Source: Diplonema japonicum
Lineage: Eukaryota > Protista > Euglenozoa: Diplonemea
DNA length: 64,000 bases
Assembly (NCBI GenBank): GCA_964019335.1
Contig: OZ025651.1
Coordinates: forward strand, 186,001-250,000
Direction of reading: 5' to 3'
Made by a program: the position numbers and the translations under genes. This document shows positions 1-64,000 of this stretch, piece after piece (within the stretch, counting starts at the first letter, position 1; every line of letters starts with the position of its first letter). The notes below the pieces were generated by a model. The model was not told the origin of the DNA. It searched no databases and saw only the letters and a program-made list of their open reading frames with translations.

Positions 1-602
1 AGAACACCGTTTGGTTTGAGCTGGGAAAGGGTTTCCTCCATCGCCTTGATGTCGCCGTCAGGGTTTAGCGGGTCCCCGTACCGCCCAAGCCCATCGTGGT
101 CGAACGAGGACATCGAGAAGGCGGCGTCAAGGTTCGTACAGTGTTCCGAGCCATCCCTGCACTCCTCCACAGTCACCGTTGTGATCCCGTCGTAGTCGTA
201 CGTTATTTTGTTGTACTCAATGGTGATGGCTTCCTTCGCACCGTGGACGAGGGCAACTGCTTCGAACCAAGGTTCCATTGAGCCGTAGACCCCTACCCTC
301 GAGTCCTTCAGAAGGGGGTATTTCTCCAGCGCGGAGAATATCCACATTCTTTTGTTGTCTACCTTCAGGTTGACGCCTTTCCTTTTCATCCTCTCTGCTG
401 CGTCCACGAACCCTTGAACGTTTTCCTTTGCATACTTGTAGTGGGTGCCCTTCCCCTCCGGGCCCGTGTCATCCACAAACATGTCTGCCACTGGTATCTT
501 CCCTTCTAAAGTATAGCTTTGCACCAAATCTTCAGGCATTTCCCGTGGCGGCCCTGACAGCACCGTACAAGCTACCACTACGGCATAGGTTATGGATGCC
601 AT
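1..602 (-). CDS. DUF268-family (SAM-methyltransferase-like) protein, 5' part; runs off the window end
   Basis: Manual translation from ATG at 602 is open to position 1: MASITYAVVVACTVLSGPP...GSMEPWFEAVAL...TIEYNK...SSFDHDGLGRYGDPLNPDGDIKAMEE...LKPNGV. This matches the DUF268 signature SS.EH.GLGRYGDP..P.GD...M....LKPGG. Absent from the ORF track because there is no stop in the window. Confidence 0.8.
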   Translation of the reverse strand, partial: MASITYAVVVACTVLSGPPREMPEDLVQSYTLEGKIPVADMFVDDTGPEGKGTHYKYAKENVQGFVDAAERMKRKGVNLKVDNKRMWIFSALEKYPLLKDSRVGVYGSMEPWFEAVALVHGAKEAITIEYNKITYDYDGITTVTVEECRDGSEHCTNLDAAFSMSSFDHDGLGRYGDPLNPDGDIKAMEETLSQLKPNGV

Positions 603-875
603 TTTGTTTCTCCTTTTTTTGTCTCAAATGATGAAACGATAAAAAAAAGGGGGGGGGGGGACAAGCTGGAGAAACTAAAAAAAAAAACCACATAGAGGGT
701 TCCTCCTTTATTTTTTTACTTACTTTTACCCACTTTTTCTTTTTTTGTTTCTCTCTCTCTCTCTTTTTTTTTTTTTTTTTTTTTGTATTGCCGTTGAGTT
801 GGCACCCTATTCATTTTTCTATATTTTTTTTCACTCCCCCCTTCTTTCCCTCCGGGAAAAAAAAATAAGAAGTAA

Positions 876-907
<32 letters not shown>

Positions 908-909
908 TC

Positions 910-1200
910 GATCTATTTGTGCGATCCTACACGTGCCAGGTGCCGATCGTCGGGTTTGCCTTTCAGTCTGCGCTAAGAACATCTGCCGCAGTCTCTTCAG
1001 AAGCGGTGTTCACGCGCGAACACCCCGGGCCAGGGGCGTCTCAGGATTGGAATGCGATCAAAGCACATTTGACAAAATCCAGCGCCAAAAGCCGCTCAAC
1101 GACAATTTGGTGTTGCAGTGCCTCCTCCAGTTGTGCTGCTGTCGTCTTGGTGTTTCTTCACGCAAGGCCGCAGGTGCGTCCTACGGCTTTCACGTAATAG
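910..1200 (-). pseudogene. Decayed non-LTR reverse transcriptase fragment
   Basis: Minus strand reads ...AAQLEEALQHQIVVERLLALDFVKC, then after a 2-nt shift FDRIP, then LLKRLRQMF. This parallels ALDIEESLLEGKPLVGVALDFAKCFDSVP...ILRALKGMY in the intact RT at 10226-13288. Contains stops and frameshifts. Confidence 0.55.
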
Positions 1201-1982
1201 TACCCCAACACATAAAAAGGGAGAGAGAGAAGGGGAAGAATATGTGGCAAGAATGGAATTCTGAACGGGCACACACACAATAGAGTTGCATCTGCTCACA
1301 ACTCTATAGACTCTCCAGCTTGCAGTATAGAAAAAGATCATTCGGGAAGCCTTATGATCAGAAAGGGGAAGGCCGAAGTACGTCAACTCACATGGCGGTC
1401 TTAGTCATTGCTTACAAAGAAAAAGAAAAGAAAAAAAGCACTTTTTTTTTTACTGATAGAATGTTCTTATTTGAGTCAAAAAAAAAAAAACGGGGAGGGG
1501 AAGCTGAGAAACCAACAAAGACCGTAACGAAAAAAAAGAGAGAGAGAAATAAAATAAAGTTCACCCTTCCTCTCACAGACAACTTACCGATCTATAATAC
1601 ACATCCCCACCATTCTTTTTTTCTTTCCCCCCGCCTAATTCTTGTTTGTTTCCCCTTAACCACTAAAACCGGACGCCAGAGAGGCGTGCAACGCAAGCTA
1701 AATCTGGGCTAGAATCTCCAGAGGTCACTTCTCCATAAATAAACCACTTTGTATGGTTAAATCCTGCCATTTTTTGAATTTCTTAAGGCCTAAAAGTCCT
1801 AAAGGAAATGGGGGCTGTGGGCTTAGTGGTTAAATAAAAAAGATCTACTTTGAACCTTTTGCTGCATTGTATCTACTCCCCTCCCCCTCCCCCCATCACT
1901 TCTTCTTCTCTAGCTTTAGTTCGAGGCTTGCAAGCTTATTGATGTTCGCGGCAAGCAGGGCTTCAATGTCTATTTTTTATTC

Positions 1983-4900
1983 TTAAAAACTTTCCTCCGG
2001 CTTTATTGACCACATACCTTGAGTCCCCCTTAATGAACCCCCGTCAAGCAAGCTGGTACTGCGCGACACCTGTGAGTCCAAAAGGTTCCTGCCTTGTCCG
2101 TGCCCAGACACGGAGAGTGCGTCTTTGAGGGTTTTCGGTCTGTTGCTAGACAACGAAAGGGAACTGTTTTTCCTTTCTAACTCAGCAAGAGGAAGCACTT
2201 CGGGTAAGGTGCCCCTAATAGGTGCGGAGTAAGGCCTGCCGAACCTATCCGCCTTGTCATGGAGAACACGCAGCGGGGGTGACGCAGTGCGTAGTGGTGC
2301 ATTGGTGTGCTTCAACGGGGATAGCATGCGCCTGTGCCTCGTCGTGCTCTGCTCTACTGCCAATGGTTTTTGGAGGATGCTTGCCCCCATGCCCATGAGC
2401 ATGCCCATGCCCCCCCAAGCGTCTGCTGACAAAGACATGCTGTGCCTTTCGGACAGCACCCTCTTCACTGTTCGTATGTCTGCCGTTGCTGCCCTGTTTT
2501 CCAAAGCCTCGACCGACCTCCTCTGCCGTGCCACCTCAACCCTTGGGCACTCATCATCGCTCGCCCCATCCAGCCTCGGTGTTCTTGCATACCTCCCTAT
2601 GCTCGCCACCGTTCCCGGCCGTCCCTCAAACACCTGCATGGTAGACCACGAGTCCTTTGTCTGCGACAAGACGCTCTCTGGCAGGCTCGGCACCCGCACC
2701 CTGGTCCCTTCATCGATCTCCACAATTATCGTCCGCTCCGCCTCGTCGTCGCTCACGGACTTCGCCACTTTTTTCTTTCTTCTCTTCGTTTTCTTCACGC
2801 TCACCTCTGTTACTGTTGACACCTCCGACTGCCGCAGCGAGCAGGGCGTCGCCTCCCACAAGGGTACTTCTTCCTGTGCTGTGTTGCTGCACATCTAACT
2901 GCATACCTGTTCGCTGTGTAGCGGCTCTTGCGAACCGTCGTGCTGCGGGTGAACAAATGTGGTCTCGCCTGCCATTGATTGGCCAAATTCAGACCGCCCT
3001 GGGCTGTACTCCTCTCCCTCATCGACAGGTAGAGAGAAGGACACTGACTCGTCAACAGCATTCTCAACAGTAGGCGACGGCAGTGCCCCTTGCAGCGGTT
3101 CCTCAGCTGCTTGGTACACAGCTGGGCTTGTTGGCCGCATACAAGGGGTGAAGTATTCAGGGGGTGCCAAGGGAGTAGTCTCGCCAAGGAAGTTATGTTC
3201 CTTACCTGTCCACTTGCAGAACCTAGCAGCGGACTCTTTTGAGCAGCCGCAGTCGGGGCAGACACTATGCTCTTGCGACGGTGTCGTGGGCAGAAGGGGA
3301 GCCACGTGCATCAGAGCTTGAGGGGGTGTCGACACTGCTGGGGGCACTGTTGCTGGCTCAGGAACGGATGTCTGCATAGGAACATGGGACTCCCGTGCAT
3401 GTGCATGTGCGTGTGGTACGTGTGGCAGTGACACAGGAAGGGGGACTGGCTCGGGTTCAGGAACTTGCGATACCGGAACAAGTACAGGAACGGGTGCCGC
3501 TATGGGTGCGGGCACCGGAGCAGGCATGGGAGCGTCGAACCCATGTGGCAGTGCCTCAGGAATAGTCGGCTGATGCCGATCATGAGGTGGTGCCGTGATG
3601 CCGTTGGAGGCAAGTGCTTGTGAAGCAAGATAGTTTTGGTCAGGGATATCAAGCGGTAAGTCTGGTGGCATACTTCCCGGGTTGTTCAGGGGGACTTTCG
3701 CAGCTCCCAGGGATACTTCTGACTGCAGAGAGGGCTGCGGCAGCGGGTGATCACCAGTGTGTGGTGTCATGCTCTGCGATGGGGGCTCCTCTTGCAACAG
3801 CCTCGGCGTTTTTTTCGCGCCCTTCTCTGCTTGTATGGCTTCTGCTAGCTTCCTCTCAAGCATCTCGTCTTGCTTTCGTTCTTCGTCCTTTTCTTTCTTC
3901 AGCCGTTCCTCTTTCAGACGCTGCTGTTCTTCTAGCTCTCTTCTCCACTGCAGCTTAGCTTCCTGTTCCTTTTTCATCCTTGCGATGTCGTTGTCCGACG
4001 CTACCACAGGTCGCCCGTTGATCCAGGTTGTTGCCCCGGCAAGGCTTCCTGGAGTAGGACGCATACTCACAGGTTCAGGCTTGGGTGATGGTGGTGGTGA
4101 AGGCGTTTTGTGTGTGGTTTCCTTATCGCCCTGCTGGGCTCGTATTTGTCTCTCCAGTTCTTGACGGTACCGCTCCTGCTTCAACTTCTGTTCCGATCGC
4201 AGCTCAACTTGCGTCTTGCCGATGTTGTCACTGCTTGAGCTCGGCCTGTTTGTATTGAGCTCCCTTGATGAGGGTCTGACGATCGCGTCACGGCTGAGCT
4301 GCTCCCGAACACCCATGGCATCCGAAGGCAGTGAATGTGACTGATGCTGCAGCGGCGCTTGTTGCTCTGCAGCCCTGTTATGGGAGTATGTGTTGTACGG
4401 GGCCTGCTGCTGCTGCTGCTGCTGTTGTTGTTGTTGTTGCATGTACTGCTGCATCTGCATCTGTTGCATGAACATTTGCTGCTGTGCATAGAAGGCTTGC
4501 AGTTGTTCAGGTGTGTAATTGCTTTCGTTTTGCACAGGCACAACAGGCGCCACAGGCTGGGCAGGCGTAAAGAATGCCTCTTGTTGCACAGATGTTGCAG
4601 AAGGATACATCCCAGTCACAGGTGGTGGGTACACGGCAGGGGGTGTTACGTACGCAGGAGGTGGTTGCTGCATGGGCGGCATCACAGGCTCTGCTGGCGG
4701 TGTGGGCGATCCATTCCGCGGAGGAACTACTTCCGAAGGGCCACCACCTGAGGGTTGCTGCTGTGGTCGTTTTTGTTTAAGTTGTTCTTCCAGAGCATTC
4801 TTGTACTCTTCCTGTAACCTACGCTTGTCGTTCAGCTGCGATCCTCTCCTGCCAGCCGGTGCCTCGGCTTTCCCCAAACTCCCGAAAAAGTCCCCCTGCT

Positions 4901-5015
4901 GTGTCACCTGGTTGTCTTTCACCTTCATCTCTTCCTTAATCCTCCGCTGCTCATCTAGCTCCTGTTTGTACTGCCTCTGCTTCGCCACCTTGTCATGCGA
5001 GACACCTCCGATCAT
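1983..5015 (-). CDS. Large Q/P-rich coiled-coil protein with repeated 'Y++ELE.Q' motifs (CCDC66/CSPP1-like, tentative); one 33-nt intron at 2874-2906
   Basis: ORFs 2895-5063 and 1983-2894 are in frame and are joined by removing GTATGCAGTTAG...GCACAG (33 nt, contains the TAG). ATG at 5015 follows a CAG. Motifs YKQELDEQ, YKNALEEQ, YRQELERQ and WRRELEEQ; polyQ near 4404-4440; small CPDCG...RFCKWTG zinc-ribbon-like motif. Confidence 0.75.
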
Positions 5016-5222
5016 CCTGACCACAAGGATGGTATTTTCTTTCCTAACTCGTGAGTGCACCAAAAGCTATTACTTTAGCAGCATAGTTGATGTGACGGTA
5101 GGGGGGTAGTGCTCTGTGGCGATGGCGTGAAGTCGAAGAAAATAGCTAATAGACAACCTTATGAATTACTGGTGTATCACGAATTATTGGGTAGCATCGA
5201 TATACCCCCTGGTATATAGAAC

Positions 5223-8200
5223 CTACAACGTAACTTTATCTTTGAGGCTCTCGTTTGTCGTCTCAAGTTCACTCTCTGAATCTTGGGGCACATGCACCTC
5301 GGGAATCGTATTGAGTAGTTGCTTTCTTCGTTCAATCCACTGTGAGTGTGCATAATGATGGAAGCACATACCTTGCCAATCATGATCCCTATGCCGAGCA
5401 CAACAATCAGCAGGACACCCAGCACACCAACGAGGACCTCTTGGCTTCTATCTTTCGTGCCGGAAGTACCAGTACGGGTGCCCGTAGGAGCGGTGGTAGG
5501 AGTTTCAGTAGGACTTGCAGTCGGGGTTGTTGTGGGACCTGCTGTTGGAAGTGCAGTCGGGGCTGTTGTGGGACCTGCTGTGGGAACTGCAGTCGGGGTT
5601 GTTGTGGGACCTGCTGTGGGAAGTGCAGTCGGGGCTGTTGTGGGACCTGCTGTGGGACCTGCTGTGGGAACTGCAGTCGGGGTTGTTGTGGGACCTGCTG
5701 TGGGAACTGCAGTCGGGGCTGTTGTGGGACCTGCTGTGGGACCTGCTGTGGGAACTGCAGTCGGGGTTGTTGTGGGACCTGCTGTGGGAAGTGCAGTAGG
5801 GGCTTCTGTAGGACTTGCAGTCGGGGCTGTTGTGGGACCTGCTGTGGGAACTGTAGTCGGGGCTACTGTAGGAATTGTGGTCGGGGTTGAAGTAGGGAGT
5901 GCCGTTGGTGCTGCAGTGGGGATAGCAGGAGGACTCGTCGTGGGTACATCTGTGGGCGTGATGGGGGATGCTGTTGCGGGGGCTACTGTAGGATTACCAG
6001 AATAGAACTTCATTTCGAACCCTGCACCTGGCCCTATTAGATCAGACTCGAAAACCACGAGCGTAGGCCCCGTTACTTCGACAGACTGCTGGTCCCCATT
6101 TCTACCGTTGTACTCCACTACAGGGTGCCCTTTGTCCTCGCTGCCCTTGTACACCCACACGTGGTCGTAGCTTACTTCAATGTCGAAAGATGTGAATTTC
6201 AACTGCACCGTTGCGGTGGGTGCGACGTCGAACAGCCACATGCACCTCAGTGAGTTCTCATAGTGGTGTTCCCCGTTAATGTGCACCCATCCGCTAATGT
6301 CGGTGATTTCCACCACCTCCTTGTCCTTGCAGTAGTAGGCGGGCGTTTCACAATCTTTTCCCAAGAACCCAGGTTTGCAGTACTCGCACAATTCGCCTGC
6401 CCAGTTCCCGTGGCAGGTGCAGTGCTTCTCTAAAGGGTCGCCTGACAGGGGGCCACAAGTCCCGTGGTTATTGCAGCTGCATTTGTTGTCACAGTTTGGT
6501 CCGTACATCCCGTGTACACATGTTTCGCATCTAGTACCTTGGAAGTTTGCATCACATTTGCACTGGTTGTTCCCCACACAAACACCGTTGTTGTTGCAGT
6601 AAACCTCACTGGAGCACAGAGAGCAGTCCACATGGTGGTATTTGATGTCACATTGACAAGTACCTTCCATGCATGTCCCCCTTGAAGGACCTCCGCAGTC
6701 CCCGGGGCACCCAATATCGTCTGTGTCTTCTATCCCAGGAGCAGTTACCACCAACGAAAAAGGCACACCATCGTAGGCTCCGTGCTCTACTACGTGGTAC
6801 CCATAAACGTACACGGTGTAGGCCCCAGCCACGGCCTCTGTCGTCACCTGCTCCACAACATTCACCCTGTCGTAGCCTGTTTGTTGTGTCGCCGTCACTG
6901 AACGCACAATGCTACCATCCGCTTTCTTGAGGACAAGGTCCAAGTCGTTGACTAGGGCCTTCGCAGACCCCTTTGCTGCAGGGGGGTCAGACCACACCAG
7001 TGTCACCTTTACTGTCTTCGCAAGCGATTTCGCAATGTTACCGTCTGTCAGGAAAGCGTATTTATATACTCCGTCCTGTCCCAGCGTCTGGTTGTGCGCT
7101 ATCTTGACATGTGTCTTGTCCGTCATCCAATCCTGTGTCCCTGAGAAGTACAAGATGTCTTGCAATGCCATGCGCCCAAACCCTGTGTATGCATCGATGT
7201 ACGAGGCGGCATTGCCGGACCTGCCACTGTGCAGGATCATGGCCTTGACGAGCGTGTTTGCCGGCACCATGCTAGCTGTGGCGTCCTTCTGCCCTCTGGG
7301 GTGCCACCCCTCCATGAAGTACTGACGGATCAGAGCGGCGGCTGCAGAAACAAAGGGTGCTGCCATGCTGGTACCGTGTCTCTTATCAGTCTTACAGGTG
7401 GCGCTGGGTGTCAGGCCACTTGTGTGTGCTGAGGTGATTTGGTTACCAGGTGCCATGATCTCGGGCTTGATGCGGTGGTCCCAGGTGGGGCCAGCAGCGG
7501 ACGTGAATGAACGCGACCTGCCGCTCTCCAGCTGCACGTTCATGTGCGAGCCGACTGCGATGACGTTCTTGGCAGAAGCAGGAGACAGCACACCATCTTT
7601 TACACCGCCGTTGCCCGCAGCAGCGACGACAGTGAAGTCGGAATGTTTAAACATGAACTCGTCAGCCTCGCTGTCGAGAGTGACGTACTTCTCGGGCTTC
7701 CCGTTGCCCCATGAGTTGTGAGAAACCTTGGCGCCGATGTCCCGTCCGGTGGCAAAGTACACGCGCAGGTCGTACGGGAGGGTCAGCCCGATGGAAGTGT
7801 GTGACATGTCGTAGAAGAAGACTTTTGCATCGGGTGCAAGCCCGTTGTAATCAGTTTGCTGGGATAAGGTGTTCCCTGCCAGCGATCCCGTCACGTGCGA
7901 CCCGTGCCCGACTGCGTCTGTCATGTCGATCGTTCCCTCGTAGTTCTCGTATCTTTTGTAGGAGATGATCTTCCTGTGGTCGTAGCTGACGTTGGGGTAC
8001 ACAGCCACGCTCAGCAGTGGATCGGAGAAGAAGCACGACTGCACATCAACACCAGTGTCCCCTACCATGACGATCTGCCCGGAACCTGAGATCTTGCCGT
8101 ACGGGTTGTCCCACAGGGGACGAGCCCCAGGGTCGTCGGACTGGGTGATTGAAGTTGCCATCTTGTTGGTTAGCGTGGCGGGGGTGTACGCCCGCACTAA

Positions 8201-8755
8201 GGATATCTCTCGGTGTTTAGCGAGGAGAGACTTAATCTCACGTGCTGCAACGGACGGGTCTGTGAAGGTGGCAAAATACCTCGTGAGGCCAACGCGCTCA
8301 AGTCGCAAAGCACCTGAGCACGAAAACCCGTCCATCTCCTCAGCGAAGTCGATCAAGTAGCTGGACGTGTCGTCGCGAAGGCCTTCAAGTCGACTGTGCG
8401 TGGCATGCAGCCTCCTCAAGTCTTTGATCACCCATCCCTTCTCCGAGCTCAGCCTCAATATTTCCCCAAGCTTTGCATATACCTTGTATGATCTCGCAGG
8501 AACGAGTTCCACATTGTTGCACTGAAGGCCGTCCTCCATCTCAGTAATTGATTTGGGTGCGTGCCCTTTCTTATATGTAACTAGATGGTGCCATTTGTCG
8601 CGCAATGCTGTTTCAGTGTGGTGCTTTTCATGGACAGACATCTTCTTGCATTTCTCAAGCTTGTGGTAGTGTATCGTCTCAGTGCAAGTACCCCCTTCAA
8701 CGGACACAATGCTTATAAACGCAAGAAGGAATACAGAGAAAACCTGCATTTGCAT
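5223..8755 (-). CDS. Membrane-anchored subtilisin-like S8 serine protease (Kp43/TagC-like) with EGF repeats, CUB domain, Thr/Pro stalk and TM helix; 32-nt intron at 5340-5371
   Basis: Catalytic motifs GDTG, HGSHVTGS, AAAGN and GTSMAAP. Signal peptide MQMQVFSVFLLAF, EGF-like Cys repeats, CUB-like segment (CMWLF...FDIEVSYDHVWVY) and TM VLVGVLGVLLIVVLGIGIMIG. Removing GTATGT...TCACAG gives the tail WIERRKQLL...VTL*. Confidence 0.9.
5505..5900 (-). repeat. Coding minisatellite (12-bp PTxx units in 48/60-bp higher-order blocks) encoding a mucin-like stalk
   Basis: Repeated ctgcagtcggggttgttgtgggacctgctgtggga-type units; peptide PTAGPTTTPTAV repeated. Confidence 0.9.
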
Positions 8756-9399
8756 TGTGTTTGTAGCTTCCTTCGGTTGGATATGTTGTACAACGAAAGG
8801 TAGTGCAGCAACGGAAAAATAGCAGCAAGCTGGGGGGGGGGGGGGGGGGGGGGAGAACAAAATGTCGGAATCCAGAGTGAATTTTCCCTTGACGTGGGTT
8901 CCGTCATGTGAGGCAATTGTCCTTCGTGTCCTTTTCAATGGGAGAATAGGCACCGAGGATACAAAGAAGAAATGAATCAAAAAAAAAGCTTGTATTTGAT
9001 TCGGTCAAAAAATCAGAAGCAATAAAGAAATGTGTATGATATTTACGAATCAAAGTTGAGTTCTTTCCTTTTTTTTCTCTCTCTTCCCCTTCTACCCCCC
9101 CCCCCCCCCCCCATCCGTAAATTGAATTTACTGATTTGTGCGTGTTCACACGTCTCTTACTTATACTTTTTCCTTTTCCCTCATTTTTCTTCCTAAAGAA
9201 AAGCAACGAAAAAACTCAAGAAAAACTATTAAAAAAAACGGAAGCAAGGGGGTTAGAGTTTGCTAAAAAAAAAAGAAAAATGAACATTATTTTCAAAAAA
9301 AATCTCATTAAATTAAATCTTACCACCCACCCGATCAGGTTCAGGCTTGAGATGAACACCTCTTTACAGCGGCGTTTAGTTTTTCTTCAGCTCCCCTCT

Positions 9400-9858
9400 T
9401 CACGGGTCGCTGAGGTCGTCAAATATATTATCATTATTTTCAGCGTATACATTACCAGACCCCCTACCCCGGACGGCCATTTCCTCCATCTGACCTTGAC
9501 GAAGATTTGCGTAATTCTTGGATTTCTTTCGCCTCACGAGGATCTGCGTGGGGGGGGGAGGGGGGGTTTCACGAGAAAAAGAAAAAAAAAAGAATACCTT
9601 GTATCCCATGATACAAATTACTATCAGCAATATGACTGCGCCTATGTAAGTTGTGTTGCCTAGGCTGCCACCAGAACCACTTGATTGCTTTCCGATAGGC
9701 TTTGGAGACGATGACGACGATGACGCGACTGGTGTTTCTGGTGCCTGAGGGGTCGGTGAGCTGTCGTATTCGGCATCAACAGGCCCGTCGTCAGTGACTG
9801 CGGTGACTGCACACGTAATCTGAACAAGAAGGAGGGTGAGCAGAAACCGGTCCATCAT
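9400..9858 (-). CDS. Small type-I membrane protein (signal peptide, S/T/P-rich ectodomain, one TM); probable 54-nt intron at 9544-9597
   Basis: Signal MMDRFLLTLLLVQITCAVTA and TM YIGAVILLIVICIMGY. The FFFFSF...PPPPP stretch is an in-frame GTATT...CGCAG intron made of T and C runs. The 3' end is uncertain (a further intron is possible). Confidence 0.7.
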   Translation of the reverse strand: MMDRFLLTLLLVQITCAVTAVTDDGPVDAEYDSSPTPQAPETPVASSSSSSPKPIGKQSSGSGGSLGNTTYIGAVILLIVICIMGYKVFFFFSFSRETPPPPPTQILVRRKKSKNYANLRQGQMEEMAVRGRGSGNVYAENNDNIFDDLSDP

Positions 9859-10225
9859 TTTCTTTTTTTTTTTTTCCCTTTCAAATAAAAACTCTCACCC
9901 GAAGAACAGAAAAGATATCGAACGAAAACAAAAAAAAAAAAAGAAAAAAAAAATACCCTGCATACTGGGAAATAGGGGGAAGGGGAGATAAATAACACAA
10001 AAAATCTTACAGGGGGGAAAAAAAGAAAATACAAGAGTAAGTGGTGGGGCACTACCACGAAGTGTTCGGTAACTCAAAGGCGGGGGAGGGCGATGAAAAG
10101 AAAATGGCCTCCCCTCTCCCCTCAGGATTATTTGCTATACCTCCTGTGAAGAGAATTTTAAAAAAAAGAAAAAAAATATATGAGTTAAAGGAAGTCTTTG
10201 TGAGACGCCCCCTTGTTCTCATGCT

Positions 10226-13200
10226 CTACCTGCACCTATCCCCCTTCAGCAGCGGTTTCTCCTTCTTCGGTGGTCGTGCCGGCCTCCTCCCCAGCTTGGC
10301 TACTTTTTCCCTTCTTTCCTTTGCCCATTGCTTCCCCAGCTCCTCCAGGTCGTACTTGGTCTTCGTTGATGCAAAGATTGCTCTTCTACTCCACCCGATC
10401 GCCGCCTTCGTCCCTCCGATTGATCGCAGCGTATGTACTCTCTTGCATGGTTCAGCAGGGAAGGCCCTCCTTCCTTTCACCTTCTTCTGCAGTCTCCCTA
10501 GTTCCCATGTGTTCCACACCTTCTTCATCACCGTGTGCAGTCTCCTGGCCTTCTGTCGCACCTCTGCCAACTCCCCTAGCTTCCCTCCAAGGGATTTCTG
10601 GGTCACGTTTTCGAAATCCAGCGCCAGCTCCACCGTCGACACTGCCGTGCTTCTGTTCCCTCCATACCAGCGCAGCTGCTTGAGCCATTTCAGCACCGGT
10701 TTCGTGTACTCCTTCAGGGTGTTGCCGGTCTGCAGCCTCGCGAACTCCTCCTCTGTTGGTGCTGGGTGTGCCTCCCCCTCCGTGATCTCCAGCCATTGGT
10801 GTGTCCGGTAGATCTGCTGCCTCTTTGCCTGCAAGGCTGCGTCGCGTTCCCCCACCACAGCCAGCAGGTAACGCTGGGTCTTCTCGAGCCTGTCCTTGTC
10901 CTCCTTGGCCGCTTCCCTCGGGAGGATGCCATGGAGCCTCATGCACGGTTCTAGGCCTGTTCGTGTCGTGCCTGCATGTGCCTCCCGTTGCCCTACTTCG
11001 ACAGCCAGTTCGCACTCCCACAGTGCATGCTCCAGGATGTTGGATATCTGTTGCATCTGACCGCATACGTCGCAGCGTGCCGTTGCGGGTTCGTCCTGCT
11101 GCCTCTGCTCCGCCAGCAGCATGCGCTCCAGCTCCGCGACTTCCCCTTCTCCTCCCGCCTCTCTTTCTTCTTCGTCTTCTGAGTCGTCTCGGGAATCTTC
11201 TTCGTCCACCTCATCCTCCGTCGGTGGGATGTGTGCCACTGCGTCCGTCCGCCATCCCCGTGGGTGGATGTAGAAAACCGCGCCTGTGATCACCCTGCGT
11301 AGGTTCCTTGCTGCGATGGGGTCCGACGACGCCAGCTTCCCCCATAGCTCGTTTGTCTCGACAGCGGCTGCCGTCGCCATTCCTTTCATGGAGCTCCGTT
11401 TTCCCATGATGGCCTCCGCTTCACCACGCCTGAGCTTGTCTCTGATGTAGTGTCGGAACCGCTCCTTCTCCATGGCCATGGTGTCCTTCAGCTGGTCCCA
11501 GGTTGCTTGCACCATGGGTAGCCACCTCTGCTTCAGGTTTCCCACCAGGCCCAGCGCCTTCTTCCCTTCCCGGTACAGCTTTGCGATGTCGTTGCAGCGT
11601 GCCCACAGTTGGTCGTCCTTCCTGCATGCCCTGTACATGAGCATCAGTGCTTTGTAGGCTGCTGTCATCTTCGGGTGGTGTGTGTGCCCTGGTAGTGTCA
11701 CGGAGAGTACTGCGCCGGGGCTCCGCGTGCGATACCTCTGGCCCCACAGCGTGTATGTCGTCTCCATCACCAGGAGTTCCATCATCCCCGTCCTTGGCGG
11801 TGAGAAGGGGGCGTCGTACAGGCAGCTTGGCAGCAGTGTGGAGCTGATGATCCGCGCCTTCTGCTGGAAGGACAGCGGGGTCGCCCCCAGCCTGCTCAAC
11901 GTCTTCATCGCTTCCTTGGCCCTGTCGTTGTTGTATTGCTGCTGGCCGTCCGTCCGCAGCTTGGCTCCCAGCACCTCCACTGTCCGCACTGCCTGCAGCA
12001 CTTCACCGTCCACCTTCACTTCCGGTGCCTTGGCGCCTGTCGTAAAGGTTTTGGTTTTCTTTACGTTTAGCTTCATGCCAACCATTTTGCAGAAGTCCTC
12101 CACCGCCTCCACCCCCTTCTGCAGTGCTGCCGCGAGTTGTGACAGAAGGTACGCGTCGTCAGCGTATGACAGCGAGCGGACCCCCGTGCCGTCCTCCACC
12201 TGTTTCATCAGCACTGCCAGTAACGCGTTGATGAGTACCACAGATATGGGGCACCCTTGTAGGATTCCATTTGTCGTGTGGAACTCCTCTCCAACGCCCG
12301 TGGCGTACCTGAAACGTCTCCGCATGCCCGCGTACATCCCCTTCAGCGCCCTTAGAATGCCCGTCTCCATGCCCATGTCCTCCACCAGCTCCATCACTAG
12401 TTGCTGCGGTACGCTGTCGAAACACTTCGCAAAGTCAAGTGCCACCCCGACCAGCGGTTTCCCTTCGAGTAGAGATTCCTCGATGTCCAGGGCGAGGTCC
12501 ATTAGCGCGTCCTCTGTCCCGAAGCCTGTGCGGAATCCGTACTGCTTGTCGTGTACCCACTTCTCCTGCCAGAGAAGGATGTCTGCCAGTCGCGTGCATG
12601 CCCAAAGTCTGTACACCGCTGATGTCACCGTGATGGGTCTGTGCTCCAGCGGTCCCGCGTCGTCGCATTTTGGTACGAGTGTGACCAGCGCCGTCTTCAC
12701 GGCCTCTGGCCATCTCCCGGTTGCTTCGATCGCTTGGAAGAGCTGAGCCCAGGCGTCCAACACCGACTCTGGTAGTTTGCGTAGCTCCAGCATCCTCCAC
12801 CCGTCGATGCCTGCTGCGCTTCTCTTGCTCTTCCTTGCGAGTACCTCTCTCAGCCTCGCTCCCGTGAGCTGCGTCTTCGTCATCTCATGCCGTTGTATAA
12901 ACTTGCCATACTTTGCCTTGAAGGGGGCGAAGGGGGGTTCCGGCTTGTTTTCGTACTTCGAGAAGACGCTCTTCCAGGCTTTGCGCATGACTGCGTCGAT
13001 CTTCGCAGGGTCTGCCACTAGTAACTTACCATCCTTGACTGCCCTGGTCCCATCGCTCTGGCGTTTTCCTCTTGCTACTGTCACCAGCTTGGCCGTTTCT
13101 CTTCCCGATGCCACCTCAGCCAGGTATTCCCGTCTTCGCGTCGTGTTCGACTCGGTCCTCTTCCTCCGTTCTTGCGCTGCCACGGCGTCCTCCATGTCTA

Positions 13201-13288
13201 GGGTTGCTGCCAGCATGTCTTCGATGAACGAGGTGTCCTGCGGTATTGGCTCCGTCGGGACTGCTGCTGCTGCTGCTTCTCTGTTCAC
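10226..13288 (-). CDS. LINE ORF2, RT part: non-LTR reverse transcriptase, zinc-binding motif and C-terminal domain
   Basis: Motifs AAGIDG, HRPITVTSAVYRLWA, QYGFR, LDFAKCFDSV, GILQGCPIS, YADD and LNVKKT; later CDVCGQ...HALWEC. Offset by +1 frame from the APE part. No obvious RNase H motif seen. Confidence 0.95.
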   Translation of the reverse strand: MNREAAAAAVPTEPIPQDTSFIEDMLAATLDMEDAVAAQERRKRTESNTTRRREYLAEVASGRETAKLVTVARGKRQSDGTRAVKDGKLLVADPAKIDAVMRKAWKSVFSKYENKPEPPFAPFKAKYGKFIQRHEMTKTQLTGARLREVLARKSKRSAAGIDGWRMLELRKLPESVLDAWAQLFQAIEATGRWPEAVKTALVTLVPKCDDAGPLEHRPITVTSAVYRLWACTRLADILLWQEKWVHDKQYGFRTGFGTEDALMDLALDIEESLLEGKPLVGVALDFAKCFDSVPQQLVMELVEDMGMETGILRALKGMYAGMRRRFRYATGVGEEFHTTNGILQGCPISVVLINALLAVLMKQVEDGTGVRSLSYADDAYLLSQLAAALQKGVEAVEDFCKMVGMKLNVKKTKTFTTGAKAPEVKVDGEVLQAVRTVEVLGAKLRTDGQQQYNNDRAKEAMKTLSRLGATPLSFQQKARIISSTLLPSCLYDAPFSPPRTGMMELLVMETTYTLWGQRYRTRSPGAVLSVTLPGHTHHPKMTAAYKALMLMYRACRKDDQLWARCNDIAKLYREGKKALGLVGNLKQRWLPMVQATWDQLKDTMAMEKERFRHYIRDKLRRGEAEAIMGKRSSMKGMATAAAVETNELWGKLASSDPIAARNLRRVITGAVFYIHPRGWRTDAVAHIPPTEDEVDEEDSRDDSEDEEEREAGGEGEVAELERMLLAEQRQQDEPATARCDVCGQMQQISNILEHALWECELAVEVGQREAHAGTTRTGLEPCMRLHGILPREAAKEDKDRLEKTQRYLLAVVGERDAALQAKRQQIYRTHQWLEITEGEAHPAPTEEEFARLQTGNTLKEYTKPVLKWLKQLRWYGGNRSTAVSTVELALDFENVTQKSLGGKLGELAEVRQKARRLHTVMKKVWNTWELGRLQKKVKGRRAFPAEPCKRVHTLRSIGGTKAAIGWSRRAIFASTKTKYDLEELGKQWAKERREKVAKLGRRPARPPKKEKPLLKGDRCR

Positions 13289-14579
13289 ATTCCTTATTGT
13301 GCAGAGTGGTCGTGCTCAGGCTCCCCTCGTCCATTGCCCGTTCCAGTTGCTCTCGTAATGAACGGGTCTTGAGCCTCAGCTTCTCCAGTCGGGCCTGCAT
13401 GATTGTAGCCGCCCCGATCGAGCCTGTTGTTGTCGGTGCACACACATTCTTGTTCTTCGTGCTTATGTGTTTGCCCCTTCCAACGTATGCTGCCCTCCCT
13501 GGAGTCCCTACCGGTTGTCCTATCAGGAGATCTTCTGTGCATCGGGAGAGTGTTTCGAAGGCTTCTGTGATTCGGCCCTCTCGCAAGTGCAGCTGGAAAT
13601 GACACGCTTCAACAGCCTCTGCGCCCTGACCTTCTGCCGGCTCCTCTGCTGCTTCCAGCCCCTTCGGCAGCATGTACCTCTGTACCTGCAGACTGAACCT
13701 ATCGAGTTGTAGTCGGACTGTGAGGGTTCTGTGGTCGGTTCCTTTGACTAGCTTGTATGCGCTGCAGTCCGTGATGGCCGGCACCGCCTCTGGGTTTGCC
13801 AGAATCCTGTCTATCCGTGTGGCGCAGTTTTCCCGTACAAACGTTGGTTCTGGTTGCTCGCCCCTTCTCATCTTTGCGCATAGCTCCGCTGCATCAGTCC
13901 AGCCCGTCTGCAGCGCCTTGCACAGTTCTGGAGACCTGTCCTCGTCAGTGTTCAGGTCGCCGACAACGAGTATGGGTACGTTGCCGAGCTCCCTCGTCTT
14001 CTTCTGCAGGACGTAGTGGAGGAGGGTCTCCCTCTTTGCCGTTTCTTCTCGCCCTGCTCCCGACGGGCAGTAAACCGAGATGATGTGCAGCCATTTGCGC
14101 TTGCCGTCGATCGCGACCTGCGTGTGCAGCCACCTCCGGCTTTGCTCCTCAGGTTGGTCTGAGGTATCCAGTGTTCCTGGTAGTGCGGTCCTGGGTTCTC
14201 GGATGAGTGTTGCGAGTCCCCCCCTCTGTGCTACCCAGTTCGATGCGATGCCCTCGACCTTCCTCCCCGGCTGCGGTGGCCCCCACATCGGCTTCCACTT
14301 CTTCTTCTGCTTCACCTTGCCAAGCTCTCGTTCTATTTCTTGTTGGCCTGCCAGGGTGAGCGCTGTCTCCTGTGTACATATGACGTCCATGTCCAGCTTT
14401 GTGACCTCCTCAAGTTGGTTGCGAAGGGAGGCTACGTTCACCGTCGATATGTTCATGTACGTGGGTGCTGGTCCAGGGTTTGGTTGTATTCCCTGAACCG
14501 TGAGTCTCGCGAAGTCCTCCGCCTCCTCTGACCCCGGTCTGCGCTTCCCCTGCCTCAGTTCAGCACCTTTCCGATGCAT
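13116..14579 (-). CDS. LINE ORF2, N-terminal part: 2A-like peptide plus apurinic/apyrimidinic-type (EEP) endonuclease
   Basis: GIQPNPGP followed by ISTVNVASL, VICTQET, ISVYCPSG, VGDLN, RIDRIL and TDH. The nearest upstream ATG (MHRKG, 14579) overlaps the end of ORF1. Confidence 0.9.
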   Translation of the reverse strand: MHRKGAELRQGKRRPGSEEAEDFARLTVQGIQPNPGPAPTYMNISTVNVASLRNQLEEVTKLDMDVICTQETALTLAGQQEIERELGKVKQKKKWKPMWGPPQPGRKVEGIASNWVAQRGGLATLIREPRTALPGTLDTSDQPEEQSRRWLHTQVAIDGKRKWLHIISVYCPSGAGREETAKRETLLHYVLQKKTRELGNVPILVVGDLNTDEDRSPELCKALQTGWTDAAELCAKMRRGEQPEPTFVRENCATRIDRILANPEAVPAITDCSAYKLVKGTDHRTLTVRLQLDRFSLQVQRYMLPKGLEAAEEPAEGQGAEAVEACHFQLHLREGRITEAFETLSRCTEDLLIGQPVGTPGRAAYVGRGKHISTKNKNVCAPTTTGSIGAATIMQARLEKLRLKTRSLREQLERAMDEGSLSTTTLHNKECEQRSSSSSSPDGANTAGHLVHRRHAGSNPRHGGRRGSARTEEEDRVEHDAKTGIPG

Positions 14580-16333
14580 GCGCAGCACTGTTCCCTCCTG
14601 CATGTTTCCAGGGTGCACACCGCTGCCTTCCCTCCCTTCAGCAGCGTCTTGCATGAGGCGCACTGCCCCTGGGTGGCCTTGTACGCCTTCGACCACGCAT
14701 GGGTGTGCATCTTTTGCTTCTTCTGTGCCTGCGATTGGGGGGAATCCATGCCCTTCCCTTCCGAGGACTTCGTCGGCTGCCTGTAGGATGGCGTGCCGTC
14801 CGTCTCCATCGGTGTCGGGGACCGGGATTCTGGAGGTGTCACGCTCCTTGGCCGTTTCGTGGGGGACGCGGCTGTGTTCTTCTTCGGCGATCCCTGTGCC
14901 TTCCTCCTCCTCGGTGATGGTGAAGCCTCCGGAGGTGTCCCGCTTCTCTGCCTCTTCGTCGGGGATGCTGGAGATGCTGGGTTCGTTGCGATTACCTTCT
15001 CCCTCAGCTCCCTGTGCCTCAGCGCTTGCTTCTTCAGTGTCTCCCTCAGCTTCTTGTTGTCCTCTTGCAGCCCTTTGATGATCTGCTCCAGCTTCTGCAT
15101 CTGTTGTTGTATTCCTGTCGGCATCTGCTCTTCCTTTTGCTCTTCCTTTCCCTTCTCCTTCTGCGGTTTGTGCTTCTGTTCCTTCTGCCCCTTCTGCTGT
15201 GCCTTCGGGTCCTTCTTCTGTTGTGCCTTTGGGTCCTGCTTTTGTTGTGCCTTCGGGTCCTGCTTCTGCTGTGCCTTCGGGTCCGCCGCTGCCCAGTACT
15301 CCTCGCCTTTGTCCTTGCCATAGAAGCAGAGGAACTCCGGCTTGGAGTACTTGGTGTCGTTGTTCTCGTTTGGGTCCTTCCGCGTCTCCCCTTTTGCCAC
15401 CACCATCCGCAGCGGTTGGAGTTTCCATGCCTCTGTCAAGGGCATTTGGTTCTCTCCTACTTGGACTTCCCCGAACGGGGGTCGGACAACCGCCTGGATA
15501 ATGGCGAGCTGTTTCCCTTTCTTGGGGATCATCCGGAGCACCTCCGCACCTTCCCACCCCTTCGTGCGGATCACCTCCTGCACCTGCCCTGCTGTTACTC
15601 CGCGCGGTACGCAGTGGAGGTCGTACTTCGTCTTCTTTGCTCCCCCTGCTTCCACCAGTAGCCCTGCCTCCCGTGCCCTGTCTGCCGCGTGCGTCCTTGC
15701 TTCCCCTTCCTCCATCACCAGCCCGACCCCCCTCCCGTTGCTGATGATGGCTGCCTCGGGCCCCGCCGCCTTCCGTGCCTCCGACACGCTCCACGTCTTT
15801 AGCCACAACGGTGGCGCGTCCTCCTTCCTCCTCCTTCGTTCTTCGATGTACATACCGGTACCTTCTGCACCCCCGGCCTGTTTCGCTTTCTTCGCGTCGC
15901 TCGCCGACAGATAGACCAGGAGGTCCATCTTGGTGAGCTTGCCGTCCCACCCCTCGCCCCTCGGGTCTGACAGCCCTCGGGTCCCGATCCCCATGGATCC
16001 GAGCACCTTCTTCGTGTGCTCTCTCGCGTCGGCCTCGACCTGCTCCCAGCCTTCCCCCGCCGCCGGTCGCCTCCATACCACTCTCAGCACCTCGGTGGCG
16101 TTCTCGTCTTCGTCCTCGTCCTCGTCCTCGTCCATCCAGCGTTCCTGCTGCTGCTTGCCATGTGTCTTCGGCCATCCCGCCTCTGCCGTTACCCTCACCG
16201 CGCGTACCACCTTCCCCTTCCCTGGTCTCGCCCGCGCTACCTGCACCCACGAAGGTGCTGCCCCCTGCTGGGGTTTTTGCTCTCCTCCTGAGGGAGAAGA
16301 CCCAGGGCCACCACTTGGAGGTTCCCCAGCCAT
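14555..16333 (-). CDS. LINE ORF1 (592 aa): basic protein with DPKAQQKQ repeats, coiled coil, SP-rich region and C-terminal Cys-rich zinc finger
   Basis: ATG at 16333 (MAGEPPSGG). 24-bp repeats at about 15190-15285; coiled coil QQQMQKLEQIIKGLQEDNKKLRETLKK; C-terminus CASC...VCTLETCRREQCCAC. Confidence 0.85.
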   Translation of the reverse strand: MAGEPPSGGPGSSPSGGEQKPQQGAAPSWVQVARARPGKGKVVRAVRVTAEAGWPKTHGKQQQERWMDEDEDEDEDENATEVLRVVWRRPAAGEGWEQVEADAREHTKKVLGSMGIGTRGLSDPRGEGWDGKLTKMDLLVYLSASDAKKAKQAGGAEGTGMYIEERRRRKEDAPPLWLKTWSVSEARKAAGPEAAIISNGRGVGLVMEEGEARTHAADRAREAGLLVEAGGAKKTKYDLHCVPRGVTAGQVQEVIRTKGWEGAEVLRMIPKKGKQLAIIQAVVRPPFGEVQVGENQMPLTEAWKLQPLRMVVAKGETRKDPNENNDTKYSKPEFLCFYGKDKGEEYWAAADPKAQQKQDPKAQQKQDPKAQQKKDPKAQQKGQKEQKHKPQKEKGKEEQKEEQMPTGIQQQMQKLEQIIKGLQEDNKKLRETLKKQALRHRELREKVIATNPASPASPTKRQRSGTPPEASPSPRRRKAQGSPKKNTAASPTKRPRSVTPPESRSPTPMETDGTPSYRQPTKSSEGKGMDSPQSQAQKKQKMHTHAWSKAYKATQGQCASCKTLLKGGKAAVCTLETCRREQCCACIGKVLN

Positions 16334-16379
16334 GATTGATAGAGATTTTGTTAATTCCAACCCAATATCCAGCCCCTGG

Positions 16380-16413
16380 CTAAAAAAAGAAATATATAAA
16401 GAGACAAAGGAGG
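16380..16413 (-). promoter_or_regulatory. Candidate spliced-leader trans-splice acceptor (polypyrimidine tract + AG) in the LINE 5' UTR
   Basis: Sense sequence CCTCCTTTGTCTCTTTATATATTTCTTTTTTTAG ends about 46 nt before the ORF1 ATG. It is the only such pyrimidine tract I saw in the otherwise purine-rich element. Confidence 0.55.
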
Positions 16414-16544
16414 CCAGTGTTGGTGGTGCCTGCACAGTACTGTCTACTGAATTACAGGGAGCGCACGTCGGCCGAGCTGTAGCTTCTTCTGCATCCTTAA
16501 TGCGTGCAGCTCAGCTCAGCTCAGCCCAGCCAGGCGCCCCGGGT

Positions 16545-16666
16545 AACCAAGATTCTGTGCTCGTTCAGTTTTCTGCCTGTTCGTCACCCTGAGCATCTGC
16601 TACCGGTGATGACCTACGAGGGGGTCAACACATCGGATGAACTTCTTTATATTTCCATGCACCACC
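16545..16666 (-). ncRNA. HDV-like self-cleaving ribozyme at the LINE 5' end
   Basis: Sense strand: P1 GGTGGTG (16666-16660) pairs with CATCACC; P3 ACC/GGT encloses L3 CCCTCGTA; GG follows P1 (P1.1). This is the same order and motif as the HDV core. The predicted cleavage site is 2 nt from the TSD. P2, P4 and J4/2 could not be assigned unambiguously, so the downstream boundary is approximate. Confidence 0.75.
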
Positions 16667-16935
16667 GGAAGAAAAAAAAAATAACTTCAGTGTGCACCCA
16701 CCTGATAGTAAAGAAGAACGAAAGAACAAAAAAAAACTCAAATTAACATGCAAACTCCCAGAGCGAAAGCCGCATGCCAAAAAAAAAACAAGAAAAGGTT
16801 GTTTCACTCTATTATGATTTCTTTTTTTCTTTTTCCTTCTTCTTTTCCATGTTCTTTTTTCCTTTTTTTTCCCCCCGCTCACAATGCCGCCGCCATCATG
16901 AATACTGTATCAATACAAACCCAAACCGCACACAG

Positions 16936-19107
16936 CTACGTCACAATCCGTTGAAAGGGCGACGGTGAATCGAAGATAGGCTTCTCAGAAGGATTCCCAA
17001 GAGGGTTGCGGTCCCAAATAGGATGCTGGGTGCTGACAAGGACCAACGGAGGAGACGTAAGGGGCGCAGGGGGTGACTTATCAATGCTATGGATAATGGG
17101 CTCCTTGATGACTGTGTCAAAGGCAGCAGTGTGGGTGGTCAGGAGGCTTGGGGTGCCCATTGCGAGAACAGCGGGGGGTGCAGAAAGCAGTTCTTCCTTG
17201 AAGGGATCAGGCGTGCTCGGTGGCAAGGGGAGGGACTGTGCTGTCCCATCCGAGAAGGAGGCAACCTCCTTCTTCTTCATCCATGTGATGTACGCCAATA
17301 GCAAGCAAATGCACAGCAGTGCCACACCCAACCCCACCACCACCAGAACCCACACAGGGATCCCGTCATCACCCCCACTTCCTCCTTGAGGCGTGCTCAC
17401 AGGTGTCGGGGCTGCAGCATCTAAAAGCACTGTTCCAGGGTACGAGTACTTTGTCCCGTCACTGAACTGCACTTGGTACACCCCGTTCTTAATACCCGTC
17501 ACCATCCCTGACTCGCCAGTGTACTTCGCCATCCCAGGTACCCACGACAGCCCTGCCGCCTCCACTTCCGCCATCACCTTTGCCGCATCGTTCACCACAC
17601 GTACGGAGTCGCCCATTTCGTACAGAGGCACCGTCTCTGTGCTTGTCACGCCAGGCACCACTACCGTCTCAGTCACGTTCACACTCTCTGTGGCCGTCTC
17701 GGTCCGCACCGTTGCTGTGAAGGTGGCTGTCCGTGTTTCGCACACAGGCACCACGGCCCCCACCTGCGTCACACCAGACGCGTCGCACCTGCACACAAAG
17801 TCGTTCAACGACAGTACAGATGTGTTCCCATCTGTGCAGCTCTGTCCTGTGCCGCACCTGTCGAATCTGCACTCATCGTACTCTGTGGTGTGTGGTCTGG
17901 TGTTGTGATGGCGTAGTACATACCACATATTGCAGGGCTGCCGCCTACCTGGGAAGGCCCTCCATTGGGGCAGCTGCACACGTAGTCCTGCACACTGCCG
18001 AGGGTCGTGTTCGGGTCGTTGCACGTCTGCCCCGCGAAGCAAGGGCTCGGGTTGCACTCGTCCAAAACGGCGGTGGCTGTGTTGATGTTGCTGTGCCATC
18101 AGGTTACGCATACCGCACGAAGGCACAGGGCCGCCCACCCTTAACAGCAACGGCTGGTTGTTGCAGGTGCATGTGTAGTCGCCTATGGAAGCGACTGTCG
18201 AGTTAGGGTCGGCACACGTCTGCCCTGCGTGGCAGGGGTTCTTGATGCACTCGTCATCGTCGCACTTGGGCACAGGGGCACCGATGGCAAAGACAGAGGA
18301 GGTAAGACAGGTGCAGACAAAGTCGTAAAGCGAGTCGATGCGCGGTGTGGGGTCGGAACACGACTGGTCGACGCCGCAGAGTGCACCGGTGCATTCATCG
18401 TAGACAGGAACAGTGGGTGTGATCTCACGTGTGAGTGTTGGGGTGATGGGGAGTGTGAGAGACTTCGTGGTGGTTGGTGTAGGCGGGACCTGCACAGTGT
18501 CGGAAATTGTGGATGTGGGAGTAGGCAGGGTTGCGGTGAAGGTGGCTGTCGATGTGCAAGAGCACTGCCCCTTGTAGCCCGATGGGACGCCACAATCCGT
18601 GGACTGGCCGGCTGCACACCCGCAGTCATTGACATCGCAGAACTTCGCCTTGCAGTCCCACGCACCTTCATCGGCAGGAACCTCCCCCACGTTGCCCCAG
18701 GCCTGCACGGTGCTGGTTCCGATTCCGTTCTCGTGTGTGAAGTCGTTAGGGGGTGAGGTGAGGGCGGCTTCCGTGTAGAGGACACACCTAGTGAGGTTCA
18801 CCCCTGACTGCACACGGACACCAAGGCATGAAGGGATCGAGGTGCAGATCGTCTCGCACTGCCCCTCACCTCCTGTGGTTTTGTACCCCTCAGACATACT
18901 GACGTACATGGGTGGCACATTTCCTAGTGTGTCCCTGCACTCCCCATTCCCTACCACAGGATACCACTGGTAGCACCCTCCCTCCCACAGGCACTTGCTG
19001 TCAGCGACGCATGCTGCCTCCACAATGGCGTCACACCTCAGACCCACAACGCTCTGTGCAAACAGGCACAACAGCAACCATGCCCCCAGTAGTTGCTTCA
19101 TCTGCAT
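16936..19107 (-). CDS. Type-I surface protein with four EGF-like DEC..C..GQ.C.D repeats, Thr-rich spacers, a Mind-bomb-type SH3-like repeat and TM; introns at 18077-18113 and 17883-17923
   Basis: Signal peptide; TM VWVLVVVGLGVALLCICLLLAYI. Removing two GTATG...ACAG introns (37 and 41 nt) restores the third repeat DECNPSPCFAGQTCNDP, which lies in another frame. Confidence 0.85.
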   Translation of the reverse strand: MQMKQLLGAWLLLCLFAQSVVGLRCDAIVEAACVADSKCLWEGGCYQWYPVVGNGECRDTLGNVPPMYVSMSEGYKTTGGEGQCETICTSIPSCLGVRVQSGVNLTRCVLYTEAALTSPPNDFTHENGIGTSTVQAWGNVGEVPADEGAWDCKAKFCDVNDCGCAAGQSTDCGVPSGYKGQCSCTSTATFTATLPTPTSTISDTVQVPPTPTTTKSLTLPITPTLTREITPTVPVYDECTGALCGVDQSCSDPTPRIDSLYDFVCTCLTSSVFAIGAPVPKCDDDECIKNPCHAGQTCADPNSTVASIGDYTCTCNNQPLLLRVGGPVPSCGMRNLMAQQHQHSHRRFGRVQPEPLLRGADVQRPEHDPRQCAGLRVQLPQWRAFPGRRQPCNMWYVLRHHNTRPHTTEYDECRFDRCGTGQSCTDGNTSVLSLNDFVCRCDASGVTQVGAVVPVCETRTATFTATVRTETATESVNVTETVVVPGVTSTETVPLYEMGDSVRVVNDAAKVMAEVEAAGLSWVPGMAKYTGESGMVTGIKNGVYQVQFSDGTKYSYPGTVLLDAAAPTPVSTPQGGSGGDDGIPVWVLVVVGLGVALLCICLLLAYITWMKKKEVASFSDGTAQSLPLPPSTPDPFKEELLSAPPAVLAMGTPSLLTTHTAAFDTVIKEPIIHSIDKSPPAPLTSPPLVLVSTQHPIWDRNPLGNPSEKPIFDSPSPFQRIVT

Positions 19108-19459
19108 CGTCACCTTCCTTTTTCTTTATTATCGTGCTTTGTAATATTCTTTTGTCTATTTCTTTCGTCTTGACATAATTGCCCTTACCTTTCCTTTTAT
19201 TTTCCTCCTCCTCTCCTTTGTGAGTGTAGGTTTTAATCATAACGTACGGATCAACACGGGGGGGGGAGAAAAAAAGCGGGAAAAAAAGGGGGGGGGGGCT
19301 AACAAAAGAAAACCCAGGAAAAAAAAAGTGAATGGGGTGTTCAGAAATTAGACACTTGTTTTTCTTTGTTGCTTTTTTTCAAGTCTGGTGGACCGAAAAA
19401 GAGAAAGAAGGGGAGGGGGCCCAAGGGGGAAACACTCTACACTTCGTACTGCCCTAAGC

Positions 19460-19666
19460 TTAAGCTTCGATTGTTTCGGCTTTCTGTGAAGTCAGAGACA
19501 CGGACGCGCTGGCCAAGAAAAGAGCACCTACTACACCCATCCTCAAGGTTTGGGACTGCACAAGCCTAGCAAAGGTGCCCTCACCTCGGTCCCTCGTTCT
19601 AGCCTCTGACGGGAGGGGCTCATTCAGCATCTGCAGACTAAGTCTCGTCGCACTTCTACGCAACAT
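19460..19666 (-). CDS. 68-aa putative mitochondrial single-TM microprotein
   Basis: Starts MLRRSATRL (typical euglenozoan presequence) and has a hydrophobic segment MGVVGALFLASASVSL. Forms an island of complex sequence between homopolymer tracts, on the same strand as the other genes. Confidence 0.6.
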   Translation of the reverse strand: MLRRSATRLSLQMLNEPLPSEARTRDRGEGTFARLVQSQTLRMGVVGALFLASASVSLTSQKAETIEA

Positions 19667-19787
19667 TTTATTTTATTTTTTTCTCGCTCTTTTTTTTTTT
19701 TTTTTTTTTAAGCAGGTGGTTTACGTTTTTCCAGGGGAAAAAAAATAAAAAATTAGGTGAAAAGGGGAAAATAAAACTGGACATTTT

Positions 19788-19820
<33 letters not shown>

Positions 19821-20031
19821 GCGTCTCGTGTGCTGCCGTGGTAGTGCTGACGAGACACTCTGCCAGGAATTCTTTTTTTTTTAAATCTCTCAAGTTGTTT
19901 GGTCGCAGTGTGGTTTGCAAGCACATAGCCTGCGACAAGAATATGCCGGTAAAAAAAAAAAAAAAAAAACGTTGGTGTAAAGGGAGGAGAATAAAAAAAG
20001 GAGGGCAAGAAAACTTGGTAATTAACTTTTC

Positions 20032-20068
<37 letters not shown>

Positions 20069-21130
20069 CCCCCGAGAAAAACTACAAACACGGTAAAAGC
20101 AAATGAAAAGCTTTCCACCGTTGGGGCTAACCTTAATTTCATTTTCCATCATCTATCCACGGAATCTCATCCACCAACCATTGTATTTACCATTCCGTTC
20201 CATGTTAAACTCTATACTAGTCCCTTATGAAACTGAATATTCAAATTTCCACCATCAAACGGAAATTCCCATTTTCATTCTGTTTCTTTTTTTTCTTTTG
20301 ACCAATTATTTGAACTACAAATCAGGGTACAACAAATATTATTAAGGGATATGAAATTTTTCAAGTTACTGTAAAAACAACATATTTTGTAGGTTTTCTC
20401 TCTTTTTTTTTTGTTTTTCTTTTTGTTACATCTTTCCGCATTTTCGCTCCCTCCTGCTTTCAAAAAAAAAAAAAAAAACGTTTTTTTCTTTTTCTTTTTT
20501 TGTTGGGTTTATTTCTTTTTCTTTTACTTTTTTCCAGTGTACGGACAGACAAGCCACTACATAAACAACAAGTGACGAAAGGAAGGGGAAGAAATGAAAG
20601 GGGGGGTTTTTTTTTCTTTCTTTTTATTTTTCTTTCTCCCTCGCCCCTTCAGTTTCATGTCTTTCTTGTTTTGTATTACTTTTTCTTTTCTTCCACCCAT
20701 ATTCTATGGATTCTTTCACACTCTGTGAATCGCGTTAGCCCCCCTCTGTTGCAATCAAAAAATTTTAAAAAAAAGCTTGGAAAGAATATTTTGAGAAGAG
20801 AAGGGGGGGGGGGAATTATTTGTCACAATTCACTTTTTTAACATTTCCTTTTTTTCGAGAGGAGTTTTTTTTTTCTTCTTTTTTTTTTTTCGAAGCCCCT
20901 CTCCCCATCCTGTTCTATTTCTTTTTCAACCGAGATCAATTTGGAACAAACCACGGTCTTTTTTTCCCCCCGGTTCGAAATGGGGGGGAGGGGGGGGTGA
21001 GAGTATAGTAAAATAAAACCACTCTTTTTTATTCACATTTCCAAATAATTTTCTCACTTGTCACTAAAGATGAGTATCACTTTTGTGACATGGAAAAAAA
21101 AAAAATGAGGAGCCTGAATAAAATAGGGAG

Positions 21131-21188
<58 letters not shown>

Positions 21189-21253
21189 GCCCCCACCTCC
21201 CATTCTGTTCTATGACTTTGGACTCGTTTCTTGAGTTTCGGAAACAAAATATC

Positions 21254-21287
<34 letters not shown>

Positions 21288-21824
21288 CTTCTTTCTTTCT
21301 CTTTCCCTCTAGTAAATCCATCTTCCCAAAACCTGCAAGACCTGTTTGTGCGGAGGGGGCGTGCTTAAAAAAAAGGGGAACATTTCTGGCATTCTTCCGT
21401 TCGCGCAGAAATGTATGTGTGAAGCACGGTGTGAAAGGAGCTCTTTTGGGCAATCGCCCTGAAAGCATCCTATCTACCAATATTTGTCAACGTGGAGCAC
21501 TCTTCAGGAGCTTTGCTATGGTTTCATATTCGGAACGTAGATAGATAAACTTAAACAAGGCAAAAGGGAAAAAAAAAGAAAAAAAAAAGAAAGAAAAAAA
21601 AAAGAGGAGGGAAGAGAGGGAGCGGGGTAAATAAAAGAAAAAGGAAGAACTTTTTTTTTAAAAGAAGAAGAAGAGAAGGAAAAAAAAAGATTTTTTTAAT
21701 TTGTGCGCGTGTTTTTTTTCTTTTTTTTTTTTCTTTTTTTTTTTCCCCTCTCTTCCCGAAAAGCAGTGTTTCCGGGCACTTCTTTTGCAAAAAAAAATAT
21801 ATATCAAAAAAAAAAAAATAGATC

Positions 21825-22860
21825 TATGAGCTCGTCCGGAAAAAAATGTCAACAAATGACCCTCCTATGCGGCGGAAAACCCCCGTTAAATTTCTAAGTA
21901 AAAAAGTAGTCCGACACCACTTTGTGTGCAGAAATGCAGTCTAAGCTTGAACACCATATAGGTCAAAATGCTCGCCGTTTGTTTTATTTTTAAAACGCAC
22001 GTGCAAAAACATGCTTTTTAGAATGGTTTTTGGCAAACGATTCAATTTGGAAGTTGCAAATAACCCAGACTCCATTTTCTATTTTCGTTTTTCCGTGAAA
22101 AGCGACAGGGGAAATGGACGCAGATTGAAAATCTGTGAAACCTTTGGGGTCAGTTTGGGTGGGCTGGACTCTAAATCACTATTAATACGGGGTGGGGAGA
22201 ACTTACTCTTAAAGTGCCATTTTGGCCTATTTAAGGCTAAAATCCCTTTAAAACCCCTTAAAAAAGCAAAATTTCCACTTTTAAAGTATTATGAGTGCAA
22301 AAGAAAAGGAAAAACCTCAGCAGATGGGTTGAGAATGAAAGTTTGACCCCAAAGATACCAATGTCAAAGCTCTGCATGAGCAGGCAAGTGTTAAGAATTG
22401 GTTTTTCTGAAAAAGGCCAAAATCTCTTGAGAACCCCTTGAAAAAGCCAAAAAAATAGGGTGTAAAAAACCGGATTTTCGGGTGCTATGAGGCGCCATAT
22501 ATTTTTCGCTAAGTACTTTTAACAGTAACCCGACCCTGGGTTGTACCCAGGGGTCACAAGTGCGCTTGAACACCAATTTTATGCACCCTAGATGCTGCAT
22601 TTTAAGCAATAAAATTGCATTTTAAACATTTTTCGCCGTTTTTTTGACCTCTATTTTTCGCTTCCCGGGGGCAGCCGGTTGCAAAGCCTGCCACCCTCAT
22701 GGCAAAACAAGCATCGCAATTGAAAGAACGGCGTCGTGTACACCATGTATGTCATCTTCCTATGGTTACATGCTGCCCTTTTTTTGCTCAAATAATCAAA
22801 ACAAGAAAATTTCGGGGGTGCCCAAAAAAGTGTTGACATTTTCGTCCGGACGAGCTCATA
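21825..22860. mobile_element. Non-autonomous DNA transposon / MITE-like element with 30-bp terminal inverted repeats
   Basis: tatgagctcgtccggaaaaaaatgtcaaca (21825-21854) is the reverse complement of 22831-22860 at 28/30 positions. The terminal TA may be a TSD. The interior is AT-rich with no transposase ORF. Confidence 0.8.
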
Positions 22861-22898
22861 TATCACCTTTTTTTTGGTTCTGGAAAAGGGAAGTCTTT

Positions 22899-24778
22899 TC
22901 AGTCCCTGGTGGAGTACGGGTACCCAGGGGGAGGGGTGGGAGGGGGCGAGGGAAGCTTGTCGCCTGGCTTCAAAGAAGGGTCTAAAGTCACGTTGACACG
23001 CGCCCAGTGGTTGGCACAGATCCCGAGTACATTCCATGCCTGCTCCATGTGCTCAGGCTGCTTGTTGAAGTCACCGTCGATCGCACGCATCACAATCTCA
23101 ATGTCGGTTTTCTGTCCCTTGTGCAGCTTCTGAAGTACGTCGTCAGGAAGAGGGATGGTTTCACTGAACTGTTCCCATGCCCAGTTCCTGCCCTGTCCTG
23201 CCTGTGGCTCTACCCCCTTCTTCACCTCGGTCGGCCTAGGGATCTTCTCTGCAGCTGTGAACGTCTTCCCCCCATCAAGACTCACCTCAGCACGGCAGAT
23301 ACCCCTGCCACCACCGCTGTACGCAATCCCCTTCACTGTGATATCCTTCACGTTCTTACCCCACACAGTACCGTACTGTATTTGTCATTGGTTTTTTTTG
23401 TTTTCATTCCCCATACCATGGGAGGGTCACATATGACGGACGTCACAGGAAGCGTTTGAATAACAGGGCCCTGGTCCAGCCTGAGGTGCTCCTCGCCCCA
23501 CCTGATGTGGTCCATGAAGTCCACATCAGGAGCGAAATGTCTGTCAAGCTTGCTCCCACTGTCCAGTTCCGAGGCCTGCTTCGAGAGGACAATGTTCCTG
23601 ACCCATTTCACGTTCCTGCAACCGGCATGTCCCGGGGCCAACAGTCTGATGGGGTACCCGTGGTCTCTAGGAAGCGTGTCGCCGTTCATCTTGTAGGCGA
23701 GGAGAGCATCACCGAAGGGGTCCACCACCTTCTCGACAGGCAGCACCCCTGCGTACGGGGTGCCCGTCTCGTCGGCGTCTTCTGCGATGAAGTTGCAGAT
23801 CTTAACGTCTGGGTAGTTCTTCGTTCCTAGAGCCATGCCGTCTACGTCCATGCCGCAGTGCCTGAGCACGTCCCGCACTTTGACGCCCTCCCACCTGGCG
23901 TTCCCGATGGCACCGTTCCTCCAATGCGGCGCCACGTACAAGGGCCTGTCCTTCGTCACGAAGTCCTCCTGACGGTTGCCAGCACATTGCAGTGCGGCAA
24001 CCACCTCGTGCTTGGGGAATAGTGTCTCAAGCTGCTCGAGTGTGAAGGTATGCGTCTTGGTAATGCCAGCGGCAGGGTTCTCCTCCACCTCAAGGGTGTA
24101 CTCATTGCGCTCGATCTAAAAATTATAATGGTCACAGGGGGAAGGGTAGGGGCATACCTCGGGCGCGTTGTTGTGGTTCCTCGTGAAGAACAAGTCGTTC
24201 GGCGTGAAGAAGGTATCGGTCAGCACGTTGAGGTCCTTCGGCTCGCTGTTCCATGGGATGGTGGAGGGGTTGCGCAGCTTGCCCTCCTTGGCCCTGGGGC
24301 GGTCGGGGTCGTCTTTATACATAGAAAACAGAGGCTGTGTGAGCTCTTCCATTCGCTTGGCGTCGGCAGGACTAAGATTACCTATTCTGTACTCCTCAAG
24401 GAGGTCGAGGATGTGCTGCCTCTCGAGGTGGAGAGTGTAAAGAGACCAAAAGGCATGGAGGTCCTGGCTTTGCACCATTTCGATCCTTGCAGGCCCCCCT
24501 GGATGCGCGTCCAAGAAGTCAGTGACGTCATATACACCACCTTTGAAGGTCACCCATATCCGCCCGTTGTGGTCGTTGAGTACATCTGCGACAGTAAGCG
24601 TGGGGAGGTCTCTGTTGCTCCTCCTCCTCTTCCCTGGCTCGGCAGGTACCACACCTAACGACTGGCACTGCGTTCGCCCCTCCTTCGCCCACGTGCAGCA
24701 CCCACCAAAGCCTACCCCTGCGGCTGCTGTACCCAACACACCCCTCATTAACGCTCGCCGTGCAGCATTTCCCCACAT
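22899..24778 (-). CDS. SUOX: Sulfite oxidase (targeting peptide, cytochrome b5, molybdopterin and dimerisation domains); introns at 24116-24157 and 23376-23416
   Basis: b5 motif VYDVTDFLDAHPGG; FFTRNH; LQCAGNR (Mo-ligand Cys); LPRDHGYPIRLLAPG; NVKWV; GIAYSGGGRGICRAEVSLDGG; WNVLG. Two GTATG introns (42 and 41 nt) join the three ORFs. Confidence 0.93.
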
Positions 24779-24863
24779 CTTGTGTGACTTATCTTATTCT
24801 TTGAACCGGCTGAAGTGGGGAGTTTTAGTGTTTAGAACGGAATATATATGAGTAAAAAAAGGA

Positions 24864-24960
24864 ATATACATGAGGCAAAAGAAAATTTTGTGAGACCCTC
24901 TTGTTGTTCTCATCTCCGCATCTATCCTTCAATATGAATGACCTAAGGAAGGAGAATAAT
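24864..24960 (-). mobile_element. Short diverged 3'-end fragment of LINE family 1
   Basis: + strand atacatgag...tttgtgagacc..cttgtt resembles the LINE 3' end at 10177-10250 and the copies at 27024 and 30139; translates ..LKDRC. Confidence 0.6.
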
Positions 24961-25272
24961 ATCGATGTTTTTTTTCTTTTTTTTTTTTTTTTTTTTGCGT
25001 GAACAAAGAAAAACAATATATTAATAATGAATTGTTATTGCTAAAAAGAGTAGTGGTAGCATTGTCGGGCTTATCCTTCTACAGGTTAATCCCGGCTGTG
25101 CACAAACAACAATCAACCGACTCTTTTTTTTTTTTTTTTTTTTGCCCGGGCAGGAAAAAAAAAAAAGAAGTATCGTAAAAACGGAGAAGTATTGTAAAAG
25201 GGAGGAAAAAACAATAAAGCAGATTGTTAGCCGTAATAAAAAAAAAAAAAAAAAAAGAAAAAGAAAAAAAAA

Positions 25273-25360
25273 GAGACATTTAAGGGTACCCGCGGTATGT
25301 GGCAGGGCGTCCTGCACAAGTATCGTCTACTTGATTACAGGGGGCGCGCCTCGGCCTAGT
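25273..25360 (-). mobile_element. Short 3'-end fragment of LINE family 2
   Basis: gagacatttaagggtacccgcggtatgtggcagggcg is nearly identical to 52088-52125 and abuts a long A-run on the + strand. Confidence 0.7.
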
Positions 25361-25400
25361 TGTAGCTTCTTCTGCGTTTAATAAAAGAAAGCAGAAGAGG

Positions 25401-25511
25401 AAAAAAAAAACTATTCTTTTAAGGTATGCGTTTTTGCGCTCACCGGCCGAGCTGCGCTTAAAAAAAAAAAAACTATTCTTTTAAGGTATGCGTTTTTGCG
25501 CTCACCGGCCG
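25401..25511. repeat. Two-copy local tandem repeat (about 61-bp period)
   Basis: aaaaaaaaaactattcttttaaggtatgcgtttttgcgctcaccggccg occurs twice. Confidence 0.85.
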
Positions 25512-25923
25512 CGCTGTACTTAAAAAAAAAACGAAAACAGCTGGTAGGAAGTAGAAGGGGGAACCCAAAAAGGTACTGCAGTAACACTCCAAAGAAAAGG
25601 GGGAATGCGGAAGAAAGGGGAATCTTCGCTCGTCTAGCACAATTGCCATCCCACACAGCCGTACCTAGGGAACCCACCACCACACCCACTAGAGAAGTAC
25701 TACAAGAAGGGGAAAAGATGTATAATAAAAATAAAAGGGAGGAATGGGAGGTGGGGGAAACAAAATACCTTTTTACTACTTTCTTTTTTTTAAAAAGAGC
25801 AATGGGCCGCTCTCACTAAAAAAAAAAGAAGAATAAAAAAGGCTTCGAATCATGATCTATTGTTTCGGTGGAACACCCATATTCTGTTCTTCTTTCCCTT
25901 TCATGGCTGTGTTATTGAATCTT

Positions 25924-26918
25924 CTAAAACAACAGCACGATAACAAAAAGTGATAAAAGCGAACAAATAGAGACAGGGTGTGTCGAGGGGGCAGAGTTCA
26001 CCTTCTCTCTGAACGCGCTCCACGAGAGGTAGCCGTCAACACTCTTATTGGCGTACAGTTCAACGTACTGACAGTGCAAGTCAATTGTGAGGGGTGGAAC
26101 AAACTCAGTGAGCATAGCCAGGGTCTTACCGTTCGCACATGTCCCGTAGTGCTGCACGAGCCCGAGGGTCGCCATCCCATTATCTTCAGCAGTGCACTTT
26201 GCATCGCTGAAACCAAACCCGATTAATGCGGCATCCCATTTGCCATTCACGTTGTTGCAAGCTGTGAGGGACTCAACGTACTTCGGGGCAGGGGAAGGAG
26301 GGGCTGCACATGTCGAGGGGTCGATTGATGGGCAGCACCCTGTGCACTCCGGTTGTGCCCCACACCCTTTGACGTTCGTCGTGAACGTGCGGATGACCGG
26401 TATGCTACCTGAGCACTTGTTCCCCGTCCAGCCACAGGTAGTGACACCGCCACCGCTTACCTGCATCCTTGTGATGTAGTTTGTTACCACGCAGAGTTCG
26501 CTGCTGGTCAGCGACGGCTCGAACTTCACGGACCCGAGGGGTGTTGATGAGCACACGCCTGCAGTCAGTGTCGTGATTTCTGTTGCGCCGCCTTCACATG
26601 TCTTTGAGTTTTTCCAGTACGAAAACATCAGAGCCTCCCCTCCTTTGTTGGGACACGCTACGGGATCAATCCTCAGCATCACCGAGTACGTTACACTGTC
26701 GTCGGTCATGCACGTGTCAATTGTGAACCCGCTCAGTGCACCTGGCGTCGCGAATGGTTTTATCGCCACCTTGTCCTTTGACGCGTAGCTCCATAGCTTC
26801 GAAGCAGGGAGAACAGCACCCGTGCACCCTGCATTTGTGTAGAACAGTGGACTCGTCAAGGGTCTTCCGCGGCAGTGGTCAGGGACACACCCATGGCAAG
26901 GAGCAGGAACGACTTCAT
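25924..26918 (-). pseudogene. Cys-rich GPI-type surface protein, variant A; 1-nt deletion gives a stop right after the signal peptide
   Basis: ATG at 26918 gives MKSFLLLAMGVSLTTAAEDP then TGA (GAC CCT TGA versus GAC CCT TTG ACG in variant B). The remaining 311 codons are intact in the -1 frame. Confidence 0.8.
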
Positions 26919-27023
26919 TTTTATTTTTATTTTTTCTTTTTTTGAGAAGATCAATCTGTTTTCAAATAGGGGATGATCGGGTGGTGGAGTGCTTAAGTAG
27001 CAGGTAAAAAAGAAGAAAAAAAC

Positions 27024-27118
27024 ATATATGAGGTAAGGACACTTTGTGAGACGCTCTTGTTGTTCACTTCCACTACCTGTCCCCCTTCAACATGAATGAC
27101 CTGAGGAAGGAGAATAAT
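27024..27118 (-). mobile_element. Short 3'-end fragment of LINE family 1 (duplicated at 30139-30233)
   Basis: atatatgaggtaaggacactttgtgagacgctcttgtt...ctacctgtcccccttca aligns with 10177-10247. It encodes ..LKGDR*, like the ORF2 end LLKGDRCR*. Confidence 0.75.
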
Positions 27119-27608
27119 AAATATTCTTCTTGGGTGGGAAACAAAAAAGACATGTCGTAAAAAGGGAGGAAAAACAATAAAAGAAAGCAGAAGAGAAGAA
27201 AAAAAAGAGAAAAGAAAACAGCTGGTAGCTGCAAAACAAGGAAATAGAGGGAAGAACCCAAAAAGGTACTGCAGTAACACTCCAAAGAAAAGGGGGAATG
27301 CGGAAGAAGGGGGAATCTTCGCTAGTATGGCACAATTGCCATCCCACACAGCCGTACCTAGGGAACCCACCACCACACCCACTAGAGAAGTAGGGGAAAA
27401 GATGTATAATAAAAATAAAAGGGGAAATGGGAGGTGGGGGAAATAAAATACCTTTTTACTACTTTCTTTTTTTTAAAAGGAGCAATGGGCCGCTCTCACT
27501 AAAAAAAAAAGAAGAATAAAAAAGGCTTCGAATCATGATCTATTGTTTCAGGGTGGAACACCCATATTCTGTTCTTCTTTCCCTTTCATGGCTGTGTTAT
27601 TGAATCTT

Positions 27609-28613
27609 CTAAAACAACAGCACGATAACAAAAAGTGATAAAAGCGAACAAATAGAGACAGGGTGTGTCGAGGGGGCAGAGTTCACCTTCTCTCTGAACG
27701 CGCTCCACGAGAGGTAGCCGTCAACACTCTTATTGGCGTACAGTTCAACGTACTGACAGTGCATGTCAATTGTGAGGGGTGCCACAAAGTCGGAGAGCGT
27801 AGACAGGGTCCTACCGTTCTCAGACGCCTGCGCACATGTCCCGTAGTGCTGCACGAGCCCGAGGGTCGCCATCCCATTATCTTCAGCAGTGCACTTTGCA
27901 TCGCTGAAACCAAACCCGACTAATGCGGCATCCCATTTGCCATTCACGTTGTTGCAAGCTGTGAGGGACTCAACGTACTTCGGGGCAGGGGGGGAAGGAA
28001 GGGCTGCGCACGTCAAGGGGTTGATTGCTGGGCAGCACCCTGTGCACTCCGGTTGTGCCCCACACCCTTTGACACTCAATGAAGTGACCGTGCTGACGAT
28101 CGGTGAGCTACCTGAGCACTTGTTCCCCGCCCAGACACGGGTACGGACACCGCCTTTCTGCATCGTTGCGATGAAGTTTGTTACCACGCAGAGTTCGCTG
28201 CTGGTCAACGACGGCTCGAACTTCACGGACCCGAGGGGTGTTGATGAGCACACGCCTGCAGTCAGTGTCGTGGATTGTGCTGTGCCTTCACATGTCTTTG
28301 AGTTTTTCCAGTACGCAAGCAACAGAGACTCCTCTCCTTTGTTGGGACACGCTGCGTCATCAATCCTCAGCATCACCGAGTACGTTACACTGTCGTCGGT
28401 CATGCACGTGTCAATTGTGAACCCGCTCAGTGCACCTGGCGTCGCGAATGGTTTTATCGCCACCTTGTCCTTTGACGCGTAGCTCCATAGCTTCGAAGCA
28501 GGGAGAACAGCACCCGTGCACCCTGCATTTGTGTAGAACAGCGGACTCGTCAAAGGGTCTTCCGCAGCAGTGGTCAGGGACACACCCATGGCAAGGAGCA
28601 GGAACGACTTCAT
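27609..28613 (-). CDS. Cys-rich secreted/GPI-anchored surface protein, variant B (334 aa)
   Basis: Signal MKSFLLLAMGVSLTTAA, many Cys, and a hydrophobic C-terminus ICSLLSLFVIVLLF with no cytoplasmic tail; intronless. Confidence 0.85.
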   Translation of the reverse strand: MKSFLLLAMGVSLTTAAEDPLTSPLFYTNAGCTGAVLPASKLWSYASKDKVAIKPFATPGALSGFTIDTCMTDDSVTYSVMLRIDDAACPNKGEESLLLAYWKNSKTCEGTAQSTTLTAGVCSSTPLGSVKFEPSLTSSELCVVTNFIATMQKGGVRTRVWAGNKCSGSSPIVSTVTSLSVKGCGAQPECTGCCPAINPLTCAALPSPPAPKYVESLTACNNVNGKWDAALVGFGFSDAKCTAEDNGMATLGLVQHYGTCAQASENGRTLSTLSDFVAPLTIDMHCQYVELYANKSVDGYLSWSAFREKVNSAPSTHPVSICSLLSLFVIVLLF

Positions 28614-28757
28614 TTTCTTTTTTATTTTTATTTTTGGAGGATCAAAGAAATCTGTTTTCAAATAGGGGATGATCGGAGGGGGGTGGTGGTGGTGTTTGCT
28701 TCTTTTTCTCTTCCATCGTTGGTTTCAATCGAAAAAGAAAAAAGAAATCTTGCTAGC

Positions 28758-28929
28758 CTTACTGACCTGTCGCATGGCACAGAGGGTCGATGCCACGGAA
28801 GGGAGAAAAAACTGCTGTTGTCTTACTTTCGCCATCCTTGGAATGATACAGAAATTTGAATCAAATCTTGCTAGCCTTACTGACCTGTCACATGGCACAA
28901 AGGGTCGATGCCACGGAAGGGAGAAAAAA
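28758..28929. repeat. Dispersed 54-bp structured repeat, copies 1-2 (others at 31873, 31991, 32130 and 35526)
   Basis: cttactgacctgtcNNatggcacNNagggtcgatgccacggaagggagaaa is found six times. Confidence 0.9.
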
Positions 28930-29401
28930 CTGCGTGTCGTCCTTCTCCTTCATTGGTTTCTCGTCTTGCCAAACAACGACAAAACACAAAATAAAATTCA
29001 CAATGATAGGAAACGAAGTAGTTAGGACGCAGCGGCCCACACTTCATAAAAGTTTCCTGTTTTGGAGTGTCCGCCTCGTGACGTATCTACATAAATACAT
29101 AGCCTGCACGTTATACCGATACCAATCGGGTATTTTAAGTAGTGGAAAATTGGCCTGGGCACGTGGTGTACGATGGCGAGATGGGGTCCAGAAACACGAT
29201 GACCCTCGGAGACCATGGACATGGGTTACTTAACAGCCAAAGCCCACCCCAATTTTGGCGAATTTTGGGTGTGTAGTTTTATGTTATTTTAATCGGTGAA
29301 AATTTGGAGAATGAGAAGACGCTGTTTCAAGAATGCGACAGGGAGGGATAAGAGACTAAGGGTGAGCTAGAGAGGTACTTGTGGGTGTTTGGAAGGCATG
29401 G

Positions 29402-30033
29402 CTACCCCCAGAAAGTATTTAGGATGGGACTCCAGACGAGCATGAGATGCATGGGGGAACAGCGCTTTGTTCGCTGCATCGTAAGCAGAAGGTAAAAGCC
29501 TGCTCTTACAACACGAGCAGTCCGCGGTGGCAGGAACGTCTGGAGACAAGGACTCTCACTAGTGCTGGTGCGGATATTCCAGAGAAAGCTAACGAATGCA
29601 CGAGGATTATTTTCCAGAAAAGTTGGTTTCTGCTCGAACTTCACGGACCCGAGGGGTGTTGATGAGCACACGCCTGCAGTCAGTGTCGTGATTTCTGTTG
29701 CGCCGCCTTCACATGTCTTTGAGTTTTTCCAGTACGAAAACATCAGAGCCTCCCCTCCTTTGTTGGGACACGCTACGGGATCAATCCTCAGCATCACCGA
29801 GTACGTTACACTGTCGTCGGTCATGCACGTGTCAATTGTGAACCCGCTCAGTGCACCTGGCGTCGCGAATGGTTTTATCGCCACCTTGTCCTTTGACGCG
29901 TAGCTCCATAGCTTCGAAGCAGGGAGAACAGCACCCGTGCACCCTGCATTTGTGTAGAACAGTGGACTCGTCAAGGGTCTTCCGCGGCAGTGGTCAGGGA
30001 CACACCCATGGCAAGGAGCAGGAACGACTTCAT
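29402..30033 (-). pseudogene. 3'-truncated second copy of variant A, fused to unrelated sequence at 29631
   Basis: Carries the same early frameshift. Identity to variant A stops after ..GSVKFE at 29632. Confidence 0.85.
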
Positions 30034-30723
30034 TTTTATTTTTATTTTTTCTTTTTTTGAGAAGATCAATCTGTTTTCAAATAGGGGATGATCGGGTGGT
30101 GGAGTGCTTAAGTAGCAGGTAAAAAAGAAGAAAAAAACATATATGAGGTAAGGACACTTTGTGAGACGCTCTTGTTGTTCACTTCCACTACCTGTCCCCC
30201 TTCAACATGAATGACCTGAGGAAGGAGAATAATAAATATTCTTCTTGGGTGGGAAACAAAAAAGACATGTCGTAAAAAGGGAGGAAAAACAATAAAAGAA
30301 AGCAGAAGAGAAGAAAAAAAAGAGAAAAGAAAACAGCTGGTAGCTGCAAAACAAGGAAATAGAGGGAAGAACCCAAAAAGGTACTGCAGTAACACTCCAA
30401 AGAAAAGGGGGAATGCGGAAGAAGGGGGAATCTTCGCTAGTATGGCACAATTGCCATCCCACACAGCCGTACCTAGGGAACCCACCACCACACCCACTAG
30501 AGAAGTAGGGGAAAAGATGTATAATAAAAATAAAAGGGGAAATGGGAGGTGGGGGAAATAAAATACCTTTTTACTACTTTCTTTTTTTTAAAAGGAGCAA
30601 TGGGCCGCTCTCACTAAAAAAAAAAGAAGAATAAAAAAGGCTTCGAATCATGATCTATTGTTTCAGGGTGGAACACCCATATTCTGTTCTTCTTTCCCTT
30701 TCATGGCTGTGTTATTGAATCTT

Positions 30724-31728
30724 CTAAAACAACAGCACGATAACAAAAAGTGATAAAAGCGAACAAATAGAGACAGGGTGTGTCGAGGGGGCAGAGTTCA
30801 CCTTCTCTCTGAACGCGCTCCACGAGAGGTAGCCGTCAACACTCTTATTGGCGTACAGTTCAACGTACTGACAGTGCATGTCAATTGTGAGGGGTGCCAC
30901 AAAGTCGGAGAGCGTAGACAGGGTCCTACCGTTCTCAGACGCCTGCGCACATGTCCCGTAGTGCTGCACGAGCCCGAGGGTCGCCATCCCATTATCTTCA
31001 GCAGTGCACTTTGCATCGCTGAAACCAAACCCGACTAATGCGGCATCCCATTTGCCATTCACGTTGTTGCAAGCTGTGAGGGACTCAACGTACTTCGGGG
31101 CAGGGGGGGAAGGAAGGGCTGCGCACGTCAAGGGGTTGATTGCTGGGCAGCACCCTGTGCACTCCGGTTGTGCCCCACACCCTTTGACACTCAATGAAGT
31201 GACCGTGCTGACGATCGGTGAGCTACCTGAGCACTTGTTCCCCGCCCAGACACGGGTACGGACACCGCCTTTCTGCATCGTTGCGATAAAGTTTGTTACC
31301 ACGCAGAGTTCGCTGCTGGTCAACGACGGCTCGAACTTCACGGACCCGAGGGGTGTTGATGAGCACACGCCTGCAGTCAGTGTCGTGGATTGTGCTGTGC
31401 CTTCACATGTCTTTGAGTTTTTCCAGTACGCAAGCAACAGAGACTCCTCTCCTTTGTTGGGACACGCTGCGTCATCAATCCTCAGCATCACCGAGTACGT
31501 TACACTGTCGTCGGTCATGCACGTGTCAATTGTGAACCCGCTCAGTGCACCTGGCGTCGCGAATGGTTTTATCGCCACCTTGTCCTTTGACGCGTAGCTC
31601 CATAGCTTCGAAGCAGGGAGAACAGCACCCGTGCACCCTGCATTTGTGTAGAACAGCGGACTCGTCAAAGGGTCTTCCGCAGCAGTGGTCAGGGACACAC
31701 CCATGGCAAGGAGCAGGAACGACTTCAT
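30724..31728 (-). CDS. Cys-rich secreted/GPI-anchored surface protein, variant B, second copy
   Basis: Translation identical to 27609-28613. Confidence 0.85.
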   Translation of the reverse strand: MKSFLLLAMGVSLTTAAEDPLTSPLFYTNAGCTGAVLPASKLWSYASKDKVAIKPFATPGALSGFTIDTCMTDDSVTYSVMLRIDDAACPNKGEESLLLAYWKNSKTCEGTAQSTTLTAGVCSSTPLGSVKFEPSLTSSELCVVTNFIATMQKGGVRTRVWAGNKCSGSSPIVSTVTSLSVKGCGAQPECTGCCPAINPLTCAALPSPPAPKYVESLTACNNVNGKWDAALVGFGFSDAKCTAEDNGMATLGLVQHYGTCAQASENGRTLSTLSDFVAPLTIDMHCQYVELYANKSVDGYLSWSAFREKVNSAPSTHPVSICSLLSLFVIVLLF

Positions 31729-32967
31729 TTTCTTTTTTATTTTTATTTTTGGAGGATCAAAGAAATCTGTTTTCAAATAGGGGATGATCGGAGGGGGGTG
31801 GTGGTGGTGTTTGCTTCTTTTTCTCTTCCATCGTTGGTTTCAATCGAAAAAGAAAAAAGAAATCTTGCTAGCCTTACTGACCTGTCGCATGGCACAGAGG
31901 GTCGATGCCACGGAAGGGAGAAAAAACTGCTGTTGTCTTACTTTCGCCATCCTTGGAATGATACAGAAATTTGAATCAAATCTTGCTAGCCTTACTGACC
32001 TGTCACATGGCACAAAGGGTCGATGCCACGGAAGGGAGAAAAAACTGCTGTTGCCCACGCTAACCAACCAATGCCGTGTCCCCGTACGTCTTCCTCAATC
32101 TCCGGGATGATAATTAAAATTATTGCAGCCTTACTGACCTGTCAAATGGCACAGAGGGTCGATGCCAACGGGAAGGGAGAAAGAACTGCGTCGGTCTTCG
32201 CCTTCATGTGTTTCTCGTCTTGCCAAACAACGACAAAACTCAAAATAAAATTCACAATGATGGGAAACGAAGTAGTTAGGACGCAGCGGCCCACACTTCA
32301 TAAAAGAGTTTCCTGCTTTCTTGGAGTGTCCGCCTCGTGACGTATCTACATAAGTAAATAAAAAATTATACACTAAGGGGCGTAGGGGGAGAGAGCTGAG
32401 GAACAAAAGAGTCTCCTGCTTTCAGGGCTGCGGATCCGCACGCTGAAAGAAGACTGAAGGATAGGCCCTTTGTCAAGAAAAAGGGGGTGCTTGAAAACAA
32501 GATATAAGAGGAACAGAGAGGAAGATTCAAAAACCGATCACACAGCCACTCCTGTACCCGCCACGCAGAAATAAACTGTTGGTCTACTTCAGTACATAAG
32601 AGTTTCCTTTACTATGTAGTGGGAACTGGTTTTGTTCTATTTTTTTAAAATTATTGTACTTCTTCTTTTTTTTTGTTATCATGAGGCTAATCAGTAACCC
32701 CCCTTTTTCTTTTAAAAAGAAAAAAGGAAAAACTGTGCACTTCTTTGTGCCCAGGTTTTCAAACAGAGGGGAAAAAAAAGTCAAACAACTTACCAGAAAG
32801 CTCTTTCAGACCATTTTAAAAGTAAGCAAGGAGGGATCTTCATCGCCCTTGCGCAAAGAAAAAAGAAAATGGGGCGGGAGCAAGGAGTATATTACCAAGG
32901 GTAAATAATTTATTCTTTTCATTTTTTTTCTTTTTTTTTTTTTTTTCCAGCTTTTTATTTTGCATGG

Positions 32968-35442
32968 TTAGTAAGGCCCTTTCTTTTCATCAGGCTGTTC
33001 CACGTCAGGGGTAGGGGCTTCCGCTTCCTTCCCTTTTGTAGCAGGAGACCTACACAAAAAGTAAGCAAAGAGACCGATGACCACGACCACGAAAACGATC
33101 ACAATAGGAATCACATAGTAAAGGTAGTCCTTGCTGTCGTCATCACTGTCGTTGTGGCATTCAAGCATGTGGTCCGCTTCAGAGAAGCGGAGAACGTGGC
33201 TGCTCTCGCACTTAACTGCAACGCATATTCCGTTCAGCTTAGTTGCAACCAGCGTGCCTTGCAGGCTGCAATCAGGGCTGGTAGAGATATCTTCGTTTGT
33301 TCCCTCAAACCTCGTGCCCAGGACGGCTGATAGGTCACCAGCGTCGGCAAGCATCTTCTCAATTTGTGTTTTGAAGTTGTCTATCTTACCTTGAACCGGC
33401 CCCACCACCTCAAGTACTTGACCGTTGCATGCCATCGATGGCCACACCTTCGCTGGTACTACCTCAGTCCACTTCTTCCCAAACTTCTCGACAAGCGTCA
33501 TATTTACGATAAATGTGGCGCACTCCGCGTCAGGGAACACACCCTTCACGATGAACACCTTCTCTGGTACCGTCGGTACAGGGGTGTCCACCACACCCGG
33601 TGCTGGCGTGGGAGAGATTGTTGTAGGGGACGATGTCAAGTTCGTATTCTTCTGAAGCAGGTACAACCCCAAGTCAGCCATGAGAATGATGTCTCCAGAG
33701 ATCGCCAAGCCACGCGCGTTTCCTGGTGTTTTGAACCCCCCGACAAGCTTCGGTGCGGTTGGCTCGCCGACGTCAACGATTTCCAATCCTGTGCTGGAGG
33801 TGGCGATGTAGGCGATGTTGTCGTTCACCTCCAAGTCCCACATGGAAAACCTGTTGAGACCACCTACCTTCGCAGGCTCCGAGTATGTCTTCACATCCAC
33901 GACCGAGAGGCCGTCGTTCCCAACAAGGTAGGCATAGTCCCCTACCACCTGCACCCTTTGAGATCTGCCAGGGTCGGTTGCGGTCCCAAGCATCTTCGGT
34001 GCAGACGGGGTGCTCACGTCAACGATTTGCAAGCCGTTTCGGCTATCGGCGAAGAAGGCGGCGTTCCCCACAACATGCACACCCTTCAGGTCATTAACAT
34101 CAGCAACCCTGAACGAAGCAACGATGCGCATCTCTGCAGGATTGCTCACGTCCACTACAGTCATGCCGAACCCACCACTCGCAAGGTAGGCGTACTGCCC
34201 CGCAACGTCGATTCCGTGTGCTTTTGCTCCAAGAACTTTCAGGAGCTTTACATCGGTCGGCGTGCTGATATCTAAAGCGTGCACATTCCTGTCAGCTCCC
34301 ACATAGAGGACAGTCCCCACCACCTGCGCACAATACACCCCACCAGTGGTAGAGGTGATGGTGTAGTTTGCCACCTGTGCGGGCTTCCCGGGGTTGCTGA
34401 TATCAAAAACAAGTACCCCCACTTCTCGGTCGAGCAAGTAGGCGTAGTTTCCTGATGTCACCACTTCCATGGCCCGGTTGGGTGGGTCGTAGATGCTGGT
34501 GACCACGGGGGTGTTCGCGTTGCTCACGTCGACCACCTGCAGTCTGCTGTAGTGCGTAAGGTACACGGTGCTGCCAACCACCTGCAGCGACATAACGGAG
34601 GCGATCAAACTGCCGGACAGTGTAGGTGCACTGGGTGTTGCCACGTCGATGACGAGCAGCCGGCCATCGGTGTTTCCTGTTGCGAGATAAACCGTACTGC
34701 CCGAGACCTGCACGTCGGTAGGTATGCCAGACACGACCAACCGCCCTGCAACGGAAGACGTTGCTACGTTGCTGACATCGTAGACCTTGATCTCCTTGTA
34801 CCCGCCGACGTATGCGTAGTTCCCGCGCACTGCGACACAGTACGCAAAAGCGTCAGTAGTTCCGCTGCGGCCCGTCGAGGTGTACTTGAGAAGCGGGGTA
34901 GCAGGGTTGCTGAAGTCGACGATAAGCAAAACGGTACTTTGAGCAATATAAGCGGTGGTCCCAACCACGTCGAGCTTCTTCGGGACCCCTGGGGTGTCGT
35001 ATGTGCCGATGATGGCGGGGGCTGAAGTGTCTGCAATGTCAACCACGACGATGGGGAGGCTTTGCCAGGTGCTTATGACGTACGCAACGTTGTCGGATAT
35101 GCGGACAGCGGTGCCGGTGACTTGCGACTCGTTTCCTATAAGCACCGGGTTTTCAGGGTTGCTCACATCAAGCACGAGGAGCCCTTGCAGCTGATCAAGA
35201 AGAACCAACGTGCTCCCCACGACATCCACTGCATATGCATTAGCTGATAGGTATCGCCCAAGTTCTTTTGGCTCACCGCTTCCTACATCCAACACCATCA
35301 GCCCTGTCGCACCTGTTGCCATGTACACAACATTCCCCACTGTCTTCGAATCGCGCACTGTCTGAACGGTCTCAGACCTCCCAAGGAAGCTGGGATTCGT
35401 GAGTGCACTTGCTGCCGTGTAAAGGCACAGCAAGGTTGTCAT
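32968..35442 (-). CDS. LVIVD-repeat (beta-propeller) type-I membrane protein
   Basis: More than 12 repeats of V.V.G..AY......GL.(I/V)VDVS.P..P...G; N-terminal hydrophobic leader; TM YVIPIVIVFVVVVIGLFAYFL; 824-aa ORF with no evident intron. Confidence 0.88.
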   Translation of the reverse strand: MTTLLCLYTAASALTNPSFLGRSETVQTVRDSKTVGNVVYMATGATGLMVLDVGSGEPKELGRYLSANAYAVDVVGSTLVLLDQLQGLLVLDVSNPENPVLIGNESQVTGTAVRISDNVAYVISTWQSLPIVVVDIADTSAPAIIGTYDTPGVPKKLDVVGTTAYIAQSTVLLIVDFSNPATPLLKYTSTGRSGTTDAFAYCVAVRGNYAYVGGYKEIKVYDVSNVATSSVAGRLVVSGIPTDVQVSGSTVYLATGNTDGRLLVIDVATPSAPTLSGSLIASVMSLQVVGSTVYLTHYSRLQVVDVSNANTPVVTSIYDPPNRAMEVVTSGNYAYLLDREVGVLVFDISNPGKPAQVANYTITSTTGGVYCAQVVGTVLYVGADRNVHALDISTPTDVKLLKVLGAKAHGIDVAGQYAYLASGGFGMTVVDVSNPAEMRIVASFRVADVNDLKGVHVVGNAAFFADSRNGLQIVDVSTPSAPKMLGTATDPGRSQRVQVVGDYAYLVGNDGLSVVDVKTYSEPAKVGGLNRFSMWDLEVNDNIAYIATSSTGLEIVDVGEPTAPKLVGGFKTPGNARGLAISGDIILMADLGLYLLQKNTNLTSSPTTISPTPAPGVVDTPVPTVPEKVFIVKGVFPDAECATFIVNMTLVEKFGKKWTEVVPAKVWPSMACNGQVLEVVGPVQGKIDNFKTQIEKMLADAGDLSAVLGTRFEGTNEDISTSPDCSLQGTLVATKLNGICVAVKCESSHVLRFSEADHMLECHNDSDDDSKDYLYYVIPIVIVFVVVVIGLFAYFLCRSPATKGKEAEAPTPDVEQPDEKKGPY

Positions 35443-36099
35443 GATTTCTTCTTTAAAAAAGGAACAAAAAAGAAGGGGGGGAAACCTGAGGGGGGAAATG
35501 GGAAGAATTTCCTGATCAGTGCTGACTTACTGACCTGTCGCATGGCACGGAGGGTCGATGCCACGGAAGGGAGAAAAAAATGCGATTCCCTTACAACACC
35601 TATATAAGAAGATCGGAGAGATGCTGGAGAGAGGCTGGAGCGAGGAGTACATGCGCGTCATCGGCATGGTGCTGGCGCTGATGGAGGGAAGGCAACCGGA
35701 GGGACAGAAGCAAGTAACGCTGGGACAGAGCCACAAAAAAAAAAGAGAAAAAAAAGCTCACAATAGCCATGGCCTAAAAGGAATGAATAGAACAAAAAAA
35801 AAAAAAAAACAAGACGAAGAAAACAAAGAAAGGGGTTGAGGTGTACAGAACTCAAAACGATTTCTTTTTTTCCCCCCCTCTTCTTTTCCTTGTTTCTCCT
35901 ACCCCCAATCTCGCCCCATCCTCTTTTTCATGAAAAGGAAAAAGCCCCATTGCTCTATATGTGTCCACCAACGAGGCGCTCCATCGGAGGGACATGTTAG
36001 TGTGGCTGTTGCACTGTAAGTGGCCAACGGAACCTCCTGGGGCTGAAAGAAGTGAAAAAGGTAACGTAACTCGTAACTGTTGAGAGAAACAAACAACAT

Positions 36100-39000
36100 C
36101 TATTCTTCGTCCTGTGAGGTGACATTTACGGGGGGAAGAAGGGGGAAGGGGGGAGGGAGGGAGGGAGGGGATTACTTACCTTGCCTCCCATCCTCTTTAC
36201 CGCCTTGCTGAAGCCGTGAAACTTCTTGGCGATTCCACCCTTCACATTTTTTACGTTCTTGACGATGTCGCCACCTGAGGTGCTGACTGCATTTCTCACT
36301 TGCAGCAAGGCGGTCCTGGTGGCGTGTGTCAAGTAAGAGGGCAGAGGGCATACTTAGCCTTATGTTTCGTGGTGCCGTTCTTGAGGAAGAACAATTTAAG
36401 CTCGGTTTGACGTCTGAGGCATTCTCCGCTTGACGCGAGAAACCTGAGTTATTATTATAAAAGAAACAAAAATAAAGGAAACCTGTGATTAGGATCTGCA
36501 AGTGCAGCCTCTTTCGCCGCTTGTTCTGAACTGTACTGCGCAAGGATAACAGGCCGCTGCGGTGCATTGGTAAGCGGTGCCCCTGAGTGGTGGGTGTTCA
36601 CGAGCAGCTTCTCAAGCGTGCCGTAGTTGGCGAACTCCTTCCTCACAACAGGCGGGTCGGACACGTCGTAGGGCTGCATCACGATCACCGTTCTGGAGGC
36701 CACCTCGGGCTTCGCCCAGTGGTGCTTGGCGTGGCACATCTCATCCCTCCCGAGGAAGATGCCGATGCTTCGCGTGCGCTTTTTGTCAGTGAACTGGTTC
36801 TGGTACCGACGCGACAGTGCTATCGATATGTTGTTCTTCTGCTGCTTCTGCATCATCTCGCCAGCATACGTCCGCAGCATCCCGCTGTGCATCGCAGACG
36901 AGTTGCAGTACACCGTCGCACAGACATCTCCGTTGTCCAGCAACAGTGACGCCAACGTCGACAGGATAGACTTGGGCACCTCTAGCACCGCTGTGTCGTG
37001 GTCGAGCCCTAAGAGCGGCCACTCTTCCCCTGACATCGCCAGATTGTCGGGAACAGCCCCGCCTGCAAGAGGCGCAGCAGTCGCAAGCACTCTGAACTGC
37101 TCGCTCAGAACGTGCAGGCACAGGTTGAAGCAGACGATGTTGGTTCTATCCAATGAGTCGGCACAGTTCACACGGAACACTCCACGCTGGGTTTGGTCAT
37201 GCCGCATTTTGACAGCCTCACCCTCTCTATAGAGCAGACCACTGCTCACTCCAAAGTCCTTTAGGTATGGCCCTGTAAGCTGCCACAGACCCTCAATTGT
37301 TTTTTTATCTCCCTGCTTTTTGACAAGGCCGTGCCAGTTGTAGTATTTCAGTGTAGTGGAGTGGTGCTTGGGGTCATCCCCAGGCATATTAGGAGGCTGC
37401 GGGCCGTGGGCTGCGTCTCGCTCCCTCTCTAGCAACCTGTCCAAGGAATGCAAAGACATTTCAAACCAGCGTCCGAGCAAGGGCTCACCCTTGAAGACGG
37501 TGGTGCCAACACGCCATTTGTGCAGCCTAGCGTTGGACTCTTCCATGGGCCTGCTGCTGGGGCTCTTTGGACACTCTGCAGTGGTGAAGTCTTCCTCGGA
37601 GCCGCTGTCGCTGCATACATCACTGCTTGTCTCATCACTGTCGTCTTCACGCGCCAGCATCGCAACTTCCGCCTCGCCTGTGTAGCCTTGCTCGATCCCT
37701 AGCTCCCTGTCCTCTTCAGCAATGTCGGCTTTGTACTTGTTAGGGTTGCTGCTGTCCTCTGGCGTGACCGTGTAGCCTACAGGGAACCACCCCGTACCCA
37801 CTTGTATGTCACAGCGTTCCATCACCCATCCGCTGCCATCAGCCAGGCACAGCCACCCGCCGTAAGCCTCCTTCACAAGGATAAGATCGCCCGCATGGTA
37901 GTTCTTGACTTTAGGCGCGTGCCTCGATGGCCGTTTCCTGCATGCCCACTGCCCGTCCCTCAACGTGTCATAAGGTGCTAAGACGTACATTTGCGGCCTG
38001 CTTGGAGTGGGCCACGAGGTCTGGCTTGAGAACAAGTGCGACGCCCAGAACTCATTCTCGGTCTCAGCAATGACGGCACGCTCCAACGCTTCCTGCATTT
38101 GGACGGCACCACACGGCGCTGAGGAGAGGGACATAATGTCTTCGGTAGTGAACTTGTTCTGACAGGACTTAGATTCTGTTTTGAAGTAGGTACCGTCAAT
38201 AAGGGGCACATCAAGCGGACCGAAACTGGGCATCCTCGGAGACGGCGGTGACTCCCCTTCGGGAGATCTGCAGGACTTGGGCTCCGGCTCTTGCGTGGAC
38301 CCAGTACCGTTGACGATGGTGTTCCTCAGCAAGTTGAGGATCACGAATTTGGACGTGTTGTACCTGCTCCAGACTCGTTTCCAATAATCAGCGACGCCGC
38401 GGAAGGGATGCTTGTCGATGGACAGGGAGGCGGATACATCGGTGCTTTTTTGCAGTTTCTGCGACCACAGCAACGGGACGGTCCCCCTGCTCAAGACGTA
38501 AGATGTAAACGAGAAAGGGTAGTCGGACAGAGGCTGCGATTTGTCGGACCCTTTGGGTTTGGTGTACTTCAAGCCAAAGGGACGGGCTCCCATGCCGTCC
38601 TCGTCCTTCAGGTGGTGGTACACGATTTGCTCGCATTCGTATTCGTTCCCAACACCAGGAAGCATGGAGTGCAACCCACGTGCTTGGTATCTGCTGCCAG
38701 GGTTTAAGTTACGCATTCTTGTTACCAGCGTGACGGTGATCTCTGAACCGTTTGAGGTAGTCGACAGCACAGAGCTTTGGCACATCCCACGAAGCAAGAC
38801 GATAATGCTGTCCATAAGGCCTATTCTTTTGAAGGGCTCTGCGAGGAACTCGTTCCACACGTATTCCCTCTCAGATGCTTCCCACATAGAGGTGATTTTG
38901 GGGATATCTCTGGACACACCTGTCTCATGGTCGCAGGGCAGTCCGGTGAAGTGCCTCGTCAGGTCGTGGGTGGTGCACCAAAAATGTGTCCCGTCAAGAA

Positions 39001-39436
39001 TCACCTCGGATAGAATGTGTGCTGTAACCGTGTTGCGGTAGTTTTGCGATTCTGTGACGGACTCCTTTTGGGCTGCTGCCGTGTACGTCTCCGGCTGATC
39101 TGATAGATAGTTGATGCCCTTTTCAAAAGGGGTGGAAATGTCCACGATAGGTATACTGATCCATTGGCTTGTTTCCACAGTGAACACATCATGAACTGGC
39201 CATCCGGGAAGCGCTCCGTTGGCGATGCCTTTTGTCACGATGAGCAGCATCCCTTCGTTCCCCACCACCATGTAGCCTACTATCGCCTGGAATGGTATCT
39301 CCGTTTTTATATCCTTCCGGTTCCTCGGCTCCCCCGCGTTGAGCTCCCCTGTATATTTATCTATGTACACATGCTTCCCGCGGGAAAAGCATATGCACCA
39401 AGCATCGTCGGCCCCCTGTACAATGCTTCCATTCAT
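36100..39436 (-). CDS. SAC-domain phosphoinositide phosphatase, SAC9-like; introns at 36444-36482, 36316-36353 and 36112-36179
   Basis: Motifs YVWNEFL, GSRYQARG, GNEYECEQ, RGTVPLLWSQ and catalytic RVNCADSLDRTN (CX5R). Three GT-AG introns extend the frame to ..GGKDEE*. Confidence 0.87.
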
Positions 39437-39592
39437 GTTTGGTACCTGTCTTTTGCTGAGCACTTTTCCGTGTCAAAAGAAGTAAAGAAGGGAGAAAAAA
39501 GTGTCACACTTTCCTTTTTTTTTAAACCATGGGCGGGGTAAGGGATGAGGGGGGTTTTCTTTCTTTCACGTGTTGAAACCAAATAGAGGAAA

Positions 39593-40496
39593 TCAATCAA
39601 GGTCGGGGTGCGACGGCAGAGAAGGAGCGGCAACTGGGGCGGGAGATGCAGCAGGAGCAGGAGTAGGAACAGTCGGGCTCACAGCCGCAGGCACAGACCC
39701 CACCATGGGGCCAGCATTGAAGTACATCGATTCAATCTATTTTTTTTTAAATCCCCTTTCCCCTTATTCCACATACCGCAGCAAGAGATTTGCCAAGTTT
39801 TGCATCCTTCGAGAGAAGCCCACTTTTATCGACGATGTGCTTGAAAAGGTCCAATGAGCCTTTGTGCACTGCAGTGTACAGGAAGGCACATATCACCATC
39901 AAAGGTGAAGCAGGCGCCTTTGCAACATACAGTGTGGCCTCAGCAGGGTTGCTCGACAGGAGGTAAAGAAGGAAGGTGCGAACATGGAAAAGGGGTGCTT
40001 CAGAAGGGTGCGGGGCACTCCATTTGCTGGCGGCCACCAACATGGTATCACAGGTACCACGGCCGCCTTGTGAGAGGTGGTACTGTGCTTGGGAGAGCAG
40101 GTCGGGGGTGGTTTCTTTTGAAAGAAGTGTTCCGAGGGTTTTGTGGAAGACCTGTAGCACTTGAAGGTCGTGGGACGGGCTTTGGTGGGACCTGGCCCAG
40201 GCGAGAATATCTTTCAGGAACACCACCTTTGTCGCGTCCCTCATGACCCGCAAGAGAACATCAGTGAACGGCAGGCCAAGCTTCTCCACAGCACACACAC
40301 CCAGCTCTGCTGCAAGCGTGTCCTGCTCCGCCGTGCTAAGCTTTTCAACCCCATCAGTGCAAATATCTGTCACCTTCTGCGCTGTACCCCTTGCCACCTG
40401 GCCCTTGTACAGCATCAATGCGTCGTAGTACTCACCTCTGGCCATGTGTTCGTCCGCACGTTCCATAAGCCTGCCCCTTTTGGCCGGCCGGTCCAT
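39593..40496 (-). CDS. GET4: GET4/TRC35-like (DUF410) protein; 40-nt intron at 39737-39776
   Basis: GEYYDALMLYK N-terminal motif, AQYHL and SEAPLFHVRTFLLYL. Splicing gives ..LAAIESMYFN...PDLD*. Confidence 0.72.
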
Positions 40497-42499
40497 CCCG
40501 CTTGTTCTCTTTATTTTGAGTTGTGTGCCTCCACCCCCACCTTTGTCAAGAATCAGTCCGGCTGGGAATTGAAGAAAAAAAAAATCCCCTTTTTCATGCG
40601 GGATTTTTTTTTTTGAAGGGAAAAAAAAGAAAATGCAACTAAAAGGACAGGGGGAGGGGAGGAGGAAAGGAGAAGTTCTTTGGGAAGAGGGTTCAAAAGA
40701 AAAAAAAAGTGGGGGGTGGGTGGGAACAAATTGTAATAAATCGATCAATGGGGGGGGGGGGGGGGGGGGAGAGAGGCAGTACGAGGGGATTTGAGGAAGC
40801 CACGTACCCCCTTCTTTTTTTTCGATGTGGCACATAACAGTTTGCCACGGGGACATATTTCCTTTTTGGACCAGTACTCCTGCGCCACAATGGGTATGAA
40901 AGGGGGAGGGGGGAGAAAAAAATAAAAAAGGGAACTGAGGGAATGATAAAGGCAAACGCTGATTGGGGGGGGGAAAGGGGCAAGAGAATAAAAAAAGAAA
41001 AAGAAAAAAAAATTACTTCGATGCAGTATTTAGCAATGACTAATGACTTGCTAAACACACACCCCCCTTTTTTTCGGGGCTTCACTTCTGACCTTGACTG
41101 AAGGCACAAGATTCTGTTGTTTGTCTTTTGGAGGTGATTTCCGCAGGGGCTGTTGGTGCGGAAAAAGAAGAAGAAAAAATAAAAATGAAAGACGTTACAT
41201 TCACTGCAATTACCGTCCCTTCTCGATGCAAAAAAAAAAGGCAAGTCAGAAAATGTTTCCCCCCCCCCCCCCCCCCCCCCTCTCTCTCTCTTTGTTGTTG
41301 GGCATGCCCCTCCCCCTCTTGTCCCCATTCCCTTGTCTGGGAACAGAAAAGGAGGAACATAAGGGGGAAACAGCAGGATGAAGAAACAAAGAATATGAAA
41401 AAAAAAAAAACCCCCAAGCCACCCAGTGCATGGTGTGTTCTCTCGTCGTCTTTGGGTGAGGCACTTCTTTGAAGGAAAGAAGTACTTTTCAAAAGAAAAA
41501 GGGGGGGGGGGGGGAAAGAAGAAAAAAAGAAAATGTGAGCATGAAGACAACAAGTGGGGCAGGCTTTTGGAGGAAGCTGAGGGGACGAGGAGTGAGAGAG
41601 AAGAGAAAAAAAAATCATTTTAAAAAAAAAAATTAAAAAAAAAAAAAACCATCAAGAACCGACTAGTATAAAAAGCCATTATCCGGTAATTGGCACCAAC
41701 AACTAAGAGAGCGTGAAAAATTGTGGTGTAAAACTATCTACATGGATATTACATTGAAGTTTTCCCCCCTCCCTCCCACATTGACAGAGTGCCGTAAATT
41801 TGATCCTTTTGTTATTAAACAGTTGTTTCTAGATGGTTTTTCTTTAAAAAAAAAAAAGAAAAAAAAAAAAAAAAAAGGAAAAAGGGAAGTGGGGTGGATT
41901 GGGGAGGAACAATTAAGATAAAAAATAGAAGGAAAAAAAAAAACCAAAATAAGTGGCTATGAAGGGGGGGTACATGGAAAGGGGGGGGGGGGAGGATCAC
42001 AAGAGTACTGACGCACATTCTGAAACTCCGCCCTACCCGAAAGCCTAAGCGATTCCAGGTTGGTAGCAAAGAATGCATGCATTTAAAATATTGATAAAGT
42101 ACATGTGAACTACGTGCGTCCACCACGAAGGTGAGTGTGGTTTTTTTTTTTTTTTAAATTATTTTTTAAATTTTCAAAGGAAAGTATATCCAAATGGGGA
42201 TAGCTTGATCAAAAAGAAATAACATGGGGGGGAAGAGGGGAGAAAATAAAAAAAAATCAGACTTTTTAATAAAACTCTTTTTCTTTTTTTTTTTTTCGCC
42301 TGTACAACGATGATTTGGGTGAGAAAAATAATAAGAAATCTTTTTTTTTAAATCTTTTAGCACGTACTGCCCCAGTTCTTTTGTTAGAACTACTTTTTTT
42401 TTTTCCTTCTTTTTTTTATTTCGTTATTCTTCGCCGTGCATCAAACAAAGCCTTTTTTTTCTTTCTTTCTTTCATTCTTCTTTTTTTTTCTTTTTTTTT

Positions 42500-42802
42500 T
42501 TACTTTCTCCCATCGTTACGGTAACCGTTTTGCGAAGCCTTGTTGTATAATTTTAAAAAAAAGGGGGGAAAGATAACATACCCCTCCCTGCTGAGGTGCC
42601 ATCCTGTTGCCATTACCGCTATAGTTATTTCTGTTGTTCGAGTACATGTTGTATGCATCGTTTCTGTTGAAAGGTTGCCTTTGGAAACCGTTGGAGGCGC
42701 CACCCCTTCCGCCCTTGTTGCCCCAAGAGGGGGCCTGCCTGTGGCCGCCCTTCCATCCGTGCTGCGGGTGGCCGTTACCCATGTTTTGCCTGTTAAAAGA
42801 AA

Positions 42803-42856
<54 letters not shown>

Positions 42857-44554
42857 CAACATACTCCTCCATAGCCCTGTTAACCTTTGGCGGGTGTTGC
42901 GGGGCATCATCATGACTCGACAACTTGCTGCCTTGGTACCCGGTGAGCCCGTGGCAGTACCCCTGTGCGGTTGAATGGTTTTTTTTTTTTTTTTTTTCTT
43001 TTTCTTTTTTTTTTTTTTAATTCTTACCTTGTACGAGTCACCATAAGTAAACCCAGATGACGTTACAGATTTTGAAATGTTCTCCTTCAAAAGTCTCGCG
43101 TTGATGGGAGCACGGGGTGCTGCGCAGCCTTCGCAGGTCGTGAGCTTAGGGCTGTTTACCTTCATGCACTGCATGCAAGGCCACCTAGTGCCGCCACGAG
43201 CAAAGGCGACCTGAAGCTTGAAGTTCTGCCTGGTTTCACCGTCCTCACCGCAGATGGCATCCAGAGCAGAGGCAAGCGAGTAGTACTCAACAAAGACGAC
43301 CCTCTCGTGCCTGAGGATGGCGTTGGTGATCCCGTACTGGTTGAAGTAGGGCCCCAGGTCGTTCATGAAGCTGTTGTAATGCTGCTCGTCGCACAGCATG
43401 CTGTTCCAGGCCTCGTGCTCCTCGGCCACCACAGACAGGATGAAAAGCTCCTCTGAGTAGGTGCACCATATGCTCTGCCCGTCGACGTCCCTCCCGCTTT
43501 CCCCCTCCACCGCCCTCCTCGCACAGTCCGGTGTGTCGAACAGGACCTGCCCCTCAGCAAGGATGCGCGGGGTGTCCTGCTGTGTCGGCTTCACCCACCC
43601 CTTCGCGTTGTTGTGCGTCGCAAACTTCATGAACACCTTGTTCAGCGTTTTGTCGGTGATGTTGGTGGGCACGTTGGACACAAGCACGCAGTGACTGTTA
43701 AGAGAGGACGGAGGGGGGCTCACAGGGACCTCAGACGAAGGCTCTGCGTTCATGTACCCACGTTGGCTCCTCGGGGTGACGGTGGGCGGGTAAGAGGAAG
43801 GGTACGGGGCGGGCATCTGCATGTCGTACCCTGTGCTGTAGGCGTACGGCTGCTTGATGTAGTTAGACGTCACCATGTTAGAGTGCATGGGGTCCTCCTG
43901 CACGGGGCCTTCGTACGGCTGTGCCGGTGCCTGTGTTTGGGGAGGTTGTTGCTGCTGGTAGTCGGTGTAGGGGTAGTACGGTGGTTGTTGTGGATGCTGT
44001 TGCGCCTGGGACTGGGACTGGGGCTGCTGCTGCTGCTGCGGCGGCTGCTGTTGCGGCGGCTGTTGTTGCTGCTGGGGCATGAGAGGTTGCTGTGGGAGCT
44101 GCTGGTGCATGTCAGGGACCATCTCTGGGGCAGCCTGTTCGGGCTGCTGGAAGTACTCGTCGCAAGCCATCAACTGGTTCTCATAGGCCTCGATACCCTC
44201 GTCATGCTGCTTGAGGCCGCACATGTACCCCTGGCACACGCTGTTGGCCTGCGACTGCTCGTTCCAAGACCTGCACAGTGCACACTGCCACCAACCCTTG
44301 CGAGTGGGCTCCGAGCTGTTGAAGAATGCAGCTGTTACCCTCAAGGTCTTCTCGTTCACTCGCCTCCCGTCCTCGTTGCTCACCGCATCCAAGGCGTCCA
44401 TCATGTTGGCAAAGGTCACCAACCCCTGATCCCCGTGGCTCCTCCACGCCCTCAGGATCTTCCCATACCTCCTGAACGCCGCCAGCAGCTGCAACGTTGT
44501 GCACTGGCTAGGCAGATCGTCCACGACTATGGTACCCGGCTTGTTGGCACTCAT
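42500..44554 (-). CDS. RNA-binding protein with three RRMs, two RanBP2-type zinc fingers and Q/P/Y- and G/N-rich low-complexity regions; introns at 42963-43027, 42790-42864 and 42539-42581
   Basis: RRM-like segments; WQCALCRSWN...C..YMC and WPCMQCMKVN...CEGC zinc fingers. The polyK and polyF stretches in the ORF track lie inside GT-AG introns. Confidence 0.85.
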
Positions 44555-44636
44555 GTTTATTATTTATTTATTTTCTTATTTCTTTTTTTTTCTTTTTGTT
44601 TTCTTCTTCTTTTTTTTTGATGCCTTTTGTTTTTTG

Positions 44637-44678
<42 letters not shown>

Positions 44679-44899
44679 CCTGAGGTTACGAGAAGGAAAA
44701 AAAAACAAAAACAAAAAAGCACACAACATAAATAAAAAAGATGGTGTTTAAGGGGGGAGGGGGAGGGTGAGGGTGGGCATGAAAAGCGACGCTCTTCTGA
44801 ATCCGACACAGCAGCGGCAGATTTCCCCCTTTCCGTACCTCTTTTTTCTTCTTCCTCTACACATTACTAGTGAAACACTTTGATATAAACCCGGCTTTT

Positions 44900-45523
44900 T
44901 TACTCTTTTTTCTCCTCGCTTTGCTTCTGCTCTACTTCCTCGCTCTTCTTCTGCTCTTCTTCCTCGCTCTTCTTTTGTTTCTCTTCCTTCTCCTGTTTCT
45001 TTTCCTTCATCTTCTTATCTTTCCGATTAATGCTTGCTACCCAGCCAAACGCCGATCGCACAATGGCAGGCACTTCGCTGTTTCGGTACCTGAGGTCCTT
45101 GGCTTCTTTGGGAGTGTACCATTCTACCCTCGCGGTCTCCTTGTCCCGCAGAGAGAGATCGATTTCAGGTGTTTCTACCTTGTAGCCAAAGTACTCGACA
45201 GACTTTGTCGCAGGTACCTTTTTTTGGTTTTCGCCCTCAGCTGCTGGCAGGTATTCGTTCATATCGTAGGTGCTGCTATGTATGTAGTGCAGATTCTCTG
45301 GCTTAACATTTATCACCCCTGTTTCCTTCTGTAGCTTTGCCACCGCCACTTCCTTTGCCTTCTCTCCTTGCAGAACCTTTCCTTTCGGTAGCTCCCACCC
45401 GTAGATTTTTGTCTTGCCTGCGTATGTTGGTAAACACCTCCTCATGAGTAAGATTTTAGGTGTTTCCCCTGTTCTGACTACCGCCACACCCGCAGACCGG
45501 ATAAACATTTTCGCCACACACAT
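44900..45523 (-). CDS. Nudix-fold protein (Ap4A-hydrolase-like) with a degenerate Nudix box and a K/E-rich tail
   Basis: SAGVAV...ILLMRR...WELPKGKVLQGEKAKEVAVAKLQKETGV...KSVEYF...VEWYTPKEA. Confidence 0.8.
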   Translation of the reverse strand: MCVAKMFIRSAGVAVVRTGETPKILLMRRCLPTYAGKTKIYGWELPKGKVLQGEKAKEVAVAKLQKETGVINVKPENLHYIHSSTYDMNEYLPAAEGENQKKVPATKSVEYFGYKVETPEIDLSLRDKETARVEWYTPKEAKDLRYRNSEVPAIVRSAFGWVASINRKDKKMKEKKQEKEEKQKKSEEEEQKKSEEVEQKQSEEKKE

Positions 45524-46153
45524 TTTTTCCCCCCTTCCCTCTTCCTTAAAAGGTGTTGAAAGCTTTTTATTGCTTGAAGAAAGGAAAAAAGAGGTGAGGG
45601 GGAAAGAGGACAACGAAAGGAAAAAAAAAAAGAAGACACTGCATGAAAGATAAAGGGTCTTACCATGCACAGCTGGAGGATAAGAAGAAGGGGGGGGGGG
45701 GGGGGGAAACTAAACAAAAAAAAAGGGGGAAAAGGAAAACGGGTTTAAAAAAATACAAAAAAAAAAAAAAAAAAGAGGGAAGAAGAAGGAAAACAAAAAT
45801 CAGATCTTTACTAGTTGGTACTAAAAAAAATAAAACCCGCCCTTTCCCTTCCATCACAAGAAACGAGACTTTTTAACAAGCCAGACCCCTGTGCCACCTT
45901 TAGTATACACCACTATTTATACTAACACGTGTCGTTTGCATTTTATATCATGTAATAGCTTTTATATTCTCTCTCTCTCTCTCTCTCTTTGAATGAAAAA
46001 GCTGAAAGAATCCGAGCGATACTTGGGGGGGATATTTTTATTAAAAAGTTAAAAGGAAGTCGCTCCCCCTCCCCCCACAGCATTTCCCCCTTTCTTTTTT
46101 CTCTTACAGGGGGGAGGGGGAGGTTAGTTAGGGGGAAACAATAAAGTGTTTTT

Positions 46154-46185
<32 letters not shown>

Positions 46186-46233
46186 GAAACACGGTAGGGT
46201 GCAAGAAACACTTTTTTTTTTTTATTATTATTC

Positions 46234-47274
46234 TTACATATCGGTACCGTCAGACGCCTGGAAGGGGCGTTGAAGGTACTCTAAATATTGAGCAAGCAGT
46301 GGAGAGGGAGTCAGCCTACTGTCATTCTGGGCGGCGTATGAGATGTACAAGCCAAGACCAAACGAGGCCACCACCAGAACGACTGACAGCCAGAGGGGGA
46401 TCGTGAGGGGAGGTGTTTTCGCACTCTTCGATGTGTCCTTCCCATTTGCAGCATTGGCCTCTACCAAGGTCGCTATTTGCGCGCTTGCTTCGTTCCTTTC
46501 CCTTATAAGCCTCTGGTTCTCATCCAGAATGCTGGTCATGGTGTCCGGCCTGTCGGACGTTCTCGCCTGGTACTCCCTGTTTGCGTCGGTAGCCTTCTTC
46601 TTCGGCACCGCCACCGCCGTGACACAGTCTCTGTCTTGTATCAAGAGCAAATATTGAAGCTTTGCCACGCCGCCATCTGCAGCTTTCCACATTTTGCCGA
46701 TCCCGTCTCTCTCTTCTGCTTCATCCCTCGTGGTTCTTCCGGGTTTCCGGTGGTTTTCCAGCGTGTCCTATTTTTTTTTTTTTTTTTTTTTTTTTGGTAG
46801 AAATCTTTTGAAGAAAAGAAAGAAAAAAAAAGTAAACCTGTTCCGACTGCGTCACCGTTCTTATCTCTAATTGGAATTTGTCATCTCCGTTGTCACCGGT
46901 CTTCGGTCGGACTACAAAAAAAAAAGAAAAATTGATAAAAAAGATGTCTTTGAAGGGAACCTGCAGTATGTGACAGGATCGCCTAAAAAAAAAAAAAAAA
47001 AAAGAGAAAGAAAACGAAAATACCCGTAATCTCCCTTGTCTGTCCCGGTGTAAGCATCCCAACCGACTGCTTAACGACATATTTCTGTGGGGCGCTTGTC
47101 TTTAGCTTGAATAACAGCGTTCTGCTAGCTTCTTGACTCGTAATGCTGATAACGCCAATTTTCTTACCATCTTCCTCTGTAACAAAAAAAAAAAATAGTT
47201 TTTTCTTATTTCCCCCTACCTGTAGAGAGGCATATCCCTCCAGGGGTAACCACTGCCTTGGGGTCCGATATCAT
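46234..47274 (-). CDS. VAP-like protein (MSP domain, coiled coil, C-terminal TM); introns at 47177-47219, 46912-47023 and 46768-46837
   Basis: Manual splicing gives MISDPKAVVTPGGICL...LLFKLKTSAPQKYVVKQSVGMLTPGQTREITVRP...DKFQLE (MSP signature FK.KT..P.+Y.V+...G...PG), then a coiled coil and TM LWLSVVLVVASFGLGLYISY. Confidence 0.82.
46943..46984 (-). mobile_element. About 40-bp remnant of the LINE family-2 3' end inside VAP intron 2
   Basis: aagggaacctgcagtatgtgacaggatcgcct versus aagggtacctgcggtatgtgacaggacgcct at 52097-52127; A-runs on both sides. Confidence 0.7.
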
Positions 47275-47514
47275 CTCGTCCTGGTGATGGATCTTTCAAA
47301 AAAAAAAGGGGGCGAGGAAATGCCAAGAAAGCGAACGGCAGGGGGAAGACAAAAAAAAGTAGAGGGGGATAAAAAGGGGGGTTATTTTAAAAAAAATACA
47401 CTGTTGTGGACTCCACTACCTTTTTTTTTTTCCCTCTTTTTTTTCTTTCTTTATGAAATCTACAAAGAAGTGCCAAAATCTAAGGGGGGGGGGAACTAAA
47501 AAGGGATGTTCTAT

Positions 47515-50500
47515 TTACAGGGCAAACTTGTTGTTAGAGTACCTCCCGGGAGTAGGGGTCAAGGGGGTACCAAACATAGGTCCCTGCGGCTTCTGGCTGA
47601 CGCTGATGCCTCGAGAGGAGAGAATCTGGTGTGTGATACTTTCCATCTCTTTCATTGCCAGCTGCCGAGCTGTGGCTGGGGAAGCAACTGCGGGTGCAGA
47701 CTGTTCCCATTGCCCCGGCGGTGGTGTCACCGGCCTGCTGACGCTTGTCACGCTAGGCGATGGCAACTGATGAGGCTGCAGAGGCAGAGGCACAGAGTTC
47801 GCCTGCCCTCTCTCAGCCAGGATGGCTTCTAGAGCGATGAGAGATGCCTTCTGGTCTCTCTTCAGCACTTCTTCTAACATATCTATTCTGCACATTAGGT
47901 GCTGCATCTTGTCGTCGCTCACATAGCCGCTTGCTGGCGTCATTGTTTCCTTTTCTTTGTCAGTTATCCTCCTGCGCAGCTCATTGGTCAGCTGGTGTGC
48001 CTCCTGTGTCTCTTTCCTCAGCATCATCAGTTCCTTCGCCAACTCTTCCCGCTCTCCTTCTGTGCTGTTCAGCACGTTGCTCTGGGTACCGCTTGTGTAC
48101 AACCTCGTATCGGTCTGCATGTCGCTCACCTGCGACACCTTCTGCAGCTCCGTGGCGAGCATTTTGATCTGCTGCTGGAGTGCCTCCATCCCCCTGAACT
48201 GCTCCGACATGCTATCCGTCGATCGTGCCTGCAGCTGGGTCAGACCGGTCTGAGATTTGTGTTATTCTCTTTTCTTTTTTTTGTTCCGTGCTGGCAATAC
48301 CTGTAAGGCATTGATTGTTGCCTTGTTGCCGTTGACCTCCTCAACCAGAGGTGCAATCTTACTGAGCACTAGCTGTTGCTGTTTCAAGACAGTATCCAGA
48401 GTACTGGTGTCCATTTCGCCGTTCCGTGCCATCTCAGGGAGCCCGTTTTCACTTAGTTTGCTTTCAAGTTGAACGATACGCTGCTTGGTCTCTGCATGCC
48501 CCTCGGCAGCTGTTCTGAGCTCCTCGATCTGCGATGCAATACAACTTGAACACCTGGCATACCTTTGGCCTCAAAGCAGACAGCCCCTCGCACCACTCAG
48601 CTGTGATGTTGTTGACGCTCTGCGTGAGCTTATCTGTGTTGGCCAAGGCTTTCTTCCCTGCGGTCATTGCACTAATTGCCTTTGTGTTGGCTTCTTCTAC
48701 AGGAACCTGCCACGCCATGAGTGACGCCTGCTGCCTCTCCAAAGTTGCTTCTATCGTTTGCATCCTGCTTTCTGTCCTCCTGGGCATTTTCTCTTCCAAC
48801 GAAAGCACCTTCTCGCTGAGCTGTGCGTTGGTCGCCTTGCACTCTGCGACAGACAGCTCGAGGTTGCTGTTGCCCGACGCCTGCAGCTCTTCCAGCTTCT
48901 TGCTCAACGTGTCGAGCTTGAGCCTTTGGCTGCTCTGTGACTGAATCGTGTGCGCGTTCTCCACTTCGACAGCCTCGAGGCGCGATCTCGCCCACTTGCT
49001 GCCCTCCTCCAGTACTTCGATCCTCTCCACCATCTTGTTGCTGAAGGACGGGTCCATCAACGCCGCTCCGTTGCTCTTCTCGAGTTTCTCTCCGATATCC
49101 AGCTCCACGGTGTTCACCTTTGTGTTTATGACCTCTAGCTGGCCTTGCACGTTCCGCACCGCCTTCTCAGCACCGATACCGATCATCTCCTGTTCATTCC
49201 TGCTCTCCGTCACCGCCTCCTGCAGTGCTTTGAGCACCTCTTCTTGTTTGCCGAGAGCCTGGCCTACTTTCTTAGCCATGCTGTGGGTGTGTGTTGTGGC
49301 CACTTGCGAATGACATACTCTGTAAGTGCCAGCTCCAATGAGTTCACCTTGTCGTCAACAGCGGAGAATGCCGAAGTCATGTCGCCAGCAGGGGCATCGC
49401 TTGGCTGCATGTCTTTGCTGAGTATTGCCACCTGTTGCGCCAGGACCTCACAAGCAGCACCAACCTTGTCAATTCTCGCAAGCGCGAGTTCGGACTGGTC
49501 CCTCAGTGCTTCACCTGCCTTGATGTCAAGGCTGTGCCCTAGCACGGATATTACGTCGCTCACCTTCTTCTCCGTTTGTATGTGTGCAGACGTCAGATCC
49601 TGCCGTGGGTTCAGGTGACCACAATGCATACCGTGTTCTGCTTTTGTAGCCCTTCGATCAAGTCTGCCATGTCGGACAGCTGAGGCTTCAAGCCGTCTTC
49701 CAATCTTTGCAGCCCGTACTTCATGTCGCCCCACGTGTCTTGGCCATCAGGCGGGGGCACAGGAGTCGTGTGCATCGGGGTACCCATCTTACTGTTCGAA
49801 GGTGTCCCAAGATGCTGCTTCAGCGATGTGTTTCCTTGTTCGAAACGTGGATGCTTCGCACCATGGCTCTTCATGTCGGTATAGCTGACATGGCTAGGGC
49901 CAGGGCCGGGGCCGGGGATGGCAGCAACAGTAGACGGCGTAGTGTGGAGGTTCCCCCTGCTGGGGGTTGCTGCCTCCATGAGGGAGCTCACCGTCGATCG
50001 CACATTGTGAGAAACAGGCGAAGGGGAGGGCAGGCTTGCGAGGCCCTTGCTGACAATGTCCTGTCCAGCAACTAGCACGTTGTCGTCCATGCTGTTCCCC
50101 CCTTTTCCTGATGTACGTAATTGTTGCAATAACGATATGTGCTCTTCTAATGTACTAACAATTGCGGCGTAGCCCGCGTTCCACGCCTGCTTCGGCAGGT
50201 GCATGGCCCTCCTCTCGCCGATCAGTGTGGGCGCCAATCGCTTCCCTTCGTCGGTATGCTGCGCACAAAGCAGCTTGTTGCACCGCAGCGTGAGACTGAT
50301 CAACCTCGAGGAGTTGTTCGATTTCTCCACATCACCAACAGAGAGCTCCTGCAGTGTGGTATTCCCTAGCAGCTTGTCGGCCGCCAGCTTGCCTGCATCG
50401 GGGGATGCCTCCAGCTCTGTCACCAGCTGCGACAACGTGTGGTTACACGCAATGAGATCTGCAACTGCGCCCTCGCCCTCTTCGTTCAGCACCACGCCCT

Positions 50501-51383
50501 GCAGGTCAAGCTTTGTGAGGTGTTTGTTGGCTCTGAGTGCGCCGAGGAGCTCGATGGCAGGACCCTTTGGAATACTGTTGAACCCAATAAAGAGCTCTTT
50601 CAGTGTGCACAGGGGGTTTTGCAGAGCAGACGCGAATGCCAGCACGCCTGTGCTGCCCGCCGCGTTCGAGCGCAAGTTCACCTTACTCAACGTTGACCAC
50701 TCTTCGCAGAGGGAACCCGCCAGTGCCTCGGCACCCGGCGTGCCTATCCTGTTGCCTCCTAAGTCCAAGGATGTCAGGCTGCTCTCTTTAAACGCGGCAA
50801 CGAGGTCTGTGATCCCCCTGTCGCCGATGTCGTTGAACCGCAGCGACAGATGCTTGATATTGTGGTTACCTTTTATCCCCTCTGCGATGCTGCTGCAACC
50901 ACTGTCGTCGATGTTGTTCTTCTGAAGCGAGAGATGTGTGATGGACCGGTTGGAGCGGAGCATCTCGCCGATGGCCAGCGCACCCAGACCTGAGATTCTG
51001 TTTGCCCGAAGGTCCAGCTTGGATACGCTCCGTGACGTTGCTACGCAGTTGGCGATGAGCTTGCATCCTGTGTCCTCGAGAGCGTTCTCACCAAGCTTGA
51101 TGGTGTGCATGTTACTGCCTTCGACTATGGTGGTCAGGACCTTGGCACCTTTCCATGTCACGGCGTTGCCCTCCAGGTCCAGGACGCACACGTCGCTCTT
51201 CACTCCGATGAGGCCCTCCACCACTGCCTCCACAGCAACGTCGGCTAAGGGATGTATCCTGTGCGATAGGGAGCATTCTATGTCGCCGCCACTACGCAGG
51301 GCCACGAGAAGCTCCACAGCAGGTTCCACACCGTACTTGGCGCAGGCCTGGGTGTACGACCCCGCCATGTCTACCTCCCCCAT
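47515..51383 (-). CDS. RNI-like/NLRC3-type leucine-rich-repeat protein with a long coiled-coil C-terminus; introns at 49600-49631, 49281-49318, 48529-48562 and 48250-48300
   Basis: 28-aa LRRs (L.L..N.I...G...IA..L..N..I). Four GTAT...CAG introns (32, 38, 34 and 51 nt) join the ORFs into one frame. Confidence 0.87.
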
Positions 51384-51516
51384 GGTGCCTGTGGTGGTAC
51401 AGCCCGACAGAGGGGAAAGACGGGGGGGGAAAACAAAGGATCGTCAAAAGAAAAAAAAAATCAACACAGTTTTGGAGAGCGTCAAAATGAAGAAAAATAA
51501 TGACATTCAAACTTCT

Positions 51517-51550
<34 letters not shown>

Positions 51551-52087
51551 CCTCCGCCGTAAAAAAAGAAACAAGAATACACAAGGCAAGGTGCGCCAAA
51601 GGAAAGAGAAGCTTAGGTTGGTAGATTGCGGAGCGAGTGCGCGAGTTCTTGAAGAACCGCAGGTGCCTTCACATGACGTTGCCGTCACCTAGGACCAGGC
51701 ATTCTCGTACGCGCACAGACAGTCCTACCTGCCAGTTGCGTCGTGTGAATAACTTAAGAAAGAGCGAAATAAAAAAGAGTAGCTGGCGTTGCTCGTTGCC
51801 CAACAACAAGAAAAAGAAACAAAAACGTGAGCTCGAAGGACACTTTCTTTTATATTATATGCTGTCATTTCTTTCTTTCGAAGAAAAAAAACTCAAAGTT
51901 GGAGGGGGGAGGGGGGAGGGGGAATAATACTAAGATCCGCTAACTCGCCACCCCCCCCCCCCCCCCCATGTTTCTCCTTTTTTTCTCTTACCTAAAAAAA
52001 AAAAAAAACTACTGCTCAGTTTCTTTTTTTTTCTCGCAAATAAATAGTAAGAAGTAGTAAGGAAGAAAAAAAAAAAAAAAAAAAAAA

Positions 52088-52579
52088 GAGACATTTAAGG
52101 GTACCTGCGGTATGTGACAGGACGCCTGAAGAGTCTCAATCTATCTTTTGATCGAACCTTTCTGTTGTGGTGTGGCCTTCGGCCCCTCGTTCACCCTCCT
52201 CGGTACCTTAGGTATAAAACCCTCAACCGAGTTGGTAAGGACACAATAGTTGTACAGTTGTTTCTCAAGGATGTGGCGGGTCGCCGGGGAGGCGAATACC
52301 GGTCTAGAGGAGTAGCCCCTTATGGAGCCGTTGTAGTAACCCAACGTGCGTAGGGAGTGGACAGAGTCTACCGAAGCAGCTGGAATGAGGGGCGCCATGC
52401 GCTTATTGGTGTGGATGCGTTCTAGTGCCGCTATCACCCGGCCTATGACACGCGCTCTCCTGGATGTCCTCACCCTCTCCACAAGGCGAGAGTCCCTCTG
52501 TGGCAATGAAGTCTACTGCCAGCTCAAGCCTGGAGACCTGTCCACCTGTTGTGCCCCAGTGAAGGGCCGAGAGCCATCG
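52088..52579 (-). mobile_element. 5'-truncated copy of a related LINE (family 2): ORF2 C-terminal domain and 3' UTR, with one frameshift
   Basis: RWLSALHW...VSRLELAVDF / RARVIGRV...IPAASVDSVHSLRTLG...GYSSRPVFASPATRHILE aligns with KWLKQLRW...VSTVELALDF...KARRLHTV...FPAEPCKRVHTLRSIG...GWSRRAIFASTKTKYDLE of ORF2. GAAG(A)n occurs on both flanks. Confidence 0.85.
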
Positions 52580-52622
52580 AAAAAAAAGAAGAAAAAAAAA
52601 CCCCCTCACAACAATATCACCT

Positions 52623-53342
52623 CTAATAATAATCATGAATAACGTGGAAAATCGCTGAAGGCGGCCTGATAATCGACGAGTTGAGACCCGAGTCACGTCG
52701 GTTACGCCCAGCGTACAGCTTGAAAATAGGACCACCGTTGTCTTGATCGCACTGCAGGCAAGGGTTAAGGCGGTTGTCAGGAGGGAGGTTGTTCGGGGTG
52801 TGCTCAATGTAAGCCCTCATGCAAGGCCACATACACTTCTGCTTAGAGTAGTGCGTGTTGTAGTTGAAGATCTCCGCGCAGGGCCGTGTCAGGTTGGTAC
52901 TGTCCAAAATACACTCCAGCAAAGCAGTGGAGTTGTCTTGGTGGTCTATCCCACACTTTCTGATGGGGGTTGTCATGTCCTCTTGGGACATGAATGCTGA
53001 GAGGTCGTCAAGATCGCTGCACACACCACAGTGCGTAGCATGCGACACATGAGCCCCGTCGCCCTGTGCCTCGCTGATGTTCTTGTACGTGATGAGCTTG
53101 TACTCGTACCGTTCTGCATCGTTGGTGTACTTGACACCGCACACGGCATCGGGGCCACCAGGGACAGGCACCGTTCCGTTGTACCCGTTGTACGGGTCCC
53201 CAGGCGGCATCTGGATTGGGTTCAAACACTTCTTCGCCTGGAACGCCAGCCACACTGTGCTGTTGTACGTCATCGGGCTGAACGGCTGGTTGGGCGGCGG
53301 GATGCTTCCCATCGCAACCGCCATTGTGAGACACGCGAGCAT
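52623..53342 (-). CDS. Secreted Cys-rich protein of unknown function (239 aa), paralog 1
   Basis: Signal-like N-terminus; CGVCSDLDDL and CLQCD..NGGPIFKLYAGRNRRDSGL motifs; paralog conserved at 54704-55423. Confidence 0.85.
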   Translation of the reverse strand: MLACLTMAVAMGSIPPPNQPFSPMTYNSTVWLAFQAKKCLNPIQMPPGDPYNGYNGTVPVPGGPDAVCGVKYTNDAERYEYKLITYKNISEAQGDGAHVSHATHCGVCSDLDDLSAFMSQEDMTTPIRKCGIDHQDNSTALLECILDSTNLTRPCAEIFNYNTHYSKQKCMWPCMRAYIEHTPNNLPPDNRLNPCLQCDQDNGGPIFKLYAGRNRRDSGLNSSIIRPPSAIFHVIHDYY

Positions 53343-54703
53343 TTTCTTTTTTTTTTTTTTTTTTTTTTTTTTTGTCGTTCTTCTCCTGGAAGACTATTAA
53401 AACCTATTTTTTTTTAAAAAAATAAAAATATAAAAAAAACCTCGATCTTCTAACGTCAAGGTGGCACAGTGCCTAGGGTGCCTAGGGTGAAGTTGTTTGC
53501 CGGCAAGGTTTGCCTTATTCTTGTCTCTCCGCCGAGCATCACCCTGGCACAGGCTTCCCTGAAATGACTCGCTTAAGGGGAGGTGTTGTTACGCAAAAAA
53601 AAGGAAAAGGGGGGGAAAAAGGAGAGAAGAGTGAGAACCTGCCTGAATTATTCAACAAAGGTTCGGGTACAAAAAAAAAAAGTTTCGAAAAATAAACATA
53701 CATAGCGCTCGCGTGGCGTTATCGATAACACCATTTTCTTTTTTTTTTTTAGTATAAAAAAAAGTTAAAAAGTGGGAGGCATTTCCTGTTATTTTATTTT
53801 TTTCGAAAAGGGCAGTCCGGGTGCAAGGGGTGAACCCTGCCGTGTGGATTGTATCCAAACGTGTTGAAATCAAAATAGTAGGCTGTATGACCTTCTGTTC
53901 TTTTTGGAGTTTTAAATAAATGGGCTAATTTTCGAAACCTCATTAGGTTATAGATAACGTTCTAAAGCGCTATGTATGGAAGAAAAAAAGGGGGAAGCAA
54001 AATATACTCGTGAAACAGACCAACAATCTCTCTTTTTTTTTTTTTTATATTGCTAAAAGCAGAAAGACGAAAAAAAAAGAAATAAGAAGAGGCGGGGGAG
54101 GGAAAGGAGGAGGAAAATAAATTCGACCGCTTTTGCCCCCCCCCCCCCCATGCTGCGCTGTTAACGATGGCCAGTGGATGTCAGAATGGAGTGAAGAAAA
54201 AGAAAAAAAAAGTGAGGAGGGAGAGAGTGAACACATACGCGTGTGAAGGGTTAAACACATTTTTGGAAGCGAAAAAAAAAAAAGGATATAAAAAAAAAAG
54301 AAAAAGAAAACCCCGTTGGGAAGGGTTCCCTTCTTTTCATTTCTATTTTTTTTTTCTTTTTTCCCCCGGTAATAAAAAAAAAAAAAAAAGGGAGGGGATC
54401 ATTTTTCCCCAATTTCTTTCTCCTCCAATACCTCTACTTTAAGAGAGAGGGAGAGAGACAGTAAACCTTCTTTTTTTTTTTTTTTTTTTTTTTTTCCTTC
54501 TTTCTTTTTGTTATTGCTATGTGCATCATTCCCCCCTTCGAGGGGGAGGGATGGGAGAGAGCCAAAGAAAAAGAAGCACATAGCAGAAAATGTAGTATAC
54601 CCATATAAATGCTGTCCTAGAAAAATAAAAAAAAGAAACAAGAAAGAGGTAAAAAGCCACCAGGGGCGTGAAGCCAAGAGGTGACATGTGGAAGGAATAG
54701 TAT

Positions 54704-55423
54704 CTAGTAGTAATCATGAATAACTCGAAACACCTGAGAAGCAGGCCTGATAATCGACGAGTTGAGACCCGAGTCACGTCGGTTACGCCCAGCGTACAGC
54801 TTGAAAATAGGACCACCGTTGTCCTCATCGCACTGCAGGCAAGGGTTTAGGTGGTTGTCAGGAGGGAGGTTGTTCGGGGTGTGCTCAAAGTAAGCCTTCA
54901 TGCAAGGTGTTAAGCACTTGCTCTTTGTGTAGAAAGTGTTGTAGTTGAAAATTGTTGCACAGGGCCGTGTCAGGTTGGTGTTCCGGATGATGCAGTCTAG
55001 CGTTGCTGTCATGTTCTCCAGGTGCTCCATCCCGCACTGTCTGATGGGGTCCGTCAGATCCTCTTGGGACATGTATGCAGCAAGGTCGTCAAGATCGCTG
55101 CACACACCACAGGCTGTTTTATGCGACACATGAGCCCCGTCGCCCTGTGCCTCGCTGATGTTCTTGTACGTGATGAGCTTGTACTCGTACCGCTCTGCAT
55201 CGTTGGTGTACTTGACACCGCACACGGCATCGGGGCCACCAGGGACAGGCACCGTTCCGTTGTACCCGTTGTACGGGTTCCCAGGCGGCATCTGGATTGG
55301 GTTCAAACACTTCTTCGCCTGGAACGCCAGCCACACTGTGCTGTTGTACGTCATCGGGCTGAACGGCTGGTTGGGCGGCGGGATGCTTCCCATCGCAACC
55401 GCCATTGTGAGACACGCGAGCAT
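54704..55423 (-). CDS. Secreted Cys-rich protein of unknown function (239 aa), paralog 2
   Basis: Same length and Cys pattern as 52623-53342. Confidence 0.85.
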   Translation of the reverse strand: MLACLTMAVAMGSIPPPNQPFSPMTYNSTVWLAFQAKKCLNPIQMPPGNPYNGYNGTVPVPGGPDAVCGVKYTNDAERYEYKLITYKNISEAQGDGAHVSHKTACGVCSDLDDLAAYMSQEDLTDPIRQCGMEHLENMTATLDCIIRNTNLTRPCATIFNYNTFYTKSKCLTPCMKAYFEHTPNNLPPDNHLNPCLQCDEDNGGPIFKLYAGRNRRDSGLNSSIIRPASQVFRVIHDYY

Positions 55424-55554
55424 TTTTCTTTTTTTTTTTTTTTTTGTAATCCTTTGGAGAGTTTATTTGTTAGTCGTGGCCAAGCGAGAAAAGAAGAAGG
55501 GGGACAGAAAAAAAAACTGGGGAACCACGGCGGGGTGGAGGGGGTCAACGGAAG

Positions 55555-56169
55555 TTACCTTTTTAAAGTAAATATCGATCTAGTTTTTCGAACTTCTTCC
55601 CTCCCCCCTCCCGCATTCCGTGCACCACGGGGCGCCTCACCGTCTGTGCCGGTGCCGCACTGCGTCCCACTTCCTGTTGGGTGAGGTCCGTCCTTCCGGA
55701 CACGCGGCAACTGGTAAGTAGGCAGCGCAACGTTCTTTGTGGAAAAACTTGCAAGAAGAGGGAGAAGGGGGGTAGGCGCTTCATCGGTGGGTGTGGTCCC
55801 TTCACCGTCCTTGTGGAGGGGGTTGGCGCTGTTTTGCAGGAGCAAGGTAACCGTTTCGATATGGCCTTTAACAGCCGCCTTATGAAGAGGTGTCCTGCCA
55901 GAGGGGGTCATAGGGTCAGGGACGGCACCTCGCTGGAGGAGATAGGCCACTACATGACTATGCCCTTTGCTTGCTGCATAGTGCAGGGGCACATACCCGC
56001 AGGAATCAAATGCGTCCAACCATCGGGCGTCGGCTTCTATGAACTTTTTGACCCCTTGTAGATTCCCGGTGTGGCTGGGTTTCCAAACGCCCCTGTCCCA
56101 GTCCATCTCTTCAAGTGTCTCCTGCATAGGCACCTGGACTGCACAGCACGAGCAGTCTGCATTGTGCAT
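55555..56169 (-). CDS. Small ankyrin-repeat protein, ANKRD39-like; 3' end uncertain
   Basis: Ankyrin repeats GYVPLHYAASKGH and GRTPLHKAAVKGH; N-terminal C.CC...QETLEEMDWDRGVW resembles ANKRD39. Confidence 0.8.
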   Translation of the reverse strand: MHNADCSCCAVQVPMQETLEEMDWDRGVWKPSHTGNLQGVKKFIEADARWLDAFDSCGYVPLHYAASKGHSHVVAYLLQRGAVPDPMTPSGRTPLHKAAVKGHIETVTLLLQNSANPLHKDGEGTTPTDEAPTPLLPLLASFSTKNVALPTYQLPRVRKDGPHPTGSGTQCGTGTDGEAPRGARNAGGGREEVRKTRSIFTLKR

Positions 56170-56229
56170 TTTTTTATTCGTTTCTTTTTTTTTTTTTTTT
56201 CTTTTTTTAAATCTCTTAAATCTTTTTTT

Positions 56230-56270
<41 letters not shown>

Positions 56271-56957
56271 TAATTCTCCCCTCCCCTCCCCGTGTTTCCT
56301 TTCTACGTTTTGCTCAAATAAAAATAACTTTTTGTTTTCTTTTGTTCTTTTTCATTTCCCGAACGGAAGAAAGGAGCTGGGATGGGGGGTGAGGGAAACC
56401 GATAGGCATACATTGCATCACCGTTAGTAAAGGAAGGGAGAGGGGGGGGGGAAGCAGTAGCAGAGAGGGAAAGGGAGTACAAGTGTGCGAGTACGTACTT
56501 TGGTTCTGTTGAGTATTTTGAAGGTAAATGAACGAATTTGATTTGATGCAAACACCTAGAAGAAAACAAATAACGTACCAAAAAAGAATTGAAAAAAAAA
56601 AAAACTTATGAAGAGACAGAAAAGGTGATAAAAATAATTTCTGGGGAAAAGGACACACATGCACCTCATTTCTTTTATACTGATCCACTTCGGAGAAAGT
56701 GACTAATTCTTTTGTTTTCCTTGTTTTTTCTTCTTGCACGGGGACATCTCTTTTTTTCCCCCTGAGAATTAAAAAAAAAAAGAGTCGGCAGTTGTCGGTT
56801 GCACAAGCCAGCTGACCTCTCGAAGGTCAACCAACAAGTTGCCACTACTGTTTCAAAGACAATAGTTTTTTAAGCAAAAAAAAAAAAAGAAAATCGTCGT
56901 AAGGCAAAAAAGAAAAAAAAAAAAGTACAAGCAGCAGGGGTGAACGTAAATATGGAC

Positions 56958-56993
<36 letters not shown>

Positions 56994-57040
56994 ACTGGCA
57001 AAAAAAGAAAAAAAAGGGAAATAAATATAATAAGTGATAC

Positions 57041-57076
<36 letters not shown>

Positions 57077-57138
57077 AAAAAAAGGCAACGAAATAGCATC
57101 AAAAAGGGCAAAAGTGGGGGAGGGGAATGAATAGGGAT

Positions 57139-60100
57139 CTACTGTGTTGTGGATTGCCTGTAAACAGGTGACGAAGCACCGCTAGGCGAATATTCCAATT
57201 CCTCGTATTCATCATCTTTATCTTTATCGGGATTGGGGGTATCCATCCCGAACGGCACAGGGAAAGGTATAGGCCTGCCTTCATCAGAAGAAGGCGAGGC
57301 ACAGGGCACCATGTCAGAGACAACCTGTTGCGTGTCTTCGTTGCCGCGTTCTTCCACAAGCTCCCCGTAGCACACGGACCACCACTCCTTCATTTCTTCA
57401 GGTGTGAATTTTCTCCTCACGTGCTGCGGCTGCTTGACCTTCCCGATCATGTCTTTTAGTACTGTAAACCTATTCCGCCTTTCTTTGTTGAACTTGTCCA
57501 TCCAGTACCCGTAGGCTGCGACTACATCAAGTACTTTTTGTGTTTTGACTCCCTTTGCTTTGCGTTGTCTGTTGTCGACTGCAAGCCAGGTTTCTCTTCG
57601 TGTTACGTTGGCGATTTCCACACGGATTTCCTCTTTGCTGCGGAGGAACATCGGCTTGTGTTCCTTCCACAGCTCTGCGATGTAGCCTGTAGCTTCGTCG
57701 AACGTCACCTGCGTGTCGCCGTCCTTGTCGACGTTTTCTATGATCTCCCGTTTGACCTCTTTGAAGATCTGATACGCGAAGATAAGCAGCACCCCGACAT
57801 TGATCACCAGCACCGCCACCGTTAGCAGGTTGTCGCCGACAACCCCATTCTTTTCTAAGTACAATAATCCCAAGTTTAGCGTTGTAAATATGCTAATGAG
57901 CGACACGTTTTCCAACGCCCACAGAACCCTGTACTTGTAAGGGCGTAGCAGGATGTTCAAATACACGAAGAATGCAATGACCCACATGGCTGCCCATAGT
58001 TGGTATCTTGGGTATCTTGACAGGAACACCACCACGAACACCACGCTCATCTTCCGCAACATGGTGACCATCTCCCAGTAATACCTCTTCTGGCGGTACC
58101 CGCTGTACAGGAACCCGAGTGTGGACATCACTTTCTTCGTGCGTAGAATGTCCCGTTTGCGTCTCAGCAACAGGAAGCCGGCAAGTGGAAGCCCGAAACC
58201 GTAGGCCACAAAGGTCAGGAGGCTGAAGTACCAGTATGTTCTGTAAGTAGAGTCGCTGCAGTCGATGGTGGGATCTTCTGAGAGGTACCTGCTGCAGGTG
58301 TTCGAGTCCACGCACACACGCTCGCTGCATGTGAGCATCAACGCTACCTCTTTCATCAAAGAAGGGTACACTAAGAACAACACGATGAGCACTGTCACTT
58401 TGTACACATCTCTCATTCTCTGCCTCACGGTACCGCCCGCCTCCGCGAGTGGCGAGATCTTTGGCTGCGGCTGGAGCCTGAGATGTCTGCTAGCAGCGCC
58501 GTACCTGTGCAGCACCTTGTCACACCTTTCGCAGTAGAACTCGTCGTGGTGGGGACAGAACCAGACAGCAAAGTCCTTGTGGCACAGACCGCACTCTTCG
58601 ATCACATTCATATTGCTGTCTTGCTTTAAGAGCGCCTGCCTTCTTGCGGCGTTTTGCTGCTCGAACGCATTTTCCTTACCTTCGAAGCCCAGTGGCTGGA
58701 TTGGTGGCAATCCAGGCGACCGGATGAACGAGTCGGAGGCGAGACCGGGGGACCGTACAAGAGACTCGGATGTTTGCGAGCCTGCAAGCCAGTCGCCCAG
58801 CTCCTCGATGTCGTGCTCAGTCAGCACGTCGCGGATCTGCGTGTCGGTATACCCCTTCAACTTCCAGACTGCGATCTTGTCGCTTGCACGGCGCAGTCTT
58901 GCAGCAGCGTACAGCTGCTCATATGGCAATCGCTTGCTGAGATCTCTGAGGCCGAACACTATGTCGTGGCCCCTGCTCGAAGACACAGGCACCATGTTGG
59001 TGCGGTGGCTCTTAGAGCCCTCACCTATATGCTTGAACTCCGCGTCAAGGTACCAAGCTTTGTGAATAGTAAGAAGGGCAACACAACCATACCTGGAACG
59101 TGGTAGCCACGCTGTCTCTCCTCGTCGATCTCCAATCCTGGCACAGGGAGCTCCACAACAGGTGCCAAAGTGTCCCCGCCTTTAGGAGTTCCCGGAGGGG
59201 TCAAAGGCATCTGGTGTGTAAACCACTCATTCTCCACACCAGTCATGATGTCCACACGTTGCACCTGTTGATATGTCGAGACGCTTTGTTCATACCTTCC
59301 AAAAGGAGTCCGCGCCAACGGAACGCTGTTTTGTCATTTGCATTTTGTCTTCGTTCACGCGGACGCCTCGGGCACCCTGTAGTGTGGTGTTTATGGTTGT
59401 GCCGCATACTCCTTCTTCAAAGATTAGCTTTCCGATGGCCTCTTCTCGCTTTTTGGCAAGTGAGACAAATGCTGCTGCGTGACTCCTTCCAGCGAAGGTC
59501 ACGTCACCATCATTGAAGACGGTTTGCGATATGCCGTAGTGCTGCGACTGAGCGCGTGACGAGTCAGGGAAGGGGAAGGGCTCGTGATGAGTGACAGGAT
59601 AAGGCGGGATCGTGGCTGTAGCGTACCCCTTGAGCCTTGCCGCGTAGTACTCCGACCGTGAAGCGCTTTGTGACAAGATCGCACGTATGAGCTGGTCCAG
59701 CTCTTCGTCCGTGTTGGCGATGACATCCTTTCCGGCATCCTTACGCTTATCACTTCGCTGCTTTGTCTTCCTACTCCCTCTGCTCTTCGCTTTGCTTGAA
59801 AAGCACTCAAACAGGATCTGCTCCATGACCTGCTCGTCAGGCAAGATGCCCCTCTCACAGAACGGGAACTTCAAATACTCCTGCAGTGTGTTTAGATACA
59901 GAGATAATCATGCATACCATCAGCTTGTATCGTGCGAGACATGCCTCCAAGAGCTCCTCGCGGAAGGTGTTCTGAATGGACTTGATATTCAACTCGTGAT
60001 CGGGAACATCACAAGTGTACCACCGGCCAGTGACCAGCTCTTCTAGGGGCGACTTCTCACCCAAACAACCCACACCGGGTGTTGGGAATAGTTGCTCGAG

Positions 60101-63100
60101 CAAGCAGCATGACTTGCACAACCAGCAGCCATAGGTACCGAGCGTCACCGTTGCTTCCCAGTGTACCTCCATCTGCTTTGCGTTATTGCTGTCGGTGGTC
60201 ACCCTCTGTATCCTTGTGGGGGAGTACACTTGTTCAATGGTAGCATTGGTGTCTTTGAGGCACTCGACTGTCGTGCTTAAAATCTCTTTCGGGCTGGCCA
60301 GCTTCCGCATCTCAATGTTGAGCTTGCGCGTTTTCGACAGTTCTTTAGACTGTTCACGCTGCTTTTCAACAAGTAGCCTGAGCTCCGTCCTGTCCCGCTC
60401 GGGGACACACCAGTCGTACATCCAGTGGTACGGAGACTGGCATTCACACGTGCGCTCTGCGAACTCGTCACCCAGCGTCACGTCATCCTGAATCCTCTGC
60501 GACAGCTTGAACAGAGATAACACGATAGCCGGCACGACAATCACAACAACAGGCGTCTGTGATTCATCATTATTTTAAAACACAAGCAAAACCCATACCA
60601 GCATCCACACAACAAACTTCGTGTAGTAGTCAATGTGCCATAGACAATCGATCGACAGCACGTTGCTCGTGGGACTCGCCTGTCGGTGTTGCTTTCGACA
60701 AAATACATACCTTGCCCTTGATACCGAACAAAGCTTGGACAACCTCTGCCCATTGCACTGTAAAATCGCCAGCTAAAGCACTTACCTGTAATTGCGTTAT
60801 ATGTGGGATGTTAAGAGGCATACATGAAGGTGGTTCATGAACATCTTCATCATGACGGACACCTTGGGGGTCTCCTTCACCGCTGCGCCGTGGTTCGTGT
60901 TCACCATCACCAGGACCACAATAATGAACAGTATGACTATGGCAGCGATAGCTAGCAGCACGTAGTTTGTGGTGGGAGACGCGCATTTCACACAGGCCCC
61001 CAGGTTCTTGCCATACCCGTAGGGTGCGTCAGGCATGCGGTCAGCTATGCAGTTGGCGCAGAACGGTCCATGCGACCCTTCGTCGCACTGCAACATGGAC
61101 CTGTTGTGCTCGGCCTCGTTGGTAGTACCCATAGTCGTGGGTAGCGGGTCGCCAAGACCGTTCCCGAGAGAGGAGAACTTGCATCCATCAACACACGTAT
61201 GTGCTTTGTAGGTCACAGGCTCCCTCCAGTTACCTTCCTTATTGCGAATGGTGACATTCCCATAACAGTCAAGCCCATCCTCGCAAGTCCCGCAGGATGA
61301 GAGACACGCATACCTATTCGTCTTAGACACCTGCCTCAAGGCCGGAGAGCTGACAGGGTTGTTCGGCCCAGAGATAACATGCTCCAGTTGATGGTTCCAG
61401 CATCCGAACTCGAATGAGTATGCAAACAAGTTGCAGGTTGATCCTTGTTGGCAGCATGGAACAGGTTTCACCACAGCCATCAGGCTCCCCGTAGCGGCGT
61501 TGATCCTTTCGCTGTGCTGGGGGATCGCCACTTCGTTGAGATCCCTGATGTCTGCTTCGAAAGACAGCTCGCAACTCATCCCATTCCAAATAGTGAAGCG
61601 AGAGAGTGAGAACCTCGCCTGTGAGGGAGCACCCGTGGAACCTAGAAGGGAGTGCTTTGGAAGGTCAGGAGTAGCTTCGACCACTGAGTACGAGCACGCA
61701 ATGTCCTCCAAGCGTTTGATATTTGATTCCGTGAACGACTCGTCCCTACGTGCGAACATGATGGGGGCCAGGTCACTGTCACGGAGTTCCGGTACACGTT
61801 TGGACACCGTGATGAAAACAGCAATATTCTCGTTGGCCTCAATGTGGTCCCTGTCCAGCGCATTCCCGGCCTCGTCCTCTACTTCGATGTAGTATTCGAT
61901 CGTTTTCACGTCTATGTTCGTGACCTCCGTTACAGGAGCTGAACTCCATGCCAACTTGTAGCTGTAGCCCTGCGTGACGAAGAAAGAGTAAACGTGTCTG
62001 AACGATGCCCCCACAACACAGTTGAAGGAGTCCATGAACGGAAGTGTGCCTCTCGCGCTCTGTGAACCGACCCCTAGGTTGTTCCCATCTATATCTAAAT
62101 GCGGTCCTGCACAGGACGGAAGCTTCCTGTCAAGGTCAACAAGTTGCAAACCGTACTCTCGCGGCCTTGGAGAATTCAGGTAAAAGGACACCGTGCCCAC
62201 ACCGTCTACCATAGTCACTATGTTGCCACCCACGAACTCAACACACTCACTTGTGCCGTCGCAATTTCCATGCCGTAAGCATAGGCCATTGACACAATCA
62301 GCTGTGTCCCAAGCGGTTGTCGTTTCTTGTCCCTCGACAAACACCTGCACGCGTCTAGTCTCCTTGTCGCCTGTGGTTACATCGTTCCCGACGAAGTCCT
62401 TTGTTGCGATTGTGATGTTGTATGGCCCAACTCTTCTGGAGGCCTTCCTCTGCTTTGCTAAAGCTGTTAAACCGAGCATAGCCTCAGAAACGCCAAGCTG
62501 CGCTGGATCACCGATCTTTATGGGCCCCTTCATGCTACGTGCAGACGCCAAGCCTGATGTGCAGTCGGTTGCACTGATACAGGATGTTGACAGCTTGAAT
62601 GTCGTGCGGCTGGGCGATTTGAGGATGTCCACCACGCTGGCTGCCAAGGTAGTCGCCTGCCGTCCTTGAGCCCCCGCACTGCAGGGTGTGCCATCAGTCT
62701 TGAAGCCTGTTTTGCAGCACTGCACACGGTCTTCTGGTGTGAATTCCAATACTGAGAAGAGATTGATACAGTGGTACTCACACAAGGGCTGCATGGATGT
62801 GATCGTACACGGGTCGCGCAGTTCGGCGCTTACGTCACAAGTTGTGTTCGTCTGGTTGACATGAAGAATGTACGACAGCCGTAGCTTCTCGTCGCCGTCG
62901 TTGTTGACAGCAAAGCTAAAGAAGTCGCCGTACACAAAGAAGGGGTACCCATAGTCATCGGGCACAGCAGCATTGGACCTCACTCTCAGAGGGCTGTACT
63001 CACAGGGGCCTCCTGTGCATCCCTGGATGCATTTTGAGGTGGTAATATTTTCGGGCAAGCTCAGTGGTGGTATGTCATACCCGTACTGGGTCAGTGTGTC

Positions 63101-64000
63101 GCCATAGAACTCCCACGTCACGTTGTACTCCACATCTTCCTGAGCCCAGATGGACATTAGGCTGCCAGTGTTCCCCGGCACTCCGTATCCAGCCTCGCCC
63201 TGGTCGTTGAATGTCGGGTCGAAAATTCTGCGCAGAGTTGTTGCCTCCTGCGACATGTCGGACAAGGGAGGTGTGTTCCACCCACACAGTCCTTGCTGTG
63301 TACGGTCCTCAACACCCCACATGCCTAGGTCGCCTGGCTGTGGCTGCGAACACAGTCCTGCACTGTCGTCACTGCATTCAGGTCTGCATCGCGGCCAGGG
63401 GACAATCTCTTTCACTCTCACGAAAGTCGGGTTCTGTGCCGTGAACGTAGATACTATGTTCTCAGCAACGTCGAGCAGCACAAAACGCGGCTGTTTAGTG
63501 AGCTGCTTGTCGTTCGTGAGCGTGCTTGTCGGTATCAACTCGGGGTCAGCGAAACCCGCGTGATGGGGCAGCCCCTCTAGCACGGTGATGATCATCTCTG
63601 TAAACGCAATGCTTGGGTTCTCAGCCGTGACGCGAAGCAAGTATGTGCCCTTCGCAGGAGCCCTCATCCTTATAAGGGGATACTTCCCCATTGAGGACTT
63701 TAGACGGAGCAGTCTTGCTGTCTGCGCGATGGTCCCGTCCACTTCCACAACAGGAACGGCAGTATCGTATTTGATGGAAGCCAGCTGGCCTTTGCTTGAC
63801 GCTGTCGTGTTGAGGGGATGCACCGCGAGAGCGACGTTTATCTCATCCTCGACCCCGCTATAGTCTTCTCTTGTGTTGTAGTTGTAAAGAACGTCCTGGC
63901 CTGCGATCCATGCGCCGCCCCAGTTTAGCAACCCTTCGCTGTCATCAAGCACACCTATCGTGAGCTCATAGGTTTGCTCCTGTGCCGCCAGCCACCTTGT
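57139..64000 (-). CDS. Very large multi-pass membrane protein (Cys-rich ectodomain, multi-TM C-terminal region split by a long loop with a B-box zinc finger, EF-hand-like tail); 5' end outside the window; introns at 60786-60823, 60680-60710, 60557-60598, 59881-59917, 59265-59295 and 59058-59092
   Basis: Six GTATG...AG introns (38, 31, 42, 37, 31 and 35 nt) join the ORFs into one frame. Motifs GPFCANC..., YLSEDPTIDC, LGFLYSGYRQKRYYWEMVTMLRK and RPYK; B-box CGLC...FCPHHDEFYCERCDKVLH...H; DKDGDTQVTFDE. Confidence 0.87.

What the first reader, a model, noticed from the sequence alone, without database searches (positions are those of the whole stretch)
10177..16668. Composite retrotransposon expression system: ribozyme, own trans-splice acceptor, ORF1 and 2A-led ORF2
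One element carries, in order: an HDV-like ribozyme at the 5' junction, a pyrimidine tract + AG, a 592-aa ORF1 with zinc finger, an overlapping ORF2 start, a 2A-like peptide, APE, RT and a T-tract end. Known: trypanosomatid L1Tc has an HDV-like ribozyme and a 2A peptide but is a single-ORF, poly(A)-tailed, RNase H-containing element. A two-ORF, apparently RNase H-less, T-tract-ended version in this lineage may be undescribed; I cannot confirm novelty without a search.
Basis: partly seen in the sequence, partly recalled or inferred. Interest (0 to 1): 0.85.

Follow-up and report, generated by a model that had tools for sequence, protein, structure and literature searches.

The report
Ribozyme-headed diplonemid LINE with 2A-like ORF2
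This is a broken copy of a young jumping gene (LINE) of a diplonemid protist that appears to cut its own RNA start with a ribozyme and carries a virus-like 2A "skip" peptide, and it keeps the reading frame of its second gene free of stops across the whole first gene, which hints at an unusual way of making its copying enzyme.

Summary
Minus-strand window 16376-10160 is one copy of a 6.2-kb APE-type LINE ("family A"). At least 25 insertions exist, and four other full-length copies are 99.9% identical and intact. The window copy lacks 2 bases that all other copies have, which breaks ORF2.

Most of the claimed modules are real, with corrections:
- **Ribozyme:** the one flagged at 16545-16668 belongs to a separate ~285-bp SINE-like element (16666-16382), and the LINE landed in that element's T-tail. 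The LINE's own HDV-like ribozyme is at 16376-16267. ORF1's AUG lies inside it, and P1, P2 and P4 covary across five families.
- **Trans-splice acceptor:** the pyrimidine tract is target DNA, and the AG is a junction A plus the element's G1. Two spliced-leader-headed copies show SL addition there.
- **2A-like motif (QGIQPNPGP):** non-canonical but under purifying selection, and homologous to canonical 2A in relatives.
- **Confirmed:** APE, RT, a CCHC motif, no RNase H, and an oligo(T) end with T-rich target duplications.

New here: ORF2 lies in the -1 frame of ORF1, and that frame has no stops across all of ORF1 in both families A and B (7-10 expected; P≤2e-4 each).

Other windows of this scan already reported the LINE ribozyme, the SINE, the T-tails and sister families with an in-frame UGA. 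No published description was found.

The parts
10160..16376 (-). Whole LINE copy (family A), 6217 bp, defective
   Evidence: Boundaries come from five copies that are 99.9% identical. At least 25 insertions exist, mostly 5'-truncated and sharing the 3' end.
16267..16376 (-). The LINE's own HDV-like ribozyme fold (110 nt). P1 starts at the element's first base, G1 = 16376. The ORF1 AUG lies in J1/2.
   Evidence: All helices are fully paired:
- P1 GGGGCU/GGCCCU
- P2 GCUGGGG/CCCCAGC
- P3 ACC/GGU, with L3 UCCAAGU
- P1.1 GG
- P4 8 bp
- J4/2 GCAAAAA
The same topology sits at the exact 5' end of families B, C, E and F with different P1, P2 and P4 sequences. There is no Rfam hit. Cleavage is untested.
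14555..16333 (-). ORF1, 592 aa plus a TGA stop
   Evidence: Intact in the window and in L001-L004. It is 55% identical to family B and 28% to family C, with invariant C558, C561, C573, C578, C583 and C586. No Pfam hit. A low-confidence model shows tandem RRM-like folds and a long helix.
14481..16375 (-). Stop-free stretch of the ORF2 frame (-1 relative to ORF1), running from element base 2 to the 2A-like site
   Evidence: 631 open codons lie upstream of PNPGP in every full-length copy. There are 0 stops against 7.2 expected from codon shuffles (P = 2e-4). Family B shows the same, with 0 against 10.0 expected. The peptide in this frame is only 35% conserved.
14577..14579 (-). The ORF2-frame AUG nearest the ORF1 stop, 38 codons before the NPG|P site
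   Evidence: Family B has an AUG nearby, but not at the homologous codon.
14469..14516 (-). 2A-like peptide ...DFARLTVQGIQPNPGP
   Evidence: Family B reads ...DFARLTAQGIHPNPGP. In the last 9 codons there are 4 synonymous changes and 1 replacement. Relatives carry GD(V/I)(E/H)xNPGP or DGIEPNPGP at the same place.
13731..14444 (-). APE endonuclease domain
   Evidence: PF03372, E 1.3e-10. Also found in the intact ORF2 of L001.
13116..13298 (-). Break in the window copy: two bases are missing after about 13297, which leads to a premature stop at 13118-13116
   Evidence: Alignment of seven copies. Contigs of runs X2, X3 and X4 carry two extra bases here. ORF2 runs for 1419 codons from PNPGP in L001-L004 but only 455 in the window.
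11963..12649 (-). Reverse transcriptase domain
   Evidence: PF00078, E 2.5e-26. The best solved relative is human LINE-1 ORF2p at E 2.5e-24, followed by R2 at 5e-20.
11012..11074 (-). C-x2-C-x11-H-x4-C motif in the C-terminal region of ORF2
   Evidence: The Cys and His residues are invariant in 12 aligned relatives: C1170, C1173, H1185 and C1190.
10160..10228 (-). ORF2 stop (TAG, 10228-10226), a 50-nt 3' UTR ending ...CCTTTAACTCATATAT, and a T-tract
   Evidence: The last 17 nt plus the T-tract are shared with the SINE. T-runs without a matching upstream duplication occur in L001 (23 T) and L004.
16382..16392 (-). Upstream copy of the target-site duplication TTTCTTTTTTT. The downstream copy is at 10171-10161.
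   Evidence: T-rich duplications of 9-14 nt were also found in L002, L003, L005, L006 and L007.
16377..16381 (-). 5-nt filler AGCCA between the target and G1. Its last A plus G1 form the AG.
   Evidence: All 15 full-length copies without a spliced leader have 1-5 variable bases ending in A before G1.
16382..16666 (-). Separate SINE-like element, an old diverged copy.
   Evidence: At least 40 scored copies. The alignment shows the start GGTGGTG after T-tracts and an end identical to the LINE's. The core motif occurs 1167 times in the genome against 234 in the control.

Best explanation
The locus is a tandem of two independent retroposon insertions in a diplonemid genome: an old ribozyme-headed SINE, and a young autonomous APE-type LINE that inserted into the SINE's T-tail. 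The LINE copy was later disabled by a 2-bp deletion.

How the family most likely works:
1. (Inferred) The element has no evident promoter. It is transcribed from upstream, and its first 110 nt fold as an HDV-like ribozyme that cuts just before G1. This would explain why every full-length copy starts at the same base whatever lies upstream.
2. (Partly shown) The T-rich target plus the junction A-G1 resemble a trans-splice acceptor. Two copies that begin with the 37-nt spliced-leader sequence show that SL-joined RNA exists and can be copied back into DNA.
3. (Inferred) ORF1p is translated from the first AUG, which lies inside the ribozyme. It has RRM-like folds, a long helix and a Cys6 motif.
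4. (Inferred, the least certain step) ORF2p is made by the few ribosomes that enter the -1 frame upstream, most simply by leaky scanning to the second AUG, which is in that frame in both families. These ribosomes read a stop-free leader whose sequence is unconstrained. ORF2p is then released at the 2A-like NPG|P site.
5. (Shown by anatomy) Insertion is by target-primed reverse transcription in T-tracts. Copies show 5' truncations, T-rich 9-14-nt duplications and an oligo(T) end that would pair with the A-rich nicked strand.
6. (Inferred) The SINE uses the same 17-nt 3' end and so borrows the LINE's machinery.
For: - **LINE identity:** APE and RT domains, similarity to L1 ORF2p and R2, diplonemid relatives, and 5'-truncated copies that share the 3' end. 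L001-L004 are intact.
- **SINE as a separate element:**
- **Ribozyme:** full pairing in the HDV topology with P1 starting at base 1. P2 and P4 are entirely different, and P1 has compensatory changes, in families A, B, C, E and F, around a conserved P3-L3-P1.1 core. The descriptor's chance rate is about 0.7 hits per 128 kb. The defining features are taken from Webb et al. 2016 (PMC4908430).
- **Spliced leader:** copies L008 and L043. The SL sequence occurs 212 times against 0 in the control.
- **Open -1 frame:**
- **Position of the second AUG:**
- **2A homology and selection:**. Substitution data are from Odon et al. 2013.
- **Target-site duplications and tails:**
Against: - No RNA data exist for this organism in the runs offered. 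All holders were DNA contigs. Transcription, cleavage, SL addition and translation are therefore unobserved.
- Rfam gives no HDV-family hit.
- The 2A-like motif lacks both the D and the E of D(V/I)ExNPGP. In published assays E->Q kept low activity and E->H very low activity.
- All non-SL copies have an A before G1, which a ribozyme-cut RNA would not encode.
- SL-headed copies show 3 G where splicing at A|G1 predicts 4.
- ORF1's AUG has A at -3 and G at +4, which would not favour leaky scanning if mammalian rules applied.
Confidence: 0.7

Rival explanations
1. One reading: the sequence 16378-16668, with its ribozyme and its pyrimidine tract plus AG, is the LINE's own 5' leader.
For: It abuts the LINE in the same orientation. 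It has a good HDV-like core and a pyrimidine tract followed by AG.
Against: Four other full-length copies and ten family-B copies have unrelated upstream sequence. The stretch is a separate repeat with its own T-tail, present at hundreds of sites without the LINE. An 11-nt target duplication brackets the LINE from 16392-16382 to 10171-10161.
Confidence: 0.02
2. ORF2 is translated from the AUG that overlaps the end of ORF1 (14579), by termination-reinitiation or an internal start. This gives a 38-aa leader plus the 2A-like site, as in single-ORF 2A LINEs. On this reading the stop-free frame further upstream has another cause or is a historical accident.
For: Both families have an ORF2-frame AUG 24-50 nt before the ORF1 stop. 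Stop-start coupling is documented for SART1, and short-leader 2A is documented for L1Tc and ingi (PMC3708506). The 25 codons before NPGP are well conserved.
Against: It does not explain 0 stops in about 590 codons in each of two families whose ORF1 third positions are near saturation, when the controls have 4-19 stops. The AUGs are not at homologous codons.
Confidence: 0.22
3. An ORF1-ORF2 fusion is made by -1 ribosomal frameshifting inside ORF1 and then split by the 2A-like site, on the retroviral gag-pol pattern.
For: ORF2 is in the -1 frame. Sister families appear to fuse ORF1 and ORF2 across an in-frame UGA followed by 2A or OTU, so a fusion-then-release logic runs in the clade.
Against: No X XXY YYZ heptamer is shared. 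Family B has none in ORF1 at all. A single shift site would need the frame open only downstream of it.
Confidence: 0.08
4. The 2A-like motif is an inactive relic of an ancestor with an in-frame UGA plus 2A. On this reading it now serves only as the N-terminal part of ORF2p.
For: It departs from the motif at both key residues (D->G; E->Q or H), more than the in-frame relatives, which read DGIEPNPGP. Non-conservative changes at E abolish activity in published assays.
Against: There are four synonymous changes and one replacement in the last nine codons between families A and B, and the upstream context is conserved. D->Q and E->Q variants have been active in some contexts.
Confidence: 0.25

Closest known systems
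L1Tc / ingi of trypanosomatids (with the NARTc, RIME and SIDER partners)
   Same: A euglenozoan host that trans-splices. An HDV-like ribozyme in the first bases of the element. A 2A peptide directly ahead of APE-RT. Short non-autonomous partners that carry the same ribozyme-type 5' end (PMC3185411, PMC4035085, PMC3708506).
   Different: L1Tc and ingi have one ORF, an RNase H domain and a poly(A) tail, and their first 77 nt also act as a promoter. This element has a separate ORF1 that starts inside the ribozyme, no RNase H, an oligo(T) end and T-tract targets. No L1Tc or ingi protein appeared among its sequence relatives. RT phylogeny was not done.
Ribozyme-processed LINEs such as R2, RTE and Baggins, and the R2-derived SIDEs
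   Same: Co-transcription with upstream DNA and self-cleavage at the element's first base. Internally deleted non-autonomous derivatives keep the ribozyme and the 3' end (PMC3414825, PMC3774820).
   Different: R2 is site-specific in rDNA, has a restriction-like endonuclease and has a single ORF. In this element the ribozyme core also encodes ORF1 residues (the conserved PPSGxPG), and the element is dispersed.
Two-ORF LINEs with 2A at the ORF2 N-terminus (CR1-26_BF, CR1-53_BF, CR1-1_LG)
   Same: They combine an ORF1 with a 2A-like site just upstream of APE in ORF2 (PMC3708506).
   Different: Those are metazoan CR1 elements. No ribozyme, stop-free overlap of the ORF2 frame with ORF1, or T-rich end is described for them in the paper read.
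Sister LINE families of the same genome with ORF1-UGA-ORF2 in one frame
   Same: They have a homologous ORF1 (Cys6 end), a 5' ribozyme, a release device (2A or OTU) ahead of APE, and the same kind of 3' end. Earlier notes of this scan describe them.
   Different: In families A and B, ORF2 is in the -1 frame, the linker between the ORF1 stop and NPGP is only about 25 codons, and the ORF2 frame runs open to the 5' end. Readthrough of the UGA cannot reach ORF2.

Membership tests
APE-type non-LTR retrotransposon (LINE) | APE endonuclease followed by a reverse transcriptase in one ORF | tested here: met
   PF03372 and PF00078 hits in the window and in intact L001. L1 ORF2p and R2 are the best solved relatives.
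APE-type non-LTR retrotransposon (LINE) | Dispersed copies with a common 3' end, 5' truncation and target-site duplications | tested here: met
   About 31 fragments at 94% identity or more, most ending at the same 3' base. Duplications of 9-14 nt.
HDV-like self-cleaving ribozyme | Nested double pseudoknot (P1, P1.1, P2, P3, P4) with the cleavage site at the first base of P1 | tested here: met
   All helices pair. P1 begins at the element's base 1 in families A, B, C, E and F. P1, P2 and P4 covary. The definition is from PMC4908430.
HDV-like self-cleaving ribozyme | A C in J4/2 directly after P4, and an L3 that supplies the two C of P1.1 | tested here: met
   J4/2 begins GC in A, B, C, E1 and F. 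L3 begins UCC, and GG follows P1'.
HDV-like self-cleaving ribozyme | A match to a curated Rfam HDV-type model | tested here: not met
   No hit at E up to 10 on the window or on SINE copies. These models do not represent pseudoknots or the 40-nt J1/2.
HDV-like self-cleaving ribozyme | Self-scission activity | not testable with these tools
   This needs in vitro transcription and cleavage. No RNA reads were available.
2A / StopGo peptide | C-terminal NPG|P with a conserved upstream context, located just before ORF2's APE | tested here: met
   NPGP at 14480-14469. The same position holds in family B and in at least 12 relatives.
2A / StopGo peptide | D and E of the motif D(V/I)ExNPGP | tested here: not met
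   The motif reads G-I-Q-P-NPGP in family A and G-I-H-P-NPGP in family B. Published data on such substitutions are mixed.
2A / StopGo peptide | Peptide-bond skipping in translation | not testable with these tools
   A reporter assay is needed.
Ingi / L1Tc clade | Single ORF, RNase H domain, poly(A) tail | tested here: not met
   There are two ORFs, no PF00075 hit and an oligo(T) end.
Ingi / L1Tc clade | RT groups with ingi in a phylogeny | not tested
   No reference RT set (Repbase or RTclass1) was on hand. No ingi or L1Tc protein was among the 76 hits.
In-frame UGA readthrough LINEs of this genome | ORF1 and ORF2 in one frame, separated by a single UGA | tested here: not met
   ORF2 is -1 relative to ORF1 in families A and B. 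The feature is met in families C, D and L088-L091.

The most novel reading that the evidence does not exclude
Families A and B make their reverse transcriptase through a "disposable leader". A minority of ribosomes start in the -1 frame near the 5' end, at the second AUG. They translate some 570-600 codons that overlap ORF1, whose only constraint is to contain no stop. They then shed that junk polypeptide at the 2A-like site and continue into ORF2. This would be a new way for a bicistronic LINE to set its ORF1:ORF2 ratio, and it would give 2A a reason to exist in a two-ORF element. The "disposable leader" wording comes from an earlier first-reader note of this scan, s1-859816.
Probability: 0.4. 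Interest if true: 0.8.

Novelty: new variant of a known kind. Interest (0 to 1): 0.62.

Why it matters
LINEs must make a great deal of ORF1p and very little ORF2p from one RNA, and how ORF2 is reached is still unsettled even for human L1.

This clade offers natural variants of one solution in a single genome. Most families use an in-frame UGA followed by 2A or an OTU protease. Families A and B instead use a -1 frame that is kept open across the whole of ORF1. That contrast makes the question testable with simple reporters.

The family also shows how a promoter-less retrotransposon can live in a genome where genes are co-transcribed and every mRNA needs a spliced leader. A ribozyme defines the template's 5' end. 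T-tract targeting recreates a pyrimidine tract plus AG at each new insertion. A SINE copies the same tricks.

Diplonemids are among the most abundant marine eukaryotes. The only diplonemid genome paper found left transposable elements uncharacterised (PMC10161547).

Tried and rejected
- **Rfam:** E-value scans of window 9000-18000 and of four SINE loci gave no HDV-type hit.
- **RNA evidence:** The look-up of sequencing runs returned no run on record as RNA, and read laying showed only DNA contigs. Transcripts, SL junctions and RNA ends could not be observed.
- **Metagenome scan:** it gave 10 related loci. They are very GC-rich, so long open frames there are uninformative. None showed the ribozyme descriptor at a plausible 5' end.
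- **Classical -1 frameshift signal:** no slippery heptamer is shared by families A and B.
- **ORF1 structure:** low confidence, mean pLDDT 50. Foldseek hits are weak but dominated by tandem RRM proteins. The Atlas gave only a weak PHD lead at 0.78.
- **Descriptor hit at window 59146 (+):** at chance level.
- **MAFFT alignment A1:** it misaligned the P1 5' strands, so covariation was tabulated by script rather than with the count of structure pairs.
- **RT clade assignment:** not attempted for lack of reference sequences.

Full report
**What is at the locus.**
All large ORFs between 10.1 and 16.7 kb lie on the minus strand. A search of the window's own genome (62.5 Mb, 132 contigs) found four other full-length copies at 99.9% identity. 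It also found about 25 further fragments at 94% identity or more, nearly all ending at the same 3' base. This is the classic 5'-truncation pattern of a LINE. A second family ("B") is about 77% identical.

The part shared by the full-length copies runs from window 16376 (GGGGCTGG...) to 10160 (...CTCATATAT plus T-run). Sequence upstream of 16376 differs in every copy. The finding's upper boundary of 16668 is therefore too far out.

The closest proteins are LINE ORF2s of Diplonema papillatum and of unnamed transcriptomes, at 31-51% identity. Earlier notes of this scan name the organism as probably Diplonema japonicum. I did not test that.

**The window copy is dead.**
An alignment of seven copies shows that the window alone lacks two bases after about 13297. 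Read contigs from three DNA runs carry the two bases. The loss shifts ORF2 into a stop at 13118-13116.

In L001-L004, ORF1 (592 aa) and ORF2 (1419 codons from PNPGP) are intact. The intact ORF2 has APE at residues 47-283 and RT at 645-873, with no RNase H hit. An invariant C-x2-C-x11-H-x4-C motif is present. The RT is most similar to human L1 ORF2p among solved structures.

**The flagged ribozyme belongs to a neighbour.**
Window 16382-16666 is itself a dispersed repeat, with at least 40 scored copies. Aligned copies start GGTGGTG directly after T-tracts, are about 340 bp long, and end ...CCTTTAACTCATATAT plus T-run. These are the same last 17 nt as the LINE.

Its first ~130 nt give an HDV-like fold:
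- P1 GGUGGUG/CAUCACC
- a P3-L3 segment, ACCUCCUCGUCGGU
- GG for P1.1
- C-GAA ahead of a P2 strand

The LINE inserted into this SINE's T-tail. An 11-nt duplication, TTTCTTTTTTT, lies at 16392-16382 and again at 10171-10161, with a 5-nt filler (AGCCA) before G1. An earlier follow-up of this scan reached the same reading of the SINE on another copy (s1-863256).

**The LINE has its own ribozyme.**
The first 110 nt of the element (16376-16267) fit the HDV topology:
- P1 GGGGCU/GGCCCU
- a 40-nt J1/2 that holds a hairpin and the ORF1 AUG
- P2 GCUGGGG/CCCCAGC
- P3 ACC/GGU, with L3 UCCAAGU
- GG for P1.1
- an 8-bp P4
- J4/2 GCAAAAA

All pairs were verified by script.

A descriptor scan placed this fold at the exact first base of every full-length copy of families A, B and C. 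Its chance rate is about 0.7 hits per 128 kb of shuffled sequence. A hit that starts on the terminal base in family after family is therefore not chance.

The helices covary:
- P2 is GCUGGGG/CCCCAGC in A, CCCGGCGC/GCGCCGGG in C, GUUUCC/GGAAAC in E and GCUGCC/GGCAGC in F.
- P4 is unrelated in sequence in each family.
- P1 shows a C-G to G-C flip between A and C.
- The P3-L3-P1.1 core stays constant.

J4/2 begins G-C right after P4 in five families, matching the catalytic C of HDV. The defining features are as stated by Webb et al. 2016 (PMC4908430). The core pattern occurs 1167 times in the genome against 234 for the reversed control, mostly in the SINE. Rfam models do not detect it, and cleavage is untested.

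The ribozyme core also encodes the conserved ORF1 residues PPSGxPG. Other windows of this scan reported the same dual-coding ribozyme (s1-856599).

**The "own trans-splice acceptor".**
The pyrimidine tract is target DNA. Twelve of 15 full-length A and B copies have a T-tract within 10 nt upstream. The other three do not. All 15 have 1-5 variable bases ending in A before G1, so an AG is always present.

Copy L008 (family A) and copy L043 (family B) begin instead with a 37-nt sequence that recurs 212 times in the genome (0 in the control). In the flank of L004, that sequence is followed by GT as in an SL RNA gene. SL-joined LINE RNA therefore existed and was reverse-transcribed.

One detail does not fit. 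These copies read ...TTTATTG+GGCTGG, with three G, where splicing after the junction AG predicts four. No RNA runs were available to look directly.

**ORF1.**
ORF1 has no Pfam family. It is 55% identical to family B and 28% to family C, with six invariant C-terminal cysteines in the pattern C-x2-C-x11-C-x4-C-x4-C-x2-C.

A low-confidence model (pLDDT 50) shows beta-alpha-beta domains at about residues 80-300 and a 44-residue helix. Weak Foldseek hits are dominated by tandem-RRM proteins. This is consistent with an RNA-binding ORF1p but does not prove it.

**The 2A-like site.**
The peptide ...DFARLTVQGIQPNPGP ends 8 codons before the APE match. Family B has ...DFARLTAQGIHPNPGP. Across the last nine codons the two families differ by four synonymous changes and one replacement, which indicates selection on the peptide.

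Relatives carry GD(V/I)(E/H)xNPGP or DGIEPNPGP at the same position. Others have an OTU protease or ubiquitin there instead.

The motif lacks the D and E of D(V/I)ExNPGP. In published assays E->Q kept low activity, E->H very low, and a D->Q variant was active in one context (PMC3708506). Activity here is therefore open. The same paper lists three two-ORF CR1 elements with 2A, so that combination is rare but not new.

**The unexpected feature: a stop-free -1 frame.**
ORF2 lies in the -1 frame of ORF1, and that frame is open from element base 2. It spans 2050 codons in L001 and 2036 in family B.

| Region examined (-1 frame) | Stops seen | Expected or codons examined |
|---|---|---|
| ORF1, family A | 0 | 7.2 expected from codon shuffles; P(0) = 2e-4 |
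| ORF1, family B | 0 | 10.0 expected; none of 5000 shuffles reached 0 |
| ORF2 itself, families A and B | 17-19 | about 1400 codons |
| ORF1, family C (in-frame design) | 4 | 561 codons |
| ORF1, family D (in-frame design) | 15 | 578 codons |

Between A and B, ORF1 third codon positions are only 52% identical. The -1 peptide is 35% identical, against 54% for ORF1. The two families are therefore nearly independent samples. The frame is kept open, but its sequence is not conserved.

No slippery heptamer is shared. The second AUG of the RNA is in the -1 frame in both families, at nt 203 in A and nt 136 in B, with no AUG in between.

The simplest reading is that some ribosomes translate this frame from far upstream and that the 2A-like site discards the leader. 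A short-leader start at the AUG overlapping the ORF1 stop (14579) is the main rival, but it leaves the open frame unexplained.

In at least ten other families of the genome, ORF1 and ORF2 share a frame across a single TGA, followed by 2A or OTU. Other agents reported these before (s1-864454). Families A and B are the exception.

**The 3' end.**
The 3' UTR is 50 nt. The element ends in (TA)n(T)n. Part of each T-run is target duplication, for example in L003 and the window. L001 (23 T) and L004 have T-runs with no matching upstream tract, so a variable oligo(T) tail exists.

With the sense strand ending in U, the primer at the nick must be A-rich. This fits insertion into T-tracts in the sense orientation. 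The tail was also noted elsewhere in this scan (s1-857111, s1-867015).

**Novelty.**
Full-text searches found no description of diplonemid LINEs, their ribozymes or their 2A sites. The D. papillatum genome paper explicitly left transposable elements for later.

Ribozyme plus 2A is known in L1Tc, so I rate this a new variant of a known kind. The stop-free -1 frame is the part that could be mechanistically new.

**Limits.**
No RNA data were available. No reference RT set was available.

Noticed in passing
window 16382-16666 (-); loci L009-L028: An abundant SINE-like element of about 340 bp. It is headed by its own HDV-like ribozyme and ends in the LINE's last 17 nt plus a T-run. The window copy is an old, internally deleted one.
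   Followed up: partly
L065, L066, L072, L073 (family E); L062, L064 (family F): Two further ribozyme-headed repeat families. E has a compact 76-nt HDV-like fold with J4/2 GCGAAAG. F has a (CA)n/(TG)n hairpin inside J1/2. What lies downstream of them was not examined.
   Followed up: partly
L036 (G000:C78:258060-268059), nt 1017-7574: In a family-B copy the open ORF2 frame continues upstream into an Fe/Mn superoxide-dismutase-like ORF, giving 2185 open codons. The LINE sits in frame behind the start of a host gene.
   Followed up: no
L004 / L039 (G000:C2:150558-150680): A full-length family-A copy lies about 85 nt downstream of an SL RNA gene-like unit (SL exon followed by GTACCC...), with no T-tract at the junction.
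   Followed up: no
L088 (G000:C98:7300-11400), about nt 3229-3380: A sister family whose 2A-like motif reads ...QGIEPHPGP, with H in place of the N of NPGP, downstream of an in-frame TGA.
   Followed up: no
L031/L032 (family D): ORF1-TGA-ORF2 in frame, with APE starting about 20 codons after the stop and no 2A or OTU between them. The 3' part of this copy looks interrupted by another insertion.
   Followed up: no
L055 (G000:C27:628500-635400), about nt 2600: Another LINE family, 46% identical in the RT, begins with the spliced-leader sequence. The ribozyme descriptor hit there is weak and probably due to chance.
   Followed up: no
window 16721-16793 (-) and G000:C69:194888-194956: The stretch upstream of the SINE resembles (90%) the flank of a 5'-truncated family-A copy on another contig. 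This suggests a further repeat or a duplicated region.
   Followed up: no
L063 (G000:C1:936283-936805): The first ~100 bases of this fetched stretch read N (withheld or masked), directly upstream of a family-F ribozyme core.
   Followed up: no
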